Origin: an uncultured Planctomycetales bacterium | Lineage (GTDB): Bacteria > Omnitrophota > Gorgyraeia > Zapsychrales > Fredricksoniimonadaceae | Direction: 5' to 3' | DNA length: 64,000 nucleotides | Assembly (NCBI GenBank): GCA_964483785.1 | Contig: CAZACW010000002.1 | Span: 16,666-80,665 of the forward strand | In this document: piece by piece, positions 1 to 64,000 of the stretch | Numbering within the stretch: position 1 is the first letter of the stretch | Layout of the letters: the number at the start of each line of letters is the position of its first letter | The notes under the pieces: generated by a model | What the model was told of the DNA's origin: nothing | What the model saw: only the letters and a program-made list of their open reading frames with translations | Databases searched by the model: none | Translations under genes and position numbers: made by a program

Positions 1-8
1 ATGTTTGG

Positions 9-1259
9 GTGGTGCCGCATTTGACCATGGGCCATGATCGAATGGGTCTGGGCTTCCTGACCACCTATCTGGCCGTGTTTTTCGTCGGCGCCCATTTGGT
101 CTGGAATATCAAAGATAAGATGTTGTCCAGCGCCCTGGCAGCGTCGAATTTCGGCAATCTGGCCCTTTACAGCGCCCTGTCCTACCCGCTGATATTCAGA
201 TTGTATTATGACCAGCGCTTTGAAATTATCCTGGCCGAGGGCATCATTTATCTTTTGTCCGCCTATCTTATCAAAAGGCTGGGTCAGCAAAAATTGTTTA
301 TCAGCGATATTGTGGCCGGAGTTTTTGCCGTCACCTACGCGCTGTCCTTGAAATTCGTCCCGTCAACGTCCATCATCCTTTGGCTGATCGAAGTCCCGTG
401 CTTATTGTTCATCAGCATTAATTTTAAGGAAAAGGTGTACAGGTATCTGGCCTATGCCCTGGCTGTGGTGGTCAGCTTGCGGATTTATGCCTTGCATCTC
501 TTCGGTCATTTGCCGGACATTGAATTTTTGTGGGCGGCGCTATCTATGGCCGGATGTTTCGGCATGACGCAGTATCTGTTGAAAGAAGAGGACAAAGACC
601 ACAGGGACGAGCTCTTTGACCAGCTTTTTTCCTTATCAGCGTGCCTTTATATGTTCAGCTGGATTTGGACCTGGGTCGATCAGCCTTACAAGTCCTTTGT
701 CATGTCCTTGCAAGGATGGATTTATCTGGTCATCGGCGCGCTTTTGAATCAAAGGCGCTTCAGGGCCTATGCCTATGCCGCGTTTGCAGGCTCAGTCCTC
801 ATATTTGTGATTGAACAGCTCTATGTCAATTCTGAAGTTTTGAAATGGTTTATCATAGGCTTTGATGTCTTGTCCATCCTGGGCTTATACCGCGTGGTCA
901 ATTATGTGAAGCAGAATTATCCCAAACATATTTTTATGGAATATGAGGAAGAGCTCGCCTTTGGCGCCGGGCTCATTGTTCTGGTTGATGCGATATTCCA
1001 ATATGCGGCGGCGCCATGGATATCATTGAGTTTGGGGTGTGCCAGCGTCGCCTTGATTTTAGCGGGCTTTGTCAGCGGTTTTAAAACCGAGCGTCTGGGG
1101 GGCATGGCCTTGCTGGCCCTGACCTTGGGCCGAGTCGTTTTAGTGGACCTCTCGGGCCTGGACATCATTTTTAAAATCATCACCTTGATTGTTTTGGGGA
1201 TCTTGTTTTTAGGTGTATCTTATGTCTATAACCGGTTCAACATTAAAAAGAACGAATAA
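9..1259 (+). CDS. Polytopic integral membrane protein (hypothetical). It may be 5'-truncated by the window edge or start at an internal ATG near 27.
   Basis: 416-aa ORF rich in hydrophobic helices throughout. I recognise no catalytic motifs. Confidence 0.5.
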   Translation: MVPHLTMGHDRMGLGFLTTYLAVFFVGAHLVWNIKDKMLSSALAASNFGNLALYSALSYPLIFRLYYDQRFEIILAEGIIYLLSAYLIKRLGQQKLFISDIVAGVFAVTYALSLKFVPSTSIILWLIEVPCLLFISINFKEKVYRYLAYALAVVVSLRIYALHLFGHLPDIEFLWAALSMAGCFGMTQYLLKEEDKDHRDELFDQLFSLSACLYMFSWIWTWVDQPYKSFVMSLQGWIYLVIGALLNQRRFRAYAYAAFAGSVLIFVIEQLYVNSEVLKWFIIGFDVLSILGLYRVVNYVKQNYPKHIFMEYEEELAFGAGLIVLVDAIFQYAAAPWISLSLGCASVALILAGFVSGFKTERLGGMALLALTLGRVVLVDLSGLDIIFKIITLIVLGILFLGVSYVYNRFNIKKNE

Positions 1260-1270
1260 AAGGAGCCAAG

Positions 1271-2089
1271 ATGGGATTTATAAAAAGATTGGCAAACGGC
1301 TGGAAATTGTCCCTGATCAGTTTCCAGTTGATTGACAGCCATAAAGAGCTGCTTTTGTTTCCCCTCTTATCCACGATCTCTTTGCTGGGCATGGGAGTGA
1401 GTTTTATCTTTTGCGCCGGCTCTTTTTCGGGTGGGTATGAAGGTTATCATGGATCGGGATCCGCGACCCAATATCTTTTATTATTGGCCTTCTATTTGAT
1501 CAATGCTTTTGTGACTATATTTTTTAATGTGGCCTTGATCCACTGTACCTTTAAGATATTGAAAGGGGAACAGGCGACAATCAGCGAAGGCGTGGCGTTC
1601 AGTTCGTCCCGCTTGAATTTAATATTATCTTGGTCCTTGGTATCTGCCACCGTCAATGTCGTATTAAAACTTATCGAGAAGCGCAGCATTCTTTTGACAG
1701 GCATGATTACAAGAATGTTCGGGATGCTCTGGTCACTGGCCACTTTTTTGGTCATTCCCGTGATGGTGTATGAAAATTTGGATGTTGGTGCCGCCATCAA
1801 GCGTTCTGCGCAGTTATTTAAGGAAACTTGGGGAGAAAACGTGGCAGCCGGGTTTAGTTTCGAGGCCATTGGATTTATTATATTCTTGGCATCATTCATT
1901 TGTTTAGGCAGTTTAATGCTTCCCAACCATTGGTTCCTTTATTTGGCTGTCATGGTCCTGGTCGGTTCAATCATCTACACGGTCATTTCTGCAGTTGAGA
2001 CCGTATTCTTGGCCATGATGTATCAATACGCGACAAAAGATCCGGTCGAAAAAGATGCGATGATGAAATTCGGGGACGTATTCAAATAA
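1271..2089 (+). CDS. Integral membrane protein (hypothetical)
   Basis: 272-aa ORF starting 12 nt after the previous gene, with multiple predicted transmembrane segments. Immediately upstream lies AAGGAG, a Shine-Dalgarno (SD) motif. Confidence 0.5.
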   Translation: MGFIKRLANGWKLSLISFQLIDSHKELLLFPLLSTISLLGMGVSFIFCAGSFSGGYEGYHGSGSATQYLLLLAFYLINAFVTIFFNVALIHCTFKILKGEQATISEGVAFSSSRLNLILSWSLVSATVNVVLKLIEKRSILLTGMITRMFGMLWSLATFLVIPVMVYENLDVGAAIKRSAQLFKETWGENVAAGFSFEAIGFIIFLASFICLGSLMLPNHWFLYLAVMVLVGSIIYTVISAVETVFLAMMYQYATKDPVEKDAMMKFGDVFK

Positions 2090-2127
2090 TGGGTCCGATT
2101 GCAACACATTGAAAGGTCGCTTTAGTT

Positions 2128-2156
2128 TGTTCGCTCCCAAAAGGCGTGTTATAATT
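2128..2156 (+). promoter_or_regulatory. Sigma70-like promoter (TTGTTC, 17-nt spacer, TATAAT) upstream of the toxin-antitoxin-like pair
   Basis: A perfect -10 hexamer TATAAT lies 17 nt downstream of a TTGNNN -35-like hexamer. The small ORF starts about 25 nt downstream. Confidence 0.35.
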
Positions 2157-2181
2157 TAGATGTTTTGGAAAGGATGAGATA

Positions 2182-2277
2182 ATGGAATCGATTAGAGAAG
2201 TCATGCTGGCGAGCGAATCCGTCCTTAAAAAAGATTGGGATCTCTCCCAAGAAGATAAGGCGTGGCAAGATATATAA
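2182..2277 (+). CDS. 31-codon small ORF (MESIREVMLASESVLKKDWDLSQEDKAWQDI), a candidate antitoxin partner of the downstream PIN gene
   Basis: Promoter directly upstream. It ends 25 nt before the PIN start, the canonical antitoxin-then-toxin order. It is short for an antitoxin and no family is recognised. Confidence 0.25.
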   Translation: MESIREVMLASESVLKKDWDLSQEDKAWQDI

Positions 2278-2302
2278 GGGTCATTTTTGATTAAGGATCA
2301 GT

Positions 2303-2755
2303 GTGAATAAAGAAAAGCTTTATTTCGATACATCTGTTCCAAGCGCGTATTATGATAAACGTACTAAAGAACGCATGGAATTGACCAAAGAATTTTGGGG
2401 AAAATTGAAAACGTATGAGCTTTATGTTTCAACCCTTGTTCTTGATTAATTGAATCAAGCTGATCCAGCAAGTTTAAAAAAGAATCTATTAGGCCTCGTT
2501 AATAAATGTGAAGTTTTGGAATTAGATGGAGAAGTTGAAGATTTAGCTGAAAAGTATGTAAAAGCGGGCATTTTGCCGCAAAAATATTTTAATGATGCTT
2601 TGCATATCGCCGTAGCCGTTGTGAATGGTATCAAATTTCTTGTGAGTTGGAACTTTAAGCATTTTGTGAATGTCAAGACACGTCATATGGTTAATTTGAT
2701 CAACCATCAGGAAGGTTATGGAGTTATTGAAATTATTGCGCCACCTGAACTTTAA
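2303..2755 (+). pseudogene. PIN-domain (VapC-like) toxin gene interrupted by an in-frame TAA at 2447-2449
   Basis: The GTG at 2303 opens VNKEKLYFDTSVPSAYYDKRTKERMELTKEFWGKLKTYELYVSTLVLD, then a stop. It continues in the same frame from TTG 2450 as LNQADPASLKK...FNDALHIAVAVVNG...IEIIAPPEL. The combined length of about 150 aa is that of an intact PIN domain, including the N-terminal acidic D-T-S motif. Confidence 0.6.
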
Positions 2756-2769
2756 AAGGAGGGATAAAT

Positions 2770-2949
2770 ATGTTTAATATTAATAAAGCCATTAAAGATT
2801 CTGGTCTTTCAAAATTAGAAATCACGCGCTTACAGAAGGAAATCAAGAAAGATTATCCCCATGACTCAATGTTATATGAATTGCATATGATCAGAGCATT
2901 GAGAGCAAAGAAGCTAAGAAGCAGTGTGTCAATCGCACATAAGGCTTAA
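2770..2949 (+). CDS. Small hypothetical protein (59 aa)
   Basis: A strong SD (AAGGAGG) lies 6 nt upstream of the ATG. This ORF is below the ORF-track length cutoff. It ends 5 nt before the DUF2442 gene. Confidence 0.35.
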   Translation: MFNINKAIKDSGLSKLEITRLQKEIKKDYPHDSMLYELHMIRALRAKKLRSSVSIAHKA

Positions 2950-2954
2950 TTGGA

Positions 2955-3242
2955 ATGATGCTTTATATAACCGAAGCCAAATATCTTGAAGATTATAAGA
3001 TCCGAGTTGTTTTCAATGACGGAAAACAAGGTGTGGCTGATTTATTTGATGCCTTGCGCGGACCGGTTTTCATTCCCCTTAAAGACAAGAAATTATTTGC
3101 GCAGCTATGTGTCGATAAAGAAATGGAAACGATTGCGTGGCCCAATGGGGAGGATCTCGCTCCGGAATATGTTTATTTTAGGGCTTTTAAAGATGTTCCT
3201 GAATTGCAGAAGCAGTTTCAAGAATGGGGGTATAAAGATTAA
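2955..3242 (+). CDS. DUF2442-family small protein
   Basis: 95-aa product MMLYITEAKYLEDYKIRVVFNDGKQG...WPNGEDLAPEYVY, typical of DUF2442. Confidence 0.55.
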   Translation: MMLYITEAKYLEDYKIRVVFNDGKQGVADLFDALRGPVFIPLKDKKLFAQLCVDKEMETIAWPNGEDLAPEYVYFRAFKDVPELQKQFQEWGYKD

Positions 3243-3282
3243 AAATGCCACCTTTGATAAAACGATGGGGCAAGGCCGCCTT

Positions 3283-6200
3283 TTAATACCCCAAATTAGG
3301 CCCGAGCCATTTTTCGGCGGCTTCCTTGGTCATGTTTTTGCGGCGGGCGTAGTCTAAGACCTGGTCCTGGGCGATTTTGCCGATGGCAAAATATTTGGAC
3401 TGCGGATGGGCCAGGTAAAAGCCGCAGACCGCGGCGGTGGGATACATCGCGAAGCTTTCCGTCAGGGTGATGCCGGTGTTTTGGGTGGCATCCAAAAGCC
3501 TGAACAAGGTCTCTTTCTCCGTATGATCAGGGCAGGCCGGATAACCCGGCGCCGGGCGGATACTGCGGTATTGGCCCAGGAGGATCTGTTCTTCGGTCAA
3601 ATGCTCGTCCTTGGCAAATCCCCACAGATTTTTGCGCACCATCTCATGCATCAATTCCGCAAAGGCCTCAGCCAGGCGGTCTGACACGGCCTTGGCCATG
3701 ATGCTTTTATAATCATCGTGGTCATCTTCAAATGTTTTGACCAAGGCATCCAGGCCGACACCCGTGGTCACGGCAAAGGCGCCGATATAATCCTTTACTC
3801 CGGATGATTTCGGCGCAATATAATCCGCGTGGGACAAGAGGGGCTGGGCCTCGCTGACCTTGATCTGCTGGCGCAGATTATACAAGACATCCAGCACTTC
3901 ACGCCGGTCATCGTTGGTATACAGCTCAATATCATCATCGACGGAATTGGCCGGGAAAAACCCGACCACGGCATTGGCCCGCAGGAGTTTTTTCTTGATG
4001 ATTTCATCCAAAAGCAAGTTGGCATCGTTATACACCCGCAGGGCCTCGGCGCCCAGCACAGGGTCTTTGAGGATCTGCGGGAATTTGCCCTTCAATTCCC
4101 AGGTGATGAAAAAGGGCGACCAGTCGATCTTTTGGCGGATCAGATTCAGATCAAAACCGGCAAAGACCTTTAAGCCCAGGAAGGACGGTTTGGTGATCTG
4201 GACTTTTTTCCAGTCGGTCGTCAGGCCTTGTTTACGGGCCTCGGCAATGGGTACAAAATTTTTGACGGATTGACGGCTGGCATGTTCCTGGCGCAGACGC
4301 TCGAATTCAACCCTGGTTTTTTCCACCAGTTCTTTTTTCAGCCGCGGTTCCATCAAACTGCGGCAGGCGCCCACACAGCGGGAAGCGTCCTTGCTGTGGA
4401 TCACCGGATGCTGATACGCGGGCGCGATCTTGACTGCTGTATGCGCCGGCGAGGTGGTGGCCCCGCCGATCATCAGGGGCAGGGTAAAGCCCAAGCGCTG
4501 CATTTCACCGGCCACATGCACCATTTCATCCAGGGAAGGAGTGATCAGGCCTGAAAGGCCGACCACATCCGCCTTTTGGTGTTTGGCGGTTTCCAGGATT
4601 TTGGCGCAGGGGACCATCACGCCCAGATCGATGATTTTAAATCCGTTGCAGGCCAGCACAACACCAACGATGTTTTTGCCGATATCATGCACATCGCCCT
4701 TGACCGTGGCCAGTACAACGGTGCCCGCGACCTTTCCGCCAGGGGCGGATCCGCCTGCGGCGGAGGCTTCCTGGCCCTTCTCTTTTTCAATGTATGGGCT
4801 TAAATAAGCCACGGCCTTTTTCATCACCCGGGCAGACTTGACCACCTGGGGCAAAAACAGTTTGCCTGAACCGAACAGATCGCCGACCACATTCATCCCG
4901 GCCATCAAGGGCCCCTCGATCACATCCAGGGGGCGTTTGGATTGGCGCCTGGCCTCTTCGGTATCCGCTTCGATAAAATCCACAATGCCTTTGACCAAGG
5001 CATGGGAGAGCCTTTCCTGCACCGGCCAAGAGCGCCAGGCCACATCTTCTTCCTTTTTTTCGCCCTTGGATTTCACGTTTTGGCTAAACGCTACCAGCCG
5101 CTCCGTGGCATCAGCCCGGCGGTTCTGCAGAACATCCTCGATCAACTCCAGAAGATCGCGGGGGATCTCGGCATAGACGCTGATCATGCCGGCATTCACA
5201 ATGCCCATATCCATGCCGGCCTGGATGGCGTGATACAGAAAAACGGAATGCATGGCCTCGCGCACCGGATCATTGCCGCGGAAGGAAAAGGAGACATTGG
5301 ACACCCCGCCGGAAATCAAACAGCCTGGGCAGGCTTCCTTGATTTGGCGGACGGCCTCAAAATAATCCTTGGCGTAATTATTGTGCTCTTCGATGCCGGT
5401 GGCCACGGCAAAGATATTGGGATCAAAGATGATGTCCTGGGGCGCAAAGCCGATCTCCTGGGTGAGGATCTTATACGCGCGCCGGCAGATGGCCACACGC
5501 CGCTCGACGCTGTCTGCCTGGCCCTGCTCATCAAAGGCCATGACCACGGCCGCGGCCCCGTAATACAAGACCTTTTGCGCCTGTTCCTTGAAAGGCGCTT
5601 CGCCTTCCTTGAGGCTGATGGAATTGACGATGGATTTGCCCTGCGCGCATTTTAAGCCAGCCTCAATCACCGGCCATTTGGAAGAGTCGATCATCAGCGG
5701 CACGCGGGCGATATCCGGTTCGGAGGCGATGAGATTCAAGAATTTGGTCATGGCCTCGACGGAATTGAGCATGGCCTCATCCATGTTCACGTCAATGATC
5801 TGCGCGCCGTTGTCCACCTGCTGGCGGGCCACGGCCAGCGCCTCATCGAATTGTCCGGCGATGATCAGCCGGGCGAATTGCTTGGAGCCGGTGACATTGG
5901 TGCGCTCGCCCACATTGATAAAATTGCTGTCCTTGCGCACGAGCAGGGGCTCAAGACCGGAAAATGAGCTCAAAGGCGTGAGGGAAGGCCGCTTCCTGGG
6001 TTGAAGGCCCTTGACCGCCTCAGCCATGGCCTGGATATGCGCCGGTGTTGTGCCGCAGCAGCCGCCGAGAATATTGAGAAAGCGGCTTTCAGCGAATTCC
6101 CTGACAATGGCGGACATTTCCCCGGCTTGCAGATCATAATCGCCGAAAGCATTGGGAAGCCCGGCATTGGGATAACAGCTGATGAAGCAATCCGCGATCC

Positions 6201-6996
6201 TGGAGAGCTCCTCGATGTAGGGCCGCATTTCCTTGGGGCCCAGGGCGCAATTTAACCCGACGGCCAATGGTTTGGCATGCTTGATGGATATCCAGAAAGC
6301 CTCGGTGGTCTGGCCGGACAGGGTGCGGCCCGAGGCATCGGTGATGGTGCCGGAAATGATCAAGGGCAGGCGGGTGCCGATCTGATCGGAAACCGTTGCA
6401 TACGCATAAATCGCGGCCTTGGCATTGAGCGTGTCAAAAATGGTTTCAATCAGGATCAGATCAACCCCGCCCTCGATCAGGCCTTTGAGCTGTTCGCTGT
6501 ACGCCTCAACCAGTTGGTCAAAGGTGATGCCGCGCAAGGCCGGATTATTCACATCCGGCGAAATGGAGGCGGTGCGCGTGGTGGGGCCGAGGGCGCCGGC
6601 CACAAAGCGCGGTTTGGCAGGATCAGCCTTGGTCATTTGCCGGGCGGCTTCCTTGGCCAATTTGGCCGCGGCCTTATTCAGCTCATGGACCAATCCTTCC
6701 ATTTTATAATCTGCCATGCTGATGCGATTGCTGTTGAATGTATTGGTCTCAATGATGTCAGCGCCTGCCGCCAAATATTGACGGTGAATGTCCTGGATAA
6801 TGGCAGGCTGGGTCAGGACCAGAAGATCGTTATTGCCTTTCAGATCCACCGGCCAGTCCTTGAAACGATCGCCGCGGTATTGCTGTTCATTGAGCTTGTG
6901 TTTTTGCACCATGGTGCCCATGGCCCCGTCCAGTATCAGGACGCGCTCTTTGAGCAAGCTTTGAAGCGCTTCAAATTGTTTGGCCAGGGGGGTCAT
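3283..6996 (-). CDS. metH: Cobalamin-dependent methionine synthase (5-methyltetrahydrofolate-homocysteine methyltransferase)
   Basis: 1237-aa product with homocysteine-binding, pterin-binding, B12-binding and AdoMet-activation regions in MetH order. The N-terminus reads [10 protein letters not shown]. Confidence 0.95.
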
Positions 6997-7874
6997 GGGT
7001 TTAAAGTTTTGAGGATCACATCCACCGGATGGATTTTATTGAGCGTATAAAAATGCAGGCCCGGCGCCCCGCCGGATAAAAGCCCCTGGGCTTGTTCGAT
7101 GCAGAATCTGGTCCCTGCCTCGAGGGTTTTGGCGCGGTCCTCGGCGATGGGCTTAAAAATCGCATGGACCCTGTCCGGAATCGATGCCCCGCACAGGGCG
7201 CAGAAGCGCACCAGCCCGGGATAATCCGTGATCGGCAAAATCCCGGGGATAATGCGGGTCCCAACGCCTAATTTTTTCAAGCGCGCCACATAGTCGAAAT
7301 AATCCTGGTTATCGAAAAATAGCTGGGTGATGACAAAATCCGCGCCGTGGGCGATTTTATTTTTGAGATACTGGGCGTCCAAATTACGGTCAGGGCAGAG
7401 CAGATGGCCCTCGGGAAAACCCGCCACCCCGATATTGAAATCACTGCCGAAATGCTCCCGGATATAGGCCACCAATTCGAAACTAAAGTTAAAATGCTCC
7501 GGCCCCGGCTTCCAGTCGGGATTCTCCTTTGGGGGGTCTCCTCTTAGGGCCAGCACATTGCAGATCTTGCGCTGTTTCATCTCCTGCAAAATGCCCTTGA
7601 TCTCATCCCTGGTATGCATGACGCAGGTGATATGGGCCATGGAAGGCACGCGCAGGTCATTTTGAATGTGGTCTACAATGTCCAGGGTCTTGGCCCTGCT
7701 CCCACCGCCGGCGCCGTAGGTGCAGGAGATGAAATCCGGCTTCAAGGCGCAGAAATCCGGGACCATTTTCAGGAATTTCAAATGGCCTTCCTCGGTTTTC
7801 GGCGGGAAAAACTCAAAGGAAAAGGTCCGGCCTTTTTCCTTGAATATATTTTGGATTTTGGACATGGGGGTCAT
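6993..7874 (-). CDS. metF: 5,10-methylenetetrahydrofolate reductase
   Basis: 293-aa product with the MetF signature near its N-terminus ([10 protein letters not shown]). It has a 4-nt overlap with metH. Confidence 0.9.
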
Positions 7875-9253
7875 TATATCTTATTTTGCTTGCTTTGGGA
7901 GGCTAATTTTTGGTCAGCCCAGAGGCCCAGGGCGATTAAATAGAGAGGGGCCAAAGGCAGGGCGTAGCGGGTGAGGATAAAGAAGAAGGCAAAGAACAGG
8001 ATATAGAGAAGGATGAGCCATCGGATGAAGGAGGCCAGCATGGACCCTGATTTGGGAGGCGCAAACCATAATCTGATCCAGGCAGCCAAGGACAGCAGGG
8101 ACATCAGGAAGCGCAGGGCATTATTCAACAGCTTCATATCATAAATTTTCTCAAGCCATGCAGGATACTCGACAAAGCCGATCTTGGTGGATTCCCAAAA
8201 GAACATTTTCAAGCCTTCGAGGGCGGTCAGGACAAAATACTGAAAAGGATTGTGCAGGGCCTGCTGGACCGAGGCCTTAAGCAAGGCGGTATTCATGGCT
8301 TCGGGCGGCAGGTTTTGGCCGATCATTTCAGTATTTTTAGCGTAGCCTAATCGATCAGATTCCTGAAAGGACCAGAAAGCGCAATCCTGCGCGCTGAAGT
8401 GGCTGGCGCAAACCCCTTCCCCGGGCACATAGGCCAGGCCCGCCGCGAATCTTTGAGGGGTCAGGGGCTCGACCCTGCGTGCGGTACTGCCGTAAAGGGC
8501 CCAGGCGCCGCGGTTGGTGACAGCGTAATGGCCGTTGTATTTGAGATTTAATCCTTTATAGGCCGTGATTGGGACATAGTAAAAGGCAAGGCCGGCGGCC
8601 AGGCCGAGCAAAAGGGGGATGATATGAAAGGAGCGCTGTCTGAGCATATTGACCGACGAGACCACGGCCCAAATTAGCAGATAGGCCGGGCTGATGCATT
8701 CAAACACTGCCTTGACCAAGGTCGCGGCCAGGAGCATGAAGCCCAATAAGGCGCCGTAGGCAATTGACCTTGGGATATCGTTTTTCGTCACCGCTTTCCA
8801 GGCCGCGTGGCTAAAGAGGATGATGCCCAGGACCAAGGGAAACGCGGCGATTTCCGAATAGAGGCTGAAGGCCGCGTTATTAAGGGCAGGTGAAACGGCC
8901 AGATAGGCCAGCACCAGGGCACAGATGCCTTCGCGGACTTTCAAATGGCGCAGAATGAGATAGGTCAGAAGCTGGGTCAAGAACATCAGGACCATGCCGA
9001 AGATGGCCATGAACTGGACATAGGCCCAGCCAGTCACCTGTTCCAGATGCATGGCAATGGAGATCAAAAAGGGATACAAAGGCTCGCGATTGGGCCCGGT
9101 TTTAAAATAGGCGATCCATCCGTCTGTATAGAGCAATTTCCCCAGCTCTTGATAGCCGATGGCATCAAAGGCAAGGATCATCTTGGTAGCCAGGCTCAGA
9201 TAGGTCCAGTAGGCGATGGAGAGGATAAAAACTATGACAGTCGGCATTTGCAT
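7874..9253 (-). CDS. Polytopic membrane protein resembling the GT-C superfamily of glycosyltransferases (PMT/ArnT-like)
   Basis: 459 aa with about 11 predicted transmembrane segments and an N-terminal loop containing DGW..Y..GPNREPLYPFLI, which resembles GT39/GT83 loop motifs. Its TAA stop shares one nucleotide with the metF ATG. Confidence 0.4.
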   Translation of the reverse strand: MQMPTVIVFILSIAYWTYLSLATKMILAFDAIGYQELGKLLYTDGWIAYFKTGPNREPLYPFLISIAMHLEQVTGWAYVQFMAIFGMVLMFLTQLLTYLILRHLKVREGICALVLAYLAVSPALNNAAFSLYSEIAAFPLVLGIILFSHAAWKAVTKNDIPRSIAYGALLGFMLLAATLVKAVFECISPAYLLIWAVVSSVNMLRQRSFHIIPLLLGLAAGLAFYYVPITAYKGLNLKYNGHYAVTNRGAWALYGSTARRVEPLTPQRFAAGLAYVPGEGVCASHFSAQDCAFWSFQESDRLGYAKNTEMIGQNLPPEAMNTALLKASVQQALHNPFQYFVLTALEGLKMFFWESTKIGFVEYPAWLEKIYDMKLLNNALRFLMSLLSLAAWIRLWFAPPKSGSMLASFIRWLILLYILFFAFFFILTRYALPLAPLYLIALGLWADQKLASQSKQNKI

Positions 9254-9272
9254 ACAATTATTTTAATACCAA

Positions 9273-9299
9273 CCATCACAACCCCGGGGGTTGTGATGG
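9273..9299. repeat. 27-nt GC-rich near-palindrome CCATCACAACCCCGGGGGTTGTGATGG (copy 1)
   Basis: Two 13-nt arms that are exact reverse complements flank a single central nucleotide. Read directly from the sequence. Confidence 0.9.
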
Positions 9300-9387
9300 T
9301 GTCTGCATTGTTTGTATCATATCAATATCGGACTTTTTAGACAAGTAGGGGATCAATTATGTAAGTTTGACATAACGCCATCTGTCG

Positions 9388-9537
9388 GAATGCAAGAATA
9401 TGTTTTTTCACCGCGACGCGCCCCCCAACCCCCCAAACGCGGCGCGTCGGAGCTACAAAAGAGAACATTTGTAAGCAGCTCCTGTGCGCCTGGGGGGAGA
9501 GCGCATCGCCTTATCAAAAACATATTCTTGCATTCCT
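9388..9537. repeat. 150-nt unit bounded by a 16-nt inverted repeat (GGAATGCAAGAATATG ... CATATTCTTGCATTCC). It encloses a GC-rich hairpin (CCGCGACGCGCC ... GGCGCGTCGG) with a C-rich loop.
   Basis: Reverse-complement matches read directly from the sequence. It lies between palindrome copies 1 and 2. Confidence 0.8.
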
Positions 9538-9544
9538 TAAAAAA

Positions 9545-9571
9545 CCATCACAACCCCCGGGGTTGTGATGG
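9545..9571. repeat. 27-nt near-palindrome CCATCACAACCCCCGGGGTTGTGATGG (copy 2, exact reverse complement of copy 1)
   Basis: Direct sequence match. It is followed 28 nt later by the consensus promoter. Confidence 0.9.
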
Positions 9572-9598
9572 TGGGGCGTGTATAATTTTTTATTTATA

Positions 9599-9626
9599 TT
9601 GACATGTTAAAGGCCGCTCTTATAAT
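9599..9626 (+). promoter_or_regulatory. Consensus sigma70 promoter (TTGACA, 16-nt spacer, TATAAT) heading the island
   Basis: A perfect -35 and a perfect -10. The first plus-strand gene of the island begins about 20 nt downstream. Confidence 0.5.
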
Positions 9627-9647
9627 GTTCATATATTGAACATTGCC

Positions 9648-10205
9648 ATGAATCCTCCTCAAGACTCCTTAGACGAACGGGAATTTGAATTGGTCAATAT
9701 CGTAGGCGCCGAACTCGGTGCCAATCAACGGGTTTTGTCCAAGCAATTGGATATTTCCCTTGGCATGACCAATATGCTGATCCGCCGTTTGGTCTCCAAG
9801 GGCTATATCCGCATCCGGCAGTTAAACAAGAAAAAGACCCAGTATATCCTCACCCCCAAAGGCTTTGCCGAAAAATACCAAAAATCCATCCGTTATACCT
9901 TAAAAACCATCCGCTCCATCGGCCTGATCCGCAATCAGTTAAACATCGTCATCCAGCGTCTTTATCAGGACGGGGAAAGGGTCTTTTTTATCCTCGGCAG
10001 TTCAGACCTGGCGGAATTGGTGGAAATGTCCCTTAGACAGCCCCAATGGGAGGGCGTGCAATTTAGCCGCGTGGAGGCAATTTCCGGCCATCCCGAAGGG
10101 GTGATCTTAATTTGCAGGGAGCAGGTCGAGGCTGTACCGTCAACCCCGGGCCGCTATGTCGATTTACTCAAGGAGCTGGCCAGCCAAAACAGGGAAGGAA
10201 TATGA
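9648..10205 (+). CDS. Winged-helix (MarR-like) transcriptional regulator
   Basis: About 185-aa product. Its N-terminal LSKQLDISLGMTNMLIRRLVSKGYIRI segment has HTH/wing character. An alternative TTG start lies at 9636. Confidence 0.5.
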   Translation: MNPPQDSLDEREFELVNIVGAELGANQRVLSKQLDISLGMTNMLIRRLVSKGYIRIRQLNKKKTQYILTPKGFAEKYQKSIRYTLKTIRSIGLIRNQLNIVIQRLYQDGERVFFILGSSDLAELVEMSLRQPQWEGVQFSRVEAISGHPEGVILICREQVEAVPSTPGRYVDLLKELASQNREGI

Positions 10206-12274
10206 TGATGCCAAAATCCGTTCCGGTTTCCTTTGTCGATTTTTCGCACACCGGCAAGACCATTGACACCCGGTTTTTCCCGTTGGGTGTGGCCTATGTG
10301 GCGGCCTATGCCAAGGAGCTGTTTAAGGAGCTCATCGACGTGGCCATTTACAAATATCCCAATGAATATTCCGCTTATTTGGACCAGACCATCCCCCAGG
10401 TGGCCTGCTTTTCCAATTTTTCCTGGAATTTCCGGCTGGGCTATGAATACGCGCGCCAGATCAAATTAAAATCCCCGCAGTCGATCACGGTCTTCGGCGG
10501 CCCCAATTACGGCCACCTGCCCCAAGAGCAGGAACAATTCCTCAAAGACCATCCCTACATCGATTTTTACATCGTGGAAGAAGGCGAATTCACTTTCGCC
10601 GCCCTGCTTAAGGAATTGATCGCGCGTGATTTTAACATCGATGCGCTCCTGCAGGACCGCCCCGGCCTGCCGGGGATCCATTATTTCAAGAACGGCTCAT
10701 TTACGCGCAATGACACCCAGCCGCGCATTCAGGAGCTGTCCGTGATCCCCTCGCCCATCCTCAACGGCATGATGGACAAATTTATCGCTGAAGAGTATAT
10801 CCCCATGATCCAGACCACCCGGGGCTGTCCCTATTCCTGCACCTTCTGCCATGACGGCAATGTGTACCAGAATAAACTGAAGCGTTTCCCCACGTCGCGC
10901 TACCAGGAGGAGATTGAATATATCGCCCGGCGCACCAAGGTGCCGCATCTGATGATCACGGACTTGAATTTCGGGATCTTTGAGGAGGATTTTGAGACCG
11001 CCCAGTTTATCGCAGAGATCAAAAAGAAATACCAATGGCCGCAGACCGTGGATTTGACCGCGGCCAAGAACAACAAGGAGCGCATCGGCCGCATCGTCGA
11101 GCTTTTCGGCAACACCTATCTCATGGGCGCCTCGGTGCAGTCCACGGACCCCGAGGTCCTGACCGCCATCAAAAGGTCCAATCTGCCCTTTGAGGAATTG
11201 GTGAGGATGGCCAAGAAATCCGCCCAATTCGGGGGCAACAGCTATTCCGAGGTGATTCTCTGCCTGCCGGGCGATTCCAAAAGGGCACATTTTAAGTCGG
11301 TCCTGGATTTGATGGACGGGCACATGGATGAGGTGCGCATGTACCAGTTCATTTTGCTCGCCGGCACCGCCGGCGGCTCCAACGAGGCCAGGCTGAAATA
11401 CGGGTATAAGACCAAATGGCGGGCCTTGCCGCGCTGTTTCGGCAAATACAAGATCTTCGGCCGGGAATTTCCCATCGCGGAAATCCATGAGGTCTGCATC
11501 GAGCACAAGACCATGAGCCATCAGGATTATTTGGACTGCCGCAAATTAAACCTGATCGTCGAGATTTTCAACAACGGCAAGGTCTTCGGCGAATTGTTCA
11601 GGTTCTCCGATTATCTGGGCATGTCCCGGGCCACCATCATCCAGGAAATTTACAACCGCGCCGTGAAAGACCAGGGGGAGATGGGGAAAATTTTCAGGGA
11701 TTTCGAGGAGAGCGAGGAAAAGAGCTTTTTCCCGTCGCGCCAGGCCCTGGAAGATTTTATTGCTGTACCGGAAAATATCGACCGCTATTTAAGGGGCGAG
11801 ATCGGCATCAATCAGATCATGACCTTTCGCGGGGAGGCGCTGTTGAACCATTTTGACTATAACGCCCGGCTGATCTTTGATGTGGTGCGCGATGAGCTTA
11901 AAAAGACCAATCAGTGGGACGAGGTCAAGGCCCTGTATTTGGATGAGCTGTGCGCCTACATCCTGGCCTGCCGCGGCGATCTTTTGAGCATCGACAAGGA
12001 GATCGTGAAAACCTGCCATTTTGATTTCGTCAAACTGTACCTGGACAATTTCACGGCCAATCCGAAGGACGTGATGGTCCAGGAAGGCATCCAGATCATC
12101 ATCGGGCATTCGCCTGAGCGGCGCAGGGAAATCGAGGAGAATTTGAAATTATACGGGCGTTCCGGCGAGGGCCTGGGCCATTACATGCAGCGCGGGAATA
12201 TTTTCAGGCTTTACCGCGAGCCGCGCTACGCACACGCGCCCATGCTGAAGGCCCAAGGGGCCGAGGTCAATTAA
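10202..12274 (+). CDS. Cobalamin-binding (class B) radical-SAM enzyme, probable methyltransferase
   Basis: The N-terminal Rossmann-like B12-binding region is followed by a CxxxCxxC cluster (TTRGCPYSCTFCHDG). The product is about 690 aa. The start overlaps the regulator's stop. Confidence 0.7.
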   Translation: MMMPKSVPVSFVDFSHTGKTIDTRFFPLGVAYVAAYAKELFKELIDVAIYKYPNEYSAYLDQTIPQVACFSNFSWNFRLGYEYARQIKLKSPQSITVFGGPNYGHLPQEQEQFLKDHPYIDFYIVEEGEFTFAALLKELIARDFNIDALLQDRPGLPGIHYFKNGSFTRNDTQPRIQELSVIPSPILNGMMDKFIAEEYIPMIQTTRGCPYSCTFCHDGNVYQNKLKRFPTSRYQEEIEYIARRTKVPHLMITDLNFGIFEEDFETAQFIAEIKKKYQWPQTVDLTAAKNNKERIGRIVELFGNTYLMGASVQSTDPEVLTAIKRSNLPFEELVRMAKKSAQFGGNSYSEVILCLPGDSKRAHFKSVLDLMDGHMDEVRMYQFILLAGTAGGSNEARLKYGYKTKWRALPRCFGKYKIFGREFPIAEIHEVCIEHKTMSHQDYLDCRKLNLIVEIFNNGKVFGELFRFSDYLGMSRATIIQEIYNRAVKDQGEMGKIFRDFEESEEKSFFPSRQALEDFIAVPENIDRYLRGEIGINQIMTFRGEALLNHFDYNARLIFDVVRDELKKTNQWDEVKALYLDELCAYILACRGDLLSIDKEIVKTCHFDFVKLYLDNFTANPKDVMVQEGIQIIIGHSPERRREIEENLKLYGRSGEGLGHYMQRGNIFRLYREPRYAHAPMLKAQGAEVN

Positions 12275-13273
12275 ATGGGCCAAAACGTTTTAGTGACAGG
12301 CGGGGCAGGGTTTATCGGCAGTCATGTGGTGGACCGTCTCTTAAGCGGCGGGCACAAGGTCACAGTCATCGATAATCTCTCAACCGGCCGCTGGGCGAAT
12401 ATCGAGCATCATCAGGCCAATCCGGATTTGACCTTTATCGAGGCGGATATCGCTGACTTTAACGCCATCGAAGGGCATTTTAAGGGCCAGCAGGTCGTTT
12501 TTCATCTGGCGGCCCTGGCAGATATTGTGCCGTCGATCGTCAACCCCCGGGGATATTATGCCGCCAATGTTTTAGGCACCATGCATGTACTGGAAGCTTC
12601 CAGGCTCCATGGGGTGGGCAGGTTTGTTTATACAGCTTCTTCATCGTGCTACGGCATTCCGGCCAAGGAGCATTACCCCACGGCGGAAACAGCGCCCATC
12701 CACACGGAATATCCTTACGCGCTGACCAAATACTTAGGAGAAACAACGGCCTTTCATTGGGCCAAGGTGTACAAACTGCCGGTGGTTTCTTTAAGACTTT
12801 TCAATGTTTACGGCCCGCGTGCGCGCACCTCAGGCACCTACGGCGCGGTGTTCGGCGTATTCCTGACCCAAAAGCTCAACGCCAAACCCTATACGGTGGT
12901 CGGCGACGGCCAACAGACCCGTGATTTCATCTATGTCAGCGACGTGGCCGAGGCTTTTGTTGCCGCCGGATTTTCCGCGGTGCAGGGAGCAATTTTCAAC
13001 GTAGGCACGGGCAAGCCGCAAAGCATCAATCATTTGGTGTCCCTGCTGGGAGGCGCAAAGGTGCATATCCCCAAAAGGCCGGGCGAGCCGGAATGCACCT
13101 GGGCGGATATCCGCAAGATCCAGGCCCAACTGGGTTTCACCCCCAAGGTCTCATTTGAAGACGGGGTGCAGAAAATTTTGAAACACATCGACTATTGGCG
13201 CGAGGCCCCGGTTTGGACGCCGCAGAGCATTCAGGAAGCGACCCAGGACTGGTTTAAATACCTCGTCCGGTAA
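12275..13273 (+). CDS. NAD-dependent nucleotide-sugar epimerase/dehydratase (extended SDR)
   Basis: GGAGFIGS glycine-rich NAD motif at the N-terminus and a YxxxK catalytic region. The product is 332 aa. Confidence 0.8.
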   Translation: MGQNVLVTGGAGFIGSHVVDRLLSGGHKVTVIDNLSTGRWANIEHHQANPDLTFIEADIADFNAIEGHFKGQQVVFHLAALADIVPSIVNPRGYYAANVLGTMHVLEASRLHGVGRFVYTASSSCYGIPAKEHYPTAETAPIHTEYPYALTKYLGETTAFHWAKVYKLPVVSLRLFNVYGPRARTSGTYGAVFGVFLTQKLNAKPYTVVGDGQQTRDFIYVSDVAEAFVAAGFSAVQGAIFNVGTGKPQSINHLVSLLGGAKVHIPKRPGEPECTWADIRKIQAQLGFTPKVSFEDGVQKILKHIDYWREAPVWTPQSIQEATQDWFKYLVR

Positions 13274-13312
13274 GCGATGATTATGGGCATTTGTTTGGTT
13301 CTTTTTGCTTCT

Positions 13313-13408
13313 CATCGGGTGGCCGAGGGAGGGGTCTACCCGCCGCGCGCAGGCTTTTGCGAGCACGGCGGGGAAACCCGAGGCCAGGACCCGATGAGTT
13401 GCTGAACA
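13313..13408 (+). other. Intergenic stem-loop (CTCATCGGGT ... ACCCGATGAG) enclosing about 75 nt of GC-rich sequence
   Basis: A 10-bp perfect inverted repeat lies in the 166-nt gap between the two epimerase genes. Confidence 0.3.
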
Positions 13409-13439
13409 GGATCGACTAAGGAAAGGACAATACACCATC

Positions 13440-14465
13440 ATGAACAAGATCAAGACGGTTTTAGTGACAGGCGGGGCCGGGTACGTCGGAGCGGTGCTGG
13501 TGCCGAAGCTTTTGGACAAAGGGTACACGGTCAAGGTGCTGGATTTGTACACCTATGGCGAGGATATTTTCGATGAGATCAAGGACAGGTCCAAGTTGGT
13601 CGAAATCAAGGGCGATATCTGCGACCAGGCCCTGCTGCGTCAATCTTTGCAAGGAACTGATGCGGTCATCCATCTGGCCTGCATTTCCAATGATCCTTCC
13701 TTTGAATTGAACCCGGAATTAAGTTTGAAGGTCAATTATGAGGCCTTTGAGCCCTTGGTCAAGATCAGCCGGGAAAGCGGGGTGAAGCGCTTCATTTACG
13801 CTTCCACCTGCAGCGTCTACGGCGTCAGCGACGCGCCCGAGGTGACCGAAGACCATCCGCTTCTGCCTATTACGGATTACAACAAGTATAAGGGCCTCTG
13901 CGAACCGATCTTGGCCCGCTACCAGTCCCCGGATTTTACCACCATCACCATCCGGCCGGCCACGGTCTGCGGCTATTCGCCCCGTCAGCGCTTTGATCTG
14001 ACGGTCAATATTCTGACTAATCATGCCTATCATAACAACCGCATCAAGGTCTTTGGCGGCAAGCAGGAGCGCCCCAATATCCATATCGGCGATATCACCA
14101 ACCTTTATGTGCAATTGTTGGAACTGCCCGAGGCCAAGATCGCCGGCAAGATCTACAACGCCGGCTTTCAAAACCGCGCGGTGGCGGATATCGCCCTCAT
14201 CGTGCAGAAGATCATGGCCCAGGAATTTCCGCAGAGGCCCCAGGCCGTGATCGAGACCGTGCCTTCGGATGATATCCGCTCCTACCGGATCTCCTCGGAG
14301 AAGATCAAAAGGGAGCTGGGGTTTGTGCCCGCATTTACCATCGAGGACGCGGTGAAGGACCTGATCAAAGCGTTGAAGGCTGGAAAATACCAGGACCCCA
14401 TGAACAATCCGCGCTATTTCAACATCAAGATGCTTAAATCCATGGAAGCGCAGGCCCAGGTTTAA
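13440..14465 (+). CDS. NAD-dependent nucleotide-sugar epimerase/dehydratase (extended SDR)
   Basis: TGGAGYVG motif. The product is 341 aa. Confidence 0.8.
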   Translation: MNKIKTVLVTGGAGYVGAVLVPKLLDKGYTVKVLDLYTYGEDIFDEIKDRSKLVEIKGDICDQALLRQSLQGTDAVIHLACISNDPSFELNPELSLKVNYEAFEPLVKISRESGVKRFIYASTCSVYGVSDAPEVTEDHPLLPITDYNKYKGLCEPILARYQSPDFTTITIRPATVCGYSPRQRFDLTVNILTNHAYHNNRIKVFGGKQERPNIHIGDITNLYVQLLELPEAKIAGKIYNAGFQNRAVADIALIVQKIMAQEFPQRPQAVIETVPSDDIRSYRISSEKIKRELGFVPAFTIEDAVKDLIKALKAGKYQDPMNNPRYFNIKMLKSMEAQAQV

Positions 14466-14475
14466 AGGACCCTTT

Positions 14476-16011
14476 ATGGACGAGAAAATCAGCAGAAAAA
14501 TCCTGCCGCTCAAAGAGCTGGCCAAACGCATCGAGGACAATAAGGCCAAGGGCCGCAAGGTGGTGCAGTGCCACGGGGTTTTTGACATCGTGCATCTGGG
14601 CCATGTGCGCCATTTTAACATGGCCAAAAAAGAGGGGGATGTCCTTTTGGTCACCCTCACCGCCGACCGTTTTGTCAAGCGGGGGCCGGGCCGGCCGATC
14701 TTCAATGAGGCCCTGCGCGCCGAGCATTTGGCCTCCTTGGCCATGGTGGATTTTGTCGGCATCATCGAGTCGGCGACGGCCACGGAATGCATCAAGATCC
14801 TCAAGCCCAATTTTTACGCCAAGGGCGTTGAATACAAAAACCACAGCCAGGACATCACGGGCAAGATCTCCGAGGAAGAAGAGGCCATCCAGTCCGTCGG
14901 CGGCAAGGTCGTCTACACCGATGATATCACCTTCAGCTCTTCCCAGATCATCAACTCGTACCTGGACGTGTTTCCTCAGCGGACCGTGCGCTATCTGCAG
15001 GCCATTGAGAAGCGTTTCCCCATTGAAACGATCATCGCCTCGATCGAGAAGATCAAAAGACTCAAGGCCCTGGTGATCGGGGATGCCATTATCGATGAGT
15101 ACCATTACTGCGTGCCCATGGGCAAGTCCTCCAAGGAACATTTGGTGGTCAACCGCTACACCTCCGAAGAGATGTTTGCCGGCGGAAGTCTGGCCACGGC
15201 CAATAATGTGGCCAGCATCTGCGGCCAGGTGGATTTGGTCACCATCCTGGGCCGGGAGAACACCAAGGAAGATTTCATCCGCAGCCGCCTGGCGCCCAAT
15301 GTCAAGCCGCGCTTCTTCTATCGGCCGGACACCAATACCATCATCAAGCGCCGTTTTGTCGGCGAGAACGCCAACCGCAAGCTCTTTGAAATCTGTTACA
15401 TGAAGGACAATGATATTGCCAGGAGGGAAGAATCCAATATCGCCCGGCACTTGGACAAGGTGATCGCGGATTATGATGTGGTGATCGTCTCGGATTTCGG
15501 CCACGGCCTTTTGACTAAGAATCTGATTGACCTGATCTGCGCCAAGTCCAAATACCTGGCGGTGAATGCCCAGACCAACAGCGCCAATATCGGCTTTAAT
15601 ATGGTCACCAAATATCCGCGGGCCAACTGCGTCTGCATCGACGAGCTGGAACTGCGCTTTGCCGCGCATGATAAATTCAACGATCTGCGCGAGCTGGCCA
15701 AGACCGTTTACAGCCAAATCGGCTGCCAATACATCATTGCCACCCGGGGCTCCTACGGGTCCCTGAGCTATTCCCAAGAGCATGGTTTCCATGAAACGCC
15801 GGCCTTTTCCTACCGTGTGGTGGATGCCATCGGCGCGGGGGACGCCTTTTTCGCCTTTGTGGCCCCGTGTTTTGCCAGCGGCATGCCGCAGGAACTGGTG
15901 TCCTTTATCGGCAACGCGGTGGGGTCCTTGGCTGTGCAGATCGTCTGCAACCGCGAACCGGTGAAGACCGTGGATTTGATCAAATTTATGACGAGATTGC
16001 TGAAATGCTAA
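14476..16011 (+). CDS. Bifunctional sugar-phosphate nucleotidyltransferase plus PfkB-family sugar kinase. It is HldE/RfaE-like but with the domain order reversed.
   Basis: The N-terminal HGVFDIVHLGH motif is the HxGH cytidylyl/adenylyltransferase motif. The C-terminus has the PfkB kinase GAGD motif (DAIGAGDAF). Confidence 0.65.
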   Translation: MDEKISRKILPLKELAKRIEDNKAKGRKVVQCHGVFDIVHLGHVRHFNMAKKEGDVLLVTLTADRFVKRGPGRPIFNEALRAEHLASLAMVDFVGIIESATATECIKILKPNFYAKGVEYKNHSQDITGKISEEEEAIQSVGGKVVYTDDITFSSSQIINSYLDVFPQRTVRYLQAIEKRFPIETIIASIEKIKRLKALVIGDAIIDEYHYCVPMGKSSKEHLVVNRYTSEEMFAGGSLATANNVASICGQVDLVTILGRENTKEDFIRSRLAPNVKPRFFYRPDTNTIIKRRFVGENANRKLFEICYMKDNDIARREESNIARHLDKVIADYDVVIVSDFGHGLLTKNLIDLICAKSKYLAVNAQTNSANIGFNMVTKYPRANCVCIDELELRFAAHDKFNDLRELAKTVYSQIGCQYIIATRGSYGSLSYSQEHGFHETPAFSYRVVDAIGAGDAFFAFVAPCFASGMPQELVSFIGNAVGSLAVQIVCNREPVKTVDLIKFMTRLLKC

Positions 16012-17132
16012 ACAAAATCAAAATTCCCTATACGCATTTGGGGGCCCAGCACGCTAGGATCAAGCAGAGGCTGATGGCGGCCGTGGAAGAGGTCTTGGAA
16101 AGCGGCAAATTCATCCTGGGCCCGCCGGTCGAGGCCTTTGAGGCCCGCTTCGCGTCATTGTGCGGCAGGAAATTTGCCGTCGGCGTCGGCAACGGCACGG
16201 ACGCCCTGGTCCTGGCCTTAAAAATTTTAGGCATCGGGCCCGGCGATGAAGTGATCACCGTGGCCAATACCTTTGTTTCAACGGTCAGCAGTATTGTGAT
16301 GGCAGGGGCAAGGCCGGTATTCGTCGATGTCCGGGACGATTACAATATCGACCCTGGTCTCGTCGAGAAGGCCATCACCCCTCGGACCAAGGCCATTTTA
16401 CCCGTGCATTTGACCGGCCGGCCGGCGGACATGGACCCGCTCATGGCCCTGGCCAGGCAGTACGGCTTGAAGGTGGTCGAAGACTGTGCCCAGGCCGTCG
16501 GCGCCCAGTATAAGGGCCAGAAGGTTGGCAGTTTCAGCGATATCGCGTGCTTTAGCCTTCATCCTTTGAAAATCCTCAATGCCTGCGGCGACGGCGGGGT
16601 GATGGTCACGGATAATCCGCAATATGAGGCTGCATGCAGGGTCCTGCGCGATAACGGCATGAAGGACCGCGGTGAATGCGCGGCCTTTTCCAGCAATTCC
16701 AGGCTGGACTCCATCCAGGCCGCCATTTTGCTGGTGAAAATGGATTATATCGAGGCCTGGACCCAGAAGAGAATCGCCAACGCGCAATTCTACCAGCAGG
16801 CCTTGGCCAAGATGGAGCATATCCATTGTCCGGCTGACCAGCCTTACGTAAAATCCGTATACTCGTCCTTTGTGATCCAGGCCAAGCAGCGCGATCAGCT
16901 TAAAAGTTTTCTCGAGGAGAAGGGGATCGCCACCAAGATCCATTATCCCATCCCTGTGCATTTACAGCCTGCGGCGCAAAGCCTTGGCTACAGGCAGGGG
17001 GATTTGCCGGTGACGGAAAAACAAGCCCGGCAAATCCTAAGCCTTCCGGTTTATCCGGAGTTGACCCAGGAAGAACTTAAAGAAATTGTCCGGTTATTGG
17101 GGGCATTTGATCTGGAGAAAGTCAACGCATGA
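16005..17132 (+). CDS. DegT/DnrJ/EryC1/StrS-family PLP-dependent sugar aminotransferase
   Basis: GxGDEVI motif, a conserved lysine region and a length of about 375 aa. The start overlaps the previous gene. Confidence 0.85.
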   Translation: MLNKIKIPYTHLGAQHARIKQRLMAAVEEVLESGKFILGPPVEAFEARFASLCGRKFAVGVGNGTDALVLALKILGIGPGDEVITVANTFVSTVSSIVMAGARPVFVDVRDDYNIDPGLVEKAITPRTKAILPVHLTGRPADMDPLMALARQYGLKVVEDCAQAVGAQYKGQKVGSFSDIACFSLHPLKILNACGDGGVMVTDNPQYEAACRVLRDNGMKDRGECAAFSSNSRLDSIQAAILLVKMDYIEAWTQKRIANAQFYQQALAKMEHIHCPADQPYVKSVYSSFVIQAKQRDQLKSFLEEKGIATKIHYPIPVHLQPAAQSLGYRQGDLPVTEKQARQILSLPVYPELTQEELKEIVRLLGAFDLEKVNA

Positions 17133-18232
17133 AGGTGCCTTATTCGTATTTAAAAGAGCAATTCGCCGATATCAGCCCGTATTTAAACGGGATGAAAAAA
17201 TTGGTGCGAAGCGAGGATTTGACCCTGGGCAAGCCGGTCGGCGAGTTTGAAGGCCGCTTCGCCAAACTTACGGGCCTGCCCTATGCTGTGGGTGTTAGCA
17301 CCGGCACGGACGCGCTGATTTTGTCGTTGAAAATTTTAGGCATCGGGCCCGGGGATGAGGTGATCACCACCCCCAATACCTTTATCGCGACAGTGGGGGC
17401 CATTGCCATGACCGGCGCCAGGCCGGTGTTTGTGGATAATAACGACGAGCATACGATCGACGCGGATAAAATCGAGCGGGCCATAACCCGCCGCACCAAG
17501 GCCATCCTGCCCGTGCATTTAAGCGGAACGCCGGCGGATATGCCGGCCATCATGACCATTGCCCGCCGTCACGGCCTGCATGTCGTGGAGGACGCGGCCC
17601 AGGCCATCCTGGCCTCCATTGACGGCAAGCATGTCGGCTCCTGGGGAGCGGCCGCGGGTTTCAGCCTTCATCCGTTGAAAAATTTGAACGTCTGGGGCGA
17701 CGGAGGCATGATTGTGACGCGCTCCAAGTCCCTGTACCGGAAACTAAGGCTGCTGCGCAATCACGGCTTGGTCAGCCGGGACAAGGTGGAATTCTTCGGC
17801 CATAATTGCCGCCTGGATTCCCTGCAAGCCGTGATCGCCAACCGCCTGATCACGCAGGCCCATGCGATCACCCAGCGGCGCATACGCCATGCCGAGTTTT
17901 ATGACCGCGCGTTAAGTTCCTTGTCCGGGGCCATCAAGGTGCCGCCCCGGCGCAAGAACGTGCAGAGGGTCTACCATACCTATGTCATCCATGCCAGGCG
18001 CCGCGATGCGTTGTTAAAATATCTGCTGGCCAAGGGCATCAGCGCCAAGGTGCATTATCCGATACCCTTGCACCTGCAAAAGGCGGCCAGGTATTTGGGT
18101 TATAAAAAAGGGGATTTTCCCGTCTGTGAAGCGCATTGCAGGGACATCATCACCCTGCCGGTGCACCAGCATCTGACCCAGGGTCAGCTGGATTATGTGA
18201 AGGACTGCATCCATCGGTTTTACCGAAGCTGA
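17129..18232 (+). CDS. DegT/DnrJ/EryC1/StrS-family sugar aminotransferase (second paralogue)
   Basis: Same family motifs as the first DegT gene. It has a 4-nt overlap with the upstream gene. Confidence 0.85.
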   Translation: MKVPYSYLKEQFADISPYLNGMKKLVRSEDLTLGKPVGEFEGRFAKLTGLPYAVGVSTGTDALILSLKILGIGPGDEVITTPNTFIATVGAIAMTGARPVFVDNNDEHTIDADKIERAITRRTKAILPVHLSGTPADMPAIMTIARRHGLHVVEDAAQAILASIDGKHVGSWGAAAGFSLHPLKNLNVWGDGGMIVTRSKSLYRKLRLLRNHGLVSRDKVEFFGHNCRLDSLQAVIANRLITQAHAITQRRIRHAEFYDRALSSLSGAIKVPPRRKNVQRVYHTYVIHARRRDALLKYLLAKGISAKVHYPIPLHLQKAARYLGYKKGDFPVCEAHCRDIITLPVHQHLTQGQLDYVKDCIHRFYRS

Positions 18233-18250
18233 TTGTTGGGAGCCAAGGCC

Positions 18251-19324
18251 ATGAATACATCGTTAGCAGATAACAGCCAGTTGAGCGAAGAGCAGGTGAT
18301 CAAGGCGGCCCAGGAAGGCCTGGGGCAGAAGGTGCTGGCTGTTTCTAAAATCGGCAAGGGCAGAAACAGCAAGGTCTACCAGATTACATGCCCCGACGGG
18401 CAGTATGCGGCCAAATTTTATTTTCAACATGCTTCCGATACCCGTGACCGCATGGGCACGGAATACGGGAGTTTTTCATTTTTGTGGGAACAAGGCTTGC
18501 GGGTGGTGCCCAGGCCCGTGGCCTTGATCAAGTCCCAGGGCTGCGCCTTTTATGAATTTATTTGCGGTTCATCCATGGCCGGGGACAAGACCAAGGCAGA
18601 CGTGGATGCTGCCGCGGATTTTTTGGAAACCCTGGCCCGCTTGTCCGCCAAGGCCCAGAGCGGGGAATTTGCCGCGGCCTCGGCCGCCTGTTTCAGTTTC
18701 AATGATTGCGTGCAGAACATCCAGGGCCGGCTAGACCGCATCCAGATCCAGCAGGGCGCAGGGGAATATGATCTGCTGCACCGGTATCTGAGGGAAGAAT
18801 TCATCCCCTTGTTTAAGACAGTGTCCGCATGGTCCCTGGCTCATCTCCAGGAACAGGGGATCACCGGGGATCAGATCATCCCCAGGACGTACCAGACCTT
18901 GAGCCCGTCGGATTTTGGTTTCCACAATGCCCTGCGCCAAAGCGAAGGCAGGATCGTATTTTTGGATTTTGAATATTTCGGCTGGGATGATCCGGCTAAA
19001 ATGACCGCGGATTTTCTTTGGCACCCTAATCCCGCGATGAATTTGAAGGAAGACCTGAAAAACCATTTTGTCCGGCGCATGGCCGCGATTTTCGGCAAGG
19101 ACCCGCATTTTAAAACAAGATTGCAATGGCTTTATCCTGTCTTTGGCCTGATGTGGTCCTTGATCTGTTTAAACGAATTCATCACCGTGGACGCCCAGCG
19201 CCGCGGTTTTGCCCAGCCCCAGGTCAAAAACAGCAGCGCGGTGCGGCTGCAGCAGCTGGATGAGGCCAAACGCGTCAGCGACAAGATCAAACGCAGTTAT
19301 TTGGATTTTCCTTATGCCTACTAA
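18251..19324 (+). CDS. Phosphotransferase-family kinase with an APH/choline-kinase-like fold
   Basis: Brenner-like motif region (DFGFHNAL) and a DFEYFGWDD metal-binding motif. An alternative TTG start lies at 18233. Confidence 0.55.
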   Translation: MNTSLADNSQLSEEQVIKAAQEGLGQKVLAVSKIGKGRNSKVYQITCPDGQYAAKFYFQHASDTRDRMGTEYGSFSFLWEQGLRVVPRPVALIKSQGCAFYEFICGSSMAGDKTKADVDAAADFLETLARLSAKAQSGEFAAASAACFSFNDCVQNIQGRLDRIQIQQGAGEYDLLHRYLREEFIPLFKTVSAWSLAHLQEQGITGDQIIPRTYQTLSPSDFGFHNALRQSEGRIVFLDFEYFGWDDPAKMTADFLWHPNPAMNLKEDLKNHFVRRMAAIFGKDPHFKTRLQWLYPVFGLMWSLICLNEFITVDAQRRGFAQPQVKNSSAVRLQQLDEAKRVSDKIKRSYLDFPYAY

Positions 19325-20129
19325 GTTAGACGCCAGGTCCAGGCAGTTGCGCTGGAAAATTGTGGACATATTAAAGGCCAGCCGCGCCGGCCATGTCGGC
19401 GCCGCCTTTTCTTTAGTGGAGATTTTGCGGGTCTTATACGACGATGTTTTGCGTTTCGACCCCCAAGACCCGCATTGGCCCCAGAGGGACCGCTGCATCT
19501 TAAGCAAGGGGCACGGCTGTCTGGCCCTGTATGTGATGCTGGCGGACAAAGGTTTTTTCCCTGAGGCGCATCTGTGGAGATTCACCGCGGCCGACGGCCT
19601 TTTAGGCGGGCACCCGGAACACAAGGTCCCAGGAGTGGAGGCCTCGACCGGCAGTCTCGGTCATGGCTTTTCCATTGGGGTGGGCATGGCCATCAACGCG
19701 CGGTATGAGCAAAGCAGCTCCCGCGTCTTTGTGGTCATCGGCGACGGGGAATCCAACGAAGGCTCGATTTGGGAAGCGGCCCTGTGCTCAGCCAAACATA
19801 AGCTGGACCAGCTGACCGTGATGGTGGACTATAACAAGCACCAATCCTATGGTCCGACCAAGGAGGTCCTGGACATGGAACCTTTTGCGGATAAATGGCG
19901 GGCCTTTGGCTTCGCTGTCCGGGAATGCGACGGGCATGATGTGGAGGCGCTTAAACGCACTTTGGAGGCGCTTCCTTTTGAGCCGGGCAAGCCCAATGCC
20001 GTTATCTGCCATACGGTCAAGGGCAAGGGTGTCAGTTATGTGGAAAATAATTTGAAATGGCATCACCGCAGTAAAATGACCGACGAGGAGATCGACGGTT
20101 TGTTTAAGGCCTTGGAGGCCGAGGTTTAA
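19314..20129 (+). CDS. Transketolase, N-terminal (TPP-binding) subunit
   Basis: GHxGxxxS-like region and the GDGE TPP motif (VVIGDGESNEG). Confidence 0.85.
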   Translation: MPTKLDARSRQLRWKIVDILKASRAGHVGAAFSLVEILRVLYDDVLRFDPQDPHWPQRDRCILSKGHGCLALYVMLADKGFFPEAHLWRFTAADGLLGGHPEHKVPGVEASTGSLGHGFSIGVGMAINARYEQSSSRVFVVIGDGESNEGSIWEAALCSAKHKLDQLTVMVDYNKHQSYGPTKEVLDMEPFADKWRAFGFAVRECDGHDVEALKRTLEALPFEPGKPNAVICHTVKGKGVSYVENNLKWHHRSKMTDEEIDGLFKALEAEV

Positions 20130-20132
20130 GTC

Positions 20133-21071
20133 ATGCGCAAAACAGCGTTAGACCAGGTTTATGCATTGGCCCGCCAGGATGGGCGCATTTTTTTCATCGG
20201 CTCAGATTTGGGCTGCGGCACCCTGCAGAAATTTAAGGAAGAGATGCCGGGGCGTTTTTTGATGGAGGGTGTGAGCGAAGCCATGTGGGCCGCGCTGGCT
20301 GCCGGATTGGCCTTGGAAGGTAGGTTTGTATATCTACACACCATCGCCAGCGTTTTTAGCCGCCCCTGTTTTGTGCGAATTGGCCTGGAGCTGGCCCTGC
20401 ACAGGGCCAGGGTCCGTTTGATCGCCAAGGGCGGGGGGCTGGTGTACGCGCCGCTGGGGCCCACCCATTTGGCCATCGATGATCTGGCCATTTTGCGCGC
20501 GGTGCCGGGCATGGCCGTGGCAGCGCCCTGCGATGCTGATGAGATGAAGCGGCTGATGCCTCTGACCGTGGAACATCCAGGGCCGGTGTACATCCGCCTG
20601 GCCAAGGGAGGGGACATCATTGTTTCTTCAGACCGCGTGCCTTTGCAATTCGGCAAGGCCCTTGCAGTGCGCGAAGGCAGGGACGCCTTGATCGTGACCA
20701 CGGGCGTCACCCTGCAGATGGCTTTAAAGGCGGCGGATGTGCTGGCCAACGAGGGCCTGGAAGTGGGAGTACTGCATATGCCCTTTATCAAGCCCTTTGA
20801 TCAAGAGGCCTTGCTGCGTTTTGCAGAACAAACTTCCAATATCATCACCGTGGAAGAACATCTGGTGACCGGCGGCCTGGGCAGTGCCGTGGCCGAGGTG
20901 CTGATGGAAGCCAATTTCGATGCGCCGAAAAATTTCCGCCGCATCGGCATTCCCGACGCCTTTGCCGAAAGTTACGGGAACCAGCAGGCCCTGATGGCCC
21001 GGTACGGGATCACGGCCGAAAACATTTGTGCGGTTGTCAAACATTTGCGTCATCTGAAAATGGCGGTATAA
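20133..21071 (+). CDS. Transketolase, C-terminal (pyrimidine-binding) subunit
   Basis: Typical split-Tkt partner of 312 aa, starting 4 nt after the N-terminal subunit. Confidence 0.85.
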   Translation: MRKTALDQVYALARQDGRIFFIGSDLGCGTLQKFKEEMPGRFLMEGVSEAMWAALAAGLALEGRFVYLHTIASVFSRPCFVRIGLELALHRARVRLIAKGGGLVYAPLGPTHLAIDDLAILRAVPGMAVAAPCDADEMKRLMPLTVEHPGPVYIRLAKGGDIIVSSDRVPLQFGKALAVREGRDALIVTTGVTLQMALKAADVLANEGLEVGVLHMPFIKPFDQEALLRFAEQTSNIITVEEHLVTGGLGSAVAEVLMEANFDAPKNFRRIGIPDAFAESYGNQQALMARYGITAENICAVVKHLRHLKMAV

Positions 21072-21084
21072 GTCAACATAGGTT

Positions 21085-21141
21085 CCACCACAACCCCCGG
21101 GGTTGTGGTGGTAACCATCACAACCCCGGGGGTTGTGATGG
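21085..21141. repeat. Tandem pair of the 27-nt near-palindrome (copy 3 variant CCACCACAACCCCCGGGGTTGTGGTGG, copy 4 canonical). It is followed by the CATATTCTTGCATTCC motif.
   Basis: Direct sequence match. The variant copy carries compensating changes on both arms (T to C paired with A to G), so pairing is preserved. Confidence 0.9.
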
Positions 21142-21212
21142 TCACATATTCTTGCATTCCTTGAAGAATAGGGAATATGTCGAACAAGCAACAGTTTCTC
21201 AAGGAGGTTGAG

Positions 21213-21875
21213 ATGGGCCGGATGCTGGAATTTTTTACACCCTTGCACAAAAGGACCAAGCGCAATTATATCGAGCGCATGATGAACAAAAAGGTCGAGT
21301 GCATGAACAAGGCATGTGAGTATGAATTCGATTATTGGGACGGGGACCGCAGCTGCGGTTACGGCGGCTATAAATACGACGGCCGCTGGAAACCCGTGGC
21401 CCAAAAATTGATCGACACCTACGGGATCAAGGACGGTTTCAAGATCCTGGACGTGGGCTGCGGCAAGGCGCATTTGTTGTACGAGATCAAGCAATTGCTG
21501 CCGAAGGTCGAGGTGACCGGCATCGATATTTCCAGGCACGGGTTGAGCGATGCGCCGGAGGCCGTCCGCCCGTTTTTGGTCCGGCACCGGGCCCAGGACC
21601 CCTATCCCTGGGGCAATCAGCATTTTGACCTGGTGATCAGCCTGGGTACTTTACACAATCTGCACATTTACGAATTGGAAACAGCGCTCAAGGAAATCGA
21701 GCGCGTGGGCAAGGCAAAATACATCATGGTGGAAGGCTACCGCAACAAGGAAGAACTTTTTAATTTGGAATGCTGGGCCTTGACCGCGGTGTCCTTTTAT
21801 GAGCCGCAGGCCTGGATCTGGCTGTACCGCCATTTCGGCTACAGCGGCGATTACGAATTCATTTATTTTGAATAA
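21213..21875 (+). CDS. Class I SAM-dependent methyltransferase
   Basis: VLDVGCGKA glycine-rich SAM motif. A strong SD (AAGGAGG) lies 5 nt before this ATG. The ORF track's 21177 start runs into the repeat. Confidence 0.7.
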   Translation: MGRMLEFFTPLHKRTKRNYIERMMNKKVECMNKACEYEFDYWDGDRSCGYGGYKYDGRWKPVAQKLIDTYGIKDGFKILDVGCGKAHLLYEIKQLLPKVEVTGIDISRHGLSDAPEAVRPFLVRHRAQDPYPWGNQHFDLVISLGTLHNLHIYELETALKEIERVGKAKYIMVEGYRNKEELFNLECWALTAVSFYEPQAWIWLYRHFGYSGDYEFIYFE

Positions 21876-21884
21876 GAGGAGATT

Positions 21885-22922
21885 ATGAAAGCAGCGATTT
21901 TAGCGGAATTGAACAAACCCCTGGTGCTGGCGGACATTGCCCTGCCGCAGCGGCTGGCTTTCGGCCAGGTCCGGGTGAAAATTTTTTACAGCGGCATCTG
22001 CGGGGCCCAGCTCAATGAGATCGAGGGGGCCAAGGGCCCGGACAAATTCCTGCCGCATCTCTTGGGCCACGAAGGCTCAGGGACCGTCGTGGACGTGGGG
22101 CCGGGCGTCAAGACGGTCAAGAAGGACGATCATGTGGTCCTGCACTGGCGCCCCAGCAACGGCATCCAGTCCGAGACGCCCGCCTATGACTGGCAGGGCC
22201 GCAAGGTCAACGCGGGCTGGGTCACCACCTTCAACGAAGAGGCCGTGATTTCCGAAAACCGCCTGACACCTATTCCTAAGGACTTTGATCTGCGCTTAGC
22301 ACCCCTGTTCGGCTGTGCGGTGACCACGGCCATGGGCGTTGTCAATAATGACGCGCGCCTCAAGATCGGACAGTCCGTCGTGATTTTTGGCGCCGGCGGG
22401 GTGGGGCTGAACATCGTGCAGGCCGCGGCCATGGTTTCAGCCCATCCCATCGTGGCCATTGATCTGTTCGATGAAAAATTGGACATGGCCAAAAAATTCG
22501 GCGCCACCCATGTGCTGAATTCCAAAAAAACGCCTGGGGTGGCTTCCTGGGTCGCGCAGTACATCCCCAAGGGCCTGGCGGACGTGGTGATCTACACCAC
22601 CGGCAATGCCCGCGTGATCGAGCTGGCCTATGAGCTCACCCATCCCGACGGGAAGACCATCCTGGTGGGCGTGCCGCTCAAGGGGGAAAATATTTCCATT
22701 TATTCCCTGCCCCTGCATTTTAACAAGGTGCTCAAAGGCTCGCACGGCGGCAGCAGCGAACCTCATTTGGACATTCCGCGCTATGTGGCCCTGTGCCAGT
22801 CAGGGAAGATGACCCTGGAAGGCCTGGTGACGGATGAATTTCCCTTGTCCAAGATCAATGAGGCCCTGGATAAGGTGCGCAGCGGCCAGAGCGGGCGGGT
22901 GATCATCAATATGAAGGCCTGA
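21885..22922 (+). CDS. Zinc-dependent alcohol/polyol dehydrogenase (MDR family)
   Basis: GHEGSG zinc-ligand motif and the GAGGVG Rossmann motif. Confidence 0.8.
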   Translation: MKAAILAELNKPLVLADIALPQRLAFGQVRVKIFYSGICGAQLNEIEGAKGPDKFLPHLLGHEGSGTVVDVGPGVKTVKKDDHVVLHWRPSNGIQSETPAYDWQGRKVNAGWVTTFNEEAVISENRLTPIPKDFDLRLAPLFGCAVTTAMGVVNNDARLKIGQSVVIFGAGGVGLNIVQAAAMVSAHPIVAIDLFDEKLDMAKKFGATHVLNSKKTPGVASWVAQYIPKGLADVVIYTTGNARVIELAYELTHPDGKTILVGVPLKGENISIYSLPLHFNKVLKGSHGGSSEPHLDIPRYVALCQSGKMTLEGLVTDEFPLSKINEALDKVRSGQSGRVIINMKA

Positions 22923-22935
22923 CAAAGAACACAAG

Positions 22936-24054
22936 ATGAAAACCGAACAAGTCCAACACAAAATGCATGTACGCTTTCGGGACCTGGGCATCAAAGACCC
23001 TGGGCTTACAAAAGAATTACTGCAGGCTGTTGAGCAGGTCCTGACCCACGGACGTTTTATTCTGGGGCCGGAAGTGGAAATTTTTGAAAACCAGATCGCG
23101 GCCTGGTGCCAGCGCAAATACGCGGTGGGCATGAATTCAGGGACAGATGCGCTTTACCTGGCCCTGCGGGCCTTGGGGATCGGCCCAGGGGATGAAGTGA
23201 TCACAACGCCTTTGTCCTGGATCGCCACTGTGAATGCCATTGTCCTGACCGGCGCCACACCGGTTTTTGTGGATATTGCCGAAGACCTAAACATCGACGC
23301 CGGTCTGATTGAAGAAGCGGTCACGCCCAAAACAAAGGCGATTGTGCCGGTGCATTTCACCGGCAGGATCTGCGATATGCCGCGTATTATGGGCATTGCC
23401 AAACGCCGCAAGCTCTATGTTGTGGAAGACGCGGCCCAGGCCTTTGGGGCCAGCATTCCGGAAGGGCCGGCAGGTTCGTTCGGGGACATCAGTTGTTTCA
23501 GCATCAATCCCATGAAGGTCTTGTGCGCCTACGGCGAGGCCGGGGCTGTGGTGACGGACGACGCGCAATTAAGGGACAAGCTTTCTTCCTTGCGTTACGC
23601 GGGGACGGTCAACCGGGAAGACTGCCATATGCCAAGCTTAAACGGCCGCATCGATACCATCCAGGCAGCCATGATTTCCATTAACCTGAAATATTTAAAA
23701 GACAAGATCAAACGGCGCCAGGACATAGCGCGGCGTTACGATGCCGCGCTTCAAAAGACGGTCATCTGCCCTGCGCCTTCCCCAGGCTGTCACATTTATT
23801 ATTCCTACAGCATTTTGAGCGGGCGCCGTGATGAACTTAAGCAGTACCTGCAAAACCACGGCATTGAAACCAAGATCCAGCACCCGATCCTGATGCCGTA
23901 TCACACGGCGTACCGGGGGAAATTTCCGGCGAAGATCCCGGCGGCTGAGCGCCTGGTGCAGAAATTGCTGTGTCTGCCCAATGATGAGGGCTTGTCCAAT
24001 GCGCAGGTTGATTATGTCATTGACCGCATCCAGGAATTCTATAAGGTGAATTGA
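22936..24054 (+). CDS. DegT/DnrJ/EryC1/StrS-family sugar aminotransferase (third paralogue)
   Basis: GIGPGDEVITT motif and the family architecture. The product is 372 aa. Confidence 0.85.
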   Translation: MKTEQVQHKMHVRFRDLGIKDPGLTKELLQAVEQVLTHGRFILGPEVEIFENQIAAWCQRKYAVGMNSGTDALYLALRALGIGPGDEVITTPLSWIATVNAIVLTGATPVFVDIAEDLNIDAGLIEEAVTPKTKAIVPVHFTGRICDMPRIMGIAKRRKLYVVEDAAQAFGASIPEGPAGSFGDISCFSINPMKVLCAYGEAGAVVTDDAQLRDKLSSLRYAGTVNREDCHMPSLNGRIDTIQAAMISINLKYLKDKIKRRQDIARRYDAALQKTVICPAPSPGCHIYYSYSILSGRRDELKQYLQNHGIETKIQHPILMPYHTAYRGKFPAKIPAAERLVQKLLCLPNDEGLSNAQVDYVIDRIQEFYKVN

Positions 24055-24585
24055 ATGAAGATCAAGCCGTTTAACGAAGAGGTGTTTTACACCGACGAGG
24101 AAGTGACCAAGGTCAACCAGCAGGACGTGGCCTGGCTTAAAAGCAAGGCCCTGGCCAATCCGCGCCGCCGGGCGCGGCTCTGCGCCCATCCCGGCATCCA
24201 GGATGTCTTGCATGAGATGCTGATCGTCCATGTCCGGGACGCCTATGTCCAGCCGCACAAGCACCCTCACAAAAGCGAGTCCTTTCACATCATCGAAGGC
24301 CGCTTGAAGGTCGTTATTTTCAGCGAGTCCGGCAAGATCACGGAAATCATCGAGATGGGTGAGTATCTTTCGGGCCTGCGTTTCTATTACCGTCTGGCCC
24401 GCGGCCTTTTTCATACCGTTGTCCCTGCCTCCGAGACCGTGGTTTATCATGAAGTCACCAACGGCCCGTTTGACAGGGCAGACACCGTGTTTGCCGGCTG
24501 GGCGCCGGCGGAAAATGAAATCCAGGCCCAGGCCGGATTTTTGAAGGATTTAAAGCAGAAAGCAACGATGGGAGCAAACGTATGA
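24055..24585 (+). CDS. WbuC-family cupin-fold metalloprotein
   Basis: The N-terminal pattern SKALANPRRRARLCAHP...HEMLIVH..YVQPHKH matches the WbuC signature. Confidence 0.7.
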   Translation: MKIKPFNEEVFYTDEEVTKVNQQDVAWLKSKALANPRRRARLCAHPGIQDVLHEMLIVHVRDAYVQPHKHPHKSESFHIIEGRLKVVIFSESGKITEIIEMGEYLSGLRFYYRLARGLFHTVVPASETVVYHEVTNGPFDRADTVFAGWAPAENEIQAQAGFLKDLKQKATMGANV

Positions 24586-25835
24586 GCCAAGCCTATAAAC
24601 GCAGCACCTGCCGCCTGTGCGGCAAGCATGATTTTGAGAAAGTCCTGGAATTGACCCCCACGCCGCCGGCGGATGAATATGTTGCTAAAGAGCGGCTGAA
24701 CAAAATCCAGAAAACCTATCCCATTGACCTTTATCTCTGCCGTTCTTGCGGGGTCACCCAGCTTTTGGATGTGATCGATACCGACGAGGTGTACCTGAAT
24801 TATACCTATGAAACGGTGAGCTCCTTCGGCCTGGTCAAGCATTTTGAAGACTATGCCAGAGAAGTGATGGACAAATTCAAGCCGAAATTAGGCGGCCTGG
24901 TCCTGGATATCGGCAGCAACGACGGGTCTTTGTTGAAATATTTCAAGGACTTAGGGATGAAAATCCTCGGCATTGACCCTACACCTTCGATCGTCCAAAA
25001 AGCCAATGCCAACGGGATCCCGACCCTCGAAGCTTTTTTCAGCGAGGCCTATGCCCATCAGTTCAAGAAGGAGCACGGCAGCGCGGCGGTGATCACCTGC
25101 AACAACCTGGTTGCGGACATTGACAATTTAATGGATTTGATCAAAGGGGTCCGCGCCTTGATGGCCCCGGATTCCATTTTCGTTTTTGAAAGTTTTTATC
25201 TGGTGGACCAAATCCAGAACTTAGTCTGGGATTTTACCTATCACGAGCATTTTTCTTATTTTACGGTCAAGCCCCTGCAGTCCTTTTTCGCGGCCCAGGG
25301 CATGGAATTGATCGATGCCCAGCGCGTGTGGACCAAGGGCGGGTCAGTGCGCTATACCATCCAGCTTAAAGGCGGCCCCCGCAAGGCCTTGCCCAGCGTC
25401 GAAGAGTTGATTCAATATGAAGCCGGCATCGGCGCCCAAACGCCGGAGATTTTCAAAGAGTATAGGCAGAGGATTGAAAAGGCCAAACAGGAGCTGACTG
25501 CTCTGCTTAAGGACCTTAAAGCCAGGAAGAAAACCTTTGCCGGGTTCGGGGCCTCGGCCACGTCCACGACCTTGATCCACCACTATGATTTGGGGGACAA
25601 GATTGATTTCATCGCCGATGATTTCAAGGCCAAACAGAACCTTTTCAGCCCGGGTTTCCATATCCCGGTCTATCATCCGGACGAGATCTACAAAAGAAAA
25701 CCCGATTACATCATCATGCTGGCCTGGCGGTATTACGAGCCGATCATGAAAAACCACCAGCGTTATTTAGAGGACGGGGGCCAGTTTATCATCCCCTTGC
25801 CACGGCTTAAGGTCATATCCAAGGAGACAAAATGA
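24582..25835 (+). CDS. Sugar C-methyltransferase (TylC3/NovU-like) with an N-terminal zinc ribbon
   Basis: CRLCG...CRSCG zinc-binding pairs are followed by a SAM methyltransferase core (VLDIGSNDG) and a C-methyltransferase C-terminal region. Confidence 0.7.
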   Translation: MSQAYKRSTCRLCGKHDFEKVLELTPTPPADEYVAKERLNKIQKTYPIDLYLCRSCGVTQLLDVIDTDEVYLNYTYETVSSFGLVKHFEDYAREVMDKFKPKLGGLVLDIGSNDGSLLKYFKDLGMKILGIDPTPSIVQKANANGIPTLEAFFSEAYAHQFKKEHGSAAVITCNNLVADIDNLMDLIKGVRALMAPDSIFVFESFYLVDQIQNLVWDFTYHEHFSYFTVKPLQSFFAAQGMELIDAQRVWTKGGSVRYTIQLKGGPRKALPSVEELIQYEAGIGAQTPEIFKEYRQRIEKAKQELTALLKDLKARKKTFAGFGASATSTTLIHHYDLGDKIDFIADDFKAKQNLFSPGFHIPVYHPDEIYKRKPDYIIMLAWRYYEPIMKNHQRYLEDGGQFIIPLPRLKVISKETK

Positions 25836-26836
25836 GCTTACCGAATAGACCCCTGCGGGGACAGGAGGCCGTCCGCTACCTCGAGCAAAAATTAAAGTTT
25901 TCGCATGAGGAGCTGACCGCCTATCCCAAGTACATCATGATCGAAACCGTCAATTTCTGCAACGCGGAATGCATCATGTGCGGGATCGATTTTGACAAGA
26001 AGGTCAAGTCCGTGATGAAGGACGAACTTTATAACAAAATTTTAAACGATATTGTCGAACATAAGGACCAGATCGAGAAGGTCATGCTGTATCTGGACTG
26101 CGAACCCCTTTTGGACAAGAAATTGCCCGGCCGCATCGCCCTGATGAAACAGGGGGGGGTCAAAAAAATCAACATTTCCACCAACGCCGCCCTGCTGGAT
26201 GAGAAAAGGGGGACAGCCATCATCAACGCGGGCCTGGATGAGATCTACATCAACCTGGATTCCCTGCACAAGGACAGGTTTGAGGCCATCCGCAAGGGGC
26301 TGAAATTCGAGGAGGTGCACCAGAATATCCTCAATTTTATCCCGTTAAGGAACCGGCTTAACCCTAATATGGTGATCCGCATCCAGATGATTTTGCAGGA
26401 GATGAATGCCGACGAGGGGGACGCCTGCCTCGCGTATTGGAAACCGAAATTAAACCCTCAGGACCAGATCATCGTGCAAAAGGCCCATAACTGGGCGCGT
26501 TTTGTCAACACCAAGAGTTTCGGGGATGAATTCACCATCAACAATATCCCCTGCATCGGGCCTTTCGGGACTTTTTGCATCCATGTGGACGGGACTGTGG
26601 GGCTGTGCAGCATGGACACCGAGCCCAAGGGGGCCACAGGCGAGGGCATCGGCAGTGTCGCCGAGAAAACGATCGCACAGGTCTGGACAGGTGAGCCGGT
26701 CCAAAGGGTGAGGCAGGTCCATATCGCGGGCGAGCGCTGCGGGATTAAATTATGCGACGGCTGCACCTTGTGGCGGGAGGACAAGCATATCCTCGAGGAC
26801 ATTGTCAAGCCGCAAAGCTTGTGCCAACAGCCTTAA
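25832..26836 (+). CDS. Radical-SAM enzyme with a C-terminal SPASM/twitch cysteine-rich domain
   Basis: The CNAECIMC motif is a CxxxCxxC cluster. Additional Cys clusters follow near the C-terminus (CIGPFGTFCIH...CSMD...CGIKLCDGC). Confidence 0.7.
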   Translation: MSLPNRPLRGQEAVRYLEQKLKFSHEELTAYPKYIMIETVNFCNAECIMCGIDFDKKVKSVMKDELYNKILNDIVEHKDQIEKVMLYLDCEPLLDKKLPGRIALMKQGGVKKINISTNAALLDEKRGTAIINAGLDEIYINLDSLHKDRFEAIRKGLKFEEVHQNILNFIPLRNRLNPNMVIRIQMILQEMNADEGDACLAYWKPKLNPQDQIIVQKAHNWARFVNTKSFGDEFTINNIPCIGPFGTFCIHVDGTVGLCSMDTEPKGATGEGIGSVAEKTIAQVWTGEPVQRVRQVHIAGERCGIKLCDGCTLWREDKHILEDIVKPQSLCQQP

Positions 26837-26841
26837 AAAAT

Positions 26842-27645
26842 ATGATGAACAAAGAACATGTGCTGATGATCGGCGCCAGTAAGGGCAGCGGGCGCATCAG
26901 CGCGCAAACGCTGGCCCAGGCAGGTTATCAGGTGTCTGTGATCAGCCGCAGGCCGCCGCAGGAAAAAATCGACGGTGCCCGGCATTGGTCTGCGGACATC
27001 ACCAAGCCCGCCCTTTTTGCGGAAACGCTTGAGGCCATTGTCCGCCAGGCAGGGCCGTTGCATCATCTGATTTTTTGCCATCAATTCAGGGGCGAAGGCG
27101 ATGCCTGGGCAGGGCAGATTGAAACCAGTTTGACCGCAGTCAAGCGCGTGATCGAATCTGCCGTGGATCATTTCGCGCCGGCCAGGGGCGGCAGTACCAT
27201 TGTCATCGTCAGCTCCATCTGCGGCCGCTTGATCGCCGTGGAACAGCCGGTGGGCTATCATGTGGCCAAGGCAGGATTGGAACAGATGGTGCGCTATTAC
27301 GCCATGGCCCTGGGCCGCAAAGGGATCAGGGTCAATGCCGTTGCCCCGAACTCGGTGTTGAAGGCGGAAAACCGGGATTTTTACAAGCGCAACAAGGAAC
27401 TTTATGATCTGTACGCTAAAATCCTGCCCTTGGGCAGGATGGTGAGTTCGGAAGATGTGGCGGGCGCGATCGCCTTTTTGTGCGGCCCCCCGTCGAGCGG
27501 CATCACCGGCCAGACCCTGGTCATCGACGGAGGGATGTCCCTGCAGGACCATGAGGGCATGGCGCGATCGCTTATGTCCTTAGACCAAATCCAGCTGACT
27601 AAAAAAAACCATAAACCTGTGCATGCCGCGGCCGATGAAAAATAA
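26842..27645 (+). CDS. Short-chain dehydrogenase/reductase (classical SDR)
   Basis: Glycine-rich MIGASKGSG motif and a YxxxK region (YHVAKAG). Confidence 0.7.
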   Translation: MMNKEHVLMIGASKGSGRISAQTLAQAGYQVSVISRRPPQEKIDGARHWSADITKPALFAETLEAIVRQAGPLHHLIFCHQFRGEGDAWAGQIETSLTAVKRVIESAVDHFAPARGGSTIVIVSSICGRLIAVEQPVGYHVAKAGLEQMVRYYAMALGRKGIRVNAVAPNSVLKAENRDFYKRNKELYDLYAKILPLGRMVSSEDVAGAIAFLCGPPSSGITGQTLVIDGGMSLQDHEGMARSLMSLDQIQLTKKNHKPVHAAADEK

Positions 27646-28819
27646 ATTAATGCCCATCCTGGAATACTATCAAAGCCGGCAGATCAATCCGGTGCCTATC
27701 GGCATTGAAGATCCCAAAACATGGGAAACCCATTGCATCAGGCGCCAAAATCTTTATGAGAGGCATTTGAAAATTCCTATTCCGATGTTCCGCGGCCGTT
27801 CGGTGATCGAGTTCGGGTGCAATTCCGGCGAGAATGCTTTATACCTGGCCTCCGCAGGCGCCCTGCTGACCCTGGTGGAGCCCAATGAGCAGGTGCTGCC
27901 GCGTTTGCGCGCTTTATTCGAGCGTTTTCATCTGCAGGGGCAGATCAAGGCCCTGGCTGCCACGGACATCGCGGCCTTCAAGCCGCAGGAACAATACGAT
28001 ATCATGCTCGCCGAAGGTTTTCTGACCATGATCCCTGACCGCGGCCGGATGTTGTTGAAAATCTGCTCCCTGCTTAAGCCCGGAGGTTTCGGCGTGATTT
28101 CCTTCGATGACCGCTACGGAGAGATGTTTGAGATCATCCGGCAGACGGTGTTTCGCCGGGTCTGCCGCGCCAGAGGCCTTGCTGACCTGCATAGCGCAGA
28201 GGCTCTGGCCGCGGCCAAGGAATTATTCGAAGAGGATTTCACCCGGATCAACAGCTCCCGGCCGTTTAAGGCCTGGTGGCAGGATGTGCTTTTGAATCCC
28301 TATGTGTCGTGGGAACATCTGGGGACCTATCATGAATTTGTAGCCTTGCTGCAGGAGGCCGGCTGTGAAGTCCATGCCACCTCGCCGCTTTGGTCCCAGA
28401 TGGACCATGGCTCCTGGTATAAAAATGTGGCGGGCCCTCAGGAAAGGCATCACCGGTTTTTGGAGGATTTTTATAAGGCCTTTCCTTTTTTGCTGACCGG
28501 CCTGCCTTTTTTGGCTGAGCGCATGGAGCCGGCCAAGCCGCAGGAAGTGGAGGCTGTTTCGGATTTCATCAAGGCCCTTTCCGCTTATAATTTTGCGGAC
28601 AGTCCATTTGAGTCCATCGCTTATCCGCCGTTGATGGACCGGTATTTTGCCTCAAGCCCATGCGCGGAATTGAAAAAATTGAATACAGAAATCAAGGCCC
28701 TGCTGTCTTTGTTGGGCCGTGACCCTCAGGCGGCCATCGGCTTTTACAAGCAGACGGAATTTTTGCAACGCGCATGGGGCATGGCCGGCCCCTATATCAG
28801 TTTTAAAAAACTCACATGA
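27623..28819 (+). CDS. Class I SAM-dependent methyltransferase
   Basis: VIEFGCNSGENA motif. Alternative ATG starts lie at 27635 and 27641. Confidence 0.6.
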   Translation: MPRPMKNKLMPILEYYQSRQINPVPIGIEDPKTWETHCIRRQNLYERHLKIPIPMFRGRSVIEFGCNSGENALYLASAGALLTLVEPNEQVLPRLRALFERFHLQGQIKALAATDIAAFKPQEQYDIMLAEGFLTMIPDRGRMLLKICSLLKPGGFGVISFDDRYGEMFEIIRQTVFRRVCRARGLADLHSAEALAAAKELFEEDFTRINSSRPFKAWWQDVLLNPYVSWEHLGTYHEFVALLQEAGCEVHATSPLWSQMDHGSWYKNVAGPQERHHRFLEDFYKAFPFLLTGLPFLAERMEPAKPQEVEAVSDFIKALSAYNFADSPFESIAYPPLMDRYFASSPCAELKKLNTEIKALLSLLGRDPQAAIGFYKQTEFLQRAWGMAGPYISFKKLT

Positions 28820-30282
28820 ACACGACCCAGGTCCAGGAGAAGAAAATAAGCTCGGCAGCCCCGCTGAAATTTTCCGATATCAAGGAACCGGATCTTTTTG
28901 CCCTGGTTTTTTATAAGGGCGGCGGCACCAAGCTTTTTCACAGTTATCTCGATTCCCATCCGGAAATCTACAATATCCCGGCCTTTCCCTTGCTGTATTT
29001 TTATCCGCACTGGAGGCAATGGCAGGAACAATACCAGGAAGTCTGGGACTGGGAGACCATCATCCATATTTTCTGCCTCAAGCACGCTTCGGTGATCAAT
29101 TCCAGCAAGATCCCGGGCTTAAGCGGTTTGGCGGGCCTGGGCGAAGGCCAAAACGAGAACATCGCCATCGACGGGGAGGAGTTCCGGCGCCATCTCAAAA
29201 ATCTTCTGCGCGAAGAGCCGGTGCGCCGCAGGACCTTTTTATTGTCCGTCTTTTACGCCTACGCGCTGTGCAAGGGCGAGGACCTCACCACCAAGAAGGC
29301 CATGCTGTGGCACCATCACATGATCCCTTACCTGGAAGATTTCCTGAGCGATTTTCCCGACGCCAAGATCATGGGGATGATCAGGGACCCCAGGATCAAG
29401 ATCTACTCCATGGTCCAGCAGGACATCAAGACCGACCTGATCAAGCTCAGCCTCACCGATGCCATGATTTACCGCTCGAACGTGTTTTACCAGCAGATCA
29501 AGGTCCTTTTGATAACGACCCTGCATTTCTTGCGCCTCAAGGTCCCGGGCGGGGTTTATTTTGTGCGGCATGAGGACTTGGCCTCAGACCTTTCCCGGGT
29601 GATGAAAAGGGTGGCGGATCTGACCGGCATCAAGTTCCAGGATTCCATGCTGGAATGCACCTTCGACGGGAAATTATGGTGGGGGCATGAGATCCATGCC
29701 ATGCCCAAGGTGGGGCAGGCCGCCTCCGACGCTGAAAGGGCCAAGAAAATGTCGCAGGAGGCCTTAAAGAGGGTGCTCTCAACCTCCTGGCAGAAACAAA
29801 AGCCCGGCTGGGAAATTTTTGTCCTGGAAGGGCTGGACTATGATTTTCTCAAAGAATACGGCTATACGCCGCTGTATTACAAACAGGACACCTGGGGGGA
29901 AAGGCTGGCGCTGTGTGCCGCGGTCTGGGTCCCTTTTAGGATGGAGATCGAAGACACCTGGTTTTATTTAAACCCGGCCAACCATATCAAACTCATTACC
30001 GCGGCCTGGCAGGAAGCGACGGGCACTCTCAAGCGCAAATATTACGGCTTTAGCGCCACGTATCTTTTCAAGCACAGTTATAAGGCCTTTCATCTATGGA
30101 ACAAGCCGTGGCTCGTTCAAAAAATAGAGCGGGTCCCGGTGCTTAATGTCATCTACACCTATTTGCGCTTTTGGCTGGCCATCTGTCTTTTGCCTTTGCT
30201 GTATCTGCGGCGCATCGCCCTGTTTTATTACATTTTTTTCCGCCGCCTTTTCAAGGGGTCTTTCCTGGCCGCACAAATTTAA
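28816..30282 (+). CDS. Sulfotransferase-family protein with a C-terminal hydrophobic tail
   Basis: YKGGGTKLF is a 5'-phosphosulfate-binding K-x-G-T-like motif and MIRDPRIKIYS is a 3'-phosphate-binding RDP motif. The last about 60 aa are hydrophobic. Confidence 0.6.
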   Translation: MNTTQVQEKKISSAAPLKFSDIKEPDLFALVFYKGGGTKLFHSYLDSHPEIYNIPAFPLLYFYPHWRQWQEQYQEVWDWETIIHIFCLKHASVINSSKIPGLSGLAGLGEGQNENIAIDGEEFRRHLKNLLREEPVRRRTFLLSVFYAYALCKGEDLTTKKAMLWHHHMIPYLEDFLSDFPDAKIMGMIRDPRIKIYSMVQQDIKTDLIKLSLTDAMIYRSNVFYQQIKVLLITTLHFLRLKVPGGVYFVRHEDLASDLSRVMKRVADLTGIKFQDSMLECTFDGKLWWGHEIHAMPKVGQAASDAERAKKMSQEALKRVLSTSWQKQKPGWEIFVLEGLDYDFLKEYGYTPLYYKQDTWGERLALCAAVWVPFRMEIEDTWFYLNPANHIKLITAAWQEATGTLKRKYYGFSATYLFKHSYKAFHLWNKPWLVQKIERVPVLNVIYTYLRFWLAICLLPLLYLRRIALFYYIFFRRLFKGSFLAAQI

Positions 30283-30300
30283 AACGCAGGGAGGTAAGGT

Positions 30301-30816
30301 TTGATCCAGCGCAACATGACCTTATGGCTGACCGGACGTCCTTGTTCCGGCAAAACCAGCATATCGAAACAGCTGAAAATGGAATTGGCCAGCCGCGGGA
30401 TCCACGCGGTCTGCATGGACGGAGACGCGGTGCGCCATGGCTTAAACAAGGACCTGGGCTTCTCGCCCCAAGACCGTCAGGAAAATCTGCGGCGCGTGGC
30501 CCATGTCTGCGAACTTTTTAACGCCAACGGGATTTTTGTCATCGCCGCCTTTGTCTCGCCGACCAATGATTTGAGGGAGATGGTCAGGGGCCTCATCACC
30601 CATTTTAAATTGTGCTATGTGTCCTGCCCTTTGGAAGCGGCGGAGGCGCGGGATGTCAAAGGCATGTATAAAAAAGCCCGCTTGGGCATCATCAAAGAAT
30701 TCACCGGCATTTCGGCGCCGTTCGAAGAGCCGGGCCATCCCGAGATCGTGGTGGAATCCAGCCAAGCAACAGCCGCTGAATGCGTCAAGCGGATCATGGA
30801 CAAACTCGAGCAATGA
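30301..30816 (+). CDS. cysC: Adenylyl-sulfate (APS) kinase
   Basis: P-loop LTGRPCSGKTS plus APS-kinase core motifs. The product is 171 aa with a TTG start. An SD-like GGGAGG lies 8 nt upstream. Confidence 0.85.
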   Translation: MIQRNMTLWLTGRPCSGKTSISKQLKMELASRGIHAVCMDGDAVRHGLNKDLGFSPQDRQENLRRVAHVCELFNANGIFVIAAFVSPTNDLREMVRGLITHFKLCYVSCPLEAAEARDVKGMYKKARLGIIKEFTGISAPFEEPGHPEIVVESSQATAAECVKRIMDKLEQ

Positions 30817-31613
30817 CCATGGCCTTAAAACAGGGATCGGAGTTATTGATGGAGGCGCTGGCCGTAAGCAAGCAGGCTGGTGAGGCCATTCTCGGCATTT
30901 ATGACAAGGGATTTGAGACATCCTTCAAGGACGATCAATCGCCCTTGACCTCGGCAGACACAGCCTCCCATGCGGTGATCCTGCGCGGGTTGCGGGCCTT
31001 GACGCCGGAGCTTCCTGTTTTTTCGGAAGAATCAGAATCCATCGCGTATGCAACCAGGCGGCTATGGAAGGAATACTGGCTGGTGGACCCGCTCGACGGC
31101 ACCAAGGAATTCATCAAGCGAAACGGAGAATTCACCGTCAATATCGCCTTGATCAGGGAGTGCCGGCCGGTACTTGGGGTGGTTTATGCCCCGGCATTGG
31201 GAGTCGCGTATTTTGCCCGGCAGGGTCAGGGGGCTTTTAAGCAGGGCAAGTCCGGAGAAATCAGCCCAATCGCCGTTGACCAAGACACGGGCCGGGGATT
31301 GAACATAGTGGCCAGCCGTTCCCATCAGGGCCAGGAAGATGCGTTTTTAAAACGATTGGGCGCCCACACTTGTTTGAACATGGGCTCATCGCTGAAATTT
31401 TGCCTGGTGGCTGAGGGCCGGGCCCATCTTTATCCGCGTTTTTTACCCACCAGCGAGTGGGACACGGCCGCGGCCCAGTGTGTCGCCGAGGAAGCAGGCG
31501 CGGCGGTCACGGATTTGCAGGGACAGAGGCTTTTGTATAACAAAGAAAATCTGCTCAATCCTTTTTTTGTGGCCAGTAGTTTGCCCAAGGAGCAATGGAT
31601 GCAGGCCCTATGA
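30813..31613 (+). CDS. cysQ: 3'(2'),5'-bisphosphate nucleotidase (PAP phosphatase)
   Basis: Inositol-monophosphatase-fold motifs WLVDPLDGTKEF and the C-terminal EWDTAAAQ. The ATGA start overlaps the cysC stop. Confidence 0.8.
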   Translation: MTMALKQGSELLMEALAVSKQAGEAILGIYDKGFETSFKDDQSPLTSADTASHAVILRGLRALTPELPVFSEESESIAYATRRLWKEYWLVDPLDGTKEFIKRNGEFTVNIALIRECRPVLGVVYAPALGVAYFARQGQGAFKQGKSGEISPIAVDQDTGRGLNIVASRSHQGQEDAFLKRLGAHTCLNMGSSLKFCLVAEGRAHLYPRFLPTSEWDTAAAQCVAEEAGAAVTDLQGQRLLYNKENLLNPFFVASSLPKEQWMQAL

Positions 31614-32917
31614 AAGATTCCGGAATCCAACAACACTCGGCCCTGGCAACCCGCGAGAATGTCTGGGAGAATATCCGTTCAGGGAAAAAGCTCCATTTAG
31701 CCGAGATCATCAGCAGGCAATGGAAACAGATTCAGCAGGGAGGGGTTGGTGTCTGGTGCAAGAAATTTTGGATGATGCTGATGGTCGTGCTGGCCCTGCC
31801 CGTGGCCTTGATCATCCGTCTGGTCAGGCCCTTTATCCTTATCCGTTTTGGGGACCTTAATGCCACCCGTCTGGGGCATTTTGCCACGAACACGGCCCTG
31901 TATACGGCCTATCGTCATTGTTCACGCTCAAATACACTCGACATCTTCTATTATACGACGCCGATTTCCAATCATCAGATGAAGAAGATGTGGGACAGGA
32001 CCCTGCTCATCTGCCCCCTGGCCCGCTGGTGGGAAAAAGCCAATATGGTCCTTCCTGGAGCCAAGGCCCATATCATCAGAGAACATTTGGACGGCAGGGA
32101 TGCCCGGGGAGTTTATGAAAAGTCCCCCATCCCGGTCTCCTTTAGCGCCGATGAAGAAAAGCAGGCGCAGGAAGCCCTTGGCCGCTTAGGCCTGCCTAAG
32201 GGAGCTTTTTTTGTCTGCTTTCATGCCCGCAGCCCGGTTTACCTTGATAAATATCTGCCCCAATTCGACCACCGCTACCATGATTTCCGGGATTCAGATA
32301 TCATGACTTATCAAATGGCTGTCCAGGAACTGATACGTCGAGGGTATTATTGCATCCGCATGGGGATGAATGAACCGGACCCGTTTCCCCTTCAAGACCC
32401 CAAACTGATCGATTATGCGATTTTAGGCCGGGATGAATTATTGGACATCTATCTGCCGGCCAAATGCCATTTCTTTTTAGGGACAGCCTGCGGGCTGACC
32501 TCCATTCCCCGCCTGTTCAAGAGGCCGATTGCCTGGGTCAATTATATTCCTTTAAGTCTGGCACACAGCTGGGACAGCCGATCCTATTTCATCCCTAAAA
32601 AAATTTGGTTAAAGTCAGAGAAAAGATTCTTGAATTTCAAGGAAATGCTCTCTCCTCCCTGGAGTAATGAACGGGTGAACATCAATTTTGAGGAAGCGGG
32701 GATTGAACCTGTCAACAATACGCCGCAAGAGATTGCTGACCTGGCCAGGGAAGTCGAGGAGCGATTAGGCGGCCGCTGGAAGGCCTCTTCTCAAGACGAG
32801 GCCATGCAGGAGAAATTTTGGTCCCTTTTTCGTAAGGACCGCATTTATCACGATGTGATCAGGGCCAGGATCGGCACCCAATTTTTGCGGGACCATCAAC
32901 ACTTGCTGGAGGCTTAA
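31595..32917 (+). CDS. Hypothetical protein, possibly a TIGR04372-type surface-carbohydrate glycosyltransferase
   Basis: A 440-aa soluble-looking protein with one N-terminal hydrophobic segment. Only its position in the glycan locus supports the call. An alternative start lies at 31610. Confidence 0.3.
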   Translation: MDAGPMKDSGIQQHSALATRENVWENIRSGKKLHLAEIISRQWKQIQQGGVGVWCKKFWMMLMVVLALPVALIIRLVRPFILIRFGDLNATRLGHFATNTALYTAYRHCSRSNTLDIFYYTTPISNHQMKKMWDRTLLICPLARWWEKANMVLPGAKAHIIREHLDGRDARGVYEKSPIPVSFSADEEKQAQEALGRLGLPKGAFFVCFHARSPVYLDKYLPQFDHRYHDFRDSDIMTYQMAVQELIRRGYYCIRMGMNEPDPFPLQDPKLIDYAILGRDELLDIYLPAKCHFFLGTACGLTSIPRLFKRPIAWVNYIPLSLAHSWDSRSYFIPKKIWLKSEKRFLNFKEMLSPPWSNERVNINFEEAGIEPVNNTPQEIADLAREVEERLGGRWKASSQDEAMQEKFWSLFRKDRIYHDVIRARIGTQFLRDHQHLLEA

Positions 32918-32929
32918 GAAGGGTCGACG

Positions 32930-34702
32930 ATGAAAGTTTTTCAATTTAGCAAAGAATTATTTGCCAAATACCCCAGGTATTGCCTTATCAGCATTGCCTT
33001 AAACGTCGCCCTCAGTTTTTTTGCGGTCTGCTCCTTGTTCAGCCTCGGACCTATTGTTGACCTTTATATCCATCCCGACCGATTGTCCCAGCTGAGCCCC
33101 TTGACCCAGAAGGTCATTCATGTGATGGGCTTTTTCCATATGCCTGTAAACCTGAAAAGTTGGCTGTTTGTATTTATGGCCTTTGTCACGGTCAGCTGCG
33201 TTTTCCAGGTTTTAGGCTGGCAATCCGTCCTGGCCTTGAAATATACCGTCCAAAAAGACATTATCCTGGGCTCGTTTGAAGATTTTTTCAATGCCAGGTG
33301 GCCTTTTTTCAGCAGCAGCGAGCACGGCACCCTGTACAACACTTTTTATCGGGAACTTAATCAATTGGGCAATGCCTTCAGCGCCATGGGGCAGGCCTTT
33401 GCCGGGATCGTGCAGGTGGTCATCCTCTTAGTCGTTCCGTTTTTGATTTCATGGCAGGTCACGCTGTTGTCCTTAAGCGCGGGGCTGGCTTTTTCCTCGG
33501 TTTTTTTGTTGATCGGCTCATGGGCCTATAGGCTGGGTAAAAAAAATACGGAGGTCTCCAACAGGCTGACGGCCCTGATCCATGAGAGCATCAGCGGGGC
33601 CAAGCTGGTCTTGGGATACAGCAATCAAAAACGCCTGCTCGCCGATACCCAGGAAGCCTACCAGGCCATTGTCAGGCCGGCCATTGAGACACAGGTCTTG
33701 AATTATGCCATTGTCATCGCTTACCGGCCTTTGGGGGTGGTCGTCGTGGTTGTGGCGATCATCGCTTCCAGTTTTTTTGCCGTTCCTATTTCGGACATTG
33801 CGGTCCTGTTTTTGGCCTTGTTTCAGGTGATGATCTCTTTGGGCAATGTGATGGGACAAAAAAACACCATCATGAACCTGATCCCCAGTTACGAACAGAT
33901 CATGAGGCTTAGAATGAAAGCGCAGAGCATGCGCCAGCCTACCGGGGAAAGGCCATTCACCGGTCTGCATGTGGACATTCAGATGAGGGATATCTCCTTT
34001 TCCCATCCCGGGCACCCCAAGGTTTTGGACGGGATCCAGGTGACCATTCCCAAGGGCCGGATGATCGCCTTTGTCGGCAAATCCGGGGCTGGAAAGTCGA
34101 CCTTGATTGACATGCTGATGGGCTTTTATCAACCTGAATCCGGGGGGATATGGGTGGACGGGATCAACCTGTTTGACCTTGACATAGCTACCTACCGCCG
34201 CAGGCTCGGCTATGTTCCCCAGGAGAGCCAGTTGTTTGACATGAGTATCAGGGACAATTTAAGATGGGTTTCTCCTCAGGCCAGCCGCCAGGACATTGAA
34301 AATGCCTGCCGCCAGGCGTATGCCCATGAATTCATTGAAAAGATGCCCCAACACTATGATACCGTTGTCGGGAACAGAGGTGTCCGCCTTTCCGGCGGCC
34401 AGATCCAGCGCCTGGCTTTGGCCAGGGCCTTTTTGCGCAATCCGGATATCCTTATTTTGGATGAGGCCACCAGTTCTTTGGACAGCCATTCCGAACAATT
34501 GATCCAGAGGGCGATTGAGAATTTCGCGCAACAATCGACGGTGGTCATCGTGGCCCACCGGCTCACCACGATCAAAAAGGCGGATTTGATTTATGTCCTG
34601 CATGAGGGCAGGGTGATCGAACAGGGCGGCTACAATGACCTGGCGGAGCAAAACGGCATGTTCGCGGGCATGGTCCAATTGCAGGAATTGGGGTTGAATT
34701 GA
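32930..34702 (+). CDS. ABC exporter, fused permease plus ATPase (MsbA/lipid-linked-glycan exporter type)
   Basis: Six-transmembrane-helix N-terminal half, then Walker A (GKSGAGKST), the ABC signature (LSGGQIQR) and Walker B (ILILDEAT). Confidence 0.9.
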   Translation: MKVFQFSKELFAKYPRYCLISIALNVALSFFAVCSLFSLGPIVDLYIHPDRLSQLSPLTQKVIHVMGFFHMPVNLKSWLFVFMAFVTVSCVFQVLGWQSVLALKYTVQKDIILGSFEDFFNARWPFFSSSEHGTLYNTFYRELNQLGNAFSAMGQAFAGIVQVVILLVVPFLISWQVTLLSLSAGLAFSSVFLLIGSWAYRLGKKNTEVSNRLTALIHESISGAKLVLGYSNQKRLLADTQEAYQAIVRPAIETQVLNYAIVIAYRPLGVVVVVVAIIASSFFAVPISDIAVLFLALFQVMISLGNVMGQKNTIMNLIPSYEQIMRLRMKAQSMRQPTGERPFTGLHVDIQMRDISFSHPGHPKVLDGIQVTIPKGRMIAFVGKSGAGKSTLIDMLMGFYQPESGGIWVDGINLFDLDIATYRRRLGYVPQESQLFDMSIRDNLRWVSPQASRQDIENACRQAYAHEFIEKMPQHYDTVVGNRGVRLSGGQIQRLALARAFLRNPDILILDEATSSLDSHSEQLIQRAIENFAQQSTVVIVAHRLTTIKKADLIYVLHEGRVIEQGGYNDLAEQNGMFAGMVQLQELGLN

Positions 34703-34728
34703 TATGCATTCGAGCGTAAGGAGTGAAG

Positions 34729-35706
34729 ATGCGTAAGGTCCTGATTACAGGGGCGGGGGGTTTTATCGGTTCGCATTTGACGGAACTCTGCGTGAAGCAG
34801 GGGGTCAAGGTGCGCGCCATGGTCCATTACAACGCGAAGAACCATTGGGGCTGGCTCGAGGATTCCCCGGTCAAAAACAAGATCGAGGTCGTCTGCGGCG
34901 ATGTGCGGGACTATGATTTTGTCTTTAATCAGCTTAAAGGCTGCGACACGGTCTTTCACCTGGCGGCCTTGATCGGCATTCCGTATTCCTATATTTCTCC
35001 CATGGCCTATATCAAGACCAACGTGGAAGGGACCTATAATGTCCTTCAAGCGGGCAAGGACAGGGGCACCAAGAATTTGGTCCTCACCTCGACGAGCGAG
35101 ACCTACGGGAGCGCGCAATATGTGCCCATCGACGAGAAGCACCCGGCCAATGCCCAGTCCCCTTATGCGGCCACCAAGGTCGCGGCTGACCAGCTGGCCT
35201 TGAGTTTCCATCGTTCCTTCGGCCTTCCGGTCAAGATCGTGCGGCCTTTCAATACCTATGGCCCGCGCCAATCCGCCCGGGCCATCATTCCCACCGTGAT
35301 CACCCAGATCCTCAACGGCAAAAACACCCTGCACTTGGGCAATCTGGGTCCGAGCAGGGACCTGACCTTTGTAGAAGACACCGCCAAAGGTTTTTGGGCC
35401 GCGGCCAAGGCGCCCTGTGCCGGCGAGGTGCTCAATCTTGGGATGAATGAGGAAATCACGGTCGCTGAATTAAGCCGGTTGATCGCAGGGCTGATGCAAA
35501 CAAAGATCCGCATCCGGCAGGAGAGGGTCAGGGTGCGCGCCTCTTCCAGCGAGGTCAGCCGGCTGCGCTGTGATAACCGCAAGATGAGAAGCCTTACGGG
35601 CTGGAAGCCGCAGTTCAGCCTGGAACAAGGCCTGCGCAAAACCATTGAATGGTTTAAAAAGCCCGGGACATTGTCCCTTTATAAGGCGGAATTGTATAAT
35701 GTCTAA
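34729..35706 (+). CDS. NAD-dependent nucleotide-sugar epimerase/dehydratase (extended SDR)
   Basis: ITGAGGFIGSH motif and a YAATK catalytic region. An SD (AGGAG) lies 5 nt upstream. Confidence 0.8.
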   Translation: MRKVLITGAGGFIGSHLTELCVKQGVKVRAMVHYNAKNHWGWLEDSPVKNKIEVVCGDVRDYDFVFNQLKGCDTVFHLAALIGIPYSYISPMAYIKTNVEGTYNVLQAGKDRGTKNLVLTSTSETYGSAQYVPIDEKHPANAQSPYAATKVAADQLALSFHRSFGLPVKIVRPFNTYGPRQSARAIIPTVITQILNGKNTLHLGNLGPSRDLTFVEDTAKGFWAAAKAPCAGEVLNLGMNEEITVAELSRLIAGLMQTKIRIRQERVRVRASSSEVSRLRCDNRKMRSLTGWKPQFSLEQGLRKTIEWFKKPGTLSLYKAELYNV

Positions 35707-36841
35707 ACCCATTGAAATGGATGCCCCTTGTCTGGGGGAGGCCGAGAAGAAATATCTGAGTAAGGCCATTGATTCCGGCTTTGTTTCGTCGGCCGGCCCT
35801 TTTGTCCCTGAATTTGAAGCCAAGGTGGCGGCCTTTTTAAAGGTCTCCTCAGCCGTGGCCCTGCAAAGCGGCACAGCCGCGATCCACATGGCCCTGGTGG
35901 CCGCAGGCATCGGACCAGGGGACGAGGTGATTGTGCCTTCCTTGACTTTCGCGGCGACCGTCAATCCCATTTTATATGTGGGCGCGGTGCCGGTGATCGT
36001 GGATGTTGATCCCGCGACATGGAATATCGATCCTGTCAAAATCAAGGCGGCCCTGACTAAAAAGACCCAGGCCATCATCCCAGTGCATGTCTACGGCAAT
36101 CCCTGCGCCATGGATGAAATCATGGGCCTGGCGGCCCGGCACGGGTTTGCCGTCATCGAAGATGCAACGGAAAGCCTGGGCGCGGAATTTTTGGGAAAAC
36201 CCGCCGGCACCTTCGGTGATTTCGGCTGTTTGAGTTTTAATGGCAATAAAACCATCACCACCGGGGGAGGCGGCATGCTCGTCGGACAAGAGACCCAGCG
36301 CCTGGAACATGTCCGTTACCTGGCCAATCAGGCCAAGGACAAGGTCCAGCCGGGCTTTCATGCGGAAATGGGATTTAATTACCGCATGACCAACATCGAA
36401 GCGGCCTTGGGCCTGGCCCAATGCGGGAACATCGAGGCTTTTCTGGCCCGAAAAAGGAATTTCAGAAAAATCTATGAAAAGGCCCTGTTGCCCGTCAAAG
36501 GGGTAGGTTTCCAGGATAAACTGGACAATGCTGAGCCAAGCTGCTGGCTGACCTGCCTGCGTCTGCCTCAAGCGGTTCCATTAGGCCCCTTGATGGAGGC
36601 CTTACGGCAGAAGCATATCCCCACCAGAAGGGTGTTCATGCCTTTGCCTCAGATGCCTTATTTGAAGACATATGCCAAGGAATGTCCCCAGGCACAGGAC
36701 ATTTTTGAACATGGCCTTTGCCTGCCGTCTTCAACCATGAACACAGAAAAAGATATTGAGCAGGCGGCTGAAATTATCCGAAAGGTGATTGAAACATGCC
36801 TTCCCCATGGGTCCCCTTGCGTTTCAACAAAAACAATTTGA
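35699..36841 (+). CDS. DegT-family sugar aminotransferase (fourth paralogue, LegC/PglE/PseC-like)
   Basis: GIGPGDEVIVPSLTF motif and a GNKTITTGGGG region. Its start overlaps the epimerase stop. Confidence 0.85.
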   Translation: MSKPIEMDAPCLGEAEKKYLSKAIDSGFVSSAGPFVPEFEAKVAAFLKVSSAVALQSGTAAIHMALVAAGIGPGDEVIVPSLTFAATVNPILYVGAVPVIVDVDPATWNIDPVKIKAALTKKTQAIIPVHVYGNPCAMDEIMGLAARHGFAVIEDATESLGAEFLGKPAGTFGDFGCLSFNGNKTITTGGGGMLVGQETQRLEHVRYLANQAKDKVQPGFHAEMGFNYRMTNIEAALGLAQCGNIEAFLARKRNFRKIYEKALLPVKGVGFQDKLDNAEPSCWLTCLRLPQAVPLGPLMEALRQKHIPTRRVFMPLPQMPYLKTYAKECPQAQDIFEHGLCLPSSTMNTEKDIEQAAEIIRKVIETCLPHGSPCVSTKTI

Positions 36842-37239
36842 CCAAGTGGATGTGGATGTGCCAGCATCACGAGCATTTGGTCTGCGGCCGCAAGGTGGAC
36901 ATAGGCGCCTTCACCTATATCAATGCCAAGCACGGGGTGCATTTGGGGGATGAGGTGCAAATCGGGTCTCACTGTTCCTTGTATTCCGTCTCATCTATCG
37001 ACGGCAAGAAGGGGCCCATTACAATCGGCAAAAATTCCAGGATCGGGTCGCACTGCACCGTGATGCCGGGGATCACCATCGGGGACAATGCGGTCATCGG
37101 CGCCCATTCCTTTGTGAATAAAGACATCCCCTCCAATGCAACCGCATGGGGCGTGCCGGCCAGGGTCCAAAATAAAAAGCAGGGCAAGGCCAAGAACCGT
37201 GACGGACGGCACAAAGCCAAGGACCGTGAAAGAGACTGA
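36796..37239 (+). CDS. Hexapeptide-repeat (left-handed beta-helix) sugar N-acetyltransferase (PglD/LegH-like)
   Basis: Tandem [LIV]G-x-x-x-x hexapeptide repeats (IGSHCSL...IGKNSRIGSHCTV...IGDNAVIGAHS). The start codon is uncertain between 36796 and 36853. Confidence 0.65.
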   Translation: MPSPWVPLRFNKNNLTKWMWMCQHHEHLVCGRKVDIGAFTYINAKHGVHLGDEVQIGSHCSLYSVSSIDGKKGPITIGKNSRIGSHCTVMPGITIGDNAVIGAHSFVNKDIPSNATAWGVPARVQNKKQGKAKNRDGRHKAKDRERD

Positions 37240-38318
37240 TGGAGCGCTATAAAAAAATACAGATCAGACCGGGCTTCAGCATCAAACAGGCCTTTCAGCA
37301 CATGGATGCCATGGGTGAAAAGACCCTCGTGGTCATTGATGAAGGGCAGGCGATCCTAGGCACGGTCTCGGACGGCGATATCCGCCGCTGGATATTGAAA
37401 GGCCGGGAATTAAATGACAAGGTGACCTGTGTCCTCAATCCCCGTCCCGTACTGTTGAAGGAGGGCTTTGCCGGGCAAGAGGCGAAGGACCTGTTTTTAA
37501 AACACAAGATCGAATGCCTCCCGGTGGCGGATGCCGCCAACCGGATGGTGTCCTGCGTGTTTTGGGCCGACCTGTTTGAAAAAAAGCAGATTGTCTCCCA
37601 TGCCCTGAAGCTGCCCGTGGTGATCATGGCCGGCGGCGAGGGCGTCCGGCTGCACCCTTTCACCAAGATATTGCCCAAACCCTTGATGCCCATCGGCGAG
37701 AAGCCGATCATTGAAGTGATCATCGACCGTTTTCTGGAATACGGCTGCGAAGATTTTTACCTGTCCCTGAATTATAAATCGAATTTGATCAAGGCGTATT
37801 TCAATGATTTTGAGCACCGGTATAAAATCAATTATGTGCAGGAAAGCAAGCCTTTGGGCACGGCCGGGGGCCTTCATCTGTTAAGAAACAAGATCAAAAA
37901 GACCTTGTTCGTCAGCAATTGCGACATCCTCATCGAGGCGGATTACGCGGACGTCTTGAAATTCCACCGCCAGAAGAACAACAAAATCACCCTTGTCACC
38001 TCCATGAAAAATATGACCATCCCTTACGGGGTCTGCCGCATCCAGAACGGCGGGATTTTAAAAGGCATCCGCGAAAAGCCTGAATATGATTTCCTGGTCA
38101 ATACCGGGATGTATGTGCTGGAGCCATCGGTCCTGAAACAAATCCCTTCCAGCCGCTATTACAATATTACGGATTTGATCAATCATTATCTTTCCCTCGG
38201 GGAAAAAGTCGGGGCCTATCCGGTATCGGAAAAGTCCTGGCTGGACATCGGGCAGATAGAAGTGCTGCATGAAGCGCTGAAAAAATTTGAGCTCAGGGAA
38301 AGGGCGGCGGATGTCTAA
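37239..38318 (+). CDS. CBS-domain sugar-phosphate nucleotidyltransferase (PtmE-like)
   Basis: An N-terminal CBS pair is followed by a GGxGxRL nucleotidyltransferase motif (MAGGEGVRLHP). Confidence 0.75.
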   Translation: MERYKKIQIRPGFSIKQAFQHMDAMGEKTLVVIDEGQAILGTVSDGDIRRWILKGRELNDKVTCVLNPRPVLLKEGFAGQEAKDLFLKHKIECLPVADAANRMVSCVFWADLFEKKQIVSHALKLPVVIMAGGEGVRLHPFTKILPKPLMPIGEKPIIEVIIDRFLEYGCEDFYLSLNYKSNLIKAYFNDFEHRYKINYVQESKPLGTAGGLHLLRNKIKKTLFVSNCDILIEADYADVLKFHRQKNNKITLVTSMKNMTIPYGVCRIQNGGILKGIREKPEYDFLVNTGMYVLEPSVLKQIPSSRYYNITDLINHYLSLGEKVGAYPVSEKSWLDIGQIEVLHEALKKFELRERAADV

Positions 38319-39315
38319 GGTCCTGATCATTGCCGAGGCCGGCGTTAATCACAATGGGTCACTGAAATCCGCCTTGAAATTGGTGGACGCGGCGGCCATG
38401 GCCGGTGCGGATGCCGTCAAATTCCAGACCTTTGAGGCCCATGCCGTTGTTTCCAAATTCGCGCCGAAGGCCCGCTACCAGATTCAAGCCACAGGCAAGG
38501 AGGGCAATCAGCTGCAGATGATCCAACAACTGCAGCTGGGTCCCGAGGCGCATAAGATCCTGCAGGCCCATTGCCGCCGAAGGAAAATCATGTTTCTTTC
38601 CACGCCTTTTGATGCGGCCAGCATTGATCTGTTAAACGGGCTGGGCCTAAAGATCTTTAAAATCCCTTCAGGAGAAATCACCAATCTTCCCTATTTGCGC
38701 AAAATCGGGGCCTTAAGGAAAAAGATCATCCTCTCGACGGGAATGGCGGATCTGCGGGAAATCCGGGAAGCGCTCAGGATATTGACGGCGGCCGGCACCA
38801 GGAAAGCGCAGATCACCCTGCTGCATTGCAACAGCGCCTATCCATCGCCATTTAAGGATGCGAATCTTTTGGCCATCCCCCGGATGAAATCAGCCCTGGG
38901 CATGGAGATCGGCTATTCTGATCATACCTTGGGGATCGAAGCGGCCGCGGCAGCCGTGGCCCTGGGCGCTGTCATTATCGAAAAGCACCTGACCCTTGAT
39001 AAGCGCTTACCGGGTCCAGACCACAAGGCCAGCCTTGACCCGGCTGAGTTGAGGGCCTTGGTCAAAGCTGTCCGGAATGTCGAATCCGCGCTGGGCTCCG
39101 GCATCAAAAGGCCTTCACCGTCGGAAACGGCCAATATCACCCATGTCCGCAAGAGCATCATTGCCTCCAGGGACATCGGCAGGGGGGAACGGTTCAATGA
39201 AGAAAACCTGACGGTCAAAAGGCCAGGCACCGGCCTTAGCCCCATGCAATGGGACAGGGTCATAGGCCGCAAGGCCGTCAAAGCGTTTCATCAAGATGAA
39301 TTGATCAAGCTATAA
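38311..39315 (+). CDS. neuB: Nonulosonic-acid synthase (NeuB/LegI/PseI family) with a C-terminal SAF domain
   Basis: The N-terminal KVLIIAEAGVNHNGSL segment matches the family signature. The C-terminal antifreeze-like domain is present. Confidence 0.85.
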   Translation: MSKVLIIAEAGVNHNGSLKSALKLVDAAAMAGADAVKFQTFEAHAVVSKFAPKARYQIQATGKEGNQLQMIQQLQLGPEAHKILQAHCRRRKIMFLSTPFDAASIDLLNGLGLKIFKIPSGEITNLPYLRKIGALRKKIILSTGMADLREIREALRILTAAGTRKAQITLLHCNSAYPSPFKDANLLAIPRMKSALGMEIGYSDHTLGIEAAAAAVALGAVIIEKHLTLDKRLPGPDHKASLDPAELRALVKAVRNVESALGSGIKRPSPSETANITHVRKSIIASRDIGRGERFNEENLTVKRPGTGLSPMQWDRVIGRKAVKAFHQDELIKL

Positions 39316-39319
39316 GCCT

Positions 39320-40507
39320 ATGCACAAAAGAACTATCGCGGTTGTCACCGGTTCCAGGGCCGATTACGGCCATCTGTATTGGCTGTTGCGTGCCATTGAG
39401 GAAGATCCGCGTCTCAAACTGAAGATTTTGGTGACTGGACCGCATCTGTCCAGTACCTTTGGCTCGACGTGGAAACAGATCACCCGGGATGGCTTCAAGA
39501 TTGCCGCCAAAATTCCTGTACTAAGCCGGGATAATTCCATGGCCTCCACAGCCGCTGCTGTCGGCCGCGGATGCATCGGCTTCAGCCGTGTCCTTGACAA
39601 GGACCGGCCGGACATGCTGGTGGTCTTGGGCGACCGGTTTGAAATTTTGGCGGCTGTTGTTGCGGCGTATATCCTGAACATCCCCATTGTCCATCTGCAT
39701 GGGGGGGAAGCCACACAGGGCGTCATGGACGAAGGGATCCGTCATGCCATCACCAAGATGTCTTCCCTGCACGGAACCGCGACTAAGACCTACAGGCATA
39801 GGGTCATTCAAATGGGGGAAGATCCACGACGGGTTTTTAACCTGGGGGCCGCAGGCTTAGACCATATCTATCGGATGGATTTGCTCAGCAAGGATGCGTT
39901 GTACCAAGGTTTGGGCCTGGATCTGCGGGAAAAAACCCTGCTTGTCACCTTCCATCCCATGACACGGGAGCGTTCTTCCACTGCCAAGCAGGTCCAACAA
40001 TTGCTTTTGGCCGTGGCCTCCAGCGGCTGCCAGGCCGTGTTCACCAAGGCCAATGCAGACCCTGAGGGCCTGATCATCAACCGTGCCCTGGCCCTCTTTT
40101 GCCGGAGGGACCCATCACGGTATAAATTCATTGATAATATGGGTCAGCTTCTCTATTATAGTGCGCTTAAACATATGGATGCCATGGTGGGCAATTCTTC
40201 CAGCGGCATGGTGGAAGCCCCTTCCTTTCATATGCCGGTGGTCAATATCGGTGACCGTCAGGACGGCAGGATCAAGGCCGCCAATGTGCTCGATGTGGAT
40301 TGCGTGAGTGCACAGATCACAAGGGCCATCCGACTGGCTTTTAGCCCAAGGTTCAGGCGTTCATTAAAATCCCTAAAAAATCCTTATGACCGCTTTCGGG
40401 ACGGCAAAACCAGCCTGCGCCTTAAGGAAATATTGCGCAAGCTCAGCCTGGATGAGAGCTTGATCAAGAAAAAATTTTATGCCATAAAGAATTTCAGCGT
40501 CGATTGA
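39320..40507 (+). CDS. neuC: UDP-N-acetylglucosamine 2-epimerase, hydrolysing type (NeuC/LegG)
   Basis: The N-terminal IAVVTGSRADYG segment is characteristic of the NeuC family. The product is 395 aa. Confidence 0.8.
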   Translation: MHKRTIAVVTGSRADYGHLYWLLRAIEEDPRLKLKILVTGPHLSSTFGSTWKQITRDGFKIAAKIPVLSRDNSMASTAAAVGRGCIGFSRVLDKDRPDMLVVLGDRFEILAAVVAAYILNIPIVHLHGGEATQGVMDEGIRHAITKMSSLHGTATKTYRHRVIQMGEDPRRVFNLGAAGLDHIYRMDLLSKDALYQGLGLDLREKTLLVTFHPMTRERSSTAKQVQQLLLAVASSGCQAVFTKANADPEGLIINRALALFCRRDPSRYKFIDNMGQLLYYSALKHMDAMVGNSSSGMVEAPSFHMPVVNIGDRQDGRIKAANVLDVDCVSAQITRAIRLAFSPRFRRSLKSLKNPYDRFRDGKTSLRLKEILRKLSLDESLIKKKFYAIKNFSVD

Positions 40508-40512
40508 GGAGC

Positions 40513-41388
40513 ATGATGAAAAACATCAGGATCATTCCGCGTCTGGACATCAAGGGGCCCAATTTGGTCAAGGGCATCCATTTGGAAGGCCTGCGTGTCT
40601 TGGGCCGGCCCCAGGACTTTGCCCGGCATTATTATGAGGCCGGCGCGGATGAATTGATTTATATGGACGTGGTGGCCAGCCTTTATAACCGCAACAGCCT
40701 GCATGATATCATCACCAAGACCGCCAAGGAAATTTTCATTCCCTTGACAGTGGGAGGAGGATTGAGAACCATCGAGGATATCCGCCGGGTCTTAAGGGCC
40801 GGTGCGGACAAGGTTTCATTAAACACAGCGGCCATAAGTCATCCGGATTTTATCCGTGAGGCCGCGCGCATGTTCGGCTCCTCCACCATTGTCGTGGCCA
40901 TTGAGGCCATCCGTCAGCCCGATGGCCGGTACCTGGCGTATACAGACAATGCCCGGGAATACACAGGGGTGGAAGTGCTGGCCTGGGCCGGGAAGGTCCA
41001 GGAGCTGGGCGCCGGTGAAATCCTTTTGACCTCGGTGGACCGTGAAGGCACGGGCACAGGATATGACCTGGAGCTGATCAGGTCCGTGGCTGAAGCTGTC
41101 TCCATTCCGGTCATTGCCTCCGGCGGGCCAGGGCAATTGAACGATATCCAGAAGGCCATCCTGCAGGGAAAGGCGGATGCCGTGGCGGTTGCCTCCATGC
41201 TCCATTACGAAACCATCAAGCATCTGCGGGCGGATTTGGATTCCTATCAAGAGGGCAATGTGGAATTTTTAAAAAGCGGCCGGGAATTCACCAAATGCCG
41301 GCCCTGCTCCATTTTGCAGATCAAGCAATATTTAAACCAGCAGGATATTCCCTGCCGGTATCAGCCTAAGGAAGCTGTTCATGTTTGA
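40513..41388 (+). CDS. HisF-like cyclase subunit (WbuZ-type, amidine formation on N-acetyl sugars)
   Basis: TIM-barrel HisF motifs ([20 protein letters not shown]). It is located next to the HisH-like and WbuX-like genes. Confidence 0.75.
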
Positions 41389-42064
41389 AGCGGACAAGCA
41401 TAAGGTCGCCATCGTTGATTACGGGCTGGGCAATTTGTTCAGCGTCCAGTATGCCTGCCGTGCGGTCGGTCTGGAGTGCATCATCACCCATGACAGGGAA
41501 CTGATCCAAAGGTCCGCAGGCATCATCCTTCCGGGGGTCGGGGCCTTTGGAGATGCCATGGCCAATTTGAAGAAACTGGATTTGGTCGGCGTGCTCAAGG
41601 ATTGCGTGCACATGCACAAGCCCTTTTTCGGCATCTGTTTGGGCATGCAGTTATTGCTTTCCCAAAGTGAGGAATTCGGGATTCATCCGGGGCTGGACAT
41701 CATCCGCGGCAAGGTGATCAGGTTTGACCAGGGTCGAGACCAGCGGGCTGTCAAGATCCCTCAAGTGGGGTGGAACCGCATCCGCATCAATCCCGGCCAT
41801 CCCGGGGCCAAGGAAGGACTGCTCAAGGGAATACACGATGAGGAGTTTATGTATTTTGTCCATTCTTATTATGCCGTCCCGGAAGATGAAAATTTGGTCC
41901 TGACTAAGACCTCGTACGAAGGCATTGCGTATTGTTCCTCCTTCCTGAAAGATTCGGTCTTGGCCGTGCAATTTCATCCGGAAAAGAGCGGGTCCGAGGG
42001 GTTAAAATTTTATCAAAATTGGGCCCATCTGGTCCATGCCGGCAAGGAGCTGGTCAACCCATGA
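41381..42064 (+). CDS. HisH-like glutamine amidotransferase subunit (WbuY-type)
   Basis: Class I GATase with the catalytic GICLGMQ cysteine motif and a C-terminal HPE triad. Confidence 0.8.
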   Translation: MFEADKHKVAIVDYGLGNLFSVQYACRAVGLECIITHDRELIQRSAGIILPGVGAFGDAMANLKKLDLVGVLKDCVHMHKPFFGICLGMQLLLSQSEEFGIHPGLDIIRGKVIRFDQGRDQRAVKIPQVGWNRIRINPGHPGAKEGLLKGIHDEEFMYFVHSYYAVPEDENLVLTKTSYEGIAYCSSFLKDSVLAVQFHPEKSGSEGLKFYQNWAHLVHAGKELVNP

Positions 42065-43269
42065 CAACAGCATTGGAAGTCAAATACGGCCTGCCGGCGA
42101 CGGTGGTTTTTTGCAAGCACTGCGTGATGTCCAACCAGCGGCCGACCTCGGCGGTGGAATTCAAGCACACGATCAACAGCCGCAAGAACACCCTGCATAT
42201 CCATGAAGACGGGATATGTGATGCCTGCTCTTATGCAAAAGAGAAGCTTAAGATCGACTGGAAAAAGCGCGAGGAAGAGCTGCTGCGGCTGCTGGACAAA
42301 TACCGCCGCAAGGATGGGCATTATGACTGCCTTGTGCCCGGCAGCGGCGGCAAGGACAGCGCCTATCAGGCCCATGTGCTCAAATACAAGTACGGGATGC
42401 ATCCTTTGACCGTCACCTGGTCGCCCCTGATGTATACGGATTACGGCTATAAGAATTTCAGGAATTGGCTGGATATCGGCGGTTTTGACAATATCAGCTT
42501 TTACCGCAACGGCAAGGTGATGAAATTATTGACAAGGCTTGGCATCGAAAATCTTTTGCATCCTTTTCAGACCTTTATTTTGGGGCAGAAAAACCTGGGC
42601 CCCAAACTGGCTGCCCAATTCGGCATCCCGCTGGTGTTTTACGGGGAGTGCGAGGCTGAATACGGCAATCCCATTGCGGACAACACCCGCTCCTTGAGGG
42701 ACAAATCCTACCATACCTTCAAAAACATCGATGACGTTTACCTGGGAGGCATTTCCGTCAGGGAGTTGAAGGAGCGCCACCACATCGACATGGAAGAGCT
42801 GATGTGCTTTCTGCCGGCGGACGCGGCCCAGCTGGAAAAAGCGGCCGTGGAGGTCCATTATTTGGGCTATTACCTGAAATGGACGCCGGAGGAGGTCTAT
42901 TATTATGCCGTGGAAAATACCGGATTCCAGGCGCGGCCTTTCCGGTCCCAGGGCACCTACAGCAAATACAACAGCATTGATGACAAAATCGATGATCTGC
43001 ACTACTATACCTTATACATCAAATTTGGGCTTGGCCGGGCCACCTATGACGCTTCCCAGGAAATCCGCAACAACCACATCACCCGTGAAGAAGGGGTGGC
43101 CCTGGTCAAGAAATTCGACGGTGAATTTCCGGACAGATATTTCCGCGAGGTCATGGAGTATATCGGCATGAAGCCGGAAAAGTTCATGGAGCTCTGCGAC
43201 CAGTTCCGCTCGCCGCATCTCTGGGAGCAGGTTGACGGTCAATGGAAATTACGTTACACTGTTTGGTAA
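42061..43269 (+). CDS. N-acetyl sugar amidotransferase (WbuX/PseA-like PP-loop ATPase)
   Basis: PP-loop SGGKDS motif and a length of about 400 aa. Its stop overlaps the HisH-like gene. Confidence 0.75.
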   Translation: MTTALEVKYGLPATVVFCKHCVMSNQRPTSAVEFKHTINSRKNTLHIHEDGICDACSYAKEKLKIDWKKREEELLRLLDKYRRKDGHYDCLVPGSGGKDSAYQAHVLKYKYGMHPLTVTWSPLMYTDYGYKNFRNWLDIGGFDNISFYRNGKVMKLLTRLGIENLLHPFQTFILGQKNLGPKLAAQFGIPLVFYGECEAEYGNPIADNTRSLRDKSYHTFKNIDDVYLGGISVRELKERHHIDMEELMCFLPADAAQLEKAAVEVHYLGYYLKWTPEEVYYYAVENTGFQARPFRSQGTYSKYNSIDDKIDDLHYYTLYIKFGLGRATYDASQEIRNNHITREEGVALVKKFDGEFPDRYFREVMEYIGMKPEKFMELCDQFRSPHLWEQVDGQWKLRYTVW

Positions 43270-43284
43270 GATGAGGAGGGGACC

Positions 43285-43458
43285 ATGGAAGAACAATTGC
43301 TTAAAGGTAATTTCAAGGTCAAACATCCCGTGAAGCAGAAGCCCAAGAAGGACGCTCCGACCTTTTTGGAAGAATACAAGAAAAAGGCCATGGGCTCGAT
43401 CGGAGGCAGCATGGTCTACATGGAGCGCGGCCAGATGACCTGGGACGGAGACCAATAG
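43285..43458 (+). CDS. 57-aa small protein (MEEQLLKGNFKVKHPVKQKPKKDAPTFLEEYKKKAMGSIGGSMVYMERGQMTWDGDQ)
   Basis: A perfect SD (GAGGAGGGG) lies 5 nt upstream of the ATG. The ORF sits in the 192-nt gap of an otherwise overlapping gene array and is below the ORF-track cutoff. Confidence 0.5.
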   Translation: MEEQLLKGNFKVKHPVKQKPKKDAPTFLEEYKKKAMGSIGGSMVYMERGQMTWDGDQ

Positions 43459-43461
43459 CCC

Positions 43462-44484
43462 ATGAAAGCCCAGGCCGTTGGCCCTTTTGAGCGCGTTGTT
43501 GAAGAAATAGCCCAGGTGGGGTTCAAGCACCACCGCCAGACGCTGCTGGAGCATGCCCTTATCAACGCGCCGCAGGCTAAGCAATCCATCAAGGACCTGC
43601 CTGACTTAAAAGGCCCGAAGGCCCGATCAGCTATCGTCATCAGCGCCGGACCCAGCGTCCACCGTCAACACTCTTTAAAGCGCATCAAGGACTTAAACTA
43701 TCCGGGCACGCTGATCTGTGTCGACGGAGCTTTTATCGCGGCCTTGAAAGCCGGCCTCATCCCGGATTTTGTCATGGCCTTGGACCCCCATCGCCGCAGG
43801 CCGGTGCGCTGGTTCGGGGACCATGATTTTGAGAAAAATACGGCGGATGATGATTATTTTGCCCGCCAGGATTTGGACGTCGAATTTCGCAAAAATACCA
43901 TCGCCCAGAACAAGCTCCACATTGAGCTGGTGAATACTTACGGCCCGAAAACCAAGGCCATTGTGGCTTCCTGCGCAGCGGCCAACGTCGTCGGGCGCAT
44001 CCAAGAAAGCGGCATGGACGCCTACTGGTGGAACCCCTTGGTGGATGATCCGCACACCCCGGGAAGCATCACCCGCGCCATGTATGATATCAACCGCCTG
44101 CCCTGCCTGAATACCGGAGGCAATGTCGGCACCGCGGCCTGGGTCTTTGCGGATTCTTTCTTAAAAATCCCTGAGATCGCCCTGGTCGGCATGGATTTCG
44201 GCTATTACGGGGACCTGCCCTTCGAGAAGACCCAGACCTTTTATGAGCTGCACCAGTATCTGCAGAACGCGGAATCCGTGGAGTCCTTGTTCGTGGAATA
44301 TGACTTTCCGTTGACCGGCGAAACATTTTATACGGACCCGACGTATTATTGGTACCGGAAAAATTTTCTGGAACTTTTTTTGCTGGCGCGCGGCCGCACG
44401 TATAATTGCACCGAAGGCGGCACCCTCTTTCATGAGAAGATGCCCTGCCTTTCCCTTGACGATTTTATCCAACGCCACCTTTAA
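43462..44484 (+). CDS. DUF115 (MptE-like) domain protein, a candidate Maf-type nonulosonic-acid transferase
   Basis: The pattern AIVISAGPSV...LICVDGAF...DFVMALDPH matches the DUF115 core shared by Campylobacter motility-accessory-factor (Maf) proteins. Confidence 0.45.
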   Translation: MKAQAVGPFERVVEEIAQVGFKHHRQTLLEHALINAPQAKQSIKDLPDLKGPKARSAIVISAGPSVHRQHSLKRIKDLNYPGTLICVDGAFIAALKAGLIPDFVMALDPHRRRPVRWFGDHDFEKNTADDDYFARQDLDVEFRKNTIAQNKLHIELVNTYGPKTKAIVASCAAANVVGRIQESGMDAYWWNPLVDDPHTPGSITRAMYDINRLPCLNTGGNVGTAAWVFADSFLKIPEIALVGMDFGYYGDLPFEKTQTFYELHQYLQNAESVESLFVEYDFPLTGETFYTDPTYYWYRKNFLELFLLARGRTYNCTEGGTLFHEKMPCLSLDDFIQRHL

Positions 44485-44496
44485 CCCAGGGGACCC

Positions 44497-46080
44497 ATGG
44501 CCAAAATCCTGATGATCAATCCAGTGGTGAGGGAAGAAGACGATCCCAAGCATATCCCCTACGGCATTGCCCTGCTGGCGGCCATTGCCGTCGAAAAAGG
44601 GCATCTCGTCCAGATTTACGACGAGAACGCCTGGCGCAAAGGCCTGGAGGTGGTGGAGCAGGTCTGCCGGGCCGATGATTGGGACGTGATCGCCATCGGC
44701 GGATTGACGACAACCTACGGTTCCATCAAGAAAATCCTTCAAATATGCCGCAAGGTCTGTCCCCAGGCCTTCATCGTGGCCGGCGGCGGATTCTTGACCA
44801 GCATGCCCAAGGAAATGCTCTCCTGGCTGCCGGAAATCGATATCGGCATCATGGGAGAGGCTTTTGCCACATGGCCTGATATCCTTGAAAAGATAGACCG
44901 CAAGGACCTTGATTTCTCCAAGACCTTAGGGGTCTGTTTCCGCGCTCAAGACGGCAAGGTCACCATCACCAACGTGCGGTCCAATATCCATGACCTGGAT
45001 GTCCTGCCGTATCCGGCCTGGGACCTGCTGCCCTTGGAGATATACTTTAAAAATTCCAGCACCACCTACTCCGAAGCCGGCTTTCTGGCCAAGCGGCGCA
45101 TCGATGTGATGGGCTCCTTAGGCTGCAGCCTGATCTGCAAATTCTGCTGGCATTTGGGTACCACCGGCGACATGGTGGTGGAAAAAGACGAGAAGGGCGA
45201 GAATGATGTCCGTTTCACCTACGGCCGCAATATCCGCTATCACAGCCCGCGCTACATTGTCAACATGGTCAAGACCCTCAGGGACAAATACCAGGTGGAT
45301 TTTGTCAGTTTTATCGATGAAAATTTGATGACTATGGACGTGGCCAGCGGCCGCACCTGGCTTAAAGAACTGTGCGCCTTGTGGATCGAGGAAGGGCTGC
45401 AGCCGACGTCCCGGCGCGACGGTGTCCCGGACAATGAGAACAAGGGGGGCGTGTTCTGGGCCGGGACCAGCCATGCCAGCCTTTCCAACAAGGAAATCCT
45501 GCAGATCATGTACAAGGCCGGCTGTTCCCATCTGGTCTACGGCATTGAGTCCTTTGATCCGGTGATCCTCAAAAATTTGGGCAAGGGCGTCAACCAAAAC
45601 CATAATTTGAACGCCCCGCGGATCTGCATGGAAACCGGCATCATCCCCATCCCCAACATCATCATTGGCTTCCCCCTGGAAACATTCCAAAGCGTGCGCA
45701 CCACCATCGAATGCCTGATCAAACTGGGCATTCACTGCAAGCCGCATTTTGCCACACCCTACCCAGGCTCCGAGTGGTATTATGCCTACAAGGAGTCGAT
45801 CCTGGAGCAATACAACGGCGATCTGGAGAAGTTCATCATGGACTTGGGCGATGCCTCCAAAATTTCAGCTGTGATTTCCCATCAATTCTCGCCCATGCAG
45901 CTTTTGGGCCTGCAGCAGATTGTGATGCAGCGGGACCTGAGGCTGTTGGCATTGGCGGAAAAGCATTGGGGCAAGGCTGATGAGCTGGTGCGGCCCCTGG
46001 CCGTGCCCCGGGAGTCCTTCAACATTGTCAAGGCCAAGGTCAAGGCGCCGATGGAAGAAGAGACCAAGGCTTCCTTATAA
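44497..46080 (+). CDS. Cobalamin-binding (class B) radical-SAM enzyme (second copy)
   Basis: An N-terminal B12-binding Rossmann region is followed by a CxxxCxxC cluster (GCSLICKFCWH). The product is 527 aa. Confidence 0.7.
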   Translation: MAKILMINPVVREEDDPKHIPYGIALLAAIAVEKGHLVQIYDENAWRKGLEVVEQVCRADDWDVIAIGGLTTTYGSIKKILQICRKVCPQAFIVAGGGFLTSMPKEMLSWLPEIDIGIMGEAFATWPDILEKIDRKDLDFSKTLGVCFRAQDGKVTITNVRSNIHDLDVLPYPAWDLLPLEIYFKNSSTTYSEAGFLAKRRIDVMGSLGCSLICKFCWHLGTTGDMVVEKDEKGENDVRFTYGRNIRYHSPRYIVNMVKTLRDKYQVDFVSFIDENLMTMDVASGRTWLKELCALWIEEGLQPTSRRDGVPDNENKGGVFWAGTSHASLSNKEILQIMYKAGCSHLVYGIESFDPVILKNLGKGVNQNHNLNAPRICMETGIIPIPNIIIGFPLETFQSVRTTIECLIKLGIHCKPHFATPYPGSEWYYAYKESILEQYNGDLEKFIMDLGDASKISAVISHQFSPMQLLGLQQIVMQRDLRLLALAEKHWGKADELVRPLAVPRESFNIVKAKVKAPMEEETKASL

Positions 46081-47025
46081 TTGTCGACCATGAACATCGT
46101 GATCTTTGGTTTGGGTTCAATCGGCCGGCGCCATGCCGGGATTTTGCGCAAGCATTTTTCCCATGATCTGGCTGCCTTTCGCAGCCGCAGGTCAGGAGCC
46201 CGGCGCCCTGTGGCGGGGATCAGAGAAATCTATACATGGCAGGAGCTGGAAGCTTTCAGGCCTGATGCGGCCTTTATCACCAACCCGACGTATTTGCACA
46301 TTCCAACCGCCCTGCGCTGCGCCGGCTTAGGCATGCACCTGTTCATTGAAAAACCTCTTTCCCACTCTCTGGAGGGGATCGCCCGGCTGGGCCGAATTTG
46401 CCGTCGCAAGAAACTGAGCTGTTATGTGGCCTACGGCCTGCGTTTTCATTCGGTGGTCCAGCGCCTGCGCCAAAAAATTAAGGGCAAAAAAATTGCGCAT
46501 GTGCGCATCGTCTGCTCATCCTATCTGCCGGACTGGCGTCAGGGGCCGCAGGCCAGGCAGGCCTACTCAGGCAAGGCCAAGGAGGGAGGGGGCGTGCTCT
46601 TGGATCTGTCCCATGAATTCGATTATATCCGGTATTTATTCGGTGATTTTAAGATCAGGTCCGGCGTCTTTGCCAGGGCCGGCAAGGTTTCTGTGGATGC
46701 TGAGGACTTTGCGGATGTGTTAATGACTGCGTCCCGCGCGCCGCACATCAATATGCATATCAATTATCTAAGCCGCAGTCAGGAACGGCGCATCGTGATT
46801 GACCATGATAAAGGCACCATCACCGCAGACTTGCTGCGCCAAACGCTGGAGATCAGGGAAGGCCGCAGGCTGAAGATTGAGCGGCTCAAAGGAAGCAGGG
46901 ATGATTATTTGAAAAAACAGACGAGGTATTTTTTCGGCCATATCGGCCGGCCTGGCCTTATGAATGATTGGCAGGAAGCCGGGGATACCTTGGCCAAGAT
47001 TTTAGAGTTCAAGCGCCATGCGTGA
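46081..47025 (+). CDS. Gfo/Idh/MocA-family NAD(P)-dependent oxidoreductase (PtmF-like)
   Basis: IFGLGSIGRRH Rossmann motif. An alternative ATG lies at 46090. Confidence 0.75.
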   Translation: MSTMNIVIFGLGSIGRRHAGILRKHFSHDLAAFRSRRSGARRPVAGIREIYTWQELEAFRPDAAFITNPTYLHIPTALRCAGLGMHLFIEKPLSHSLEGIARLGRICRRKKLSCYVAYGLRFHSVVQRLRQKIKGKKIAHVRIVCSSYLPDWRQGPQARQAYSGKAKEGGGVLLDLSHEFDYIRYLFGDFKIRSGVFARAGKVSVDAEDFADVLMTASRAPHINMHINYLSRSQERRIVIDHDKGTITADLLRQTLEIREGRRLKIERLKGSRDDYLKKQTRYFFGHIGRPGLMNDWQEAGDTLAKILEFKRHA

Positions 47026-47734
47026 AAAAATCCTTTTGACCATATGTGCCAGGAAGGGCTCAAAAGGGGTCAAGAACAAAAACATCAGGGACCTTTGCGG
47101 CCGGCCTTTGATCGCCCATTCCATCCGTCAGGCCTTGTCCTGGGGCAAGGCGGACAAGGTCATTTGCACGACGGATTCCGAGGCCATTGCCGCCATAGCC
47201 CGCCAATGCGGGGCCGAGGTGCCTTTTATGAGGCCGGCGCATTTGGCCACGGACTCCATCGGCAAGCTCCCTGTCCTGCAGCATGCCCTGCGCGAGACCG
47301 AGCGCCTGACCGGCGAACGGTTTGATGTTTTGCTGGACTTAGACAGCACTGCTCCGGTGAGGACCGTCCAGGACATAGACAAGGCCCTGAAGATTTTCAA
47401 GCAAAGCAAGGCCAAGTCCGTCTTCAGTGTGACCCCATGCCGCAAAAATCCCTATTTCAACATGGTGGAGACCGATGCAAGAGGGTATTATCGTCTGGTC
47501 AAGAAATTGAAAAATCCTTTTATGAGCCGGCAAGCCGCGCCCAGGGTCTATGACCTGAACGCCTCCATTTATGTGTACAGCCGCCAATACCTTTTGGATC
47601 CCAAAACCAAGACACCGGTGTCCGACAGGTCCAAGGTGCTGGTGATGGAGGAATGGTCGGCCTTTGACATTGACCATGAGTCTGATTTTCAATTTATTGA
47701 ATTTTTGGTCAACAAAGGATTGGTCAAACTATGA
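47018..47734 (+). CDS. neuA: CMP-nonulosonic-acid synthetase (acylneuraminate cytidylyltransferase family; NeuA/LegF/PseF)
   Basis: The N-terminal ICARKGSKGVKNKN segment matches the family signature. The product is 238 aa. Confidence 0.8.
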   Translation: MREKILLTICARKGSKGVKNKNIRDLCGRPLIAHSIRQALSWGKADKVICTTDSEAIAAIARQCGAEVPFMRPAHLATDSIGKLPVLQHALRETERLTGERFDVLLDLDSTAPVRTVQDIDKALKIFKQSKAKSVFSVTPCRKNPYFNMVETDARGYYRLVKKLKNPFMSRQAAPRVYDLNASIYVYSRQYLLDPKTKTPVSDRSKVLVMEEWSAFDIDHESDFQFIEFLVNKGLVKL

Positions 47735-48519
47735 TCGATTACCGCCGCATGTTTTCGCTCGCCGGCAAGGCCGTGGTGGTGACCGGAGGCTGCGGCTTGC
47801 TGGGCCGTGAAATCGTGACTGCCTTGGCCCAGGCCGGGGCCAGGGTCGTGATCGCGGACATTAATGCCAAGCAGGGACGGCAGCTGGCCAAGATATTGGG
47901 GCAGGAAGGCCTGAAGGTCTTTTACTGTCCTTTGGACATCACGGCTATCAAAGATCTCAAGGCCAACATGCAAACGCTCTTCCGCCGGCAGGGCCCCATT
48001 CACGGCTGGATCAATTGCGCCTATCCCAGGACCAAGGATTGGGGGGCCAAGGCCGAGCATATCCGCTCAAGGTCCTGGCAAAAAAACATCGACATGCATT
48101 TGAATGCGTATGCCTTAAGTTCCCTCTATGCCGCCCAGGCCCTCAAGAAAACCAAAGGATGCATCATCAATTTAGGGTCCATTTACGGGTCAGTGGGTCC
48201 GGATTTCAGCATCTATGAAGATACCAAGATGACCATGCCTGCCGCCTATGCAGCGATCAAGGGCGGCATCGACAGCATGGGCCGGTACCTGGCTTCGTAT
48301 GTCGGGCCCTTTGGCGTCAGGGTGGCCACGGTCTGCCCCGGCGGAATTTATGACGGTCAAGATCCCTCCTTCGTCAAGAAATACGCGGCCAAAACCTGCC
48401 TCAAGCGCATGGCCAAGGCCCAGGAAGTGGCCTCGGTCGTGGCCTTTCTCGTCTCAGACGCTGCTTCTTATATTACAGGGGCCACCATTATGGTGGATGG
48501 GGGTTGGACAGCTGTTTAG
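47731..48519 (+). CDS. Short-chain dehydrogenase/reductase (PtmA-like)
   Basis: VVVTGGCGLLG glycine-rich motif and a YAAIKGG catalytic YxxxK region. Confidence 0.75.
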   Translation: MIDYRRMFSLAGKAVVVTGGCGLLGREIVTALAQAGARVVIADINAKQGRQLAKILGQEGLKVFYCPLDITAIKDLKANMQTLFRRQGPIHGWINCAYPRTKDWGAKAEHIRSRSWQKNIDMHLNAYALSSLYAAQALKKTKGCIINLGSIYGSVGPDFSIYEDTKMTMPAAYAAIKGGIDSMGRYLASYVGPFGVRVATVCPGGIYDGQDPSFVKKYAAKTCLKRMAKAQEVASVVAFLVSDAASYITGATIMVDGGWTAV

Positions 48520-50108
48520 GCGCCGGTGAAGTGGTCGGTGGCCAGGTTGCCGGTCTCCCGGTCGATGCAATACCAAATGCCGTTGTAATTGGTGGTCTGG
48601 TGCTCGAACCAGATCACGCCTGCCTCACGGATATGCGGCCAGCAATCCTTGAAAATATCGTCCCCGTGGATCACCGCAACTCCATTTAAAACACGGATCG
48701 GGTAATGGTTGATCACATGCTCGGTGCCGGTGTCTGTAAAGATCCGCAGGGTGATGGTATTGTCCGGGTTGGTGGCGCAGCCGCCGGCCGTGATAATGGC
48801 GTAATCATTGCGGAAGGCCTTGAAAATCGGCGCCATTTTCAGGCAGCGGTAGGATTTCGGCTGCGGGTTGGAATCATTGTACAGGCCATAGGATGATTCG
48901 GTGTGGGTCTGGTCAGCCAGGCGATTTGAGCCCCGGTAATACACATGCACGTAACAGATCGGTTTGACGGCAAATTCATTCACATCACGCTTGAATTCCA
49001 CCACACAATTGACGCTGCCCTGGATGTCTTCCTTTGCGAAAACCTTGGCCAGATCGCATCCTGATTGATCATCCTGAAAAACGACGTCCCGGCTGGAAAT
49101 CAGCGCGCCGTCTTCCGTGAACAGCTTCAGGGTCATGGCCTCTACGGGGAAACCGATTTCATCCTCGCTGATGCGCAGCAGGGGCGCGTTGTGTTTAAAA
49201 TTCGGTATGTAAAAGCCGGTGGTGCAAGGATGAGGATGACGGTTGGCGGATGGCGTATTTTTGATATTGCGCCGGTTGCTGTTGCAATTGTCATGCCAGA
49301 TGGCCAGGGGAATGCCGTCTCCGTCATGGATGATGCAAAAGCCGTTGGCCCCTTTCAAGGGGGATTTAGTCTGGGCCACGGTGAACAATGCCTTGGGGCC
49401 GACAGCCTCAATGTCCTGCCGGGAACCGGCGAAATTGGACAGATAGGCCATGTGGCCGTCGGGCAGATAACCGCGGTAACAGAGGCTCGTGCGCGGCAAA
49501 TAGGACTTTAACGGCGCTGGGATGGAATGTACGCCGGCCATCAGCCCCTTGGCCTGGTCATGGAAAAAGACAAAGAACCTAAATTCGTTTTCCGGGGTCT
49601 TGAGGCGCGGATGAAAGACTTCTAAAAGCACGATACCTTGCTCCGGCAGGGCCGCGGCATCAGCCTCATGGCCGATAGTATTGAAATATTTCACTTCATT
49701 GGGCTTGAACACATACTGTTTGGACCAAAAATGCTCATTTTCCTTCATGATGGAGAGGCGGATCAAAAGAGGGTCCCGGATGCTGTAATTGCGCTGGCAA
49801 AAATTAAACAGCAGGATATGGGTGATGCCTTTTCGGAAAGGGACATAGGCACTGACAAAGGCCGAAGCAGCATCAGGCACCATATCTTCGGGACTGGTCT
49901 GCCCGTAGTAGGCCGAGAACAGGGTGGGCATGAATTTTTCCGGCGGGATGATCTTGGCTTGAGGATATTGTTTGAGGTAATGCGCCTGCAGGACCCGGTT
50001 GTAATAGGGCGGGCAGGCCTTGAAGTATTTGACGGCCAGCTCATTGGTTTTTTCCAGGCCGATCCATTTCGAGAGCAATTCGATTTTTGACATAAAGATT
50101 TCCTTCAA
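48516..50108 (-). CDS. Large hypothetical protein (530 aa) on the opposite strand. I recognise no domain.
   Basis: An uninterrupted ORF convergent with the upstream array, with an AT-rich promoter region on its 5' side. No motif is recognised. Confidence 0.5.
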   Translation of the reverse strand: MKEIFMSKIELLSKWIGLEKTNELAVKYFKACPPYYNRVLQAHYLKQYPQAKIIPPEKFMPTLFSAYYGQTSPEDMVPDAASAFVSAYVPFRKGITHILLFNFCQRNYSIRDPLLIRLSIMKENEHFWSKQYVFKPNEVKYFNTIGHEADAAALPEQGIVLLEVFHPRLKTPENEFRFFVFFHDQAKGLMAGVHSIPAPLKSYLPRTSLCYRGYLPDGHMAYLSNFAGSRQDIEAVGPKALFTVAQTKSPLKGANGFCIIHDGDGIPLAIWHDNCNSNRRNIKNTPSANRHPHPCTTGFYIPNFKHNAPLLRISEDEIGFPVEAMTLKLFTEDGALISSRDVVFQDDQSGCDLAKVFAKEDIQGSVNCVVEFKRDVNEFAVKPICYVHVYYRGSNRLADQTHTESSYGLYNDSNPQPKSYRCLKMAPIFKAFRNDYAIITAGGCATNPDNTITLRIFTDTGTEHVINHYPIRVLNGVAVIHGDDIFKDCWPHIREAGVIWFEHQTTNYNGIWYCIDRETGNLATDHFTGA

Positions 50109-50219
50109 TAAGGCGGGGTTGATTTAATTGTAGTACACTTTTTTTTAAATGTAAAAATATAATTCGCTTTTAAGTTGCGACCTTTTAAATTTCTTGTTTT
50201 TCTGTTAATATCAACGCCT

Positions 50220-52364
50220 ATGGTCCAAAATCAAAGTTTTCCGAAGTCGATTTATGTCGAGTTATTGACCCTTCGACTTTGGCTGGACAGCTTGGCCCCT
50301 CTCCTGCGGCGGCTCGGCCGGAAAAATCCTTCCTTAAAACCCTGTTGTTATGTTTTTGATGCCACCTGGCCGGGCTTGATGCTGGCCCGCTGGACCGCCA
50401 AGCAGGAGGGGTTTGTGGTCCAAAAATTGGATTTTCAGATCACGGATGTCCGGGATGAACAAGGCCGCTTCGCTTATTGGCGCGCGGCCCATCAGGACAT
50501 GATTGAAATCCAGCAGCTGATGCTGTCATCCGAAATATTTCATTCCTTCACCCGAGATTTAGATCCCGCTTCCAATGCGCGTTATTACCTGGCCAAGGTC
50601 CCGGTGTATATTTATGATTTTTACGGGCATGAAAAATATGCCCAGGCCTGGCACGTGGCGATGATGGCCCAGATTGCCGGATGGCACGGCCGCCGGCAGC
50701 ACCCGCCTGCGACGGAGTATCAACTGTTTATCATTGAACGTCCCTGGATGGATGTCCTTCGGCAATATCTGCGGTCCCATGGCGGGCATTTGGCATCGCT
50801 TGGCCCCGTGCAGTTAAGGCGCTGGGCATGGTCAAAGCTTTTTGCCAAATTTAAAAAATTAAATTTCCGGATGGCGGCCGGCCTGGTCCGGCGCAAAATT
50901 TTTGACTTCAAGCTCCGGCGCGGCCTGGCCCGGTCCAAGCCGTATTTTGCGCCGGAGAAAGCCAGGATCATGACGGAATTTTGCGGCCAGTTGAATTTCG
51001 ACGATCCTGTTTTACATAGCGATCTTTTTTTCTGCGATGGAAAAAACCTTTCCTATGAAGATTTGCTGGTGACCTTTAATCTGTCCAAATCACCCATCGA
51101 CGCTCAAAGATACGGGCTGTTAGAATCCCATCACCTGGCTGCCGTGGCCATGTCCCCGCAAGCCTCGGTGGTGGATCCGTCCCTGATCGAGGTTTTCCGT
51201 CCCCAGCGGCACAATAGCACCCTACCCTTGGAGGCGCAGGAGAGCAGTGCGGAATATCGGGTATTGCGGGGTTTGCGGGAAGATTATTGCCGGACCAAGG
51301 AGCAATGGTCCCAATTTTTTAAGCGTTATAATATCAAACTGCACAACAGCTGGATCAATTATGACCCTGCTCAAATGGCCATGGCCGAGGCCTTGGCTGA
51401 ATTAGGGGGGATTTCCTGCATTTACCAGCGTTCTTATGAGCCCCATCCCTGTCCCCAGCTTGCTGTCTGCACGGACATCATCTTCAGTTTTGCCCCGGTG
51501 AAATACGAGGCCATGCGTGCCAATTACGGCCGCTTCCGTTATCACGCGGCCGTGGGTTATGTGGGCGATTACCGTTTTGGGCCGTCTCAATCCATGGCCA
51601 TGGACCTGCGCCGTAAAATCCAGGCCCATGGGGCCCAACAGATCATTGCCTATTTCGACGAGAATACCATTGATGACGGCCGCTGGTATATGGGGCATAA
51701 ACTGTTGAGGGACAATTACCGCTTCTGGTTGGAACAATTATTGAAATTCCCTACCCTTGGCCTGATCTTTAAACCCAAGGTGCCCAGCACCCTGCCCCGT
51801 CGGCTTGGAGAAGTCCACGGGCTTTTGCAGGAAGCGGAAAAGACCGGACGTTGTTATGTGTTCAGGGAAGGCCAGATGCAGGGCCTTTACCCTCCGGCTG
51901 TGGCGGCCCTGGCTGCGGACATGGCCATCCACGATTCCATCATCTCCGGCACGGCGGGCATGGAATCCGCCTTGGCCGGCGTGCCGACCTTGATCATGGA
52001 CCTGGAAGGATGGCCTCCCAGCCCCTTGCATCAATTGGGCAAGGATGTTGTTTTCAAGGATTGGCCGCAGGCCTGGCAGGCCTGCCAAAATTATTTCAAG
52101 GATCCTAAAACCTACAGGCATATCGGGGATTGGTCATCCTATAAGCAGGAACTGGACCCCTATCAGGACGGGAAGGCCGTTGAACGTTTGAGTGAATGCC
52201 TGAAATGGATGCTGGAAGGCCTGCGCGCCGGCCGGCATCGGGACGCGGTGATGGATGAGGTCATGGAGCGATTTGCACAGAAGTGGGGGAAGGACAAGGT
52301 CCAATCAGGAGACCATCACAACCCCCGGGGTTGTGATGGTCCATCACAACCCCGGGGGTTGTGA
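50220..52364 (+). CDS. Large hypothetical protein with a GT-B-like C-terminal half. The C-terminal 20 codons are encoded by the palindromic repeat.
   Basis: The C-terminal ISGTAGMESALAGVPTL segment resembles the GT-B acceptor-domain Gly-rich/E/A-G-xP motif. The start is chosen at the first ATG outside the AT-rich region, with an alternative at 50175. The stop lies inside repeat copy 6. Confidence 0.45.
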   Translation: MVQNQSFPKSIYVELLTLRLWLDSLAPLLRRLGRKNPSLKPCCYVFDATWPGLMLARWTAKQEGFVVQKLDFQITDVRDEQGRFAYWRAAHQDMIEIQQLMLSSEIFHSFTRDLDPASNARYYLAKVPVYIYDFYGHEKYAQAWHVAMMAQIAGWHGRRQHPPATEYQLFIIERPWMDVLRQYLRSHGGHLASLGPVQLRRWAWSKLFAKFKKLNFRMAAGLVRRKIFDFKLRRGLARSKPYFAPEKARIMTEFCGQLNFDDPVLHSDLFFCDGKNLSYEDLLVTFNLSKSPIDAQRYGLLESHHLAAVAMSPQASVVDPSLIEVFRPQRHNSTLPLEAQESSAEYRVLRGLREDYCRTKEQWSQFFKRYNIKLHNSWINYDPAQMAMAEALAELGGISCIYQRSYEPHPCPQLAVCTDIIFSFAPVKYEAMRANYGRFRYHAAVGYVGDYRFGPSQSMAMDLRRKIQAHGAQQIIAYFDENTIDDGRWYMGHKLLRDNYRFWLEQLLKFPTLGLIFKPKVPSTLPRRLGEVHGLLQEAEKTGRCYVFREGQMQGLYPPAVAALAADMAIHDSIISGTAGMESALAGVPTLIMDLEGWPPSPLHQLGKDVVFKDWPQAWQACQNYFKDPKTYRHIGDWSSYKQELDPYQDGKAVERLSECLKWMLEGLRAGRHRDAVMDEVMERFAQKWGKDKVQSGDHHNPRGCDGPSQPRGL

Positions 52365-52377
52365 TGGTCTCCTGATC
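52303..52377. repeat. Tandem pair of the 27-nt near-palindrome (copies 5 and 6) nested inside a further inverted repeat (CAGGAGA ... TCTCCTG). The whole 75-nt stretch is one near-perfect palindrome.
   Basis: Direct sequence match. Copy 6 is the exact reverse complement of copy 5. Only the single central nucleotide breaks the overall symmetry. Confidence 0.9.
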
Positions 52378-52385
52378 AAAAACAT

Positions 52386-54185
52386 ATGGCGCAGATTTTT
52401 GTTATTCATGATCCTGCCTATTTCAAGGCCTCGGCCCTGGATTGTATCGTTTTGCCGACGGAGCAGGGCCTGGATGCATTATTGTCCAAGGGCCTGATTG
52501 GCCCCTTACAGGTTCCAGCTTATACCGAGAAAGAACGCTCGGCCTTTATCCAGGATTATACGGCCTTGATCGCCTCCCTAAATGCCCGTTTTAAGGACCA
52601 GTTTCTCTGGTGGGCCACGGACCTTTCTTCCAAAAACAGCTATGTTTGTCCTGTCCCTGACCTGGTCCAGGAATTGCTGATGATTGAAAGAAGTCTTTCA
52701 GCCTGTCCGGATCAGCCCTTGTTGATTGCAGGCCCTTCCATCGCCATCGAGCCGTCCTTGTCCAAACTCCTGGCCAAATGCAACCGCAGTCTGGTTTGGC
52801 CAAAGGCTGACTGGGAAAGACAAAAGCTCATGGCCCTTGGCGCGGCCCGGTCCTTGATAAGGCTATTGGTGAGGGCTGTGCGTTTTTATGCCAGATCGTT
52901 CTTGTCCCGCAGGGCCTTGTCCGAAACAGCGGGCCGCTGGCTTGACCCTCAAAAAAATTTTTACGTGATCAAGACCTTTTCCTATCCCAGCTCCTGGGAC
53001 AAAGAAGGCGCTTACACGGACGCGTTTTTCGGCCCCTTGCCGAAACATCTTGCTGCATCCAACCAGGTGCTGATTTTAAGTTACCATTGGCATTGTTTTG
53101 GGGAATTTATAAAGCGCCTCAAGCAGGAAACGGCCTGGAAGATCCTTCCGGTGGAATTCTTTATCAATGGCGGTGATGTTTTCCGCGCCGTGATCAGGAT
53201 TTTAAGTTTCAGAATTGAGCTCAAGGAGCCGGTCTTGTTCAAGGACCTGGATGTGACGGATCTCATCCGTTTCGAGTTGGCCAGGACCCTCAACGGCATC
53301 CAGATCTTCCAGCTTTTGCATTACGATGCCCTTCGTCATCTCATCCGGCAGGTGCCGCTGAAGGATTTTCTCATGACCTTTGAGAACAATCCATGGGAGA
53401 GGATGTGCCTGATGGCCTTGCGCAAGCACAGCCCGTCGACCAAGCTTTTGGGTTACCAGCATTCCGTGGTGCCCCAGGCGGCCTTGAATATGTTTGTCCA
53501 TCCTAATGAAAAGAACATCGTGCCGCTGCCGGACAGGATCCTGACAACCGGCGAGCTGTCCCGCGGCATTCTCAGGGCATACGGGGATTACGGGCAGGTG
53601 CCCATTCTCAGCAGCTGCGCCCTGCGTTATGAATATTTATTTGCCGCCGGGCCGAAGGCGCGCTCTAAATCCCAGGGGCATCTTTTGCTGGTGTTAGACG
53701 GGGTTGACCAGACGTTTCAGATGCTGCAGTATGTGTTAAAAGAAATCAGAGGGGCAGAGGGCTGCCGGTTGAGGATCAGGTGCCACCCGGCGCTGCCATG
53801 GTCTTTGCTGACAAGGAAACACCCCATGGACATGGCTTGTCTGTCCCAGGTGGAAATCTCCAAGGAGAGCCTGGCCCAAGACCTGGAGTGGGCCGACGTG
53901 CTGATGTACTGGCAAAGCGCGGTTGTGCTGGAAGCTGTCAGCCGGGGGATCCCGGCTGTCAATTTCAGGCCTGAAGGCCTGTTAAGCTATGATCCATTGT
54001 TTCTGACCGATGCCTTTCAATGGACGGTCACGCCGCAGGAGAGGCTCTTGGCCGCCCTCAAGGCCGTCGAGGCCATGGATGACCGGGAATTCCGGCGCAG
54101 AGCCGATGCGGCCTCGGCCTGGGTGCGCAGTTATTTCCATCCCGTGACCCCTCAAAGCCTGGCCTTATTTGAAATTGACGGGTAG
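52386..54185 (+). CDS. Large hypothetical protein (599 aa), possibly GT-B-like
   Basis: The C-terminal VLEAVSRGIPAVNF segment resembles a GT-B motif. It starts 19 nt after the repeat pair. Confidence 0.35.
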   Translation: MAQIFVIHDPAYFKASALDCIVLPTEQGLDALLSKGLIGPLQVPAYTEKERSAFIQDYTALIASLNARFKDQFLWWATDLSSKNSYVCPVPDLVQELLMIERSLSACPDQPLLIAGPSIAIEPSLSKLLAKCNRSLVWPKADWERQKLMALGAARSLIRLLVRAVRFYARSFLSRRALSETAGRWLDPQKNFYVIKTFSYPSSWDKEGAYTDAFFGPLPKHLAASNQVLILSYHWHCFGEFIKRLKQETAWKILPVEFFINGGDVFRAVIRILSFRIELKEPVLFKDLDVTDLIRFELARTLNGIQIFQLLHYDALRHLIRQVPLKDFLMTFENNPWERMCLMALRKHSPSTKLLGYQHSVVPQAALNMFVHPNEKNIVPLPDRILTTGELSRGILRAYGDYGQVPILSSCALRYEYLFAAGPKARSKSQGHLLLVLDGVDQTFQMLQYVLKEIRGAEGCRLRIRCHPALPWSLLTRKHPMDMACLSQVEISKESLAQDLEWADVLMYWQSAVVLEAVSRGIPAVNFRPEGLLSYDPLFLTDAFQWTVTPQERLLAALKAVEAMDDREFRRRADAASAWVRSYFHPVTPQSLALFEIDG

Positions 54186-54212
54186 GGACCCTTCCTTTAC
54201 AATGACTCAACC

Positions 54213-54818
54213 ATGGACAATCATTTAAGTTTGAGCGCCAAAATCCTCCGGGAAATCAAGGACTATGGCCTATGGCTCCTGCAGGGCGTGCCCGGGGCGC
54301 TCGGCGTCAAATTAAGGCGCTTGTGCTTACGGCCCTGTTTTTTCAAATGCGGGGCCGGCTTAGTCATGGCCAAAGATTGCGTGGTCAAAGGCTTTAAAAA
54401 GATCACCTTAGGGGACCATGTCAGCTTCGGCCCCTGGACCCAGGTCTATGCCGAGGGCACCGAGGGAGGGATTGAGATCGGCGATCATGTCTCCACCAAT
54501 GCCAATGTGATGATCAATGCCGACAACGGCGGGTCCATTAAAATCGGAGACCATGTCATGATCGGGCCCAATGTGGTGCTGCGGGCCTCCAACCACCATT
54601 TTGCCCGGAAAGACATGACCATAGACGCCCAAGGCCATCAGCCGGGGTCCATCGTCATCAAGGAGGATGTGTGGCTCGGTGCCAATGTGGTTGTTGTGCC
54701 CAATGTCGTGATCGGACAAGGGGCGATCGTCGGGGCCGGGGCCGTGGTGACCAAGGATGTCGAAGATTACACCATTGTCGGCGGAGTTCCTGCCAAGAAA
54801 ATCGGGGTCAGAGATTAG
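54213..54818 (+). CDS. Hexapeptide-repeat O-acetyltransferase (maltose/galactoside acetyltransferase-like)
   Basis: Repeats IGDHVSTNANVMINA...IGDHVMIGPNVVL...VWLGANVVVVPNVVIGQGAIVGAGAVV. Confidence 0.75.
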   Translation: MDNHLSLSAKILREIKDYGLWLLQGVPGALGVKLRRLCLRPCFFKCGAGLVMAKDCVVKGFKKITLGDHVSFGPWTQVYAEGTEGGIEIGDHVSTNANVMINADNGGSIKIGDHVMIGPNVVLRASNHHFARKDMTIDAQGHQPGSIVIKEDVWLGANVVVVPNVVIGQGAIVGAGAVVTKDVEDYTIVGGVPAKKIGVRD

Positions 54819-54819
54819 C

Positions 54820-56418
54820 ATGTCAAGATACGCGCTTACCAGCCTTATCCTGGTCCTGGTCTTTTTGGGGATTTGGTTTGCGCGGGCCTCCAGCTTCGGC
54901 ATTTATGGAGATGAGACATTTCACCTCAGCTGGGCCGAGGGCATAGCCCGTACGGGTTCCTGCCATTTTGCCTGGGACACGGCCCTGGATCAACCCATCC
55001 CCAAGGACCTCAAAGAAAATCACGGCTTATTGCCCACCTATCTGTTCAGCTTGTCCTTTCATTTTCCCGTTGACCATGTCCTGTGGAGCCGATTCGTATG
55101 CTTGATCTTCACCCTGGCCACGTACGGGACCATCCTCTATTATTTCCGCCGAAGAGGCATGCTGACGGCGCAGCGCCTTTTTGTTTGGACGGCCTTGTTT
55201 TTCGGCTCTGCCGTTATTTTGGATCTGTCCTATTACATCCGCACCTATGCCATCCTGGGCACAGCCACGGCCTTGATCTTGATCCTGTACTGGGAAGGCC
55301 TGATGCGTTTGCAGCAAAATCAGAGGCAGGCATGCATCCGGCTGTGGGCCTTGGGCATGCTCCTGTTTCTTGTGACCGTGATTGACCAATGGCAGATTGA
55401 ACAAATCCCGGCCTTGGTTTTCGGGGTATTGACCGGTATTCTTTATTTGGATCCGCAACATAAGAGTTTATTGAATGGTTTTAAAAAATGGATTGGGTGG
55501 ATTTTATGGGGCCTGATTTTATTTTCCCCCCTTTTGATCCAGAATTACCAAATCCTAAAGTGGATCAAATTGCAGAATACCCAGGTTTTTATCCCCCAGC
55601 ACCATTCCAGTTTCTGGGACAATCTGGTAGGGTGGCTTCGTTTTGTCCTGGGGATCAACGTCGGGCTTTTATCCCTGGACTGGGCCTTGCGGTCCATGGA
55701 AAAACTGAGCTTTGACAGATGGATCTTCATCAACGGCTTGTTCACAGCCATTGTCTGCCTTCTTTACAACAGTGTGCTGCATGTATTTTTTCCGAAATAT
55801 GTTTATCTGCCGCTTTTGATGATGCTGATCGGCTGGGCCGGGTTTTGGGAAGATTTTTTAAAGCAGACAAAATTGAAATCCTGGGCCCTGGTGCTTTACC
55901 TGCTGGTCAATGGGCTGATGTCCTGGGTCAATGTGTATGAACACAGCAATGTCGGCCGGCCCATCCATTGGCTGCACAGCCATCTGGACCCGCATGATGT
56001 GCTTTTGGTCTCCCAAGTCAACGATGATATACTTCGGTTTGAAGGCAGAGGGCTGTTGTCCCGCGCCCATACCGTGGACCCGAGCCAAAACATGCAGGAC
56101 ATTACTGATCTGAAGCAATATATAGCCGGCCATGCCCAGGGGAAAATCTATTATTTGTATGTGGACCATTATGCGTTTCGCCGGTGGCTTTGCCTCATGA
56201 CGATCGGCAAGGACCTTTACCCTCCCATTGATCTTTTTGCCTATTTAAGGGACCGTATTCCTTCCTCGGGCGTGATGCCGGGATTAAGGCAATGCGGCCT
56301 GATGGTCTTTGACCGTACCGAATTGTTGAATGGCCTGGACCATCTGCTGCAACAAGGTTTTGAAACCAAGCCAAGCTTTCATTTGCGTCAGTTATGGAGG
56401 CATTTTTTTAAGTATTGA
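54820..56418 (+). CDS. Polytopic membrane protein (GT-C-like glycosyltransferase, polymerase or ligase candidate)
   Basis: 532 aa with at least 10 transmembrane segments. It starts 2 nt after the acetyltransferase. Confidence 0.4.
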   Translation: MSRYALTSLILVLVFLGIWFARASSFGIYGDETFHLSWAEGIARTGSCHFAWDTALDQPIPKDLKENHGLLPTYLFSLSFHFPVDHVLWSRFVCLIFTLATYGTILYYFRRRGMLTAQRLFVWTALFFGSAVILDLSYYIRTYAILGTATALILILYWEGLMRLQQNQRQACIRLWALGMLLFLVTVIDQWQIEQIPALVFGVLTGILYLDPQHKSLLNGFKKWIGWILWGLILFSPLLIQNYQILKWIKLQNTQVFIPQHHSSFWDNLVGWLRFVLGINVGLLSLDWALRSMEKLSFDRWIFINGLFTAIVCLLYNSVLHVFFPKYVYLPLLMMLIGWAGFWEDFLKQTKLKSWALVLYLLVNGLMSWVNVYEHSNVGRPIHWLHSHLDPHDVLLVSQVNDDILRFEGRGLLSRAHTVDPSQNMQDITDLKQYIAGHAQGKIYYLYVDHYAFRRWLCLMTIGKDLYPPIDLFAYLRDRIPSSGVMPGLRQCGLMVFDRTELLNGLDHLLQQGFETKPSFHLRQLWRHFFKY

Positions 56419-56452
56419 AATTATATAGAGTATAGAGGTATAATCATCCATT

Positions 56453-57250
56453 TTGGGGGGGTTGGGGTTGGGTAATGCGAACATTAAATACTCCGGTCTT
56501 GGGCTTGCGCAGTTTTTTACGGGGTATAGGGATAAATGGGAGGATTTTTATCCTTCTGAGCATTGGGCCTTTGAAAAGATCATTGCTATACGGAAAACGT
56601 TCGGCCGCGTCCTGGATGTGGGCTGCGGGATGGGGGGGCTGGGCTTAGGCCTGTCCAGCCGCTGTCCAATGCGGTCCTATCTTGGGGTGGACATCAATGC
56701 CCAGGTGATTGCAGCGGCCCAGACACTCAAAGCCCGCTTTAAGGTCCCTGCGCAATTCAAATGCTGCGATATTCTCGAGGCCAAGGGGGTCCCCAAGGCA
56801 GCCTTTGATACGGTCTTTTCCTTAAGCTGTGCGGACTGGAACATTGAGACCGGCAAAATCATCGGACGCTGCTGGCAATATGTCAAACCCGGCGGATTTT
56901 TTGTGATCTCTTTAAGGCTTTCACCGGGGCCGGGGATCAATAATATCAAAAAAAGTTATCAGCCCTTTGCCTGGGACGAAAAGGGCAGGCCGGCGGAAAT
57001 CGCCAATTATGTTGTTTTTAATGCAGGGGCATTTTGGCGGATGGTGGAAGGGTTTCAACCGAGACCTTCCCATGTTTACGGCTACGGCTACTGGGGGCCG
57101 CCGTCCAAAACAGCTGTTACGCCGTATAAGAAATTAGTTTTTGGGGTTATCGTCATTCAGAAAATTTTATCGAGGGCCAGGCCGGGCCCCATTGAAGCCC
57201 ATTTGAATTTTCCGTTGGACCTTTTTCATCACGCGCAAGGACAAACATGA
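56453..57250 (+). CDS. Class I SAM-dependent methyltransferase
   Basis: VLDVGCGMGGLG motif. The start is uncertain (non-ATG). A TATAAT-containing region lies at 56430-56445. Confidence 0.55.
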   Translation: MGGLGLGNANIKYSGLGLAQFFTGYRDKWEDFYPSEHWAFEKIIAIRKTFGRVLDVGCGMGGLGLGLSSRCPMRSYLGVDINAQVIAAAQTLKARFKVPAQFKCCDILEAKGVPKAAFDTVFSLSCADWNIETGKIIGRCWQYVKPGGFFVISLRLSPGPGINNIKKSYQPFAWDEKGRPAEIANYVVFNAGAFWRMVEGFQPRPSHVYGYGYWGPPSKTAVTPYKKLVFGVIVIQKILSRARPGPIEAHLNFPLDLFHHAQGQT

Positions 57251-58317
57251 TTGAACCGAAAAAACATCTGAAAGAACTGACACGGACACCCATCACGCCG
57301 GAAGACCGCATCGGCCGGGTGCACCGCTTAGACCGCAACGAGCGCACAACGCCTTTTCCTAAGGAACATTTACAGAATATTCTAAGCTCCATCACCGTCG
57401 ATGAAATGGTGGCCTATCCTGAAGTGGAGCCTTTTTACCATAAGCTGGCCGACTGGCTGAAGGTCAAACGGGAAGAATTGCTGGTGGCCAGCGGCTCGGA
57501 CACCTCGATCAAGATGGTCTTTGAAGTCTATGTGCAGGAAGGGGACGAGGTGGTGGTGATTTCCCCCACCTACGGCATGTACGTGGTGTATTGCCGGATG
57601 TTCGGCGCCAAGGCCGTGGAAATTTTTTATAACCCGGATTTGTCCCTTCCCATCGAACGTGTCCTCTCTGCCATAACGCCTAAGACAAAACTCGTGACCA
57701 TTGCCAACCCGAACCACACCGGCACCGTGATCCCCGAGGAGGATTTGATCCGGGTGATCAAGGCCGCCCACCAGGTCAATGCCCTGGTCCTGATCGATGA
57801 GGCTTATTATCATTTTTATCCTCAGACCATGGCCGGCCATATCCATCAATATGATAACCTGATCATCATCCGCACCTTTTCCAAGGGCTTCGGCATTGCG
57901 CCCTTGCGCGTCGGCTACACCATCAGCAATACCGAAATCATCCAACAGCTTTACAAGGTCAAGCAGACCCATGATATCACCGTGGTCTCAGCCAAGGCCG
58001 GCGCCTATCTGCTGGACCATCTGCAGATCATGACCGATTATGTCCAGGAGGTTGACCGGGCCAAGGCAGTTTTATACAAGCGCCTGCCGGCCATGGGATT
58101 TGACGTGCTGCATAGCCATGCGAATTTTGTCTTTTTCAAATGCCCCTCGGGGACCGACGGCAAAAAACTTTTGGCTGATCTACAGGACATGCATATCATC
58201 CTCAAAGGGCCTTTTAACCAGTCCCCTTTCACCGGCCATTTGCGGGTCACGGTGGGCAGTGTCGAGCAGATGAACATGGTCTGTGACCAGATCCAACAAC
58301 TGATACGAAAGGCATGA
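57247..58317 (+). CDS. Class II PLP aminotransferase (HisC/CobD-like)
   Basis: Fold-type I aminotransferase pattern, including the PLP-lysine region IIRTFSKGFG. Confidence 0.7.
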   Translation: MIEPKKHLKELTRTPITPEDRIGRVHRLDRNERTTPFPKEHLQNILSSITVDEMVAYPEVEPFYHKLADWLKVKREELLVASGSDTSIKMVFEVYVQEGDEVVVISPTYGMYVVYCRMFGAKAVEIFYNPDLSLPIERVLSAITPKTKLVTIANPNHTGTVIPEEDLIRVIKAAHQVNALVLIDEAYYHFYPQTMAGHIHQYDNLIIIRTFSKGFGIAPLRVGYTISNTEIIQQLYKVKQTHDITVVSAKAGAYLLDHLQIMTDYVQEVDRAKAVLYKRLPAMGFDVLHSHANFVFFKCPSGTDGKKLLADLQDMHIILKGPFNQSPFTGHLRVTVGSVEQMNMVCDQIQQLIRKA

Positions 58318-59333
58318 TGAAGGCAGCCATCATAGGCCTGGGTTGGCAGGGGATGCGGCATTACCAGGCCCTGAAAGAATTAGGCGTCGAGCTGGCCTGT
58401 GTCGTGGACCTTAATCCCGAGGCCGCGGCCAAAAGGGTCCCTGAATTTCCGGCCGAGCGTATCTATACCAAGGCTGAGGAGGCTTTTCAAGCGCATGCTC
58501 CTGACGCGGTCATCATCGCCACGCACAGCGCGGCCCGCCTCCAGGCCGTGCGTGATACCCTGGCGGCCGGCGTCAAAAAGATTTTTTTGGAAAAGCCCAT
58601 GGCCACGACGTACAAGGACTGCCTGCAGATGAAGCGCCTGGCCCGTGAGGCAGGGTGTTTGCTGGTCGTCAATCATTTGCGCAGGTTCAGTCCCAATTAT
58701 CATCAGTTAAAGCAGGTCATTGCACAAGGGGCGATCGGCAAGGTCCGGCATCTGTATGCCCAGGCCGGTTCCGTGGGTTTGGGCAATGAAGGCACGCATA
58801 TCATCGACAAAATGCGTTTTTGTCTGGATGCGGACATAGCCTGGGTCATGGGATTCGTGGACCAAACCGGGACGCCCAATCCCCGCGGCCCCCAGTACAA
58901 AGACCCGGGCGGCTGGGGCATGATGCAGTTTAAGGACGGCACGCGCGCCTTTATCGACACCTGCGAAGACACGGGGGTTCCGCCGGTATTGGAGATTGTG
59001 GGCACCTACGGCCGGATCATCATCGAGGAATTGAACAATCATTGGGCGATTTTGGCCCGCGGCGCAGAAGACCGTAATCTGCCGCTGACCAAAATTTTGA
59101 CGCCCCTTAAGGCCGTGCCGGTTTTTCCCACCCTGCCGTGGGACGTGAAGGAATTTACCAAGATGGGCCTGCAAGAATTGATTTTCCACAATAAGGTCAG
59201 CTGCAGCGCCGAGGACGGCTGTCACGCGATCGAGGCTGTGGTGGCTCTGCACGCTTCGCACCAAAAGGGCGGCCGCAAAATCGACCTGCCCTTAGCCGAA
59301 GAATTCCACGCCTTGGAGGTGGCCTGGGCATGA
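58314..59333 (+). CDS. Gfo/Idh/MocA-family oxidoreductase
   Basis: The N-terminal AIIGLGWQGMRH motif matches the family pattern. Confidence 0.75.
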   Translation: MMKAAIIGLGWQGMRHYQALKELGVELACVVDLNPEAAAKRVPEFPAERIYTKAEEAFQAHAPDAVIIATHSAARLQAVRDTLAAGVKKIFLEKPMATTYKDCLQMKRLAREAGCLLVVNHLRRFSPNYHQLKQVIAQGAIGKVRHLYAQAGSVGLGNEGTHIIDKMRFCLDADIAWVMGFVDQTGTPNPRGPQYKDPGGWGMMQFKDGTRAFIDTCEDTGVPPVLEIVGTYGRIIIEELNNHWAILARGAEDRNLPLTKILTPLKAVPVFPTLPWDVKEFTKMGLQELIFHNKVSCSAEDGCHAIEAVVALHASHQKGGRKIDLPLAEEFHALEVAWA

Positions 59334-60115
59334 GAGACGAGTATAAAAACAAAAAGGTGGTCGGCGTCATTCCGGCGAGAATGGCGTCTTCGCGTTTTCA
59401 CGGTAAGCCCCTGGCCAAGATCCTGGGCAAGGAAATGGTCCAATGGGTCTATGAGATCTGCATGGGCTGCAAGCTCTTGAAAGAGGTCTATGTGGCCACG
59501 GACCATGAGGATATCCGCCGGTTTTGCGCAGATAAGGGCATCCGCCATCTGATGACCGCTGAAGAACATAAAAACTGCTCGGAACGCTCCAATGAGGTGT
59601 GCCAGAGATTGAAAGCGGATTATGTGGTGGAAATCCAGGGTGATGAGCCGACCTTGCTTCCGTCGGACATTGATGATTTCATCGACCGCGCCTTTGATTT
59701 CTCTGCCTTCGACATTGTCACCCAATACGCGGACATTACGCAAGACGAGGCCCATGATCCGCATAATGTCAAGATCGTCCTGGGGCAGGAAGGCCGCGCC
59801 CTGTTTTTTTCGCGCTGTCCCGTTCCCTGCAATTTCAAAAAGCGTCAGCCTCAATATTACAAACAGGTGGGCTTGTTTTTATGGCCGGCCGCAGCCATTA
59901 AACGTTTTGCTGAAACACCCAAAAGCTATTTGGAAAGCATCGAAGACACGCACATGCTGCGCATGATCGAAAACGGTTTTGATATCCGCCTCGTGCATAC
60001 CCAGATCAAAAATGTGGGCGTGGATGTGCCGGAAGATGTGCCGGAGGCGGAAGCATTTTTAAGGCAGCGCCAGGCAGCCGGCGCAGGAGCCAAGGACAAA
60101 AGCTATGTCCGATAA
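59330..60115 (+). CDS. kdsB: KdsB-family cytidylyltransferase (CMP-Kdo-synthetase-like)
   Basis: The N-terminal VVGVIPARMASSRFHGKPL segment and the GDEP motif (EIQGDEPTL). Confidence 0.7.
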   Translation: MRDEYKNKKVVGVIPARMASSRFHGKPLAKILGKEMVQWVYEICMGCKLLKEVYVATDHEDIRRFCADKGIRHLMTAEEHKNCSERSNEVCQRLKADYVVEIQGDEPTLLPSDIDDFIDRAFDFSAFDIVTQYADITQDEAHDPHNVKIVLGQEGRALFFSRCPVPCNFKKRQPQYYKQVGLFLWPAAAIKRFAETPKSYLESIEDTHMLRMIENGFDIRLVHTQIKNVGVDVPEDVPEAEAFLRQRQAAGAGAKDKSYVR

Positions 60116-61145
60116 GACCTTCAAATGCGCCATCATCGGTTACGGCTATATGGGCGAAATCCGCCGGGCCGTGATCGAGCGCCATCCCGGTCTTGAGCTG
60201 GTGGGGATCGGCGAGCCTGACCCGCAGATCGCCAAAAAAATCAGCGGCTATCCGGTATTTGAGCATTGGGAAGATCTGCTTAAAAACCCCCTGGACCTGG
60301 TCTTTGTCTGCACGCCCAATATCCATACGCCGGGCACCGTGGTCCGCTGCCTGGAGGCCGGCAAACATGTCTTTTGCGAAAAGCCTCCGGGAAGAAATCT
60401 TCAGGATATCGCCGCTATCCGCCAGGCCGAAGGGAAAGGGAATTTGAAACTGATGTTCGGCTTCAATCACCGCTGGCACCCGGGCATCCTGAAGGCCAAG
60501 GCCATGGTGGACAGCGGCCGTTTCGGACGGATCTTGAACATGCGCGGGCTCTACGGCAAATCCGGCGGGGTGCAGTTCCGTCATTCCTGGAGAAACAACA
60601 AGGACATTGCCGGCGGCGGCATTCTGCTGGACCAGGGCATCCATATGCTGGACTTGTTCCGCTTTTTCGGCGGGGAATACCAGGACATCAAGTGCTCGGC
60701 CTCCAGCGCTTTTTGGCAGTTCGACGTCGAAGACAATGCCTACGTGATTTTGCACAATCCCAACGGCATCAGCGCCACCCTGCATTCCTCAGCCACCTTT
60801 TGGAAACACACCTTTAAAATCGACATCACCTTGGACGGCGGGTATATCACGGTGGAAGGCTTTTTGTCCAAGTCCGGTAGTTACGGCCGCGAGCAATTGG
60901 TCGCGGCCAAACGCCAATTCGAGGACGAGTCCGAGGCCGTGGGCAATCCGGCCGAGGAAATCACCTATTTTGACCGGGACCTCTCCTGGGACCTGGAAGT
61001 CGCTGAATTTGTCAAATGCGTCCAGGAGAACAAACCCGTGGTCTCAGGCTCTTCCCTGGACGCCTACAAGGTCATGGACATCATCACCAAGGCATACCAG
61101 GACGCCGGGGTCCTGGCCGCCCAACCCATCAGGACAAGATCATGA
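60105..61145 (+). CDS. Gfo/Idh/MocA-family oxidoreductase
   Basis: CAIIGYGYMGEIRR motif and the EKP motif (VFCEKPPG). Confidence 0.75.
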   Translation: MSDKTFKCAIIGYGYMGEIRRAVIERHPGLELVGIGEPDPQIAKKISGYPVFEHWEDLLKNPLDLVFVCTPNIHTPGTVVRCLEAGKHVFCEKPPGRNLQDIAAIRQAEGKGNLKLMFGFNHRWHPGILKAKAMVDSGRFGRILNMRGLYGKSGGVQFRHSWRNNKDIAGGGILLDQGIHMLDLFRFFGGEYQDIKCSASSAFWQFDVEDNAYVILHNPNGISATLHSSATFWKHTFKIDITLDGGYITVEGFLSKSGSYGREQLVAAKRQFEDESEAVGNPAEEITYFDRDLSWDLEVAEFVKCVQENKPVVSGSSLDAYKVMDIITKAYQDAGVLAAQPIRTRS

Positions 61146-62149
61146 GAAATATCGTCATTCTGGATGACTTTCATCAAAGCGATTTCAAGCCCGCGGACCT
61201 TTTGAAGCAGTACATGCAGATGCTGTCCACCGACGTGTTCCGGTATCTGGTGGACGGCCAGAAGCTCGTGGAAACATCCTGCCCGGCCTGCGCCAGCGCC
61301 TCCTCGGTCAAGACCTTTGAGCGCTACCGCCTGACCTATCGCCAGTGCCAGGCCTGCGATACCCTCTATATTTCTCCGCGGCCCTCGGATGAACAGATCC
61401 ATCAGTTTTATTTGAACGCGCCCAGCTGCAAGTTTTGGAGGGAACAGCTCTCCGAAGCTTCGCGCGTCAAGCGCACGGAAAAAATCATCAAGCCCCGCCT
61501 GGAATGGGTGCTGGATTCCGCGGCGGAATATTGCCCCGCGGCCAAACATTGGGCGGACATTCACGCGGCCCAGTGGCGCTATGTGCAGGCCATGGCCGAA
61601 GCCTCCAGGCTCACGCATAAAACCCTGGTCAATCCCTATTGCCAGCTTAAAAGTACGGAAGGGATGGCGGTGGTCCGGGAGCCCTGGTGGCAGGCCGCCT
61701 TGTCCCAGCCGGCGGATATCGTCACGATTTTTGAGATCATAGACCAGGCGTCCAGGCCGTCGGACCTGCTGGCCTCGGTCAGGAACATGCTTGCCAGCGG
61801 CGGGCTGTGTTTTATGACCTGCATTCTTGCCTCGGGGTTTGATGTCAAGGAATTGGGCGTCAATGCGCAGAACATTTATCCGCCGGACCGGCTCAATTGT
61901 TTTTCCGTCAAAGGGATCAAGTCCCTGATCGACCGCCACGGCTTTGAGTGCTTGGAGCTTAGCACGCCGGGCATCCTGGACATCGAGATCGTGGCCAAGG
62001 CCTTGAAGGACAATCCTCAGCTGGCACTTTCGGCCTTTATCAAGGATTTGGTGCTGAATCAGCCGGATGAAGTCAAACGTTCCTTCCAGGAATTTTTGCA
62101 GGCCAATTTGCTCAGTTCCTATGGACGGATTTTAATCAGGAAAATTTAA
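61142..62149 (+). CDS. Methyltransferase-like protein with an N-terminal zinc ribbon (CPAC...CQAC)
   Basis: Two CxxC pairs are followed by a Rossmann-like core. Its ATGA start overlaps the upstream stop. Confidence 0.45.
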   Translation: MRNIVILDDFHQSDFKPADLLKQYMQMLSTDVFRYLVDGQKLVETSCPACASASSVKTFERYRLTYRQCQACDTLYISPRPSDEQIHQFYLNAPSCKFWREQLSEASRVKRTEKIIKPRLEWVLDSAAEYCPAAKHWADIHAAQWRYVQAMAEASRLTHKTLVNPYCQLKSTEGMAVVREPWWQAALSQPADIVTIFEIIDQASRPSDLLASVRNMLASGGLCFMTCILASGFDVKELGVNAQNIYPPDRLNCFSVKGIKSLIDRHGFECLELSTPGILDIEIVAKALKDNPQLALSAFIKDLVLNQPDEVKRSFQEFLQANLLSSYGRILIRKI

Positions 62150-62150
62150 C

Positions 62151-62759
62151 ATGGACTATATCCGGCGTTATCTTCAAGAAGCAGGGCAGATTTTAAACAG
62201 CATCGACCAGCAGCGGATCGAGCAGATGATTGAAATCTTGCTCGGCGTGCGCGCGCAAGGGGGCCGCTTGTTTTTTTTGGGCGTGGGCGGCAGCGCCGGC
62301 AACTGTTCGCACGCGGTGAATGATTTCCGCAAGATCGGCGGCTTTGAGGCCTACACGCCGGCGGACAATGTCTCGGAATTGACGGCCCGCACCAATGATG
62401 AGGGCTGGGACACCGCCTTTGCCGCCTGGCTCAAAGGCTCGCGCCTGCGCGCGGGCGACTGCGTCTGGGTCTTTTCCGTCGGCGGGGGCAGCCGGGAGAA
62501 AAACGTGAGCGCCAATTTGGTCTATGCCCTGGATTACGCCAAGGCCCAGAAGGCCAAAATCATCGGCGTGGTGGGCCGCGACGGAGGCTACACGGCCAAG
62601 CTCGCCGATGCCTGCGTGATCGTCCCTCCGGCGGCCGCGGACACCGTCACGCCGCACGCGGAATCTTTTCAGGCCGTGATCTGGCACTTGATCGTTTCCG
62701 AGCCGCGGATCATGCAGATGAGCAATAAATGGGAATCCTTGGGCGTTTCCCCACGATAG
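62151..62759 (+). CDS. gmhA: Phosphoheptose (sedoheptulose-7-phosphate) isomerase, SIS domain
   Basis: RLFFLGVGGSAGNCSHAVND is the SIS-domain signature of GmhA. Confidence 0.8.
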   Translation: MDYIRRYLQEAGQILNSIDQQRIEQMIEILLGVRAQGGRLFFLGVGGSAGNCSHAVNDFRKIGGFEAYTPADNVSELTARTNDEGWDTAFAAWLKGSRLRAGDCVWVFSVGGGSREKNVSANLVYALDYAKAQKAKIIGVVGRDGGYTAKLADACVIVPPAAADTVTPHAESFQAVIWHLIVSEPRIMQMSNKWESLGVSPR

Positions 62760-62767
62760 GAGTTGCG

Positions 62768-63445
62768 ATGGCTATATTTTTAGACAGCAGCAAACTGGAA
62801 GAGATTAAAAAATACAAGGCCATGGGCATTGTACGGGGCATCACCACCAACCCTTCCATTTTATGGAAGGAAGGGGTCACCGGCGGCATGGCCGGGGTCA
62901 AGGCCCGCATCATCGAGATCGCCAAGCTGGTGGACCCCTTGCCGGTGTCCACCGAAGTGATGACCAATGACCCGCCAGAGATGATGAAGCAGGCCAGGGA
63001 TTTCGCTTCTTGGGCCCGCAATATCAACGTCAAAATCACCATCCACGGCCCCAACGGCGAGCTGGACAATCTGGCCCTGGTGCATGAGCTGGAAACCAAG
63101 GCCAATATCCGCGTCAATGTCACGGCCATGATGAGCGCCCAGCAATGCCTGCTGGCGGCCCTGGCCGGCGCCTCGTATGTCTCGCTCTTCGCCGGACGCG
63201 TCAACAATATGGGCTATGACGCAATCCATGAGATCAGGCTTTTGCGGTCCTTGCTGGATGCGCACAAACTCAAGGCCCAGATCATCGCCGCCTCCACCCG
63301 CGAGATTTTGAATGTGGTGCAATGGCTGGAGGCCGGGGCGCATATCGTCACCGTCCTGCCTGCTTTTCTCGACGGCATGATCGTGCACCCGTATTCCAAG
63401 GAAACCGTCAAGATGTTCTTAGAGGATGCCGCTAAAAACAAATAA
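62768..63445 (+). CDS. Transaldolase / fructose-6-phosphate aldolase family (short TalC/FSA type)
   Basis: The N-terminal AIFLDSS..EEIKKY...GITTNPS segment. The ATG is preceded by an SD-like GGAG. Confidence 0.75.
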   Translation: MAIFLDSSKLEEIKKYKAMGIVRGITTNPSILWKEGVTGGMAGVKARIIEIAKLVDPLPVSTEVMTNDPPEMMKQARDFASWARNINVKITIHGPNGELDNLALVHELETKANIRVNVTAMMSAQQCLLAALAGASYVSLFAGRVNNMGYDAIHEIRLLRSLLDAHKLKAQIIAASTREILNVVQWLEAGAHIVTVLPAFLDGMIVHPYSKETVKMFLEDAAKNK

Positions 63446-64000
63446 TGCCGTTTGCCAGCGTTACCGCGCCCTCATCCTGGATTTTGACGGTGTTTTAGTC
63501 GAGTCGAATGCCGTCAAGGACAAGGCCTTTGCCCTGGTCTTCGCGGATCATCCCGGACATTTGCAAGAGATCATGGAGTATCACCGCGGGACCAGTTTGA
63601 TCCGGTTTGAGAAATTCCGCCATATCGTTGAAAACATCTTGAGGCGGCCGTATACGCCCCAGCTGCAGGATGAACTGGCCGCTCAATTTTCACAGTATTG
63701 CATCCAGGAAGTTTCAGCCTGTCCCTGGGTCAAAGGCGCGGCGGAATTCCTGGAGGCCTTTTCCCGGCACAGGCCGTTGTACTTAGTCTCCATCAATCCG
63801 ATGGAGGATTTGAAGGAAATATTGGCCCGCCGCGGATTGACGGCGTATTTTAAAAAAGTCTACGCGGCCCGCGCCAGCAAAACGCCCCAGCTTAAGGAAA
63901 TCCTGGCAGAGGAAAACATGGCCTCGAGCGAAGCTGTTTTTATCGGGGATTCCCTCAACGATTATCACAGCGCCCGGGAGGCGGGGATGGATTTTATCGG
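63426..64000 (+). CDS. HAD-superfamily phosphatase (GmhB-like candidate), 3'-partial at the window edge
   Basis: The DxD motif I (ILDFDGVL) lies near the N-terminus and the later GDS.ND motif is also present. The ORF runs off the window end. Confidence 0.6.
   Translation, partial: MPLKTNNAVCQRYRALILDFDGVLVESNAVKDKAFALVFADHPGHLQEIMEYHRGTSLIRFEKFRHIVENILRRPYTPQLQDELAAQFSQYCIQEVSACPWVKGAAEFLEAFSRHRPLYLVSINPMEDLKEILARRGLTAYFKKVYAARASKTPQLKEILAEENMASSEAVFIGDSLNDYHSAREAGMDFI

Follow-up and report, generated by a model that had tools for sequence, protein, structure and literature searches.

What does an HldE-like enzyme make when its two domains stand in reverse order? HldE joins a PfkB kinase to a HxGH cytidylyltransferase-like nucleotidyltransferase (NTase), with the kinase first, while the fusion gene studied here (g10) encodes the same two domain families with the NTase first. 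It lies in a 64,000-nt stretch of DNA, which we call the window. We favor, at a probability of roughly 0.6, the reading that g10 is an HldE paralogue—i.e., a putative sugar-phosphate anomeric kinase and sugar-1-phosphate NTase that would account for steps 2 and 4 in a pathway of the GmhA/HldE/GmhB type.

Architecture and Authenticity of the Fusion

The fusion gene and its two domains are placed as follows.

14476..16011, + strand: g10, bifunctional NTase-kinase of 511 aa, HldE-like but with the domains permuted (ORF, Pfam, alignment, AlphaFold2)
14572..14952, + strand: HldC/HldE-domain-II-like cytidylyltransferase-like NTase domain, N-terminal, aa 33–159 (PF01467, E 3.8e-12)
15067..15939, + strand: HldA/HldE-domain-I-like PfkB kinase domain, C-terminal, aa 198–488 (PF00294, E 9.7e-20)

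As the original prediction held, the NTase comes first and the kinase second, opposite to HldE: PF01467 precedes PF00294, and BLASTP against E. coli K-12 HldE returned two HSPs in swapped order (g10 aa 13–146 with HldE 326–454 at 34% identity; aa 189–487 with HldE 4–295 at 22%). Both motifs quoted in that prediction are there (HGVFDIVHLGH, aa 33–43; GAGD, aa 453–456), and the catalytic motifs of both domains are all intact. The gene starts with ATG, 8 nt downstream of an AAAGGA ribosome-binding site, and its stop shares 7 nt (ATGCTAA) with the ATG of the following gene, g11, which places the two in one operon. AlphaFold2 models the protein with confidence (pLDDT 90.7) and gives it an ordered stretch between the domains; together with thousands of homologues of ~510 aa in the same order, this rules out a frameshift or assembly artefact.

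The fusion had also been taken for a special event of this island. A survey of domain order instead revealed a large, old, multi-phylum family, with at least 150 representative clusters in the NTase-first order and probably ~1,200 in all. It may have arisen either by an independent fusion, as the original prediction proposed, or by permutation of an HldE ancestor. Its hosts are Omnitrophota, Auribacterota, Actinomycetota, Brocadiales (anammox bacteria), one deltaproteobacterium, and archaea (Methanomassiliicoccales), and its members bear generic names only. The family is apparently unstudied: our literature searches found no experimental work on any member and nothing relevant on the reversed architecture or on a cluster combining transketolase, heptose and PfkB.

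Closest Relatives of the Two Halves

Relatedness of the two halves was judged by HMM scores together with structure ranking, and HldE provides the best-scoring relatives of both. In NCBIfam, g10 scored 168.3 bits with HldE (NF008454; cut-off 521), its kinase half 124.7 bits with rfaE_dom_I (TIGR02198; cut-off 345) against at most 39 for other kinases (ribokinase, 35), and its NTase half 102.1 bits with rfaE_dom_II (TIGR02199; cut-off 181.5) against 28 for TagD; non-HldE families reached at most 39 bits on g10. The best relative of solved structure for the kinase half is HldA (PDB 4e84), both by sequence (23% identity) and in Foldseek, where the B. cenocepacia protein ranked first (E 4.4e-24, TM 0.86), with ribokinase and PfkB-2 some eight orders of magnitude behind and other PfkB kinases at ~1e-16. 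For the N-terminal half, the best relatives include HldC-type NTases, and its PDB sequence matches discriminate poorly (3glv, 44 bits; ethanolamine-phosphate cytidylyltransferase, 41.5; HldC, 40). The affinity to ribokinase or fructokinase and to TagD that would have spoken against a heptose enzyme was thus not found, the nearest relatives being the HldE halves by NCBIfam and HldA by Foldseek.

The likeness has limits. g10 reaches 30–55% of the HldE equivalog cut-offs, and the GmhA-, GmhB- and SDR-type partners of the family likewise all fall under theirs; with the HldE, GmhA and GmhB models all scoring far below threshold, the substrate could be a related but different sugar. Residue conservation follows a similar pattern. 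HldE and g10 have in common GDxxxDxY, the GG switch, GxGD and GxFDxxHxGH. Within the family, GxFDxxHxGH and R81 of the NTase half are invariant (with G34, F36, D37, H40, G42 and H43 conserved), and the kinase half conserves GDxxxDxY, the GG switch, K291/R293 and GxGD. The invariant G236/G237 and G453-x-G455-D456 align with HldE G51/G52 and G261-x-G263-D264, and K291/R293 with HldE K106/R108. In contrast, the sugar-binding region of the kinase has invariants peculiar to the family that differ from HldE (K220, D-x-GHG 340–344, N-x-Q-x-N-x-x-N-x-G 364–373, with K220, GHG 342–344 and the N/Q/N/N of 364–371 as family-specific residues). The NTase half differs as well: where HldE has GxSTT, the family has T-[FY]-S-S-[ST] (full consensus F-T-x-x-[IV]-T-[FY]-S-S-[ST]; D-D-I-T-F-S-S-S in g10), and g10 does not match the heptose-NTase motif (F/L)xxGxSTT, lacking both the Gly and an Arg at position 5.

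Two comparisons place the family among described heptose enzymes. In Burkholderia, HldA and HldC (PDB 4e84, 5x9q) are two separate proteins, whereas g10 would unite both predicted activities in one, NTase first. Standalone NTase paralogues of ~160 aa adjoin the fusion in loci L013, L018 and L021, recalling the separate HldC; the apparent N-terminal extensions of the matches in these loci are really this separate gene and not a longer protein. The NDP-heptose biosynthetic enzymes (HENases) of Tang et al. 2024, surveyed across kingdoms, comprise, as the survey summaries describe them, mono-, di- and tri-domain NTase-containing forms in bacteria and archaea, among them kinase/NTase and isomerase/kinase/NTase types, with (F/L)xxG(R)STT as their hallmark motif (PMC11573728, PMC11461863). 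Tri-domain relatives occur in the NTase-first family too (P0126, P0142), while the hallmark motif so described is not conserved in it. The summaries do not mention the NTase-first order, nor HAD-NTase-kinase or NTase-kinase-SIS forms (PMC11573728, PMC11461863). Relative to HldE, the family occurs mainly outside Proteobacteria and in glycan-tailoring clusters rather than LPS-core loci, with no GT9 heptosyltransferase nearby; E. coli WaaC/F/Q queries likewise found no GT9 match in the window.

Partners of the Fusion Across its Family

Fused and neighboring partners, counted over 16 informative loci (L023 was left out, its match being split into short HSPs), support a heptose-type pathway as the best reading. 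One family member (P0126) joins a GmhB-like HAD-IIIA domain, NTase and kinase in a single protein, another (P0142) joins NTase, kinase and a GmhA-like SIS domain, and P0338 is an SIS domain fused to an SDR of the g09 type described below. A GmhA-like SIS gene is present in 14/16 informative loci and lies directly 3′ of the fusion in ~13/24 genome loci, and the fusion-associated SIS proteins retain GmhA S55, H61, D94, S119, S124 and H180. An SDR adjoins the fusion in all sampled contexts, and a member only 33% identical (L038) has a minimal set of HAD, SIS, SDR and fusion.

Several observations count against this pathway, among them the family-specific kinase invariants, the variant NTase motif and the lack of a GT9 match in the window. 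GmhB-like phosphatases are rare (1/16 fusion clusters), and a ThDP enzyme accompanies the fusion in 15/16 informative loci, a partner for which we know of no counterpart in known heptose pathways. The window itself and its closest relatives lack the type-A SIS gene that adjoins the fusion elsewhere, and the P0126 GmhB-like query found no GmhB-like HAD in the window.

Genes Surrounding g10

Around g10, the window encodes the following candidate tailoring and accessory proteins.

9636..10205, + strand: g06, winged-helix HTH_24 protein, possible regulator, heading the conserved block (PF13412)
12275..13273, + strand: g08, GalE-like SDR, 4-epimerase-like, second ancient partner (Pfam Epimerase)
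13440..14465, + strand: g09, Cj1427-like SDR (nucleotide-heptose C4-dehydrogenase-like), immediately upstream of g10 (PDB sequence match, Foldseek)
16005..17132, + strand: g11, DegT/DnrJ/EryC1 aminotransferase whose translation is coupled to that of g10 (PF01041, E 1e-117)
17129..18232, + strand: g12, second DegT-family aminotransferase (PF01041, E 1.6e-101)
18233..19324, + strand: g13, APH-like phosphotransferase (PF01636)
21177..21875, + strand: g16, SAM-dependent methyltransferase (Methyltransf_31/25/11)
21885..22922, + strand: g17, Zn-dependent alcohol dehydrogenase, belonging to the cluster within the clade of the window (PF00107/PF08240)

The best PDB sequence match of g09 is Cj1427 (6vo6/6vo8; 33% identity; 146.7 bits, with the runner-up at 96.5). 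Foldseek also ranks Cj1427 first, there bound to GDP-D-glycero-D-manno-heptose (E 2.8e-22, 31–34% identity), if by a small structural margin over GalE-type epimerases. SDRs of this type adjoin the fusion even in distant members (L037, L026, L028; 46–57% identity). The best PDB matches of g08 are UDP-hexose 4-epimerases, and its orthologues (61–63% identical) adjoin the fusion in L038, L030, L019 and the archaeal L024. Synteny extends to the remaining genes: g06 is kept upstream of g08 in Omnitrophota loci (6/16), the g10–g11 order is repeated in L002, L005, L007 and L023, g12 is conserved in L002, L005 and L023, g13 is conserved (41–55%) between fusion and transketolase in Omnitrophota loci, g16-type methyltransferases occur in 9/16 loci, and g17 is 76–89% identical in L002, L004, L005 and L023.

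This setting resembles GDP-heptose modification in C. jejuni, where Cj1427, whose tightly bound NADH is recycled by alpha-ketoglutarate in a ping-pong mechanism, acts as C4-dehydrogenase alongside epimerases and reductases; a 4-keto-heptose nucleotide that is made first and then tailored fits the aminotransferases, epimerase-like SDRs and methyltransferases near g10. The activation step differs, in that C. jejuni activates the alpha-anomer via the GHMP kinase HddA and the PF00483 guanylyltransferase HddC, without a PfkB/HxGH pair and without a ThDP enzyme.

The Split Transketolase-Like Enzyme

Between g13 and g16 lie the two subunits of the ThDP enzyme.

19314..20129, + strand: g14, transketolase-like N-terminal (ThDP/PP) subunit (PF00456, E 2e-44)
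20133..21071, + strand: g15, transketolase-like C-terminal (Pyr + C) subunit with a non-canonical acceptor site (PF02779/PF02780)

The ThDP/metal-binding and catalytic residues of TktA (H26, H66, H100, D155, N185, E411, H473) are all present: g14 retains H26, H66, H100, D155 and N185, and g15 retains E411 and H473 along with R358 and D381. At the acceptor/phosphate sites (which we take to be TktA R358, S385, H461, D469 and R520), g15 departs from TktA by S385→G, H461→G, D469→L and R520→K, a pattern that recurs in cluster-associated homologues (H461G in 15/15, D469L in 13/15). Against the NCBIfam transketolase model the subunits score 252 + 171 bits (cut-off 488). In some fusion loci, E1 alpha/beta-like enzymes replace or join the split transketolase: the ThDP partner is E1 alpha/beta-like in L014, L021 and L028, and L017 and L018 each have two ThDP enzymes. 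The split transketolase of the original prediction is thus real and tied to the fusion by conserved synteny; given the H461→G and D469→L changes and the E1 alpha/beta-like enzymes of some loci, it is at most a candidate maker of sedoheptulose-7-P.

Judging from sequence, g14/g15 may serve either precursor synthesis or C2 tailoring. The latter has analogues in AviB1/AviB2, Pau11/Pau12 (E1 alpha/beta-like) and YerE, ThDP-dependent enzymes that attach a two-carbon branch to 4-keto nucleotide sugars. As in those systems, the genes of the two-subunit ThDP enzyme neighbor a predicted maker of a 4-keto sugar nucleotide, and some NTase-first loci have E1 alpha/beta-like pairs, as the branching systems do, where others have the split transketolase. 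Unlike them, g14/g15 are transketolase-like, so that in this putative role they would take their two carbons from a ketose or from hydroxypyruvate instead of pyruvate. We know of no transketolase-like enzyme that acts on a nucleotide sugar.

A Separate Sugar-Phosphate Block at 62–64 kb

A second group of sugar-phosphate genes lies at the far end of the window.

62151-62759: SIS protein
62729-63445: TAL/FSA-type transaldolase
63426 onward: HAD hydrolase

The original prediction had read the first and last of these as GmhA and a GmhB-like phosphatase and the whole as part of a heptose toolkit scattered over the island. The genes exist, about where it had placed them, while both labels turn out to be only loosely justified. 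The SIS protein scores 50.5 bits with the GmhA model (TIGR00441; cut-off 209) and, while it retains GmhA S55, H61, D94, S119, S124 and H180, departs from GmhA by E65D, Q172E, T120V and S121G and by six residues inserted into its phosphate loop. The HAD protein matches HAD_2/HAD-IA phosphoglycolate-phosphatase-like models best, i.e., HAD-IA and not HAD-IIIA, with no GmhB model among its matches.

Nor is the toolkit itself supported, for the most part. The block is a separate, autonomous, conserved cassette, which also brings a GHMP kinase and an NTP_transferase of its own; SIS-HAD-TAL-GHMP kinase-NTase cassettes of this kind are widespread, and a metagenome scan found a fusion relative in 0/46 loci carrying the 62-kb SIS type. 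(A g53-type SIS/HAD/TAL block beside the cluster in L007, considered as support for the toolkit, was dropped, the block being autonomous and never co-occurring with the fusion.) The claim that the island holds everything needed for an activated heptose is likewise not supported: no isomerase or phosphatase dedicated to g10 is identifiable within the window.

Proposed Pathway and Alternatives

In the pathway that we favor, a GmhA-like SIS isomerase would convert sedoheptulose-7-P, a ketoheptose phosphate, to heptose-7-P (step 1), the C-terminal PfkB domain of g10 would phosphorylate the anomeric hydroxyl (step 2), a phosphatase would take off the distal phosphate (step 3), and the N-terminal HxGH domain of g10 would join the sugar-1-P to an NTP to give an NDP-beta-heptose (step 4). 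Co-transcribed enzymes would then tailor the NDP-heptose: the Cj1427-like SDR g09 may oxidize C4 to a 4-keto-heptose, on or around which the g11/g12 aminotransferases, the g08 epimerase, the g16 methyltransferase and g14/g15 may act. The identity of the sugar, the nucleotide used, the order of tailoring, and the isomerase and phosphatase that serve g10 here (neither is adjacent) are parts of this scheme that we infer.

The same chemistry might be applied to another sugar, with the transketolase-like enzyme making an unusual ketose phosphate (e.g., octulose-8-P from hexose-6-P, or a ketose from a 2-deoxy/2-amino aldose) that the SIS protein isomerises and g10 activates as an NDP-octose or other higher sugar. 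We consider this unlikely, though it would account for several features: linkage to the fusion is as tight for the ThDP enzyme as for the isomerase (15/16 against 14/16 loci), the acceptor pocket of the ThDP enzyme is systematically unlike that of canonical transketolase (H461G, D469L, S385 lost), which would be sensible only if the acceptor is not ribose-5-P, and the pathway enzymes all fall under their heptose equivalog cut-offs. There is also precedent in the lincosamide route, in which GDP-octose is made by the LmbR transaldolase, LmbN isomerase, LmbK phosphatase and LmbO NTase (PMC12945683), and the widespread SIS-HAD-TAL-GHMP kinase-NTase cassette is analogous. However, L038 and several more members keep SIS, SDR and fusion without a ThDP enzyme nearby, the E1 alpha/beta-like partner of L014, L021 and L028 cannot yield an isomerisable ketose, L017 and L018 have two ThDP enzymes, and the closest relative of g09 works on a heptose nucleotide.

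Two further alternatives dispense with the isomerase altogether or with the sugar-1-phosphate. A salvage-type activator, whose kinase acts on the anomeric position of a free sugar and whose NTase gives the NDP-sugar directly, would need neither isomerase nor phosphatase, in keeping with the missing adjacent isomerase and GmhB-like phosphatase in the window and its nearest relatives and with the rarity of GmhB-like HADs across clusters. FKP, a bifunctional fucokinase/GDP-fucose pyrophosphorylase that is also NTase-first, is a functional analogue. This is nevertheless quite improbable, given that most of the family has an SIS isomerase next to the fusion or joined to it, P0126 includes a GmhB-like HAD, K291/R293 (aligned with HldE K106/R108) are conserved, and the presence of aminotransferases and methyltransferases in a biosynthetic operon speaks for de novo synthesis. 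Harder still to credit, and already disfavored, is a ribokinase/fructokinase-like kinase paired with a TagD/ECT-like cytidylyltransferase that activates a phospho-alcohol for glycan decoration, yielding CDP-glycerol-, ribitol- or ethanolamine-like products. The poorly discriminating PDB matches of the N-terminal half would allow it, but the model scores (rfaE_dom_II 102 bits against 28 for TagD; rfaE_dom_I 125 against 35 for ribokinase), the HldA structural match and the GmhA-like, GmhB-like and Cj1427-like partners all oppose it.

A more tentative idea, one that we hold to be somewhat improbable, is that the NTase-kinase fusion, a GmhA-like isomerase, a Cj1427-like C4-dehydrogenase and a non-canonical two-subunit ThDP enzyme, which form the conserved core, make up a so far undescribed route to a nucleotide sugar that is branched or has a longer carbon chain. 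One possible route is that the transketolase-like (or E1 alpha/beta-like) enzyme adds a C2 unit to an NDP-4-keto-heptose; the C4-branched nine-carbon sugar so formed would be, by analogy, the heptose counterpart of yersiniose or paulomycose. Possibly, too, the ThDP enzyme makes an unusual C8/C9 ketose phosphate that the remaining pathway activates.

Significance

Bacteria use NDP-heptoses to build their surface glycans, and ADP-, CDP- and UDP-heptose are potent innate-immune agonists via ALPK1. What the NTase-first family makes is most likely a seven-carbon sugar, activated for use in surface glycans. As far as their summaries go, surveys of heptose-activating enzymes give kinase-first architectures only, and this family stands outside them. 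Since its members carry generic names and fall under every curated HldE, GmhA and GmhB threshold, the heptose-making capacity of the host lineages is probably under-counted. A modified-heptose (or higher-sugar) pathway that is so far uncharacterised is what the near-obligate link of the fusion to a Cj1427-like dehydrogenase and a transketolase-like enzyme of non-canonical type points to. A transketolase-family enzyme at work in nucleotide-sugar tailoring, if confirmed, would be new enzymology.

Domain Architecture and Kinship of the Fusion

The gene at the center of this analysis is:

14476–16011 (+), g10 ("the fusion"), 511 aa, ATG start; nucleotidyltransferase (NTase) domain followed by PfkB kinase domain

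A ribosome-binding site (AAAGGA) lies 8 nt upstream, and the g10 stop overlaps the ATG of the next gene by 7 nt. Pfam places CTP_transf_like at aa 33–159 (E 3.8e-12) and PfkB at aa 198–488 (E 9.7e-20), BLASTP against E. coli K-12 HldE returns two segments in swapped order—aa 13–146 against HldE 326–454 (34% identity) and aa 189–487 against HldE 4–295 (22%)—and the motifs HGVFDIVHLGH and GAGD are both found. The domain order is thus confirmed to be the reverse of that in HldE, as the original prediction held. Two antisense ORFs overlap g10 and its upstream neighbor g09 (14434–15792 (−), 452 aa; 13719–14810 (−), 363 aa). As genes they are unsupported, their translations being low-complexity and Gly/Asp/Leu-rich; they are best explained as codon-composition effects, though a length-based gene caller could wrongly choose them.

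Among NCBIfam models, g10 scores highest with HldE (168 bits), rfaE_dom_I (124.7) and rfaE_dom_II (102.1), far ahead of hexose kinase (38.8), ribokinase (35) and TagD (28), although these scores reach only 30–55% of the equivalog cut-offs (521, 345, and 181.5, respectively). By sequence, the solved protein nearest to the kinase half is Burkholderia HldA, which is also the best Foldseek match (E 4.4e-24, TM 0.86, 23% identity) of a confident AlphaFold2 model built from a 40-sequence family alignment (pLDDT 90.7, pTM 0.77), leading PfkB-2 and ribokinases by about eight orders of magnitude. Taken together, the model ranking and the HldA matches therefore speak for the predicted kinship with HldE and against a ribokinase-like kinase joined to a TagD-like transferase.

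In a 130-member family alignment that included permuted E. coli HldE, invariant or nearly invariant positions comprise G34, F36, D37, H40, G42, H43, and R81 in the NTase and G202, D207, Y209, GG236/237, K291, R293, D340, E392, D450, and G453-x-G455-D456 in the kinase; on this basis the enzyme probably retains both activities. Its specificity for substrate and nucleotide may nonetheless differ from that of HldE: the family has invariants of its own where HldE differs (K220, G342-H343-G344, N364/Q366/N368/N371/G373), and the (F/L)xxGxSTT hallmark of published heptose NTases is replaced by T-[FY]-S-S-[ST], without Arg at position 5.

An Old and Widespread Family

A word-indexed search found 5,400 proteins matching g10 at E ≤ 1e-5; the best 120 all share the precomputed architecture PF01467,PF00294 and a length of ~510 aa, at 67–100% identity. 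An exhaustive search of 50%-identity representatives gave 16,877 matches at E ≤ 1e-3, of which 1,227 reach E ≤ 1e-30, and the top 150 are all collinear end to end (33–47% identity, 320–543 bits). When one genome per species was scanned, Omnitrophota held the most matches (68–86% identity), which makes an Omnitrophota MAG the probable source of the window, and others came from Auribacterota, Actinomycetota, Brocadiales, a deltaproteobacterium, and a Methanomassiliicoccales archaeon. The proposed domain-order search thus shows the NTase-first order to be common and multi-phylum, and the suggestion of a fusion event particular to this island is not borne out: the collinear family is old and widespread. 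Database names are generic only ("adenylyltransferase/cytidyltransferase family protein," "PfkB family carbohydrate kinase," "rfaE bifunctional protein ... domain"), and our literature search found no paper describing the family. The accessible summaries of a cross-kingdom survey of heptose NTases name monodomain NTase, didomain kinase/NTase and tridomain isomerase/kinase/NTase forms only (PMC11573728, PMC11461863).

Conserved Partners

When window genes were compared by tblastn with 24 genome loci, a block conserved in this order emerged: HTH g06, SDR g08, g10, SDR g09, (DegT aminotransferases g11/g12), APH-like phosphotransferase g13, split transketolase g14/g15, methyltransferase g16, and ADH g17. 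The family's link to a GmhA/GmhB-type pathway rests on three lines of evidence. Fusions join the relevant domains directly: GmhB-like HAD-IIIA to NTase and kinase (P0126, 699 aa), NTase and kinase to GmhA-like SIS (P0142, 764 aa), and P0142-type SIS to a g09-type SDR (P0338, 539 aa). Adjacency is seen in ~13 of the 24 loci, where a specific SIS gene starts right at the stop codon of the fusion or overlaps it; its products have GmhA as best NCBIfam model (101 bits, cut-off 209) and retain GmhA S55, H61, D94, S119, S124, and H180, with swaps E65D and Q172E. Finally, at locus L038, whose fusion is 33% identical, a minimal set of HAD, SIS, g08-type SDR, and fusion, with nothing else recognizable, corresponds to the enzymes of the classical ADP-L-glycero-D-manno-heptose route.

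Among the 16 loci with enough flank, partners were a ThDP enzyme (15), SIS (14), g08-type SDR (10), g09-type SDR (10), g16-type methyltransferase (9), and GmhB-like HAD (1); an SDR adjoins the fusion in every sampled context, down to 33% identity. The g09 product, encoded directly upstream of g10, has as its top solved relatives 6vo6/6vo8 (146.7 bits, with the next match at 96.5; ~33% identity), titled as Campylobacter jejuni Cj1427 with GDP-D-glycero-D-manno-heptose, and these also rank first for its structural model (pLDDT 80). Because the structural lead over GalE-type epimerases is small, this likeness is supportive of a heptose substrate, not decisive. By sequence, g08 looks like a GalE-type 4-epimerase.

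Three loci (L013 9995–10477, L018 9995–10474, L021 ~10001–10468) carry a ~160-aa standalone HldC-like NTase directly upstream of the fusion. The copies share 59–65% identity with one another and 40–47% with the N-domain of the fusion itself; they most resemble the N-domains of the divergent fusions at L019, L020, and L024. With two NTases per cluster, two distinct nucleotide donors may be in use.

The Transketolase-Like Partner

The original prediction counted the split transketolase as a pathway partner. Its linkage is real and strong (ThDP enzymes at 15 of 16 loci), but its role is uncertain. The N-subunit g14 retains TktA H26, H66, H100, D155, and N185, and the C-subunit g15 retains R358, D381, E411, and H473. 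In TktA, H461, R520, and S385 bind the acceptor phosphate and D469 reads the acceptor 2-hydroxyl. In g15 and in 15 homologues from the clusters, Gly always stands in place of H461, Leu replaces D469 in 13/15, S385 is lost and R520 varies; ribose-5-P is therefore an unlikely acceptor.

By analogy with the transaldolase of another cassette (see below) and with lincosamide GDP-octose synthesis, g14/g15 may make an unusual ketose phosphate precursor. Yet ThDP enzymes vary in number and type—a conserved E1 alpha/beta-like pair in L014, L021, and L028, both types in L017, two split transketolases in L018—and are absent from the minimal L038 set. This variability and absence lead us to lean towards tailoring, in which a C2 unit would be transferred to a 4-keto sugar nucleotide, as in the analogous YerE and the C2 transfer proposed for the E1-like AviB1/AviB2 and Pau11/Pau12 (PMC4753412).

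The Far-End Block Is a Separate Module

The original prediction also placed parts of a scattered toolkit for g10 at 62–64 kb. The genes are real and belong to a conserved module, within which the window ends:

58314–64000, g49–g55; GFO oxidoreductase, methyltransferase-like protein, SIS, transaldolase, HAD

The GmhA and GmhB-like labels and the assignment to g10 did not hold. The SIS called GmhA (g53, 62151–62759) reaches 50.5 of the 209 bits required by the GmhA model, shares only ~31% identity with the fusion-accompanying type and has a six-residue insertion in its phosphate loop; the "GmhB-like" HAD from 63426 is HAD-IA, phosphoglycolate-phosphatase-like, not HAD-IIIA. In a metagenome scan, g53 had at least 588 relatives at 58–76% identity, and no fusion relative lay near a g53-type SIS at any of 46 loci ≥5 kb.

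The g53 type occurs instead in two autonomous cassettes. The common one (L041 4142–11858 and ~35 other metagenome loci, L053–L119, from soil, freshwater, and marine sources) is very widespread and tightly conserved: GHMP kinase, PF00483 NTP_transferase, SIS, GmhB-like HAD-IIIA, and transaldolase, with SDR, UDPG/GDP-Man dehydrogenase, adh_short, and GFO oxidoreductase ahead of the kinase. It has a kinase and an NTase of its own and resembles the HddA/HddC heptose pathway as well as the LmbP/O/N/K/R module of lincosamide GDP-octose synthesis (PMC12945683); a dedicated transaldolase outside an antibiotic context is notable. The window form (L040 7944–17846, L044, L046, L052, L057) runs g51-g52-SIS-transaldolase-(HpcH/HpaI aldolase)-HAD-SDR-SDR-CTP_transf_3; in relatives the aldolase (a pyruvate aldolase), both SDRs, and the cytidylyltransferase CTP_transf_3 come after the module, as do a 2-hydroxyacid dehydrogenase and a carbamoyltransferase. 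This content, in keeping with the nearby KdsB-like g50 (59330–60115; NF003952, 246.6 > 193), suggests synthesis of an unusual ulosonic acid, activated with CMP, from a transaldolase-derived sugar and pyruvate. Homologues of window gene g44 precede the g51–g55 module in L040, L046, and L052.

Only L007 has a g53-type block beside a fusion cluster, and this is weak evidence because the block there is the common autonomous cassette. Given the autonomous cassettes and 0/46 co-occurrence, the far-end genes are not a toolkit for g10. No isomerase or phosphatase dedicated to g10 was identifiable within the 64-kb window; the genome may encode them at another site, or g53 could serve both pathways.

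The Surrounding Island

Other features of the island are:

28816–31613, PAPS supply and use; sulfotransferase (28816–30282), APS kinase (30301–30816), CysQ-like Inositol_P phosphatase (30780–31613)

32930–34702, MsbA-like ABC exporter, after the PAPS set

34723–48519, complete nonulosonic-acid module, legionaminic/pseudaminic-like; 4,6-dehydratase, DegT, CBS-NTP_transferase, NeuB (38287–39315), hydrolysing 2-epimerase, HisF/HisH-like pair, MptE-like/Maf-type putative transferase (43462–44484), B12-radical SAM, GFO oxidoreductase, CTP_transf_3, SDR

48516–54185, three large consecutive ORFs; 530 aa (−), then 729 and 599 aa

3283–7874 (−), B12-dependent methionine synthase MetH (1,237 aa) and MTHFR, directly beside the island

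The PAPS set in a glycan island suggests a sulfated glycan. The Maf-like protein apart, no GT2, GT4, or GT9 glycosyltransferase was recognized in the 64-kb island; transferases may be among the ORFs lacking a Pfam match at E ≤ 1 (the three large ones, 31595–32917, 41932–43269, and 7874–9253). The island is rich in SAM methyltransferases and B12/radical-SAM enzymes (10112–12274, 25832–26836, 44497–46080), for which MetH/MTHFR may be local methyl-cycle support; MetH-MTHFR-g05 also flank the cluster in L006 and L023.

Proposed Pathway

In the proposed route, a ketoheptose phosphate would be isomerized by a GmhA-like SIS, a partner established for the family and not located in the window. The C-terminal PfkB domain, whose catalytic residues are present, would phosphorylate O1, a phosphatase (fused in P0126) would remove the distal phosphate, and the N-terminal HxGH domain would form the NDP-sugar, by analogy with HldE the beta-anomer. 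Oxidation at C4 by g09 is suggested by its similarity to Cj1427, and gene content points to subsequent transamination, epimerization, methylation, and possibly C2 transfer. Several island enzymes would find a natural substrate in a 4-keto-heptose nucleotide: the DegT enzymes g11 and g12 (translationally coupled) and g18, the C-methyltransferase g20, and the methyltransferase g16. Downstream of the cluster, g20 (24582–25835; PF08421 + PF08484) is of the TylC3/NovU type and is followed by a radical SAM/SPASM enzyme, then an SDR; the presence of g20 would fit a 4-keto nucleotide sugar being C-methylated within this island.

Bifunctional heptose kinase/nucleotidyltransferases are, as a kind, already known. 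The NTase-first family is present in databases yet unnamed, under all curated thresholds and, so far as could be established, unstudied. We know of no transketolase-family enzyme that acts on nucleotide sugars, and the fusion's conserved partnership with a non-canonical transketolase-like enzyme is without described counterpart. That this partnership yields a novel higher nucleotide sugar, either branched or extended in its chain, is a tentative proposal, to which we give roughly one chance in four.

Follow-up and report, generated by a model that had tools for sequence, protein, structure and literature searches.

A 2.8-kb segment of the + strand, positions 28816-31613 of the 64,000-nucleotide stretch of DNA analyzed here (the window), encodes a sulfotransferase, an adenylyl-sulfate (APS) kinase and a PAP phosphatase. 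These genes probably constitute an accessory sulfation cassette that acts through PAPS and belongs to a large surface-glycan biosynthesis operon of a probable Candidatus Omnitrophota genome. This reading predicts that a cell-surface glycan of the host is sulfated. The occurrence of PAPS-supply genes beside sulfotransferases in glycan clusters is already documented, as in the Nod system and the Cobetia capsule; new here are the sulfotransferase family and the host, an uncultured bacterium, both previously unstudied. The features of the cassette and its flanks are as follows.

27623-28819, + strand: SAM-dependent methyltransferase MT_b, 398 aa (Pfam Methyltransf_23/12/11/25)
28816-30282, + strand: sulfotransferase, 488 aa (Pfam, PDB profile, AF2/Foldseek, family alignment)
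28915-28932 (aa 34-39), + strand: KGGGTK, predicted 5'-phosphosulfate-binding (5'-PSB; P-loop-like) motif (family alignment)
29383-29394 (aa 190-193), + strand: RDPR, predicted 3'-phosphate-binding (3'-PB) region (family alignment)
30136-30279 (aa 441-488), + strand: C-terminal tail, probable membrane anchor (KD19, AF2 helices)
30290-30294, + strand: GGAGG ribosome-binding site, 6 nt before the cysC start (read from the sequence)
30301-30816, + strand: stand-alone APS kinase CysC, 171 aa (NCBIfam, Pfam)
30813-31613, + strand: 3'(2'),5'-bisphosphate nucleotidase CysQ, 266 aa (NCBIfam, Pfam)
31610-32917, + strand: TIGR04372-family GT-B glycosyltransferase, 435 aa (NCBIfam, AF2, PDB fold match, KD19)
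32930-34702, + strand: fused TMD-NBD ABC exporter (MsbA/HepA/PglK-like), 590 aa (Pfam ABC_membrane and ABC_tran)

All three cassette ORFs were found on the + strand at the coordinates given in the preliminary description. The sequence places cysC, which starts with TTG, 18 nt downstream of the sulfotransferase gene, the gap containing the ribosome-binding site, and joins cysC to cysQ by the ATGA overlap that had been reported, at position 30813. Across the sugar array, most intergenic gaps do not exceed 20 nt. Two further ATGA overlaps, which the preliminary description did not mention, can be read from the sequence: one at 28816 (28816-28819), between the stop of MT_b, the upstream edge of the cassette slot, and the sulfotransferase start, and one at 31610, between cysQ and the glycosyltransferase gene.

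The profile matches of all three proteins are far above chance, as judged by E-values and curated cut-offs. The sulfotransferase assignment, proposed earlier from sequence, is borne out by Pfam, where both Sulfotransfer_3 (PF13469; 35.6 bits, GA 27, aa 37-276) and Sulfotransfer_1 (PF00685; 30.1 bits, GA 22) are matched above GA. Among PDB profiles the protein matched TPST1 (E = 3.9e-7), and CurM ST and TPST2 were matched both by profile and by structure. An AF2 model (pLDDT 88.6) gave Foldseek matches of which those with names, down to rank 42, were sulfotransferases only (TPST1/2, CurM ST, Stf9). The PAPS-sulfotransferase fold spans approximately aa 20-290 and is followed by a family-specific helical extension (~300-430) and a hydrophobic and basic two-helix tail. 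The TPST1/2 and CurM/OLS domains (PDB 5wrj, 3ap3, 4gbm, 4gox) are the best profile and structural matches, and their 5'-PSB Gly-Thr and 3'-PB Arg residues align with the window protein; however, identity is 15-18%, their acceptors are different, and the window protein carries a further C-terminal domain and a membrane tail.

Both motifs singled out in the preliminary description are present. G37 and K39 of KGGGTK (aa 34-39) are invariant in the family alignment, as is R190 of RDPR (aa 190-193), with R193 nearly so; the TPST1 counterparts are PRSGTT and VRDGR, respectively. The canonical catalytic Lys/Arg at position 2 of the 5'-PSB loop is replaced by Gly family-wide, and an invariant Lys lies two residues on. 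The hydrophobic tail, also noted earlier, reaches a maximum Kyte-Doolittle 19-residue mean (KD19) of 1.82 at aa 452-470 and is modeled as two helices, 441-457 and 459-480, with pLDDT ~96. It is a probable membrane anchor, which may be interfacial rather than transmembrane, because KD rises above 1.6 in just 8 of the 26 members of the family.

The assignments of CysC and CysQ likewise stood up to curated models. CysC exceeds the NCBIfam equivalog cut-off for apsK (TIGR00455; 195.7 bits, cut-off 138.7) and that of NF003013 (186.5, cut-off 163), matches Pfam APS_kinase (183.7), and contains the P-loop GRPCSGKT together with DGDAVRHGL, AAFVSP and KKARLG..FTGI. It is ~42% identical to what we take to be the E. 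coli CysC sequence. The CysC proteins of related loci are only 27-34% identical to it, yet its apsK score is higher than theirs, and the kinases may therefore have been recruited to the same need on separate occasions. CysQ contains DPLDGT and WDTAA motifs, matches Pfam Inositol_P (165.3) and passes the equivalog TIGR01331 (302.4 bits, cut-off 228.8).

The source of APS would lie elsewhere. No scanned ORF in the window matched ATP sulfurylase or Pfam PUA_2, and a tblastn search with an authentic Sat as query, run against the window and the contigs overlapping it, gave a best E of 0.68, in agreement with the preliminary description. Neither an ATP sulfurylase nor a sulfate permease was found in the window, ~6.5 kb downstream (L005) or ~5 kb upstream (L028). 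The unit does contain the genes for making PAPS and recycling PAP, but calling it self-contained was an overstatement, since ATP sulfurylase is absent from the window and the ~5-6 kb beyond and the permease is missing too.

Genomic context was compared across 22 loci with sulfotransferase homologues, representing at least 8 lineages. The most constant neighbor is the TIGR04372 glycosyltransferase, which adjoins the sulfotransferase or lies within ~3 kb of it in 15 loci. Sulfate-activation genes occur near the sulfotransferase homologue in 11 of the ~16 loci besides the window whose flanks could be used (12 of ~17 if the window is counted), and the linked loci belong to Planctomycetales, Rhodospirillales, Anaerolineales, Magnetococcales, Omnitrophota and others. 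In L002, L003/L004/L006, L013 and L019, an ATP sulfurylase domain fused to a pyruvate-kinase barrel is encoded within ~9 kb of the homologue, with no gene between the two in L003 and a single one in L002; this domain passes TIGR00339 (359.9, cut-off 322.95). APS kinase genes lie 0-10 kb from the homologue in L010, L012, L016, L017, L022, L023 and L024, and L024 has the same slot, with MT_b, CysC, sulfotransferase and glycosyltransferase in that order. Syntenic clusters in L027 (an Omnitrophota MAG), L025 and L026 retain the backbone without sulfotransferase, CysC and CysQ. Two of them, L027 and L025, have the MT_b orthologue immediately beside the TIGR04372 glycosyltransferase. The trio therefore behaves as an accessory cassette that occupies a fixed position in the cluster. 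A CysQ homologue was found in no other locus of the sulfotransferase family, and within this sample the complete trio occurs only in the window. The earlier proposal of a dedicated PAPS-making and PAP-recycling unit within a glycan array, predictive of a sulfated sugar, is supported by family, fold, operon and, above all, comparative context, because sulfotransferase homologues in other phyla recurrently have genes for APS kinase or ATP sulfurylase beside them and the syntenic clusters lack exactly these three genes.

The downstream neighbors of the cassette also bear on its setting. The glycosyltransferase scores 217.5 bits against TIGR04372 (cut-off 45), and its AF2 model (pLDDT 87.9) finds its best PDB folds among GT9 heptosyltransferases (3tov, TibC, WaaF, WaaC; E 1e-4 to 6e-3). 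It shares the GT-B fold with WaaC, WaaF and TibC but only ~10% identity (TM 0.3-0.5), does not match Pfam Glyco_transf_9, and has an added N-terminal TM helix (KD19 2.48 at aa 54-72). The ABC protein, for which the best NCBIfam model is HepA_fam_ABC (376.5 bits, under its cut-off), probably serves to export or flip the glycan intermediate; it has orthologues in L002, L003, L025, L026 and L027, while L013 and L019 give partial ABC matches that cover ~40% of the query. The sugar cluster also encodes an HldE-like kinase/nucleotidyltransferase.

We infer from these data a route in which PAPS is the donor, a glycan is the acceptor and sulfation precedes export. APS is assumed to come from an ATP sulfurylase whose gene lies in another part of the genome, and CysC, by its family assignment, would convert it to PAPS. 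Anchored through its tail on the cytoplasmic side of the inner membrane, the sulfotransferase would transfer the sulfo group to a sugar within a glycan intermediate that is itself membrane-bound; gene linkage suggests that this sugar is most probably installed by, or is the product of, the neighboring TIGR04372 glycosyltransferase, which is likewise membrane-anchored. CysQ, by family assignment and the established role of such enzymes, would hydrolyze the by-product PAP to AMP and Pi, clearing a product inhibitor, and the neighboring MsbA/HepA-like ABC exporter would carry the sulfated glycan outward.

The acceptor might instead be a protein tyrosine, as for TPST/RaxST-like enzymes, or a hydroxylated lipid or acyl intermediate, as for CurM ST, with the gene merely riding in a glycan operon. 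The closest solved relatives by profile and fold, TPST1/2 and the CurM and OLS domains, sulfate protein tyrosines and polyketides rather than carbohydrates; a small PP-binding (ACP-like) gene lies 3 kb upstream in L024, and a lipid substrate would likewise be compatible with the hydrophobic tail. Nevertheless, the resemblance to TPST and CurM amounts to a common fold (TM ~0.3-0.5), profile scans of window ORFs revealed no precursor-peptide or PKS genes, one member of the wider family carries a fused GT2 domain, and glycosyltransferase and sugar-nucleotide genes are linked in essentially every locus across phyla, making a non-sugar acceptor unlikely. We regard as even less probable that cysC and cysQ are housekeeping genes of assimilatory sulfur metabolism located in the sugar operon by chance, beside an inactive or unrelated sulfotransferase-like protein. 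As housekeeping genes, cysC and cysQ are often found in stand-alone form, and the local absence of ATP sulfurylase fits this account. Against it, stop/start overlaps couple the cassette genes translationally amid glycan genes, profile scans of window ORFs found no cysH, cysI or cysJ nearby, and cysC and cysQ sit in the middle of a sugar operon, next to a sulfotransferase that passes its profile searches and has motif residues invariant across its family. The joint absence of the trio from syntenic clusters and the recurrence of sulfate-activation genes beside the homologues in unrelated lineages point the same way.

The presence of a CysC-like gene among glycan genes does not by itself establish an APS kinase, because Campylobacter jejuni Cj1415-Cj1418 make CDP-phosphoramidate 3'-phosphate, with the CysC homologue Cj1415 acting as a cytidine diphosphoramidate 3'-kinase (PMC11800397, citing Taylor and Raushel 2018). 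The O-methyl-phosphoramidate (MeOPN) capsule decoration system (Cj1415-Cj1418, Cj1421/1422) resembles the window locus as an optional surface-glycan decoration that uses a CysC-family kinase and a PAPS-analogous 3'-phosphorylated nucleotide donor (PMC11800397). Transfer of a non-sulfate group in the window would accord with the atypical 5'-PSB loop, and a CysQ-type phosphatase would also be of use for a 3',5'-bisphosphate by-product. Such a donor is nonetheless very improbable. Among the CysC proteins compared, that of the window is the most canonical, by apsK score and presumed E. coli identity; the transferase passes Pfam sulfotransferase thresholds; and in relatives, unlike in MeOPN, genuine ATP sulfurylase domains above equivalog cut-offs adjoin the same sulfotransferase. 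Profile scans of window ORFs detected no PEP-utilising or PPDK-like glutamine-kinase gene, the domain that Cj1418 presumably contains. The glutamine kinase, cytidylyltransferase and hydrolase required for the MeOPN donor (PMC11800397) are absent from the window.

Sulfation of a glycan by way of PAPS has parallels in well-known systems. Rhizobial NodP/NodQ-NodH (Nod factor) and mycobacterial CysDNC/Stf0/CysQ (sulfolipid) pair dedicated sulfate-activation enzymes with a sulfotransferase that uses PAPS to modify a glycoconjugate, either surface-located or secreted, and CysQ clears PAP in the mycobacterial pathway. Both include ATP sulfurylase, act on lipochitooligosaccharide and trehalose, respectively, and use soluble sulfotransferases with a canonical 5'-PSB motif and without the ~200-aa C-terminal extension and tail. 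The window shares the pairing of a dedicated sulfate-activation enzyme with a sulfotransferase, but it lacks ATP sulfurylase and its sulfotransferase carries that extension and tail. Sulfated bacterial glycans, and PAPS genes located with them, are less rare than the preliminary description held. In granular sludge, EPS glycoconjugates are sulfated (PMC10483923), and the capsule cluster of Cobetia marina KMM 1449 contains cysN/C, cysD, cysQ, a sulfate permease and a sulfotransferase, with a product proven to be sulfated (Rha2S; PMC11766843). As in Cobetia, PAPS-synthesis and PAP-recycling genes, including cysQ, accompany a sulfotransferase inside an ABC-transporter-dependent surface polysaccharide cluster, the sulfated product being proven for Cobetia only. 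The two differ in that Cobetia has the CysDN sulfurylase and permease, whereas the window has CysC and CysQ only; in sulfotransferase family; in exporter, KpsMT versus a fused MsbA/HepA-like half-transporter; and in sugars, which are Rha/Man in Cobetia and would follow legionaminic-acid-type and heptose-like pathways in the window.

The sulfation genes lie within a long array that takes up the whole window past ~9.6 kb. In this array nearly all genes are on the forward strand, spacers are tiny or negative, and the genes are all involved in sugar biosynthesis. The three ORFs that the preliminary description had named as a self-contained module, a sulfotransferase, an APS kinase and a CysQ-type phosphatase, were confirmed as described, each with profile scores above cut-offs.

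The predicted sulfation cassette and its surroundings, in window coordinates
12275-24585: HldE-like kinase/nucleotidyltransferase, SDR epimerases/dehydratases, split transketolase, APH-type kinase, methyltransferase, Zn-ADH, DegT aminotransferases and DUF6016/WbuC cupin
24582-28819: C-methyltransferase, radical-SAM/SPASM enzyme, SDR and the SAM-dependent methyltransferase MT_b
28816-30282, + strand: sulfotransferase, 488 aa (Pfam Sulfotransfer_3 / Sulfotransfer_1)
30301-30816, + strand: CysC (APS kinase), TTG start with GGAGG 6 nt upstream
30813-31613, + strand: CysQ, 3'(2'),5'-bisphosphate nucleotidase (TIGR01331, 302.4 bits, cut-off 228.8)
31610-32917, + strand: TIGR04372 glycosyltransferase (GT; 217.5 bits, cut-off 45)
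32930-34702: fused ABC exporter, downstream of the GT
34723-43269 and 47018-47734: legionaminic-acid-type nonulosonic acid pathway
further downstream: PF01973 (Maf/PseD-like) protein, B12-radical-SAM enzymes, KdsB-like cytidylyltransferase, SIS protein and transaldolase

The sulfotransferase scores above GA for both Sulfotransfer_3 (PF13469; 35.6 bits, GA 27; aa 37-276) and Sulfotransfer_1 (PF00685; 30.1 bits, GA 22), and matched none of the NCBIfam models scanned. Both motifs first read from the sequence are present: KGGGTK spans residues 34-39, and RDPR spans 190-193. A database search recovered 28 full-length relatives (460-520 aa, 31-55% identity), all from metagenomes or MAGs. The family is sizeable and uncharacterised: searched exhaustively with a profile, it yields 4,359 representatives at E <= 1e-3, of which 1,410 also pass E <= 1e-10 and 285 pass E <= 1e-30. 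An alignment of 26 sequences revealed invariant residues that include G37 and K39 (GGGTK), H166 and H168 (WHHH), D179, R190 (RDPR), E253 (RHEDL), K286 and W289, as well as a conserved C-terminal extension of ~200 aa. Distant members of the family (P0285, P0326, P0332, P0341 and P0366) are fused to TPR arrays, a second sulfotransferase domain, a HAD hydrolase or a GT2 glycosyltransferase.

An alpha/beta sulfotransferase fold is supported by the AlphaFold (AF2) model (pLDDT 88.6, pTM 0.87), whose best Foldseek match in the PDB is TPST2 (3ap3, E 3.9e-5); the named matches down to rank 42 are exclusively PAPS sulfotransferases (TPST1/2, the CurM and OLS sulfotransferases, Stf9, Stf1, 3-OST and SULTs). 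A profile search of the PDB similarly returned TPST1 (E 3.9e-7), the CurM sulfotransferase and TPST2. In this superfamily, the 5'-phosphosulfate-binding (PSB) loop is characterized by a conserved Gly-Thr and a catalytic Lys or Arg at its second position (PKxGTT or PRSGTT). Alignment of GGGTK with PRSGTT of TPST1 showed that the Gly-Thr is kept and that the Arg/Lys position is occupied by Gly (family consensus NGGGTK); the invariant K39 lies two residues past G37, just after the Thr. The Arg that binds the 3'-phosphate is present, as R190, invariant in all 26 sequences, aligns with the Arg of TPST1 VRDGR. Two helices, both modelled with confidence, make up the last 48 residues, where aromatic, aliphatic and Arg side chains abound and the Kyte-Doolittle 19-residue mean (KD19) reaches 1.82. 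This tail is probably a membrane anchor, perhaps interfacial instead of spanning, because only 8 of the 26 relatives exceed a TM-like threshold of hydrophobicity there. The N-terminus has neither a signal nor a TM segment, and the catalytic domain should therefore be cytoplasmic, where PAPS is located.

CysC scores above cut-offs for TIGR00455 (195.7 bits, cut-off 138.7) and NF003013 (186.5, cut-off 163) and reaches 183.7 bits on Pfam APS_kinase; its translation contains the Walker A motif GRPCSGKT together with DGDAVRHGL..DLGFS..DR.EN.RR, AAFVSP and KKAR.G....FTGI. CysQ carries the metal-binding motifs of the inositol-monophosphatase family, DPLDGT and WDTAA. The reported ATGA overlap of cysC and cysQ was verified, and the same overlap joins MT_b to the sulfotransferase gene and cysQ to the GT gene, so that five genes are translationally chained. 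When scanned for consensus internal promoters, the sequence gave nothing beyond weak, background-level matches inside genes. A foreign origin of the cassette is unsupported: its GC content is 0.540 against 0.542 for the cluster and GC3 is alike, and thus there is no sign of recent acquisition from outside.

The statement that no ATP sulfurylase is encoded in the window was borne out, as no scanned ORF matched the PUA_2, ATP-sulfurylase or CysD/N Pfam families and the best tblastn match for Sat (ATP sulfurylase) in the window and two contigs overlapping it (L005 and L001) had an E value of 0.68. CysH/I and sulfate permease were likewise absent from the window. Short Logan contigs of SRR12313480 extend the sequence past both ends, and among the genes called there, ~6.5 kb to the right (L005) and ~5 kb to the left (L028), none encodes ATP sulfurylase, CysDN, CysH/I or a sulfate permease. 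The window thus lacks the Sat or CysDN whose presence in the locus marks a complete PAPS-supply module of the NodPQ or Cobetia region-2 type.

For comparison, all window proteins were mapped by tblastn onto 22 other loci that contain a sulfotransferase homologue, from MAGs labelled Planctomycetales, Rhodospirillales, Bacteriovoracaceae, Terriglobia, Anaerolineales, Dehalococcoidia, Magnetococcales, Piscirickettsiaceae and Omnitrophota. A TIGR04372 GT adjoins the sulfotransferase homologue or sits within ~3 kb of it in 15 loci. Of the ~16 other loci whose flanks could be used, 11 have sulfate-activation genes; adding the window makes it 12 of ~17. These genes take several forms: fusions of 730-738 aa that join a pyruvate kinase (PK) barrel to PUA_2 and ATP sulfurylase (L002, L003/L004/L006, L013 and L019), a stand-alone PK barrel (337-397 aa) immediately beside an APS kinase (L010 and L017), and an APS kinase alone (L012, L016, L022, L023 and L024).

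Sulfate-activation genes with PK barrels in related loci
L003 11546-13762; L002 12721-14913; L013 19143-21200; L019 15698-17842: PK-Sat fusion genes
L010 11563-12576 and 12579-13148: stand-alone PK barrel and APS kinase
L017 4416-5609(-) and 3831-4379(-): stand-alone PK barrel and APS kinase

In the fusions, the PK barrel is N-terminal, the Sat part scores 359.9 on TIGR00339 (cut-off 322.95), and no CysC lies within 10 kb. The tblastn matches in L010 and L017, which cover 44% of the Sat fusion, were considered as short Sat proteins and rejected, since Pfam identifies them as stand-alone PK barrels. The catalytic PK motifs of the barrels appear intact by eye, and the barrel may regenerate ATP for sulfate activation; a literature search for a natural pyruvate-kinase/ATP-sulfurylase fusion yielded only papers on coupled assays, and no PK barrel gene is found in the window. 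Against the window CysC, the APS kinases of the other loci show 27-34% identity; their apsK scores are 120-149 bits. The window enzyme is the most canonical of them, which together with the low identity suggests that these kinases may have been recruited separately. CysQ has no homologue detectable by tblastn in any of the 22 loci. In L022 (12957-13979) and L023 (13032-13943), both Omnitrophota-type loci, a gene with an AICARFT/IMPCHase domain (PurH-like, 303-340 aa) lies between the sulfotransferase and APS kinase genes, with an AsnB-like amidotransferase and an aldehyde dehydrogenase as neighbours.

The window GT has its closest homologues in syntenic clusters from which the sulfotransferase, CysC and CysQ are absent. 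In L027 (8799-13033; Omnitrophota MAG GCA_042567115.1), a DegT, cupin and rSAM/SPASM stretch leads to MT_b, which directly abuts the GT gene with no sulfation genes between them, followed by ABC, LegB, LegC, PglD, NeuB, NeuC, NTP-transferase and NeuA; L025 and L026 have a similar order. In L024 (8151-12932), the same slot holds the genes in another order, MT_b, CysC, sulfotransferase, GT, with no CysQ. The syntenic clusters without the trio therefore delimit 28816-31613 as an accessory cassette in a conserved slot, and the cassette is a presence/absence polymorphism among these clusters.

A chance location of housekeeping cysC and cysQ is contradicted both by their translational coupling to neighbouring genes and by the fact that all three genes are present or absent together. 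A donor other than a sulfate donor was considered on the model of O-methyl-phosphoramidate (MeOPN) biosynthesis in C. jejuni, where Cj1415, a CysC homologue, makes CDP-phosphoramidate 3'-phosphate (PMC11800397). Such a donor is contradicted by the canonical score of the window CysC and by the true sulfurylase domains that adjoin homologous sulfotransferases. A MeOPN pathway would also place a glutamine kinase (PEP-utilising/PPDK-like, the domain expected of Cj1418), a phosphoglutamine cytidylyltransferase and a gamma-glutamyl-CDP-amidate hydrolase beside the CysC-like kinase. These accessory genes are missing from the window: none of its ORFs has a PPDK/PEP-utiliser domain, and its only class-I GATase (41381-42064) is a member of the WbuX/HisH/HisF trio. 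Gene context, namely the genuine Sat domains beside homologous sulfotransferases, makes APS the predicted substrate of CysC. The only hint of a protein tyrosine or lipid acceptor is the kind of enzyme found among the nearest solved structures, and the gene context contradicts it.

The interpretation with the best support is that a membrane-bound glycan intermediate undergoes PAPS-dependent sulfation on the cytoplasmic side. APS would come from a sulfurylase encoded elsewhere in the genome and be converted by CysC to PAPS, from which the tail-anchored sulfotransferase would pass the sulfo group to the glycan intermediate; CysQ would clear PAP, and the ABC exporter would carry the sulfated product outward. 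Family assignments and gene linkage are direct observations, and the donor, acceptor and order of steps are inferred.

The favoured acceptor is a sugar handled by the TIGR04372 GT. The model of this protein (pLDDT 87.9) has a GT-B fold by Foldseek, with GT9 heptosyltransferases as the best matches (3tov, TibC, WaaF and WaaC; E 1e-4 to 6e-3) and a clear N-terminal TM helix (KD19 2.48); a search of the literature on TIGR04372 found none. The gene set at 12275-24585 probably makes an unusual higher-carbon amino sugar, and its HldE-like protein has a reversed domain order, with the cytidylyltransferase-like domain preceding the PfkB kinase. The product of the HldE-like/transketolase/DegT/cupin genes is possibly the acceptor, because of the GT9-like fold of the GT and the frequent order DegT-cupin, sulfotransferase, GT in Anaerolineales and Omnitrophota loci. 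The 12275-24585 set, with two SDRs, is conserved across phyla, and many loci have it together with the sulfotransferase and the TIGR04372 GT.

A legionaminic-acid-type sugar is kept as a candidate because NeuB and NeuC follow the GT in L002, L015 and L027. In the window, this pathway includes LegB (454 bits, slightly below the cut-off of 475), LegC (386, cut-off 420), NeuB (475, cut-off 399.65), hydrolysing NeuC (441, cut-off 235.9), a CBS-nucleotidyltransferase, a CMP-sugar synthetase and the amidotransferase trio, which suggests an acetamidino substituent. The specific proposal that the cassette, with its variant-PAPS-loop sulfotransferase, sulfates an unusual higher-carbon sugar within an Omnitrophota surface glycoconjugate, either a legionaminic-acid-type nonulosonic acid or a heptose-derived amino sugar (perhaps as N-sulfate on a DegT-generated amine), is rather unlikely to be correct. 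To our knowledge, no bacterial example of either sulfated sugar has been described, and a literature search for bacterial sulfated nonulosonic acids or sulfated flagellin glycans gave animal and archaeal cases only. A flagellin glycosylation island was considered because of the PF01973/PseD-like protein at 43462-44484, and no flagellin gene is present in the window. This 340-aa protein (PF01973, MptE-like/DUF115) has a partial PseD match (49.7 bits, cut-off 670) and is far shorter than typical Maf proteins.

Omnitrophota, to which the host probably belongs judging by the relatives of its MetH, are uncultured, often ultra-small bacteria, and the cassette predicts that some of them bear a sulfated surface glycan, a trait switched by 2.8 kb of DNA. 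Sulfated glycans affect charge, recognition by phages and predators, metal binding and the properties of biofilm matrices, and new carbohydrate sulfotransferases are sought as biocatalysts. Co-located PAPS-supply and sulfotransferase genes are familiar from NodPQ/NodH and mycobacterial CysDNC/Stf0/CysQ. The capsule cluster of Cobetia marina, whose product is a proven sulfated polysaccharide, contains cysNC, cysD, cysQ, a permease and a sulfotransferase (PMC11766843); like the window, it places PAPS genes and cysQ beside a sulfotransferase in a surface-glycan cluster, but it includes sulfurylase (CysD/CysN) and permease, whereas the window has only CysC and CysQ. Sulfated glycoconjugates are also reported to be common in sludge EPS (PMC10483923). 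The principle that PAPS-supply genes accompany sulfotransferases acting on surface or secreted glycoconjugates is already established, and because such genes are known from glycan clusters, the advance is incremental unless the acceptor is unusual; its significance would grow if the sulfated residue were a nonulosonic acid or an N-sulfated amino sugar. New here are the host lineage, for which a literature search on Omnitrophota and sulfotransferases returned nothing relevant, a sulfotransferase subfamily that is uncharacterised and has a variant PSB loop as well as the C-terminal extension and tail, its constant pairing with TIGR04372 GTs, the cassette-like presence/absence, and the reduced gene set of CysC and CysQ without sulfurylase. 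The tie between a fairly large uncharacterised sulfotransferase family and equally uncharacterised GTs offers a starting point for assigning both.

Other parts of the array are also unusual. Five large ORFs (459-729 aa) without a significant Pfam domain, 48516-50108(-), 50175-52364, 52386-54185, 54757-56418 and 7874-9253(-), are candidates for new glycosyltransferases or polymerases in this cluster; 52386-54185 alone among them weakly matches TIGR04326, 'surface carbohydrate biosynthesis protein' (69 bits, cut-off 250). A third sugar pathway, Kdo-like or octose-type, may be encoded at 56453-63445 and continue in L005 (7022-14139), where a KdsB-like CMP-ulosonic-acid synthetase (NF003952, 246.6 bits, cut-off 193) is flanked by a class I/II aminotransferase and three GFO/IDH/MocA oxidoreductases, followed by a SIS isomerase, transaldolase, HAD phosphatase, SDRs, a second SIS protein, 2-hydroxyacid dehydrogenase, radical SAM enzyme and GT2. 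Tailoring enzymes are unusually dense, with two B12-binding radical SAM enzymes and one radical SAM/SPASM enzyme (10112-12274, 25832-26836 and 44497-46080) alongside no fewer than five SAM methyltransferases, a sugar C-methyltransferase among them (21177-21875, 24582-25835, 27623-28819, 56453-57250 and 61016-62149). Directly upstream of the cluster, on the minus strand, metH and metF (3283-7874) serve methionine and SAM supply, and their nearness to many SAM enzymes may be coincidence. The nearest named relatives of MetH (80%, 77% and 69% identical) are all from Candidatus Omnitrophica/Omnitrophota MAGs.

Follow-up and report, generated by a model that had tools for sequence, protein, structure and literature searches.

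Open reading frames and profile searches delineate a tightly packed array of same-strand genes on the plus strand at positions 34723-48519 of the window, by which we mean the whole 64,000-nucleotide stretch of DNA that was analysed (Table 1). Overlaps between neighbours measure 4-8 nt, and no gap exceeds 15 nt. All of the genes named in the original prediction were found on this strand where it had placed them, with strong profile matches far beyond chance, and these include the LegB-, LegC- and LegH-like genes proposed upstream. The named genes are thus real, but the list had passed over six genes at 40513-46080, namely an acetamidino trio and a cassette encoding a 57-aa protein, a DUF115/MptE-like protein and a B12-type radical SAM enzyme (43285-46080). 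Gene calls for the HisF-like subunit and the 402-aa WbuX protein were adopted from L001, and the open reading frame of the LegC-family aminotransferase starts at 35645, with a likely ATG at 35699. GC content is moderate (~0.54), which corrects the earlier description of the genome as high-GC.

Table 1. Genes of the array, with positions in the window and the profile evidence for each
Feature	Position	Strand	Evidence
LegB-like NAD-dependent nucleotide-GlcNAc 4,6-dehydratase	34723..35706	+	TIGR04180 454 bits (cutoff 475); Pfam GDP_Man_Dehyd/Epimerase
LegC-family PLP aminotransferase	35699..36841	+	TIGR04181 386 bits (cutoff 420); DegT_DnrJ_EryC1 2e-102
Left-handed beta-helix acetyltransferase, 147 aa	36796..37239	+	Hexapep 5e-14
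CBS-pair and sugar-1-phosphate nucleotidyltransferase, PtmE-like	37239..38318	+	NTP_transferase PF00483 1e-38; CBS 9e-07
Nonulosonate synthase, LegI-type, with SAF	38311..39315	+	NeuB PF03102 1.8e-95; SAF PF08666 4e-10
Hydrolysing NDP-sugar 2-epimerase, LegG/NeuC-type	39320..40507	+	TIGR03568 441 bits (cutoff 236)
HisF-like cyclase subunit, WbuZ/AglZ type	40513..41388	+	best model TIGR03572 WbuZ, 276 bits (cutoff 300); NF038364 AglZ/HisF2 209
HisH-like glutaminase subunit	41381..42064	+	TIGR01855 201 bits (cutoff 105)
WbuX-family N-acetyl-sugar amidotransferase, PseA/PtmG-type, 402 aa	42061..43269	+	TIGR03573 345 bits (cutoff 203)
Conserved protein, 57 aa, family-less	43285..43458	+	same position in ≥73 of 75 related loci
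MptE-like/DUF115 protein, 340 aa	43462..44484	+	PF01973 5.6e-18
Class-B radical SAM enzyme with B12-binding domain, 527 aa	44497..46080	+	PF02310 and PF04055
GFO/IDH/MocA oxidoreductase, PtmF-like	46081..47025	+	PF01408/PF22725
CMP-nonulosonate synthetase, LegF-like	47018..47734	+	CTP_transf_3 1e-18; PseF model 131 bits (cutoff 206)
Short-chain dehydrogenase, PtmA-like	47731..48519	+	NF050062 PtmA 168 bits (cutoff 350); PRK09186 236 (cutoff 255)

For the first two genes the LegB and LegC models lead by a wide margin: for the dehydratase the second-best model after LegB reaches only 179 bits, and the aminotransferase scores 239 bits against the PseC model. Every score against the LegB, LegC, PtmA, PseF/LegF and WbuZ models falls under the curated cutoff, and therefore none of these proteins is a certified equivalog. 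The third gene does encode a hexapeptide transferase, presumed to be the 4-N-acetyltransferase in the LegH role, but it matches the NeuD/PglB/VioB model over positions 111-202 only (the C-terminal beta-helix part), and a profile search found no PglD_N domain, which is present in the LegH-type proteins of related loci. At 147 aa it is also atypically short. The PtmE-like protein matches the PtmE-type genes of L086 and Plesiomonas in architecture and length, and the PtmF-like gene has the same position class as PtmF in both. The 334-aa synthase (exact protein P0001) is a NeuB-family protein with an SAF domain, as had been predicted, so that the refutations proposed in advance fail, and its best PDB match is B. 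subtilis SpsE (1vli, 212 bits). For the epimerase the best PDB match (1.8e-87) is 5zlr, the GDP/UDP-diNAc-bacillosamine 2-epimerase LegG of A. baumannii, which scores 297 bits where human GNE reaches 160; for the LegF-like synthetase the best PDB matches are the CMP-Neu5Ac synthetases 6ifd and 1eyr.

Read from these families, the locus is supported as one for a CMP-activated 5,7-diamino nonulosonate of legionaminic type, a reading that would cover legionaminic acid or its 4- or 8-epimers with either GDP or UDP as the nucleotide carrier; assignments to the Pse or Neu type are unsupported. That the product is instead pseudaminic acid or a true sialic acid (Neu5Ac) is very improbable, even though NCBI-type annotation calls the synthase “N-acetylneuraminate synthase” and the epimerase “UDP-GlcNAc 2-epimerase,” and the sole NCBIfam nonulosonate model matched by the cytidylyltransferase is PseF. 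The synthase scores 298 bits against PseI (cutoff 340) and 475 bits against NeuB_NnaB (TIGR03569, cutoff 400). Equivalents of PseB, PseG, and PseH are absent from the locus (the dehydratase reaches just 67 bits against the PseB model), which does contain a NeuC-type epimerase, and the Pse route uses none. A Neu5Ac route, for its part, requires no 4,6-dehydratase, C4 aminotransferase, or N-acetyltransferase, whereas here LegB- and LegC-family genes head the operon, and the epimerase is far nearer LegG than GNE. SpsE, the closest solved relative of the synthase, is a legionaminic-acid pathway enzyme (PMC7439481), and homologues of the synthase at 62-65% identity carry the JGI name N,N'-diacetyllegionaminate synthase. 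The legionaminic-type product originally proposed is one on which the LegB/LegC models, the LegG and SpsE relatives, and the JGI names agree.

The gene set of the core route is established by homology, and the order of its reactions follows what has been published for C. jejuni. The nucleotide-GlcNAc pool would be supplied by the CBS-nucleotidyltransferase together with the PtmF- and PtmA-like enzymes (neither PgmL nor GlmU was found within the window), followed by 4,6-dehydration by LegB, C4 amination by LegC, and N-acetylation by the small beta-helix acetyltransferase. The LegG-type epimerase would then remove the nucleotide and invert C2, the LegI-type synthase would condense the epimerase product with PEP, and the LegF-type enzyme would add CMP. 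The C. jejuni CMP-legionaminic acid pathway, as Schoenhofen et al. reportedly described it in 2009, consists of LegB/C/H/G/I/F with PtmE, PtmF, and PtmA. Enzyme families are identical in the two systems for every core step; the adjacencies legB-legC, legI-legG, and ptmF-legF-ptmA are held in common, and both loci contain a WbuX-family amidotransferase (PtmG in C. jejuni). A resemblance to the Campylobacter ptm/leg region in both content and order had been proposed, and the former stands; the latter is not identical. Compared with the C. jejuni order (Cj1319-Cj1332), which is only partly documented, ptmE lies before legI here and after legG there, and the amidotransferase here follows legG and has its own HisH/HisF pair. 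The acetyltransferase here is of the truncated 147-aa type, most models score under the equivalog cutoffs, and flagellin, full-length Maf, and PtmH are missing from the locus. The small-protein/DUF115/radical SAM cassette is an addition that C. jejuni is not known to carry.

Sharing this architecture with an epsilonproteobacterium had been regarded as notable, and this view did not hold up. The set of PtmA, LegF, PtmF, PtmE, LegH, LegI, LegG, LegC, and LegB has been published for the Plesiomonas shigelloides flagellar Leg region, Vibrio fischeri VF_0143-0147, and the E. coli elg cluster, and it forms proven Leg loci (PMC4481668). These gammaproteobacterial loci hold the nine-gene set of our locus in one block, and the architecture is therefore widespread; unlike ours, they have a full-length LegH and lack both the acetamidino trio and the cassette (PMC4481668). 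The same nine genes were found again in the complete genome L086 and in metagenome relatives, and the set recurs in many phyla.

The WbuZ/HisH/WbuX amidotransferase trio adds what would be a first tailoring layer, and an acetamidino group is therefore predicted. Judging from family membership, the trio would turn one N-acetyl into an acetamidino group, as in Leg5Am7Ac, and C. jejuni PtmG has been reported as the maker of an acetimidoyl group (SugarBase preprint). The O-antigen enzymes WbuX/WbuY/WbuZ, and also PseA and HisH2/HisF2-type partners, form a three-component glutamine amidotransferase as here; their substrate is a hexosamine uronic acid, whereas ours is probably a nonulosonate. We consider it probable that 34723-48519 is a single operon-like array that makes a CMP-activated nonulosonic acid of the legionaminic-acid type for a surface glycan; it would also carry two tailoring layers. 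It is a genuine yet fairly ordinary bacterial operon for a sialic-acid-like surface sugar of the legionaminic acid type, and the cassette is its sole unusual part.

We found no published description of the cassette and no open-access paper in which nonulosonic-acid synthesis is connected with a radical SAM enzyme. The cassette recurs beside such sugar genes in at least 12 bacterial phyla, and over the 82 related loci its order is essentially invariant; order and strand are identical in all 76 loci with room, the DUF115 gene immediately precedes the radical SAM gene in every one of these, and the small ORF, where found, occupies the same position. Unbiased neighbour clustering gave a CMP-transferase (CMP-sugar synthetase) as the commonest neighbour (53/83 loci), directly adjoining the cassette in 35 of 70 loci, and the neighbouring synthases are of Neu/Leg type in 35 of 41. 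The 57-aa protein, for which Pfam and NCBIfam searches returned no match, has LKGNF and GGS-h-h-[FY]-V...W as its two motifs, with a variable charged linker between them. The DUF115 protein belongs to a nucleotide-binding fold family common to the archaeal pterin pyrophosphokinase MptE and the Maf glycosyltransferases. Its profile matches to MptE (8sd5, 3e-10) and Maf (5mu5, 1e-4) are confined to the N-terminal GPS...IPD segment, the likeness ending after ~80 residues; it is half as long as the Maf flagellin nonulosonic-acid glycosyltransferases, which share with it and MptE this PF01973 nucleotide-binding segment with its GPS and IPD motifs, and has neither Maf_flag10_N nor an adjoining flagellin. 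Across at least 12 phyla the radical SAM enzyme keeps 52-86% identity, and the cysteines of its CxxxCxxC motif (C210/C214/C217) are invariant. All named subfamily models score far under their cutoffs, and the best folds for its AF2 model (pLDDT 82.5) are TsrM, OxsB, AprD4, MgmA, CysS, and TokK. The class-B enzymes GenK, Fom3, AprD4, OxsB, TokK, CysS, and TsrM (sugar or CMP-conjugate substrates) likewise combine an N-terminal B12-binding Rossmann domain with a CxxxCxxC radical SAM barrel, at a fold TM-score of 0.54-0.62 and an identity of only 13-17%, and none of the characterised ones is, like the cassette enzyme, always paired with a DUF115 and a 57-aa protein. Its genomic link to a cytidylyltransferase recalls that of Fom3, which is reportedly linked to Fom1.

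Our best guess, and it is only inferred, is that the cassette is a late tailoring system acting at the CMP-sugar stage or later. The nucleotide-sugar would be bound by the DUF115 protein with its small partner, and an unactivated carbon would be the target of the radical SAM enzyme, with C-methylation the most likely change. Tailoring of NulOs at the CMP level is on record in the literature. Another possibility, if a doubtful one, is a self-contained system built around the 57-aa protein as substrate or scaffold, in which the Maf-like DUF115 protein attaches a CMP-activated nonulosonic acid to the GGS serine and the B12 radical SAM enzyme methylates the peptide or the attached sugar. GGS is an invariant motif, and what precedes it (A-L-x-x-L-G-G) looks like a double-glycine leader; the “core” after it, however, is conserved across phyla and not hypervariable, neighbour clustering never placed a protease, C39-ABC exporter, or other RiPP gene consistently near the cassette, and the ABC exporter in the window has no peptidase domain. 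The small protein co-travels and co-diverges with both partner enzymes in two matching clades and is fused to the DUF115 protein in one natural case (P0370). In L006 the cassette is 68-86% identical, much better conserved than the adjoining synthase and CMP-transferase (merely 34-36%), which fits such a self-contained system equally well. The DUF115 domain is common to Maf proteins, which O-glycosylate Ser/Thr with NulOs, but similarity to Maf is confined to the nucleotide-binding segment, and Planctobacterium has the cassette plus a separate full-length Maf beside flagellin, so that flagellin is the sugar's destination there. In fold, the radical SAM enzyme is closest to a group that includes the tryptophan methylase TsrM and the protein glutamine methylase MgmA, and it has weak NCBIfam matches to RiPP C-methyltransferases.

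The radical SAM enzyme might also not be a methyltransferase, carrying out instead a reaction independent of cobalamin or a rearrangement, such as an AprD4-type dehydration/deoxygenation or an HpnJ/OxsB-type ring contraction on the sugar, with the DUF115 protein as a kinase-like activating enzyme; this we hold to be unlikely. At the sequence level the best solved relative (6e-09, family profile against PDB) is AprD4, a sugar diol dehydratase that is cobalamin-free, the best NCBIfam match is the amino-sugar ring-contraction enzyme HpnJ (100 bits), the top folds include OxsB and AprD4, and the DUF115 profile fits the pyrophosphokinase better than Maf. All these similarities are nevertheless remote, with the low identities given above and bit scores 5-8 times below family cutoffs; in fold, the enzyme lies as close to TsrM/MgmA (methylation of amino acids or proteins) as to OxsB (ring contraction), the majority of characterised class-B enzymes are methylases, and Leg-type sugars are not known to have a vicinal diol of the AprD4 kind.

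Carriers of the cassette include Paramagnetospirillum caucaseum and, among culturable bacteria, Magnetospirillum sp. ME-1, Methylobacter tundripaludum, Thalassotalea, and Leptospira ryugenii. Magnetospirillum gryphiswaldense has CMP-linked ulosonic acids with a C10 backbone whose genetic origin is unexplained. C-methylation by the cassette could be the source of these ten-carbon ulosonic acids in Magnetospirillum.

The plus-strand sugar-biosynthesis island extends from ~9.6 to 63.4 kb of the window, and the Leg operon within it carries all of the genes named in the original prediction at the positions it had assigned, with their families confirmed by profile searches (Pfam/NCBIfam) at E-values of 1e-14 to 1e-143. 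The gene list was nevertheless incomplete, as it left out six genes that come after the epimerase gene and before the PtmF-like one: an amidotransferase trio and a cassette encoding a 57-aa protein, an MptE-like/DUF115 protein, and a B12-binding radical SAM enzyme. By the gene calls on an identical 6.9-kb metagenome contig (L001), successive genes either share 4-8 nt or lie at most 15 nt apart, and for this reason the operon looks like a single transcription unit; promoter and terminator scans were near background and uninformative. The window contains no tRNA genes, and neither PgmL nor GlmU was found in it.

Genes and gene blocks of the window, with model scores or content (positions in the window)
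Feature	Position	Strand	Match or content
Amino/deoxy-sugar tailoring block	10112-31613		Second B12-binding radical SAM (720 aa); SPASM radical SAM; TylC3-type sugar C-methyltransferase; three DegT aminotransferases; split transketolase; HldE-like kinase/nucleotidyltransferase; several SAM methyltransferases; sulfotransferase adjoining APS kinase and CysQ
Glycosyltransferase	31595-32917		TIGR04372 family; upstream of legB, beside exporter
ABC exporter	32930-34702		HepA/MsbA type, without peptidase domain; immediately upstream of legB
LegB-like 4,6-dehydratase	34723-35706	+	Top model TIGR04180 LegB, 454 bits (cutoff 475)
LegC-like C4 aminotransferase	35699-36841	+	Top model TIGR04181, 386 bits (cutoff 420)
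Hexapeptide transferase	36796-37239	+	147-aa beta-helix protein without PglD_N
CBS-pair + NTP_transferase (PtmE-like)	37239-38318	+	Domain match
NeuB + SAF synthase	38311-39315	+	TIGR03569, 475 bits (cutoff 400)
NeuC-type hydrolysing epimerase	39320-40507	+	TIGR03568, 441 bits (>236)
HisF-like	40513-41388	+	TIGR03572, 276 bits (cutoff 300, slightly under)
HisH-like	41381-42064	+	TIGR01855, 201 bits (>105)
WbuX	42061-43269	+	TIGR03573, 345 bits (cutoff 203)
57-aa ORF	43285-43458	+	Cassette gene
MptE-like/DUF115 protein	43462-44484	+	340 aa, PF01973 only
B12-binding radical SAM protein	44497-46080	+	PF02310 48 bits, PF04055 47 bits
GFO/IDH/MocA oxidoreductase (PtmF-like)	46081-47025	+	Domain match
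CTP_transf_3 cytidylyltransferase (LegF-like)	47018-47734	+	1e-18
Short-chain dehydrogenase (PtmA-like)	47731-48519	+	PtmA model 168 bits (cutoff 350)
Large ORF by Leg operon	48516-50108	-	530 aa
Large ORF by Leg operon	50175-52364		729 aa
Large ORF by Leg operon	52386-54185		599 aa
Large ORF by Leg operon	54757-56418		553 aa
Second CMP-sugar module	56453-63445		SAM methyltransferase; HisC-like class I/II aminotransferase; two GFO/IDH/MocA oxidoreductases; KdsB-like cytidylyltransferase (NF003952, 246.6 bits, above the 193 cutoff); methyltransferase-like protein with zinc ribbon; GmhA-like SIS isomerase; fructose-6-phosphate aldolase/transaldolase

The synthase has the SAF domain and a NeuB-family match, and it passes the Neu/Leg model while failing that for PseI (298 bits, cutoff 340). 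Its nearest solved relative is SpsE of B. subtilis (212 bits, versus 179 for PseI and 170 for meningococcal NeuB), whose sps genes specify a legionaminic-acid pathway (PMC7439481). Homologues at 62-65% identity carry the JGI label N,N'-diacetyllegionaminate synthase. LegI and NeuB are not told apart by any model, and the Leg assignment therefore comes from context: the dehydratase, aminotransferase, and acetyltransferase at the head of the operon indicate a Leg-type 5,7-diamino sugar, the LegB and LegC models being the best by a wide margin with scores slightly below cutoff. The epimerase is closest among solved proteins to LegG of Acinetobacter (A. baumannii), a GDP/UDP-N,N'-diacetylbacillosamine 2-epimerase (297 bits, 1.8e-87, versus 160 bits, 1e-45, for human GNE). 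The nearest solved relatives of the cytidylyltransferase are CMP-Neu5Ac synthetases, there being no model specific to LegF. The domain architectures of the feeder genes (CBS+NTP_transferase, GFO/IDH/MocA, SDR) agree with PtmE, PtmF, and PtmA, with the PtmA model below its cutoff. With the synthase and epimerase models and the LegB/LegC-led operon in agreement, the legionaminic-type 5,7-diamino nonulosonate originally proposed is well supported as the predicted product (Leg or its epimers, with GDP or UDP as carrier), and Neu5Ac or Pse is poorly supported; the core route would follow the C. jejuni scheme. The proposed LegH-like acetyltransferase holds only in part: a hexapeptide protein is present, but it is not of the PglD_N-bearing LegH type, which in related loci is a PglD_N+Hexapep gene of 208-213 aa. 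LegH function may be supplied by this shorter, non-orthologous enzyme.

The sharing of this architecture with an epsilonproteobacterial island had been considered notable, but other bacteria have the same nine-gene set: it makes up the published Leg region of Plesiomonas shigelloides, whose best matches are those of Vibrio fischeri and the elg cluster of E. coli (PMC4481668). The full set also occurs in one block in L086, a 4.1-Mb genome, and is present in a close metagenomic relative of the window. Nor does the order match that of Campylobacter, as had been claimed: ptmE precedes legI and the amidotransferase follows legG in the window, and C. jejuni differs at both places. For C. jejuni we take the order to be that of Cj1319-Cj1332, part of which is covered by the SugarBase preprint. 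The genome had also been called high-GC, whereas the GC content of the window is ~0.54. The Leg operon is therefore a known kind of locus with an ordinary architecture, one more environmental member of a well-mapped pathway, and its interest lies in the conserved, uncharacterised cassette embedded in it.

The HisF-like, HisH-like, and WbuX genes are adjacent and mutually overlapping, and together encode a WbuX/WbuY/WbuZ-type glutamine amidotransferase. PtmG of C. jejuni, a member of this family, forms the acetimidoyl group on legionaminic acid (SugarBase preprint, 10.64898/2026.04.20.719630); from this activity and the family membership of WbuX, the sugar of the Leg operon is predicted to be an acetamidino derivative such as Leg5Am7Ac. 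We rejected a role for the cassette as N-methylase of that group (the PtmH role), because WbuX, HisH, and HisF co-occur with it in only ~20 of 83 loci.

The cassette is widespread. More than 1,400 proteins are related to its radical SAM enzyme; the best 120 are 64-86% identical to it, and identity is 52-86% across at least 12 phyla. A genome scan yielded 80 loci, in Planctomycetota, Omnitrophota, Spirochaetota (Leptospira), Elusimicrobiota, Bdellovibrionota, Myxococcota, Alpha-, Beta-, and Gammaproteobacteria, Nitrospinota, Latescibacterota, Rokubacteria, Chloroflexota, and Acidobacteriota; the nearest relatives are Planctomycetales and Omnitrophota MAGs. Wherever there was room for it, a DUF115 gene in the same orientation immediately precedes the radical SAM gene (76 of 76 loci), usually at a spacing of 0-60 nt, and in at least 73 of 75 loci the small ORF comes directly before the DUF115 gene. 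When every ORF around 83 loci was clustered with no prior assumptions, the commonest neighbour beyond the cassette was a CMP-transferase (53 loci), which immediately adjoins the cassette in 35 of 70, followed by NeuB (32), PtmE-like (29), and NeuC (27) genes; no other universal partner was found among the 83. Among the 36 loci flanked by 8 kb or more on each side, 34 have at least one nonulosonate-pathway gene, and 35 of 41 nearby synthases are of the Neu/Leg type, compared with a single one of the PseI type. The cassette is thus linked to CMP-activation. In Leptospira ryugenii (locus L004), a gene for a small 4Fe-4S ferredoxin (12315-12590 of that locus) directly follows the CMP-transferase of the cassette, and its product might donate electrons to the radical SAM enzyme. 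L004 also carries formyltransferase and PIG-L deacetylase genes, as does the Kuenenia nonulosonic acid (NulO) cluster (SugarBase preprint).

The 57-aa protein has an N-terminal LKGNF and a charged linker whose length varies; an invariant GGS then leads into a hydrophobic strand, and a Trp is nearly invariant. The protein matches no Pfam or NCBIfam family at E-values up to 10. Its two clades, GGSMV[YF]VER and GGSIAFV[AS]KK, correspond to the two clades into which the radical SAM enzyme divides, and in one database homologue (P0370) it is naturally fused to the DUF115 protein. It does not fit a RiPP precursor with a double-glycine leader, a hypervariable core, and an associated C39 peptidase/ABC exporter: it has a GG motif, but what follows as the "core" is conserved from phylum to phylum, a C39 peptidase domain is absent from the ABC exporter of the window, and genes of this kind do not recur around the cassette. 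A carrier protein was likewise rejected, given the low-complexity linker and the lack of any associated PPTase or adenylating gene. The DUF115 family profile matches the archaeal pterin pyrophosphokinase MptE (8sd5, 3e-10) and Magnetospirillum Maf (5mu5, 1e-4) over the N-terminal nucleotide-binding segment only, which predicts a nucleotide-binding protein. The protein lacks the combination that characterises Maf (Maf_flag10_N with a central MptE-like domain, ~600 aa or more, next to flagellin); it aligns weakly with full-length Maf (hhalign probability 35%, 73 columns), and the window contains no flagellin. A single-sequence structure model was uninformative (pLDDT 33). Long DUF115 homologues proved not to be radical SAM fusions, their extra length being inteins: five distant MptE-like homologues from outside the window (P0411, P0441, P0446, P0459, and P0480; 750-850 aa) carry LAGLIDADG-type inteins, whose insertion at or close to the conserved motifs GPS and GGN.G marks these motifs as functionally critical.

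The radical SAM protein combines a B12-binding domain with a CxxxCxxC motif (C210, C214, and C217 invariant). Its confidently predicted structure (pLDDT 82.5) is nearest to TsrM, OxsB, AprD4, MgmA, CysS, and TokK (TM 0.54-0.62, 13-17% identity). It belongs to no characterised class-B subfamily, every named model falling far below cutoff (the best being HpnJ with 100 bits, cutoff 578, and BchE with 83 bits, cutoff 481), and judged from sequence and predicted fold it represents a putative new subfamily of class-B-type enzymes. The commonest chemistry among class-B radical SAM enzymes is C-methylation; that of the cassette enzyme may instead be dehydration or ring contraction.

The cassette would tailor the sugar during its CMP-bound stage, an idea supported by the linkage to a cytidylyltransferase and by two analogies: the substrate that Fom3 methylates is a CMP-conjugate, and GenK lengthens a sugar chain through radical methylation. 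CMP-level tailoring of nonulosonic acids has been demonstrated (SugarBase preprint, 10.64898/2026.04.20.719630), and CMP-linked ten-carbon ulosonic acids, their genes unassigned, have been detected in M. gryphiswaldense by mass spectrometry (PMC8157484; 10.64898/2026.04.20.719630). Carriers of the cassette include Magnetospirillum sp. ME-1 and Paramagnetospirillum caucaseum, and other culturable carriers are Methylobacter tundripaludum SV96, Thalassotalea and Colwellia spp., Leptospira ryugenii, and Planctobacterium marinum; among the best 120 matches to the P. caucaseum radical SAM protein are Magnetospirillum sp. ME-1 and a Magnetospirillum MAG, but not MSR-1. Our tentative proposal, which we hold to be rather less probable than its contrary, is that the cassette is an undescribed, phylum-spanning system for tailoring CMP-NulO, in which the radical SAM enzyme adds a sugar carbon and provides the basis of the C10 acids of M. 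gryphiswaldense, or that, equally new, it builds a NulO-glycosylated and radically modified small protein. The latter, the main rival to sugar tailoring, would make the small protein the substrate, glycosylated on its invariant Ser by the Maf-like enzyme of the cassette and modified by the radical SAM enzyme. It is favoured by the existence of the small-protein/DUF115 fusion and by the joint divergence of the three cassette genes, and also by locus L006, in which the cassette is 68-86% identical versus only 34-36% for the adjacent synthase and CMP-transferase. A Maf domain in the NulO transferases of Tannerella was also considered, and is not borne out by their published description.

The surroundings of the Leg operon bear on the fate of its sugar. 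The ABC exporter and TIGR04372 glycosyltransferase upstream of legB, in a window without flagellar genes, point to an exported lipid-linked or polymeric glycan rather than flagellin as the destination. The four large ORFs beside the operon match no significant Pfam or NCBIfam family at E-values up to 1, the only hit being a weak one of the 599-aa protein to TIGR04326 ("surface carbohydrate biosynthesis"); counterparts of the 729- and 599-aa genes, alike in size and position, occur in a metagenomic relative, and any of the four proteins may be a transferase or polymerase for the sugar. The large tailoring block farther upstream includes the sulfotransferase, whose position beside APS kinase and CysQ suggests a sulfated glycan. 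Much of the second CMP-sugar module, downstream, is syntenic in the metagenomic relative, whose locus stops short of the SIS and aldolase genes: the methyltransferase, aminotransferase, KdsB-like cytidylyltransferase, and two oxidoreductases are shared. The product of the module may be an ulosonic acid, for instance a modified octulosonic acid.

In the open-access literature, we found no paper that places a radical SAM/cobalamin enzyme in nonulosonic, legionaminic, or pseudaminic acid pathways, and the joint mentions of such enzymes and these sugars were incidental, none of them pairing radical SAM with nonulosonic acids. The cassette is distinctive in its strictly kept order, the unusually high conservation of its radical SAM enzyme, its tie to CMP-activation, and its small protein without a family, and it is a concrete candidate for the genes behind extended-backbone CMP-ulosonic acids. 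Bacterial sialic-acid-like sugars shape interactions with phages, with the immune system, and at surfaces. If the proposal is true, the cassette would extend the known chemistry of these sugars, and cobalamin radical SAM enzymes would gain a new class of substrate.
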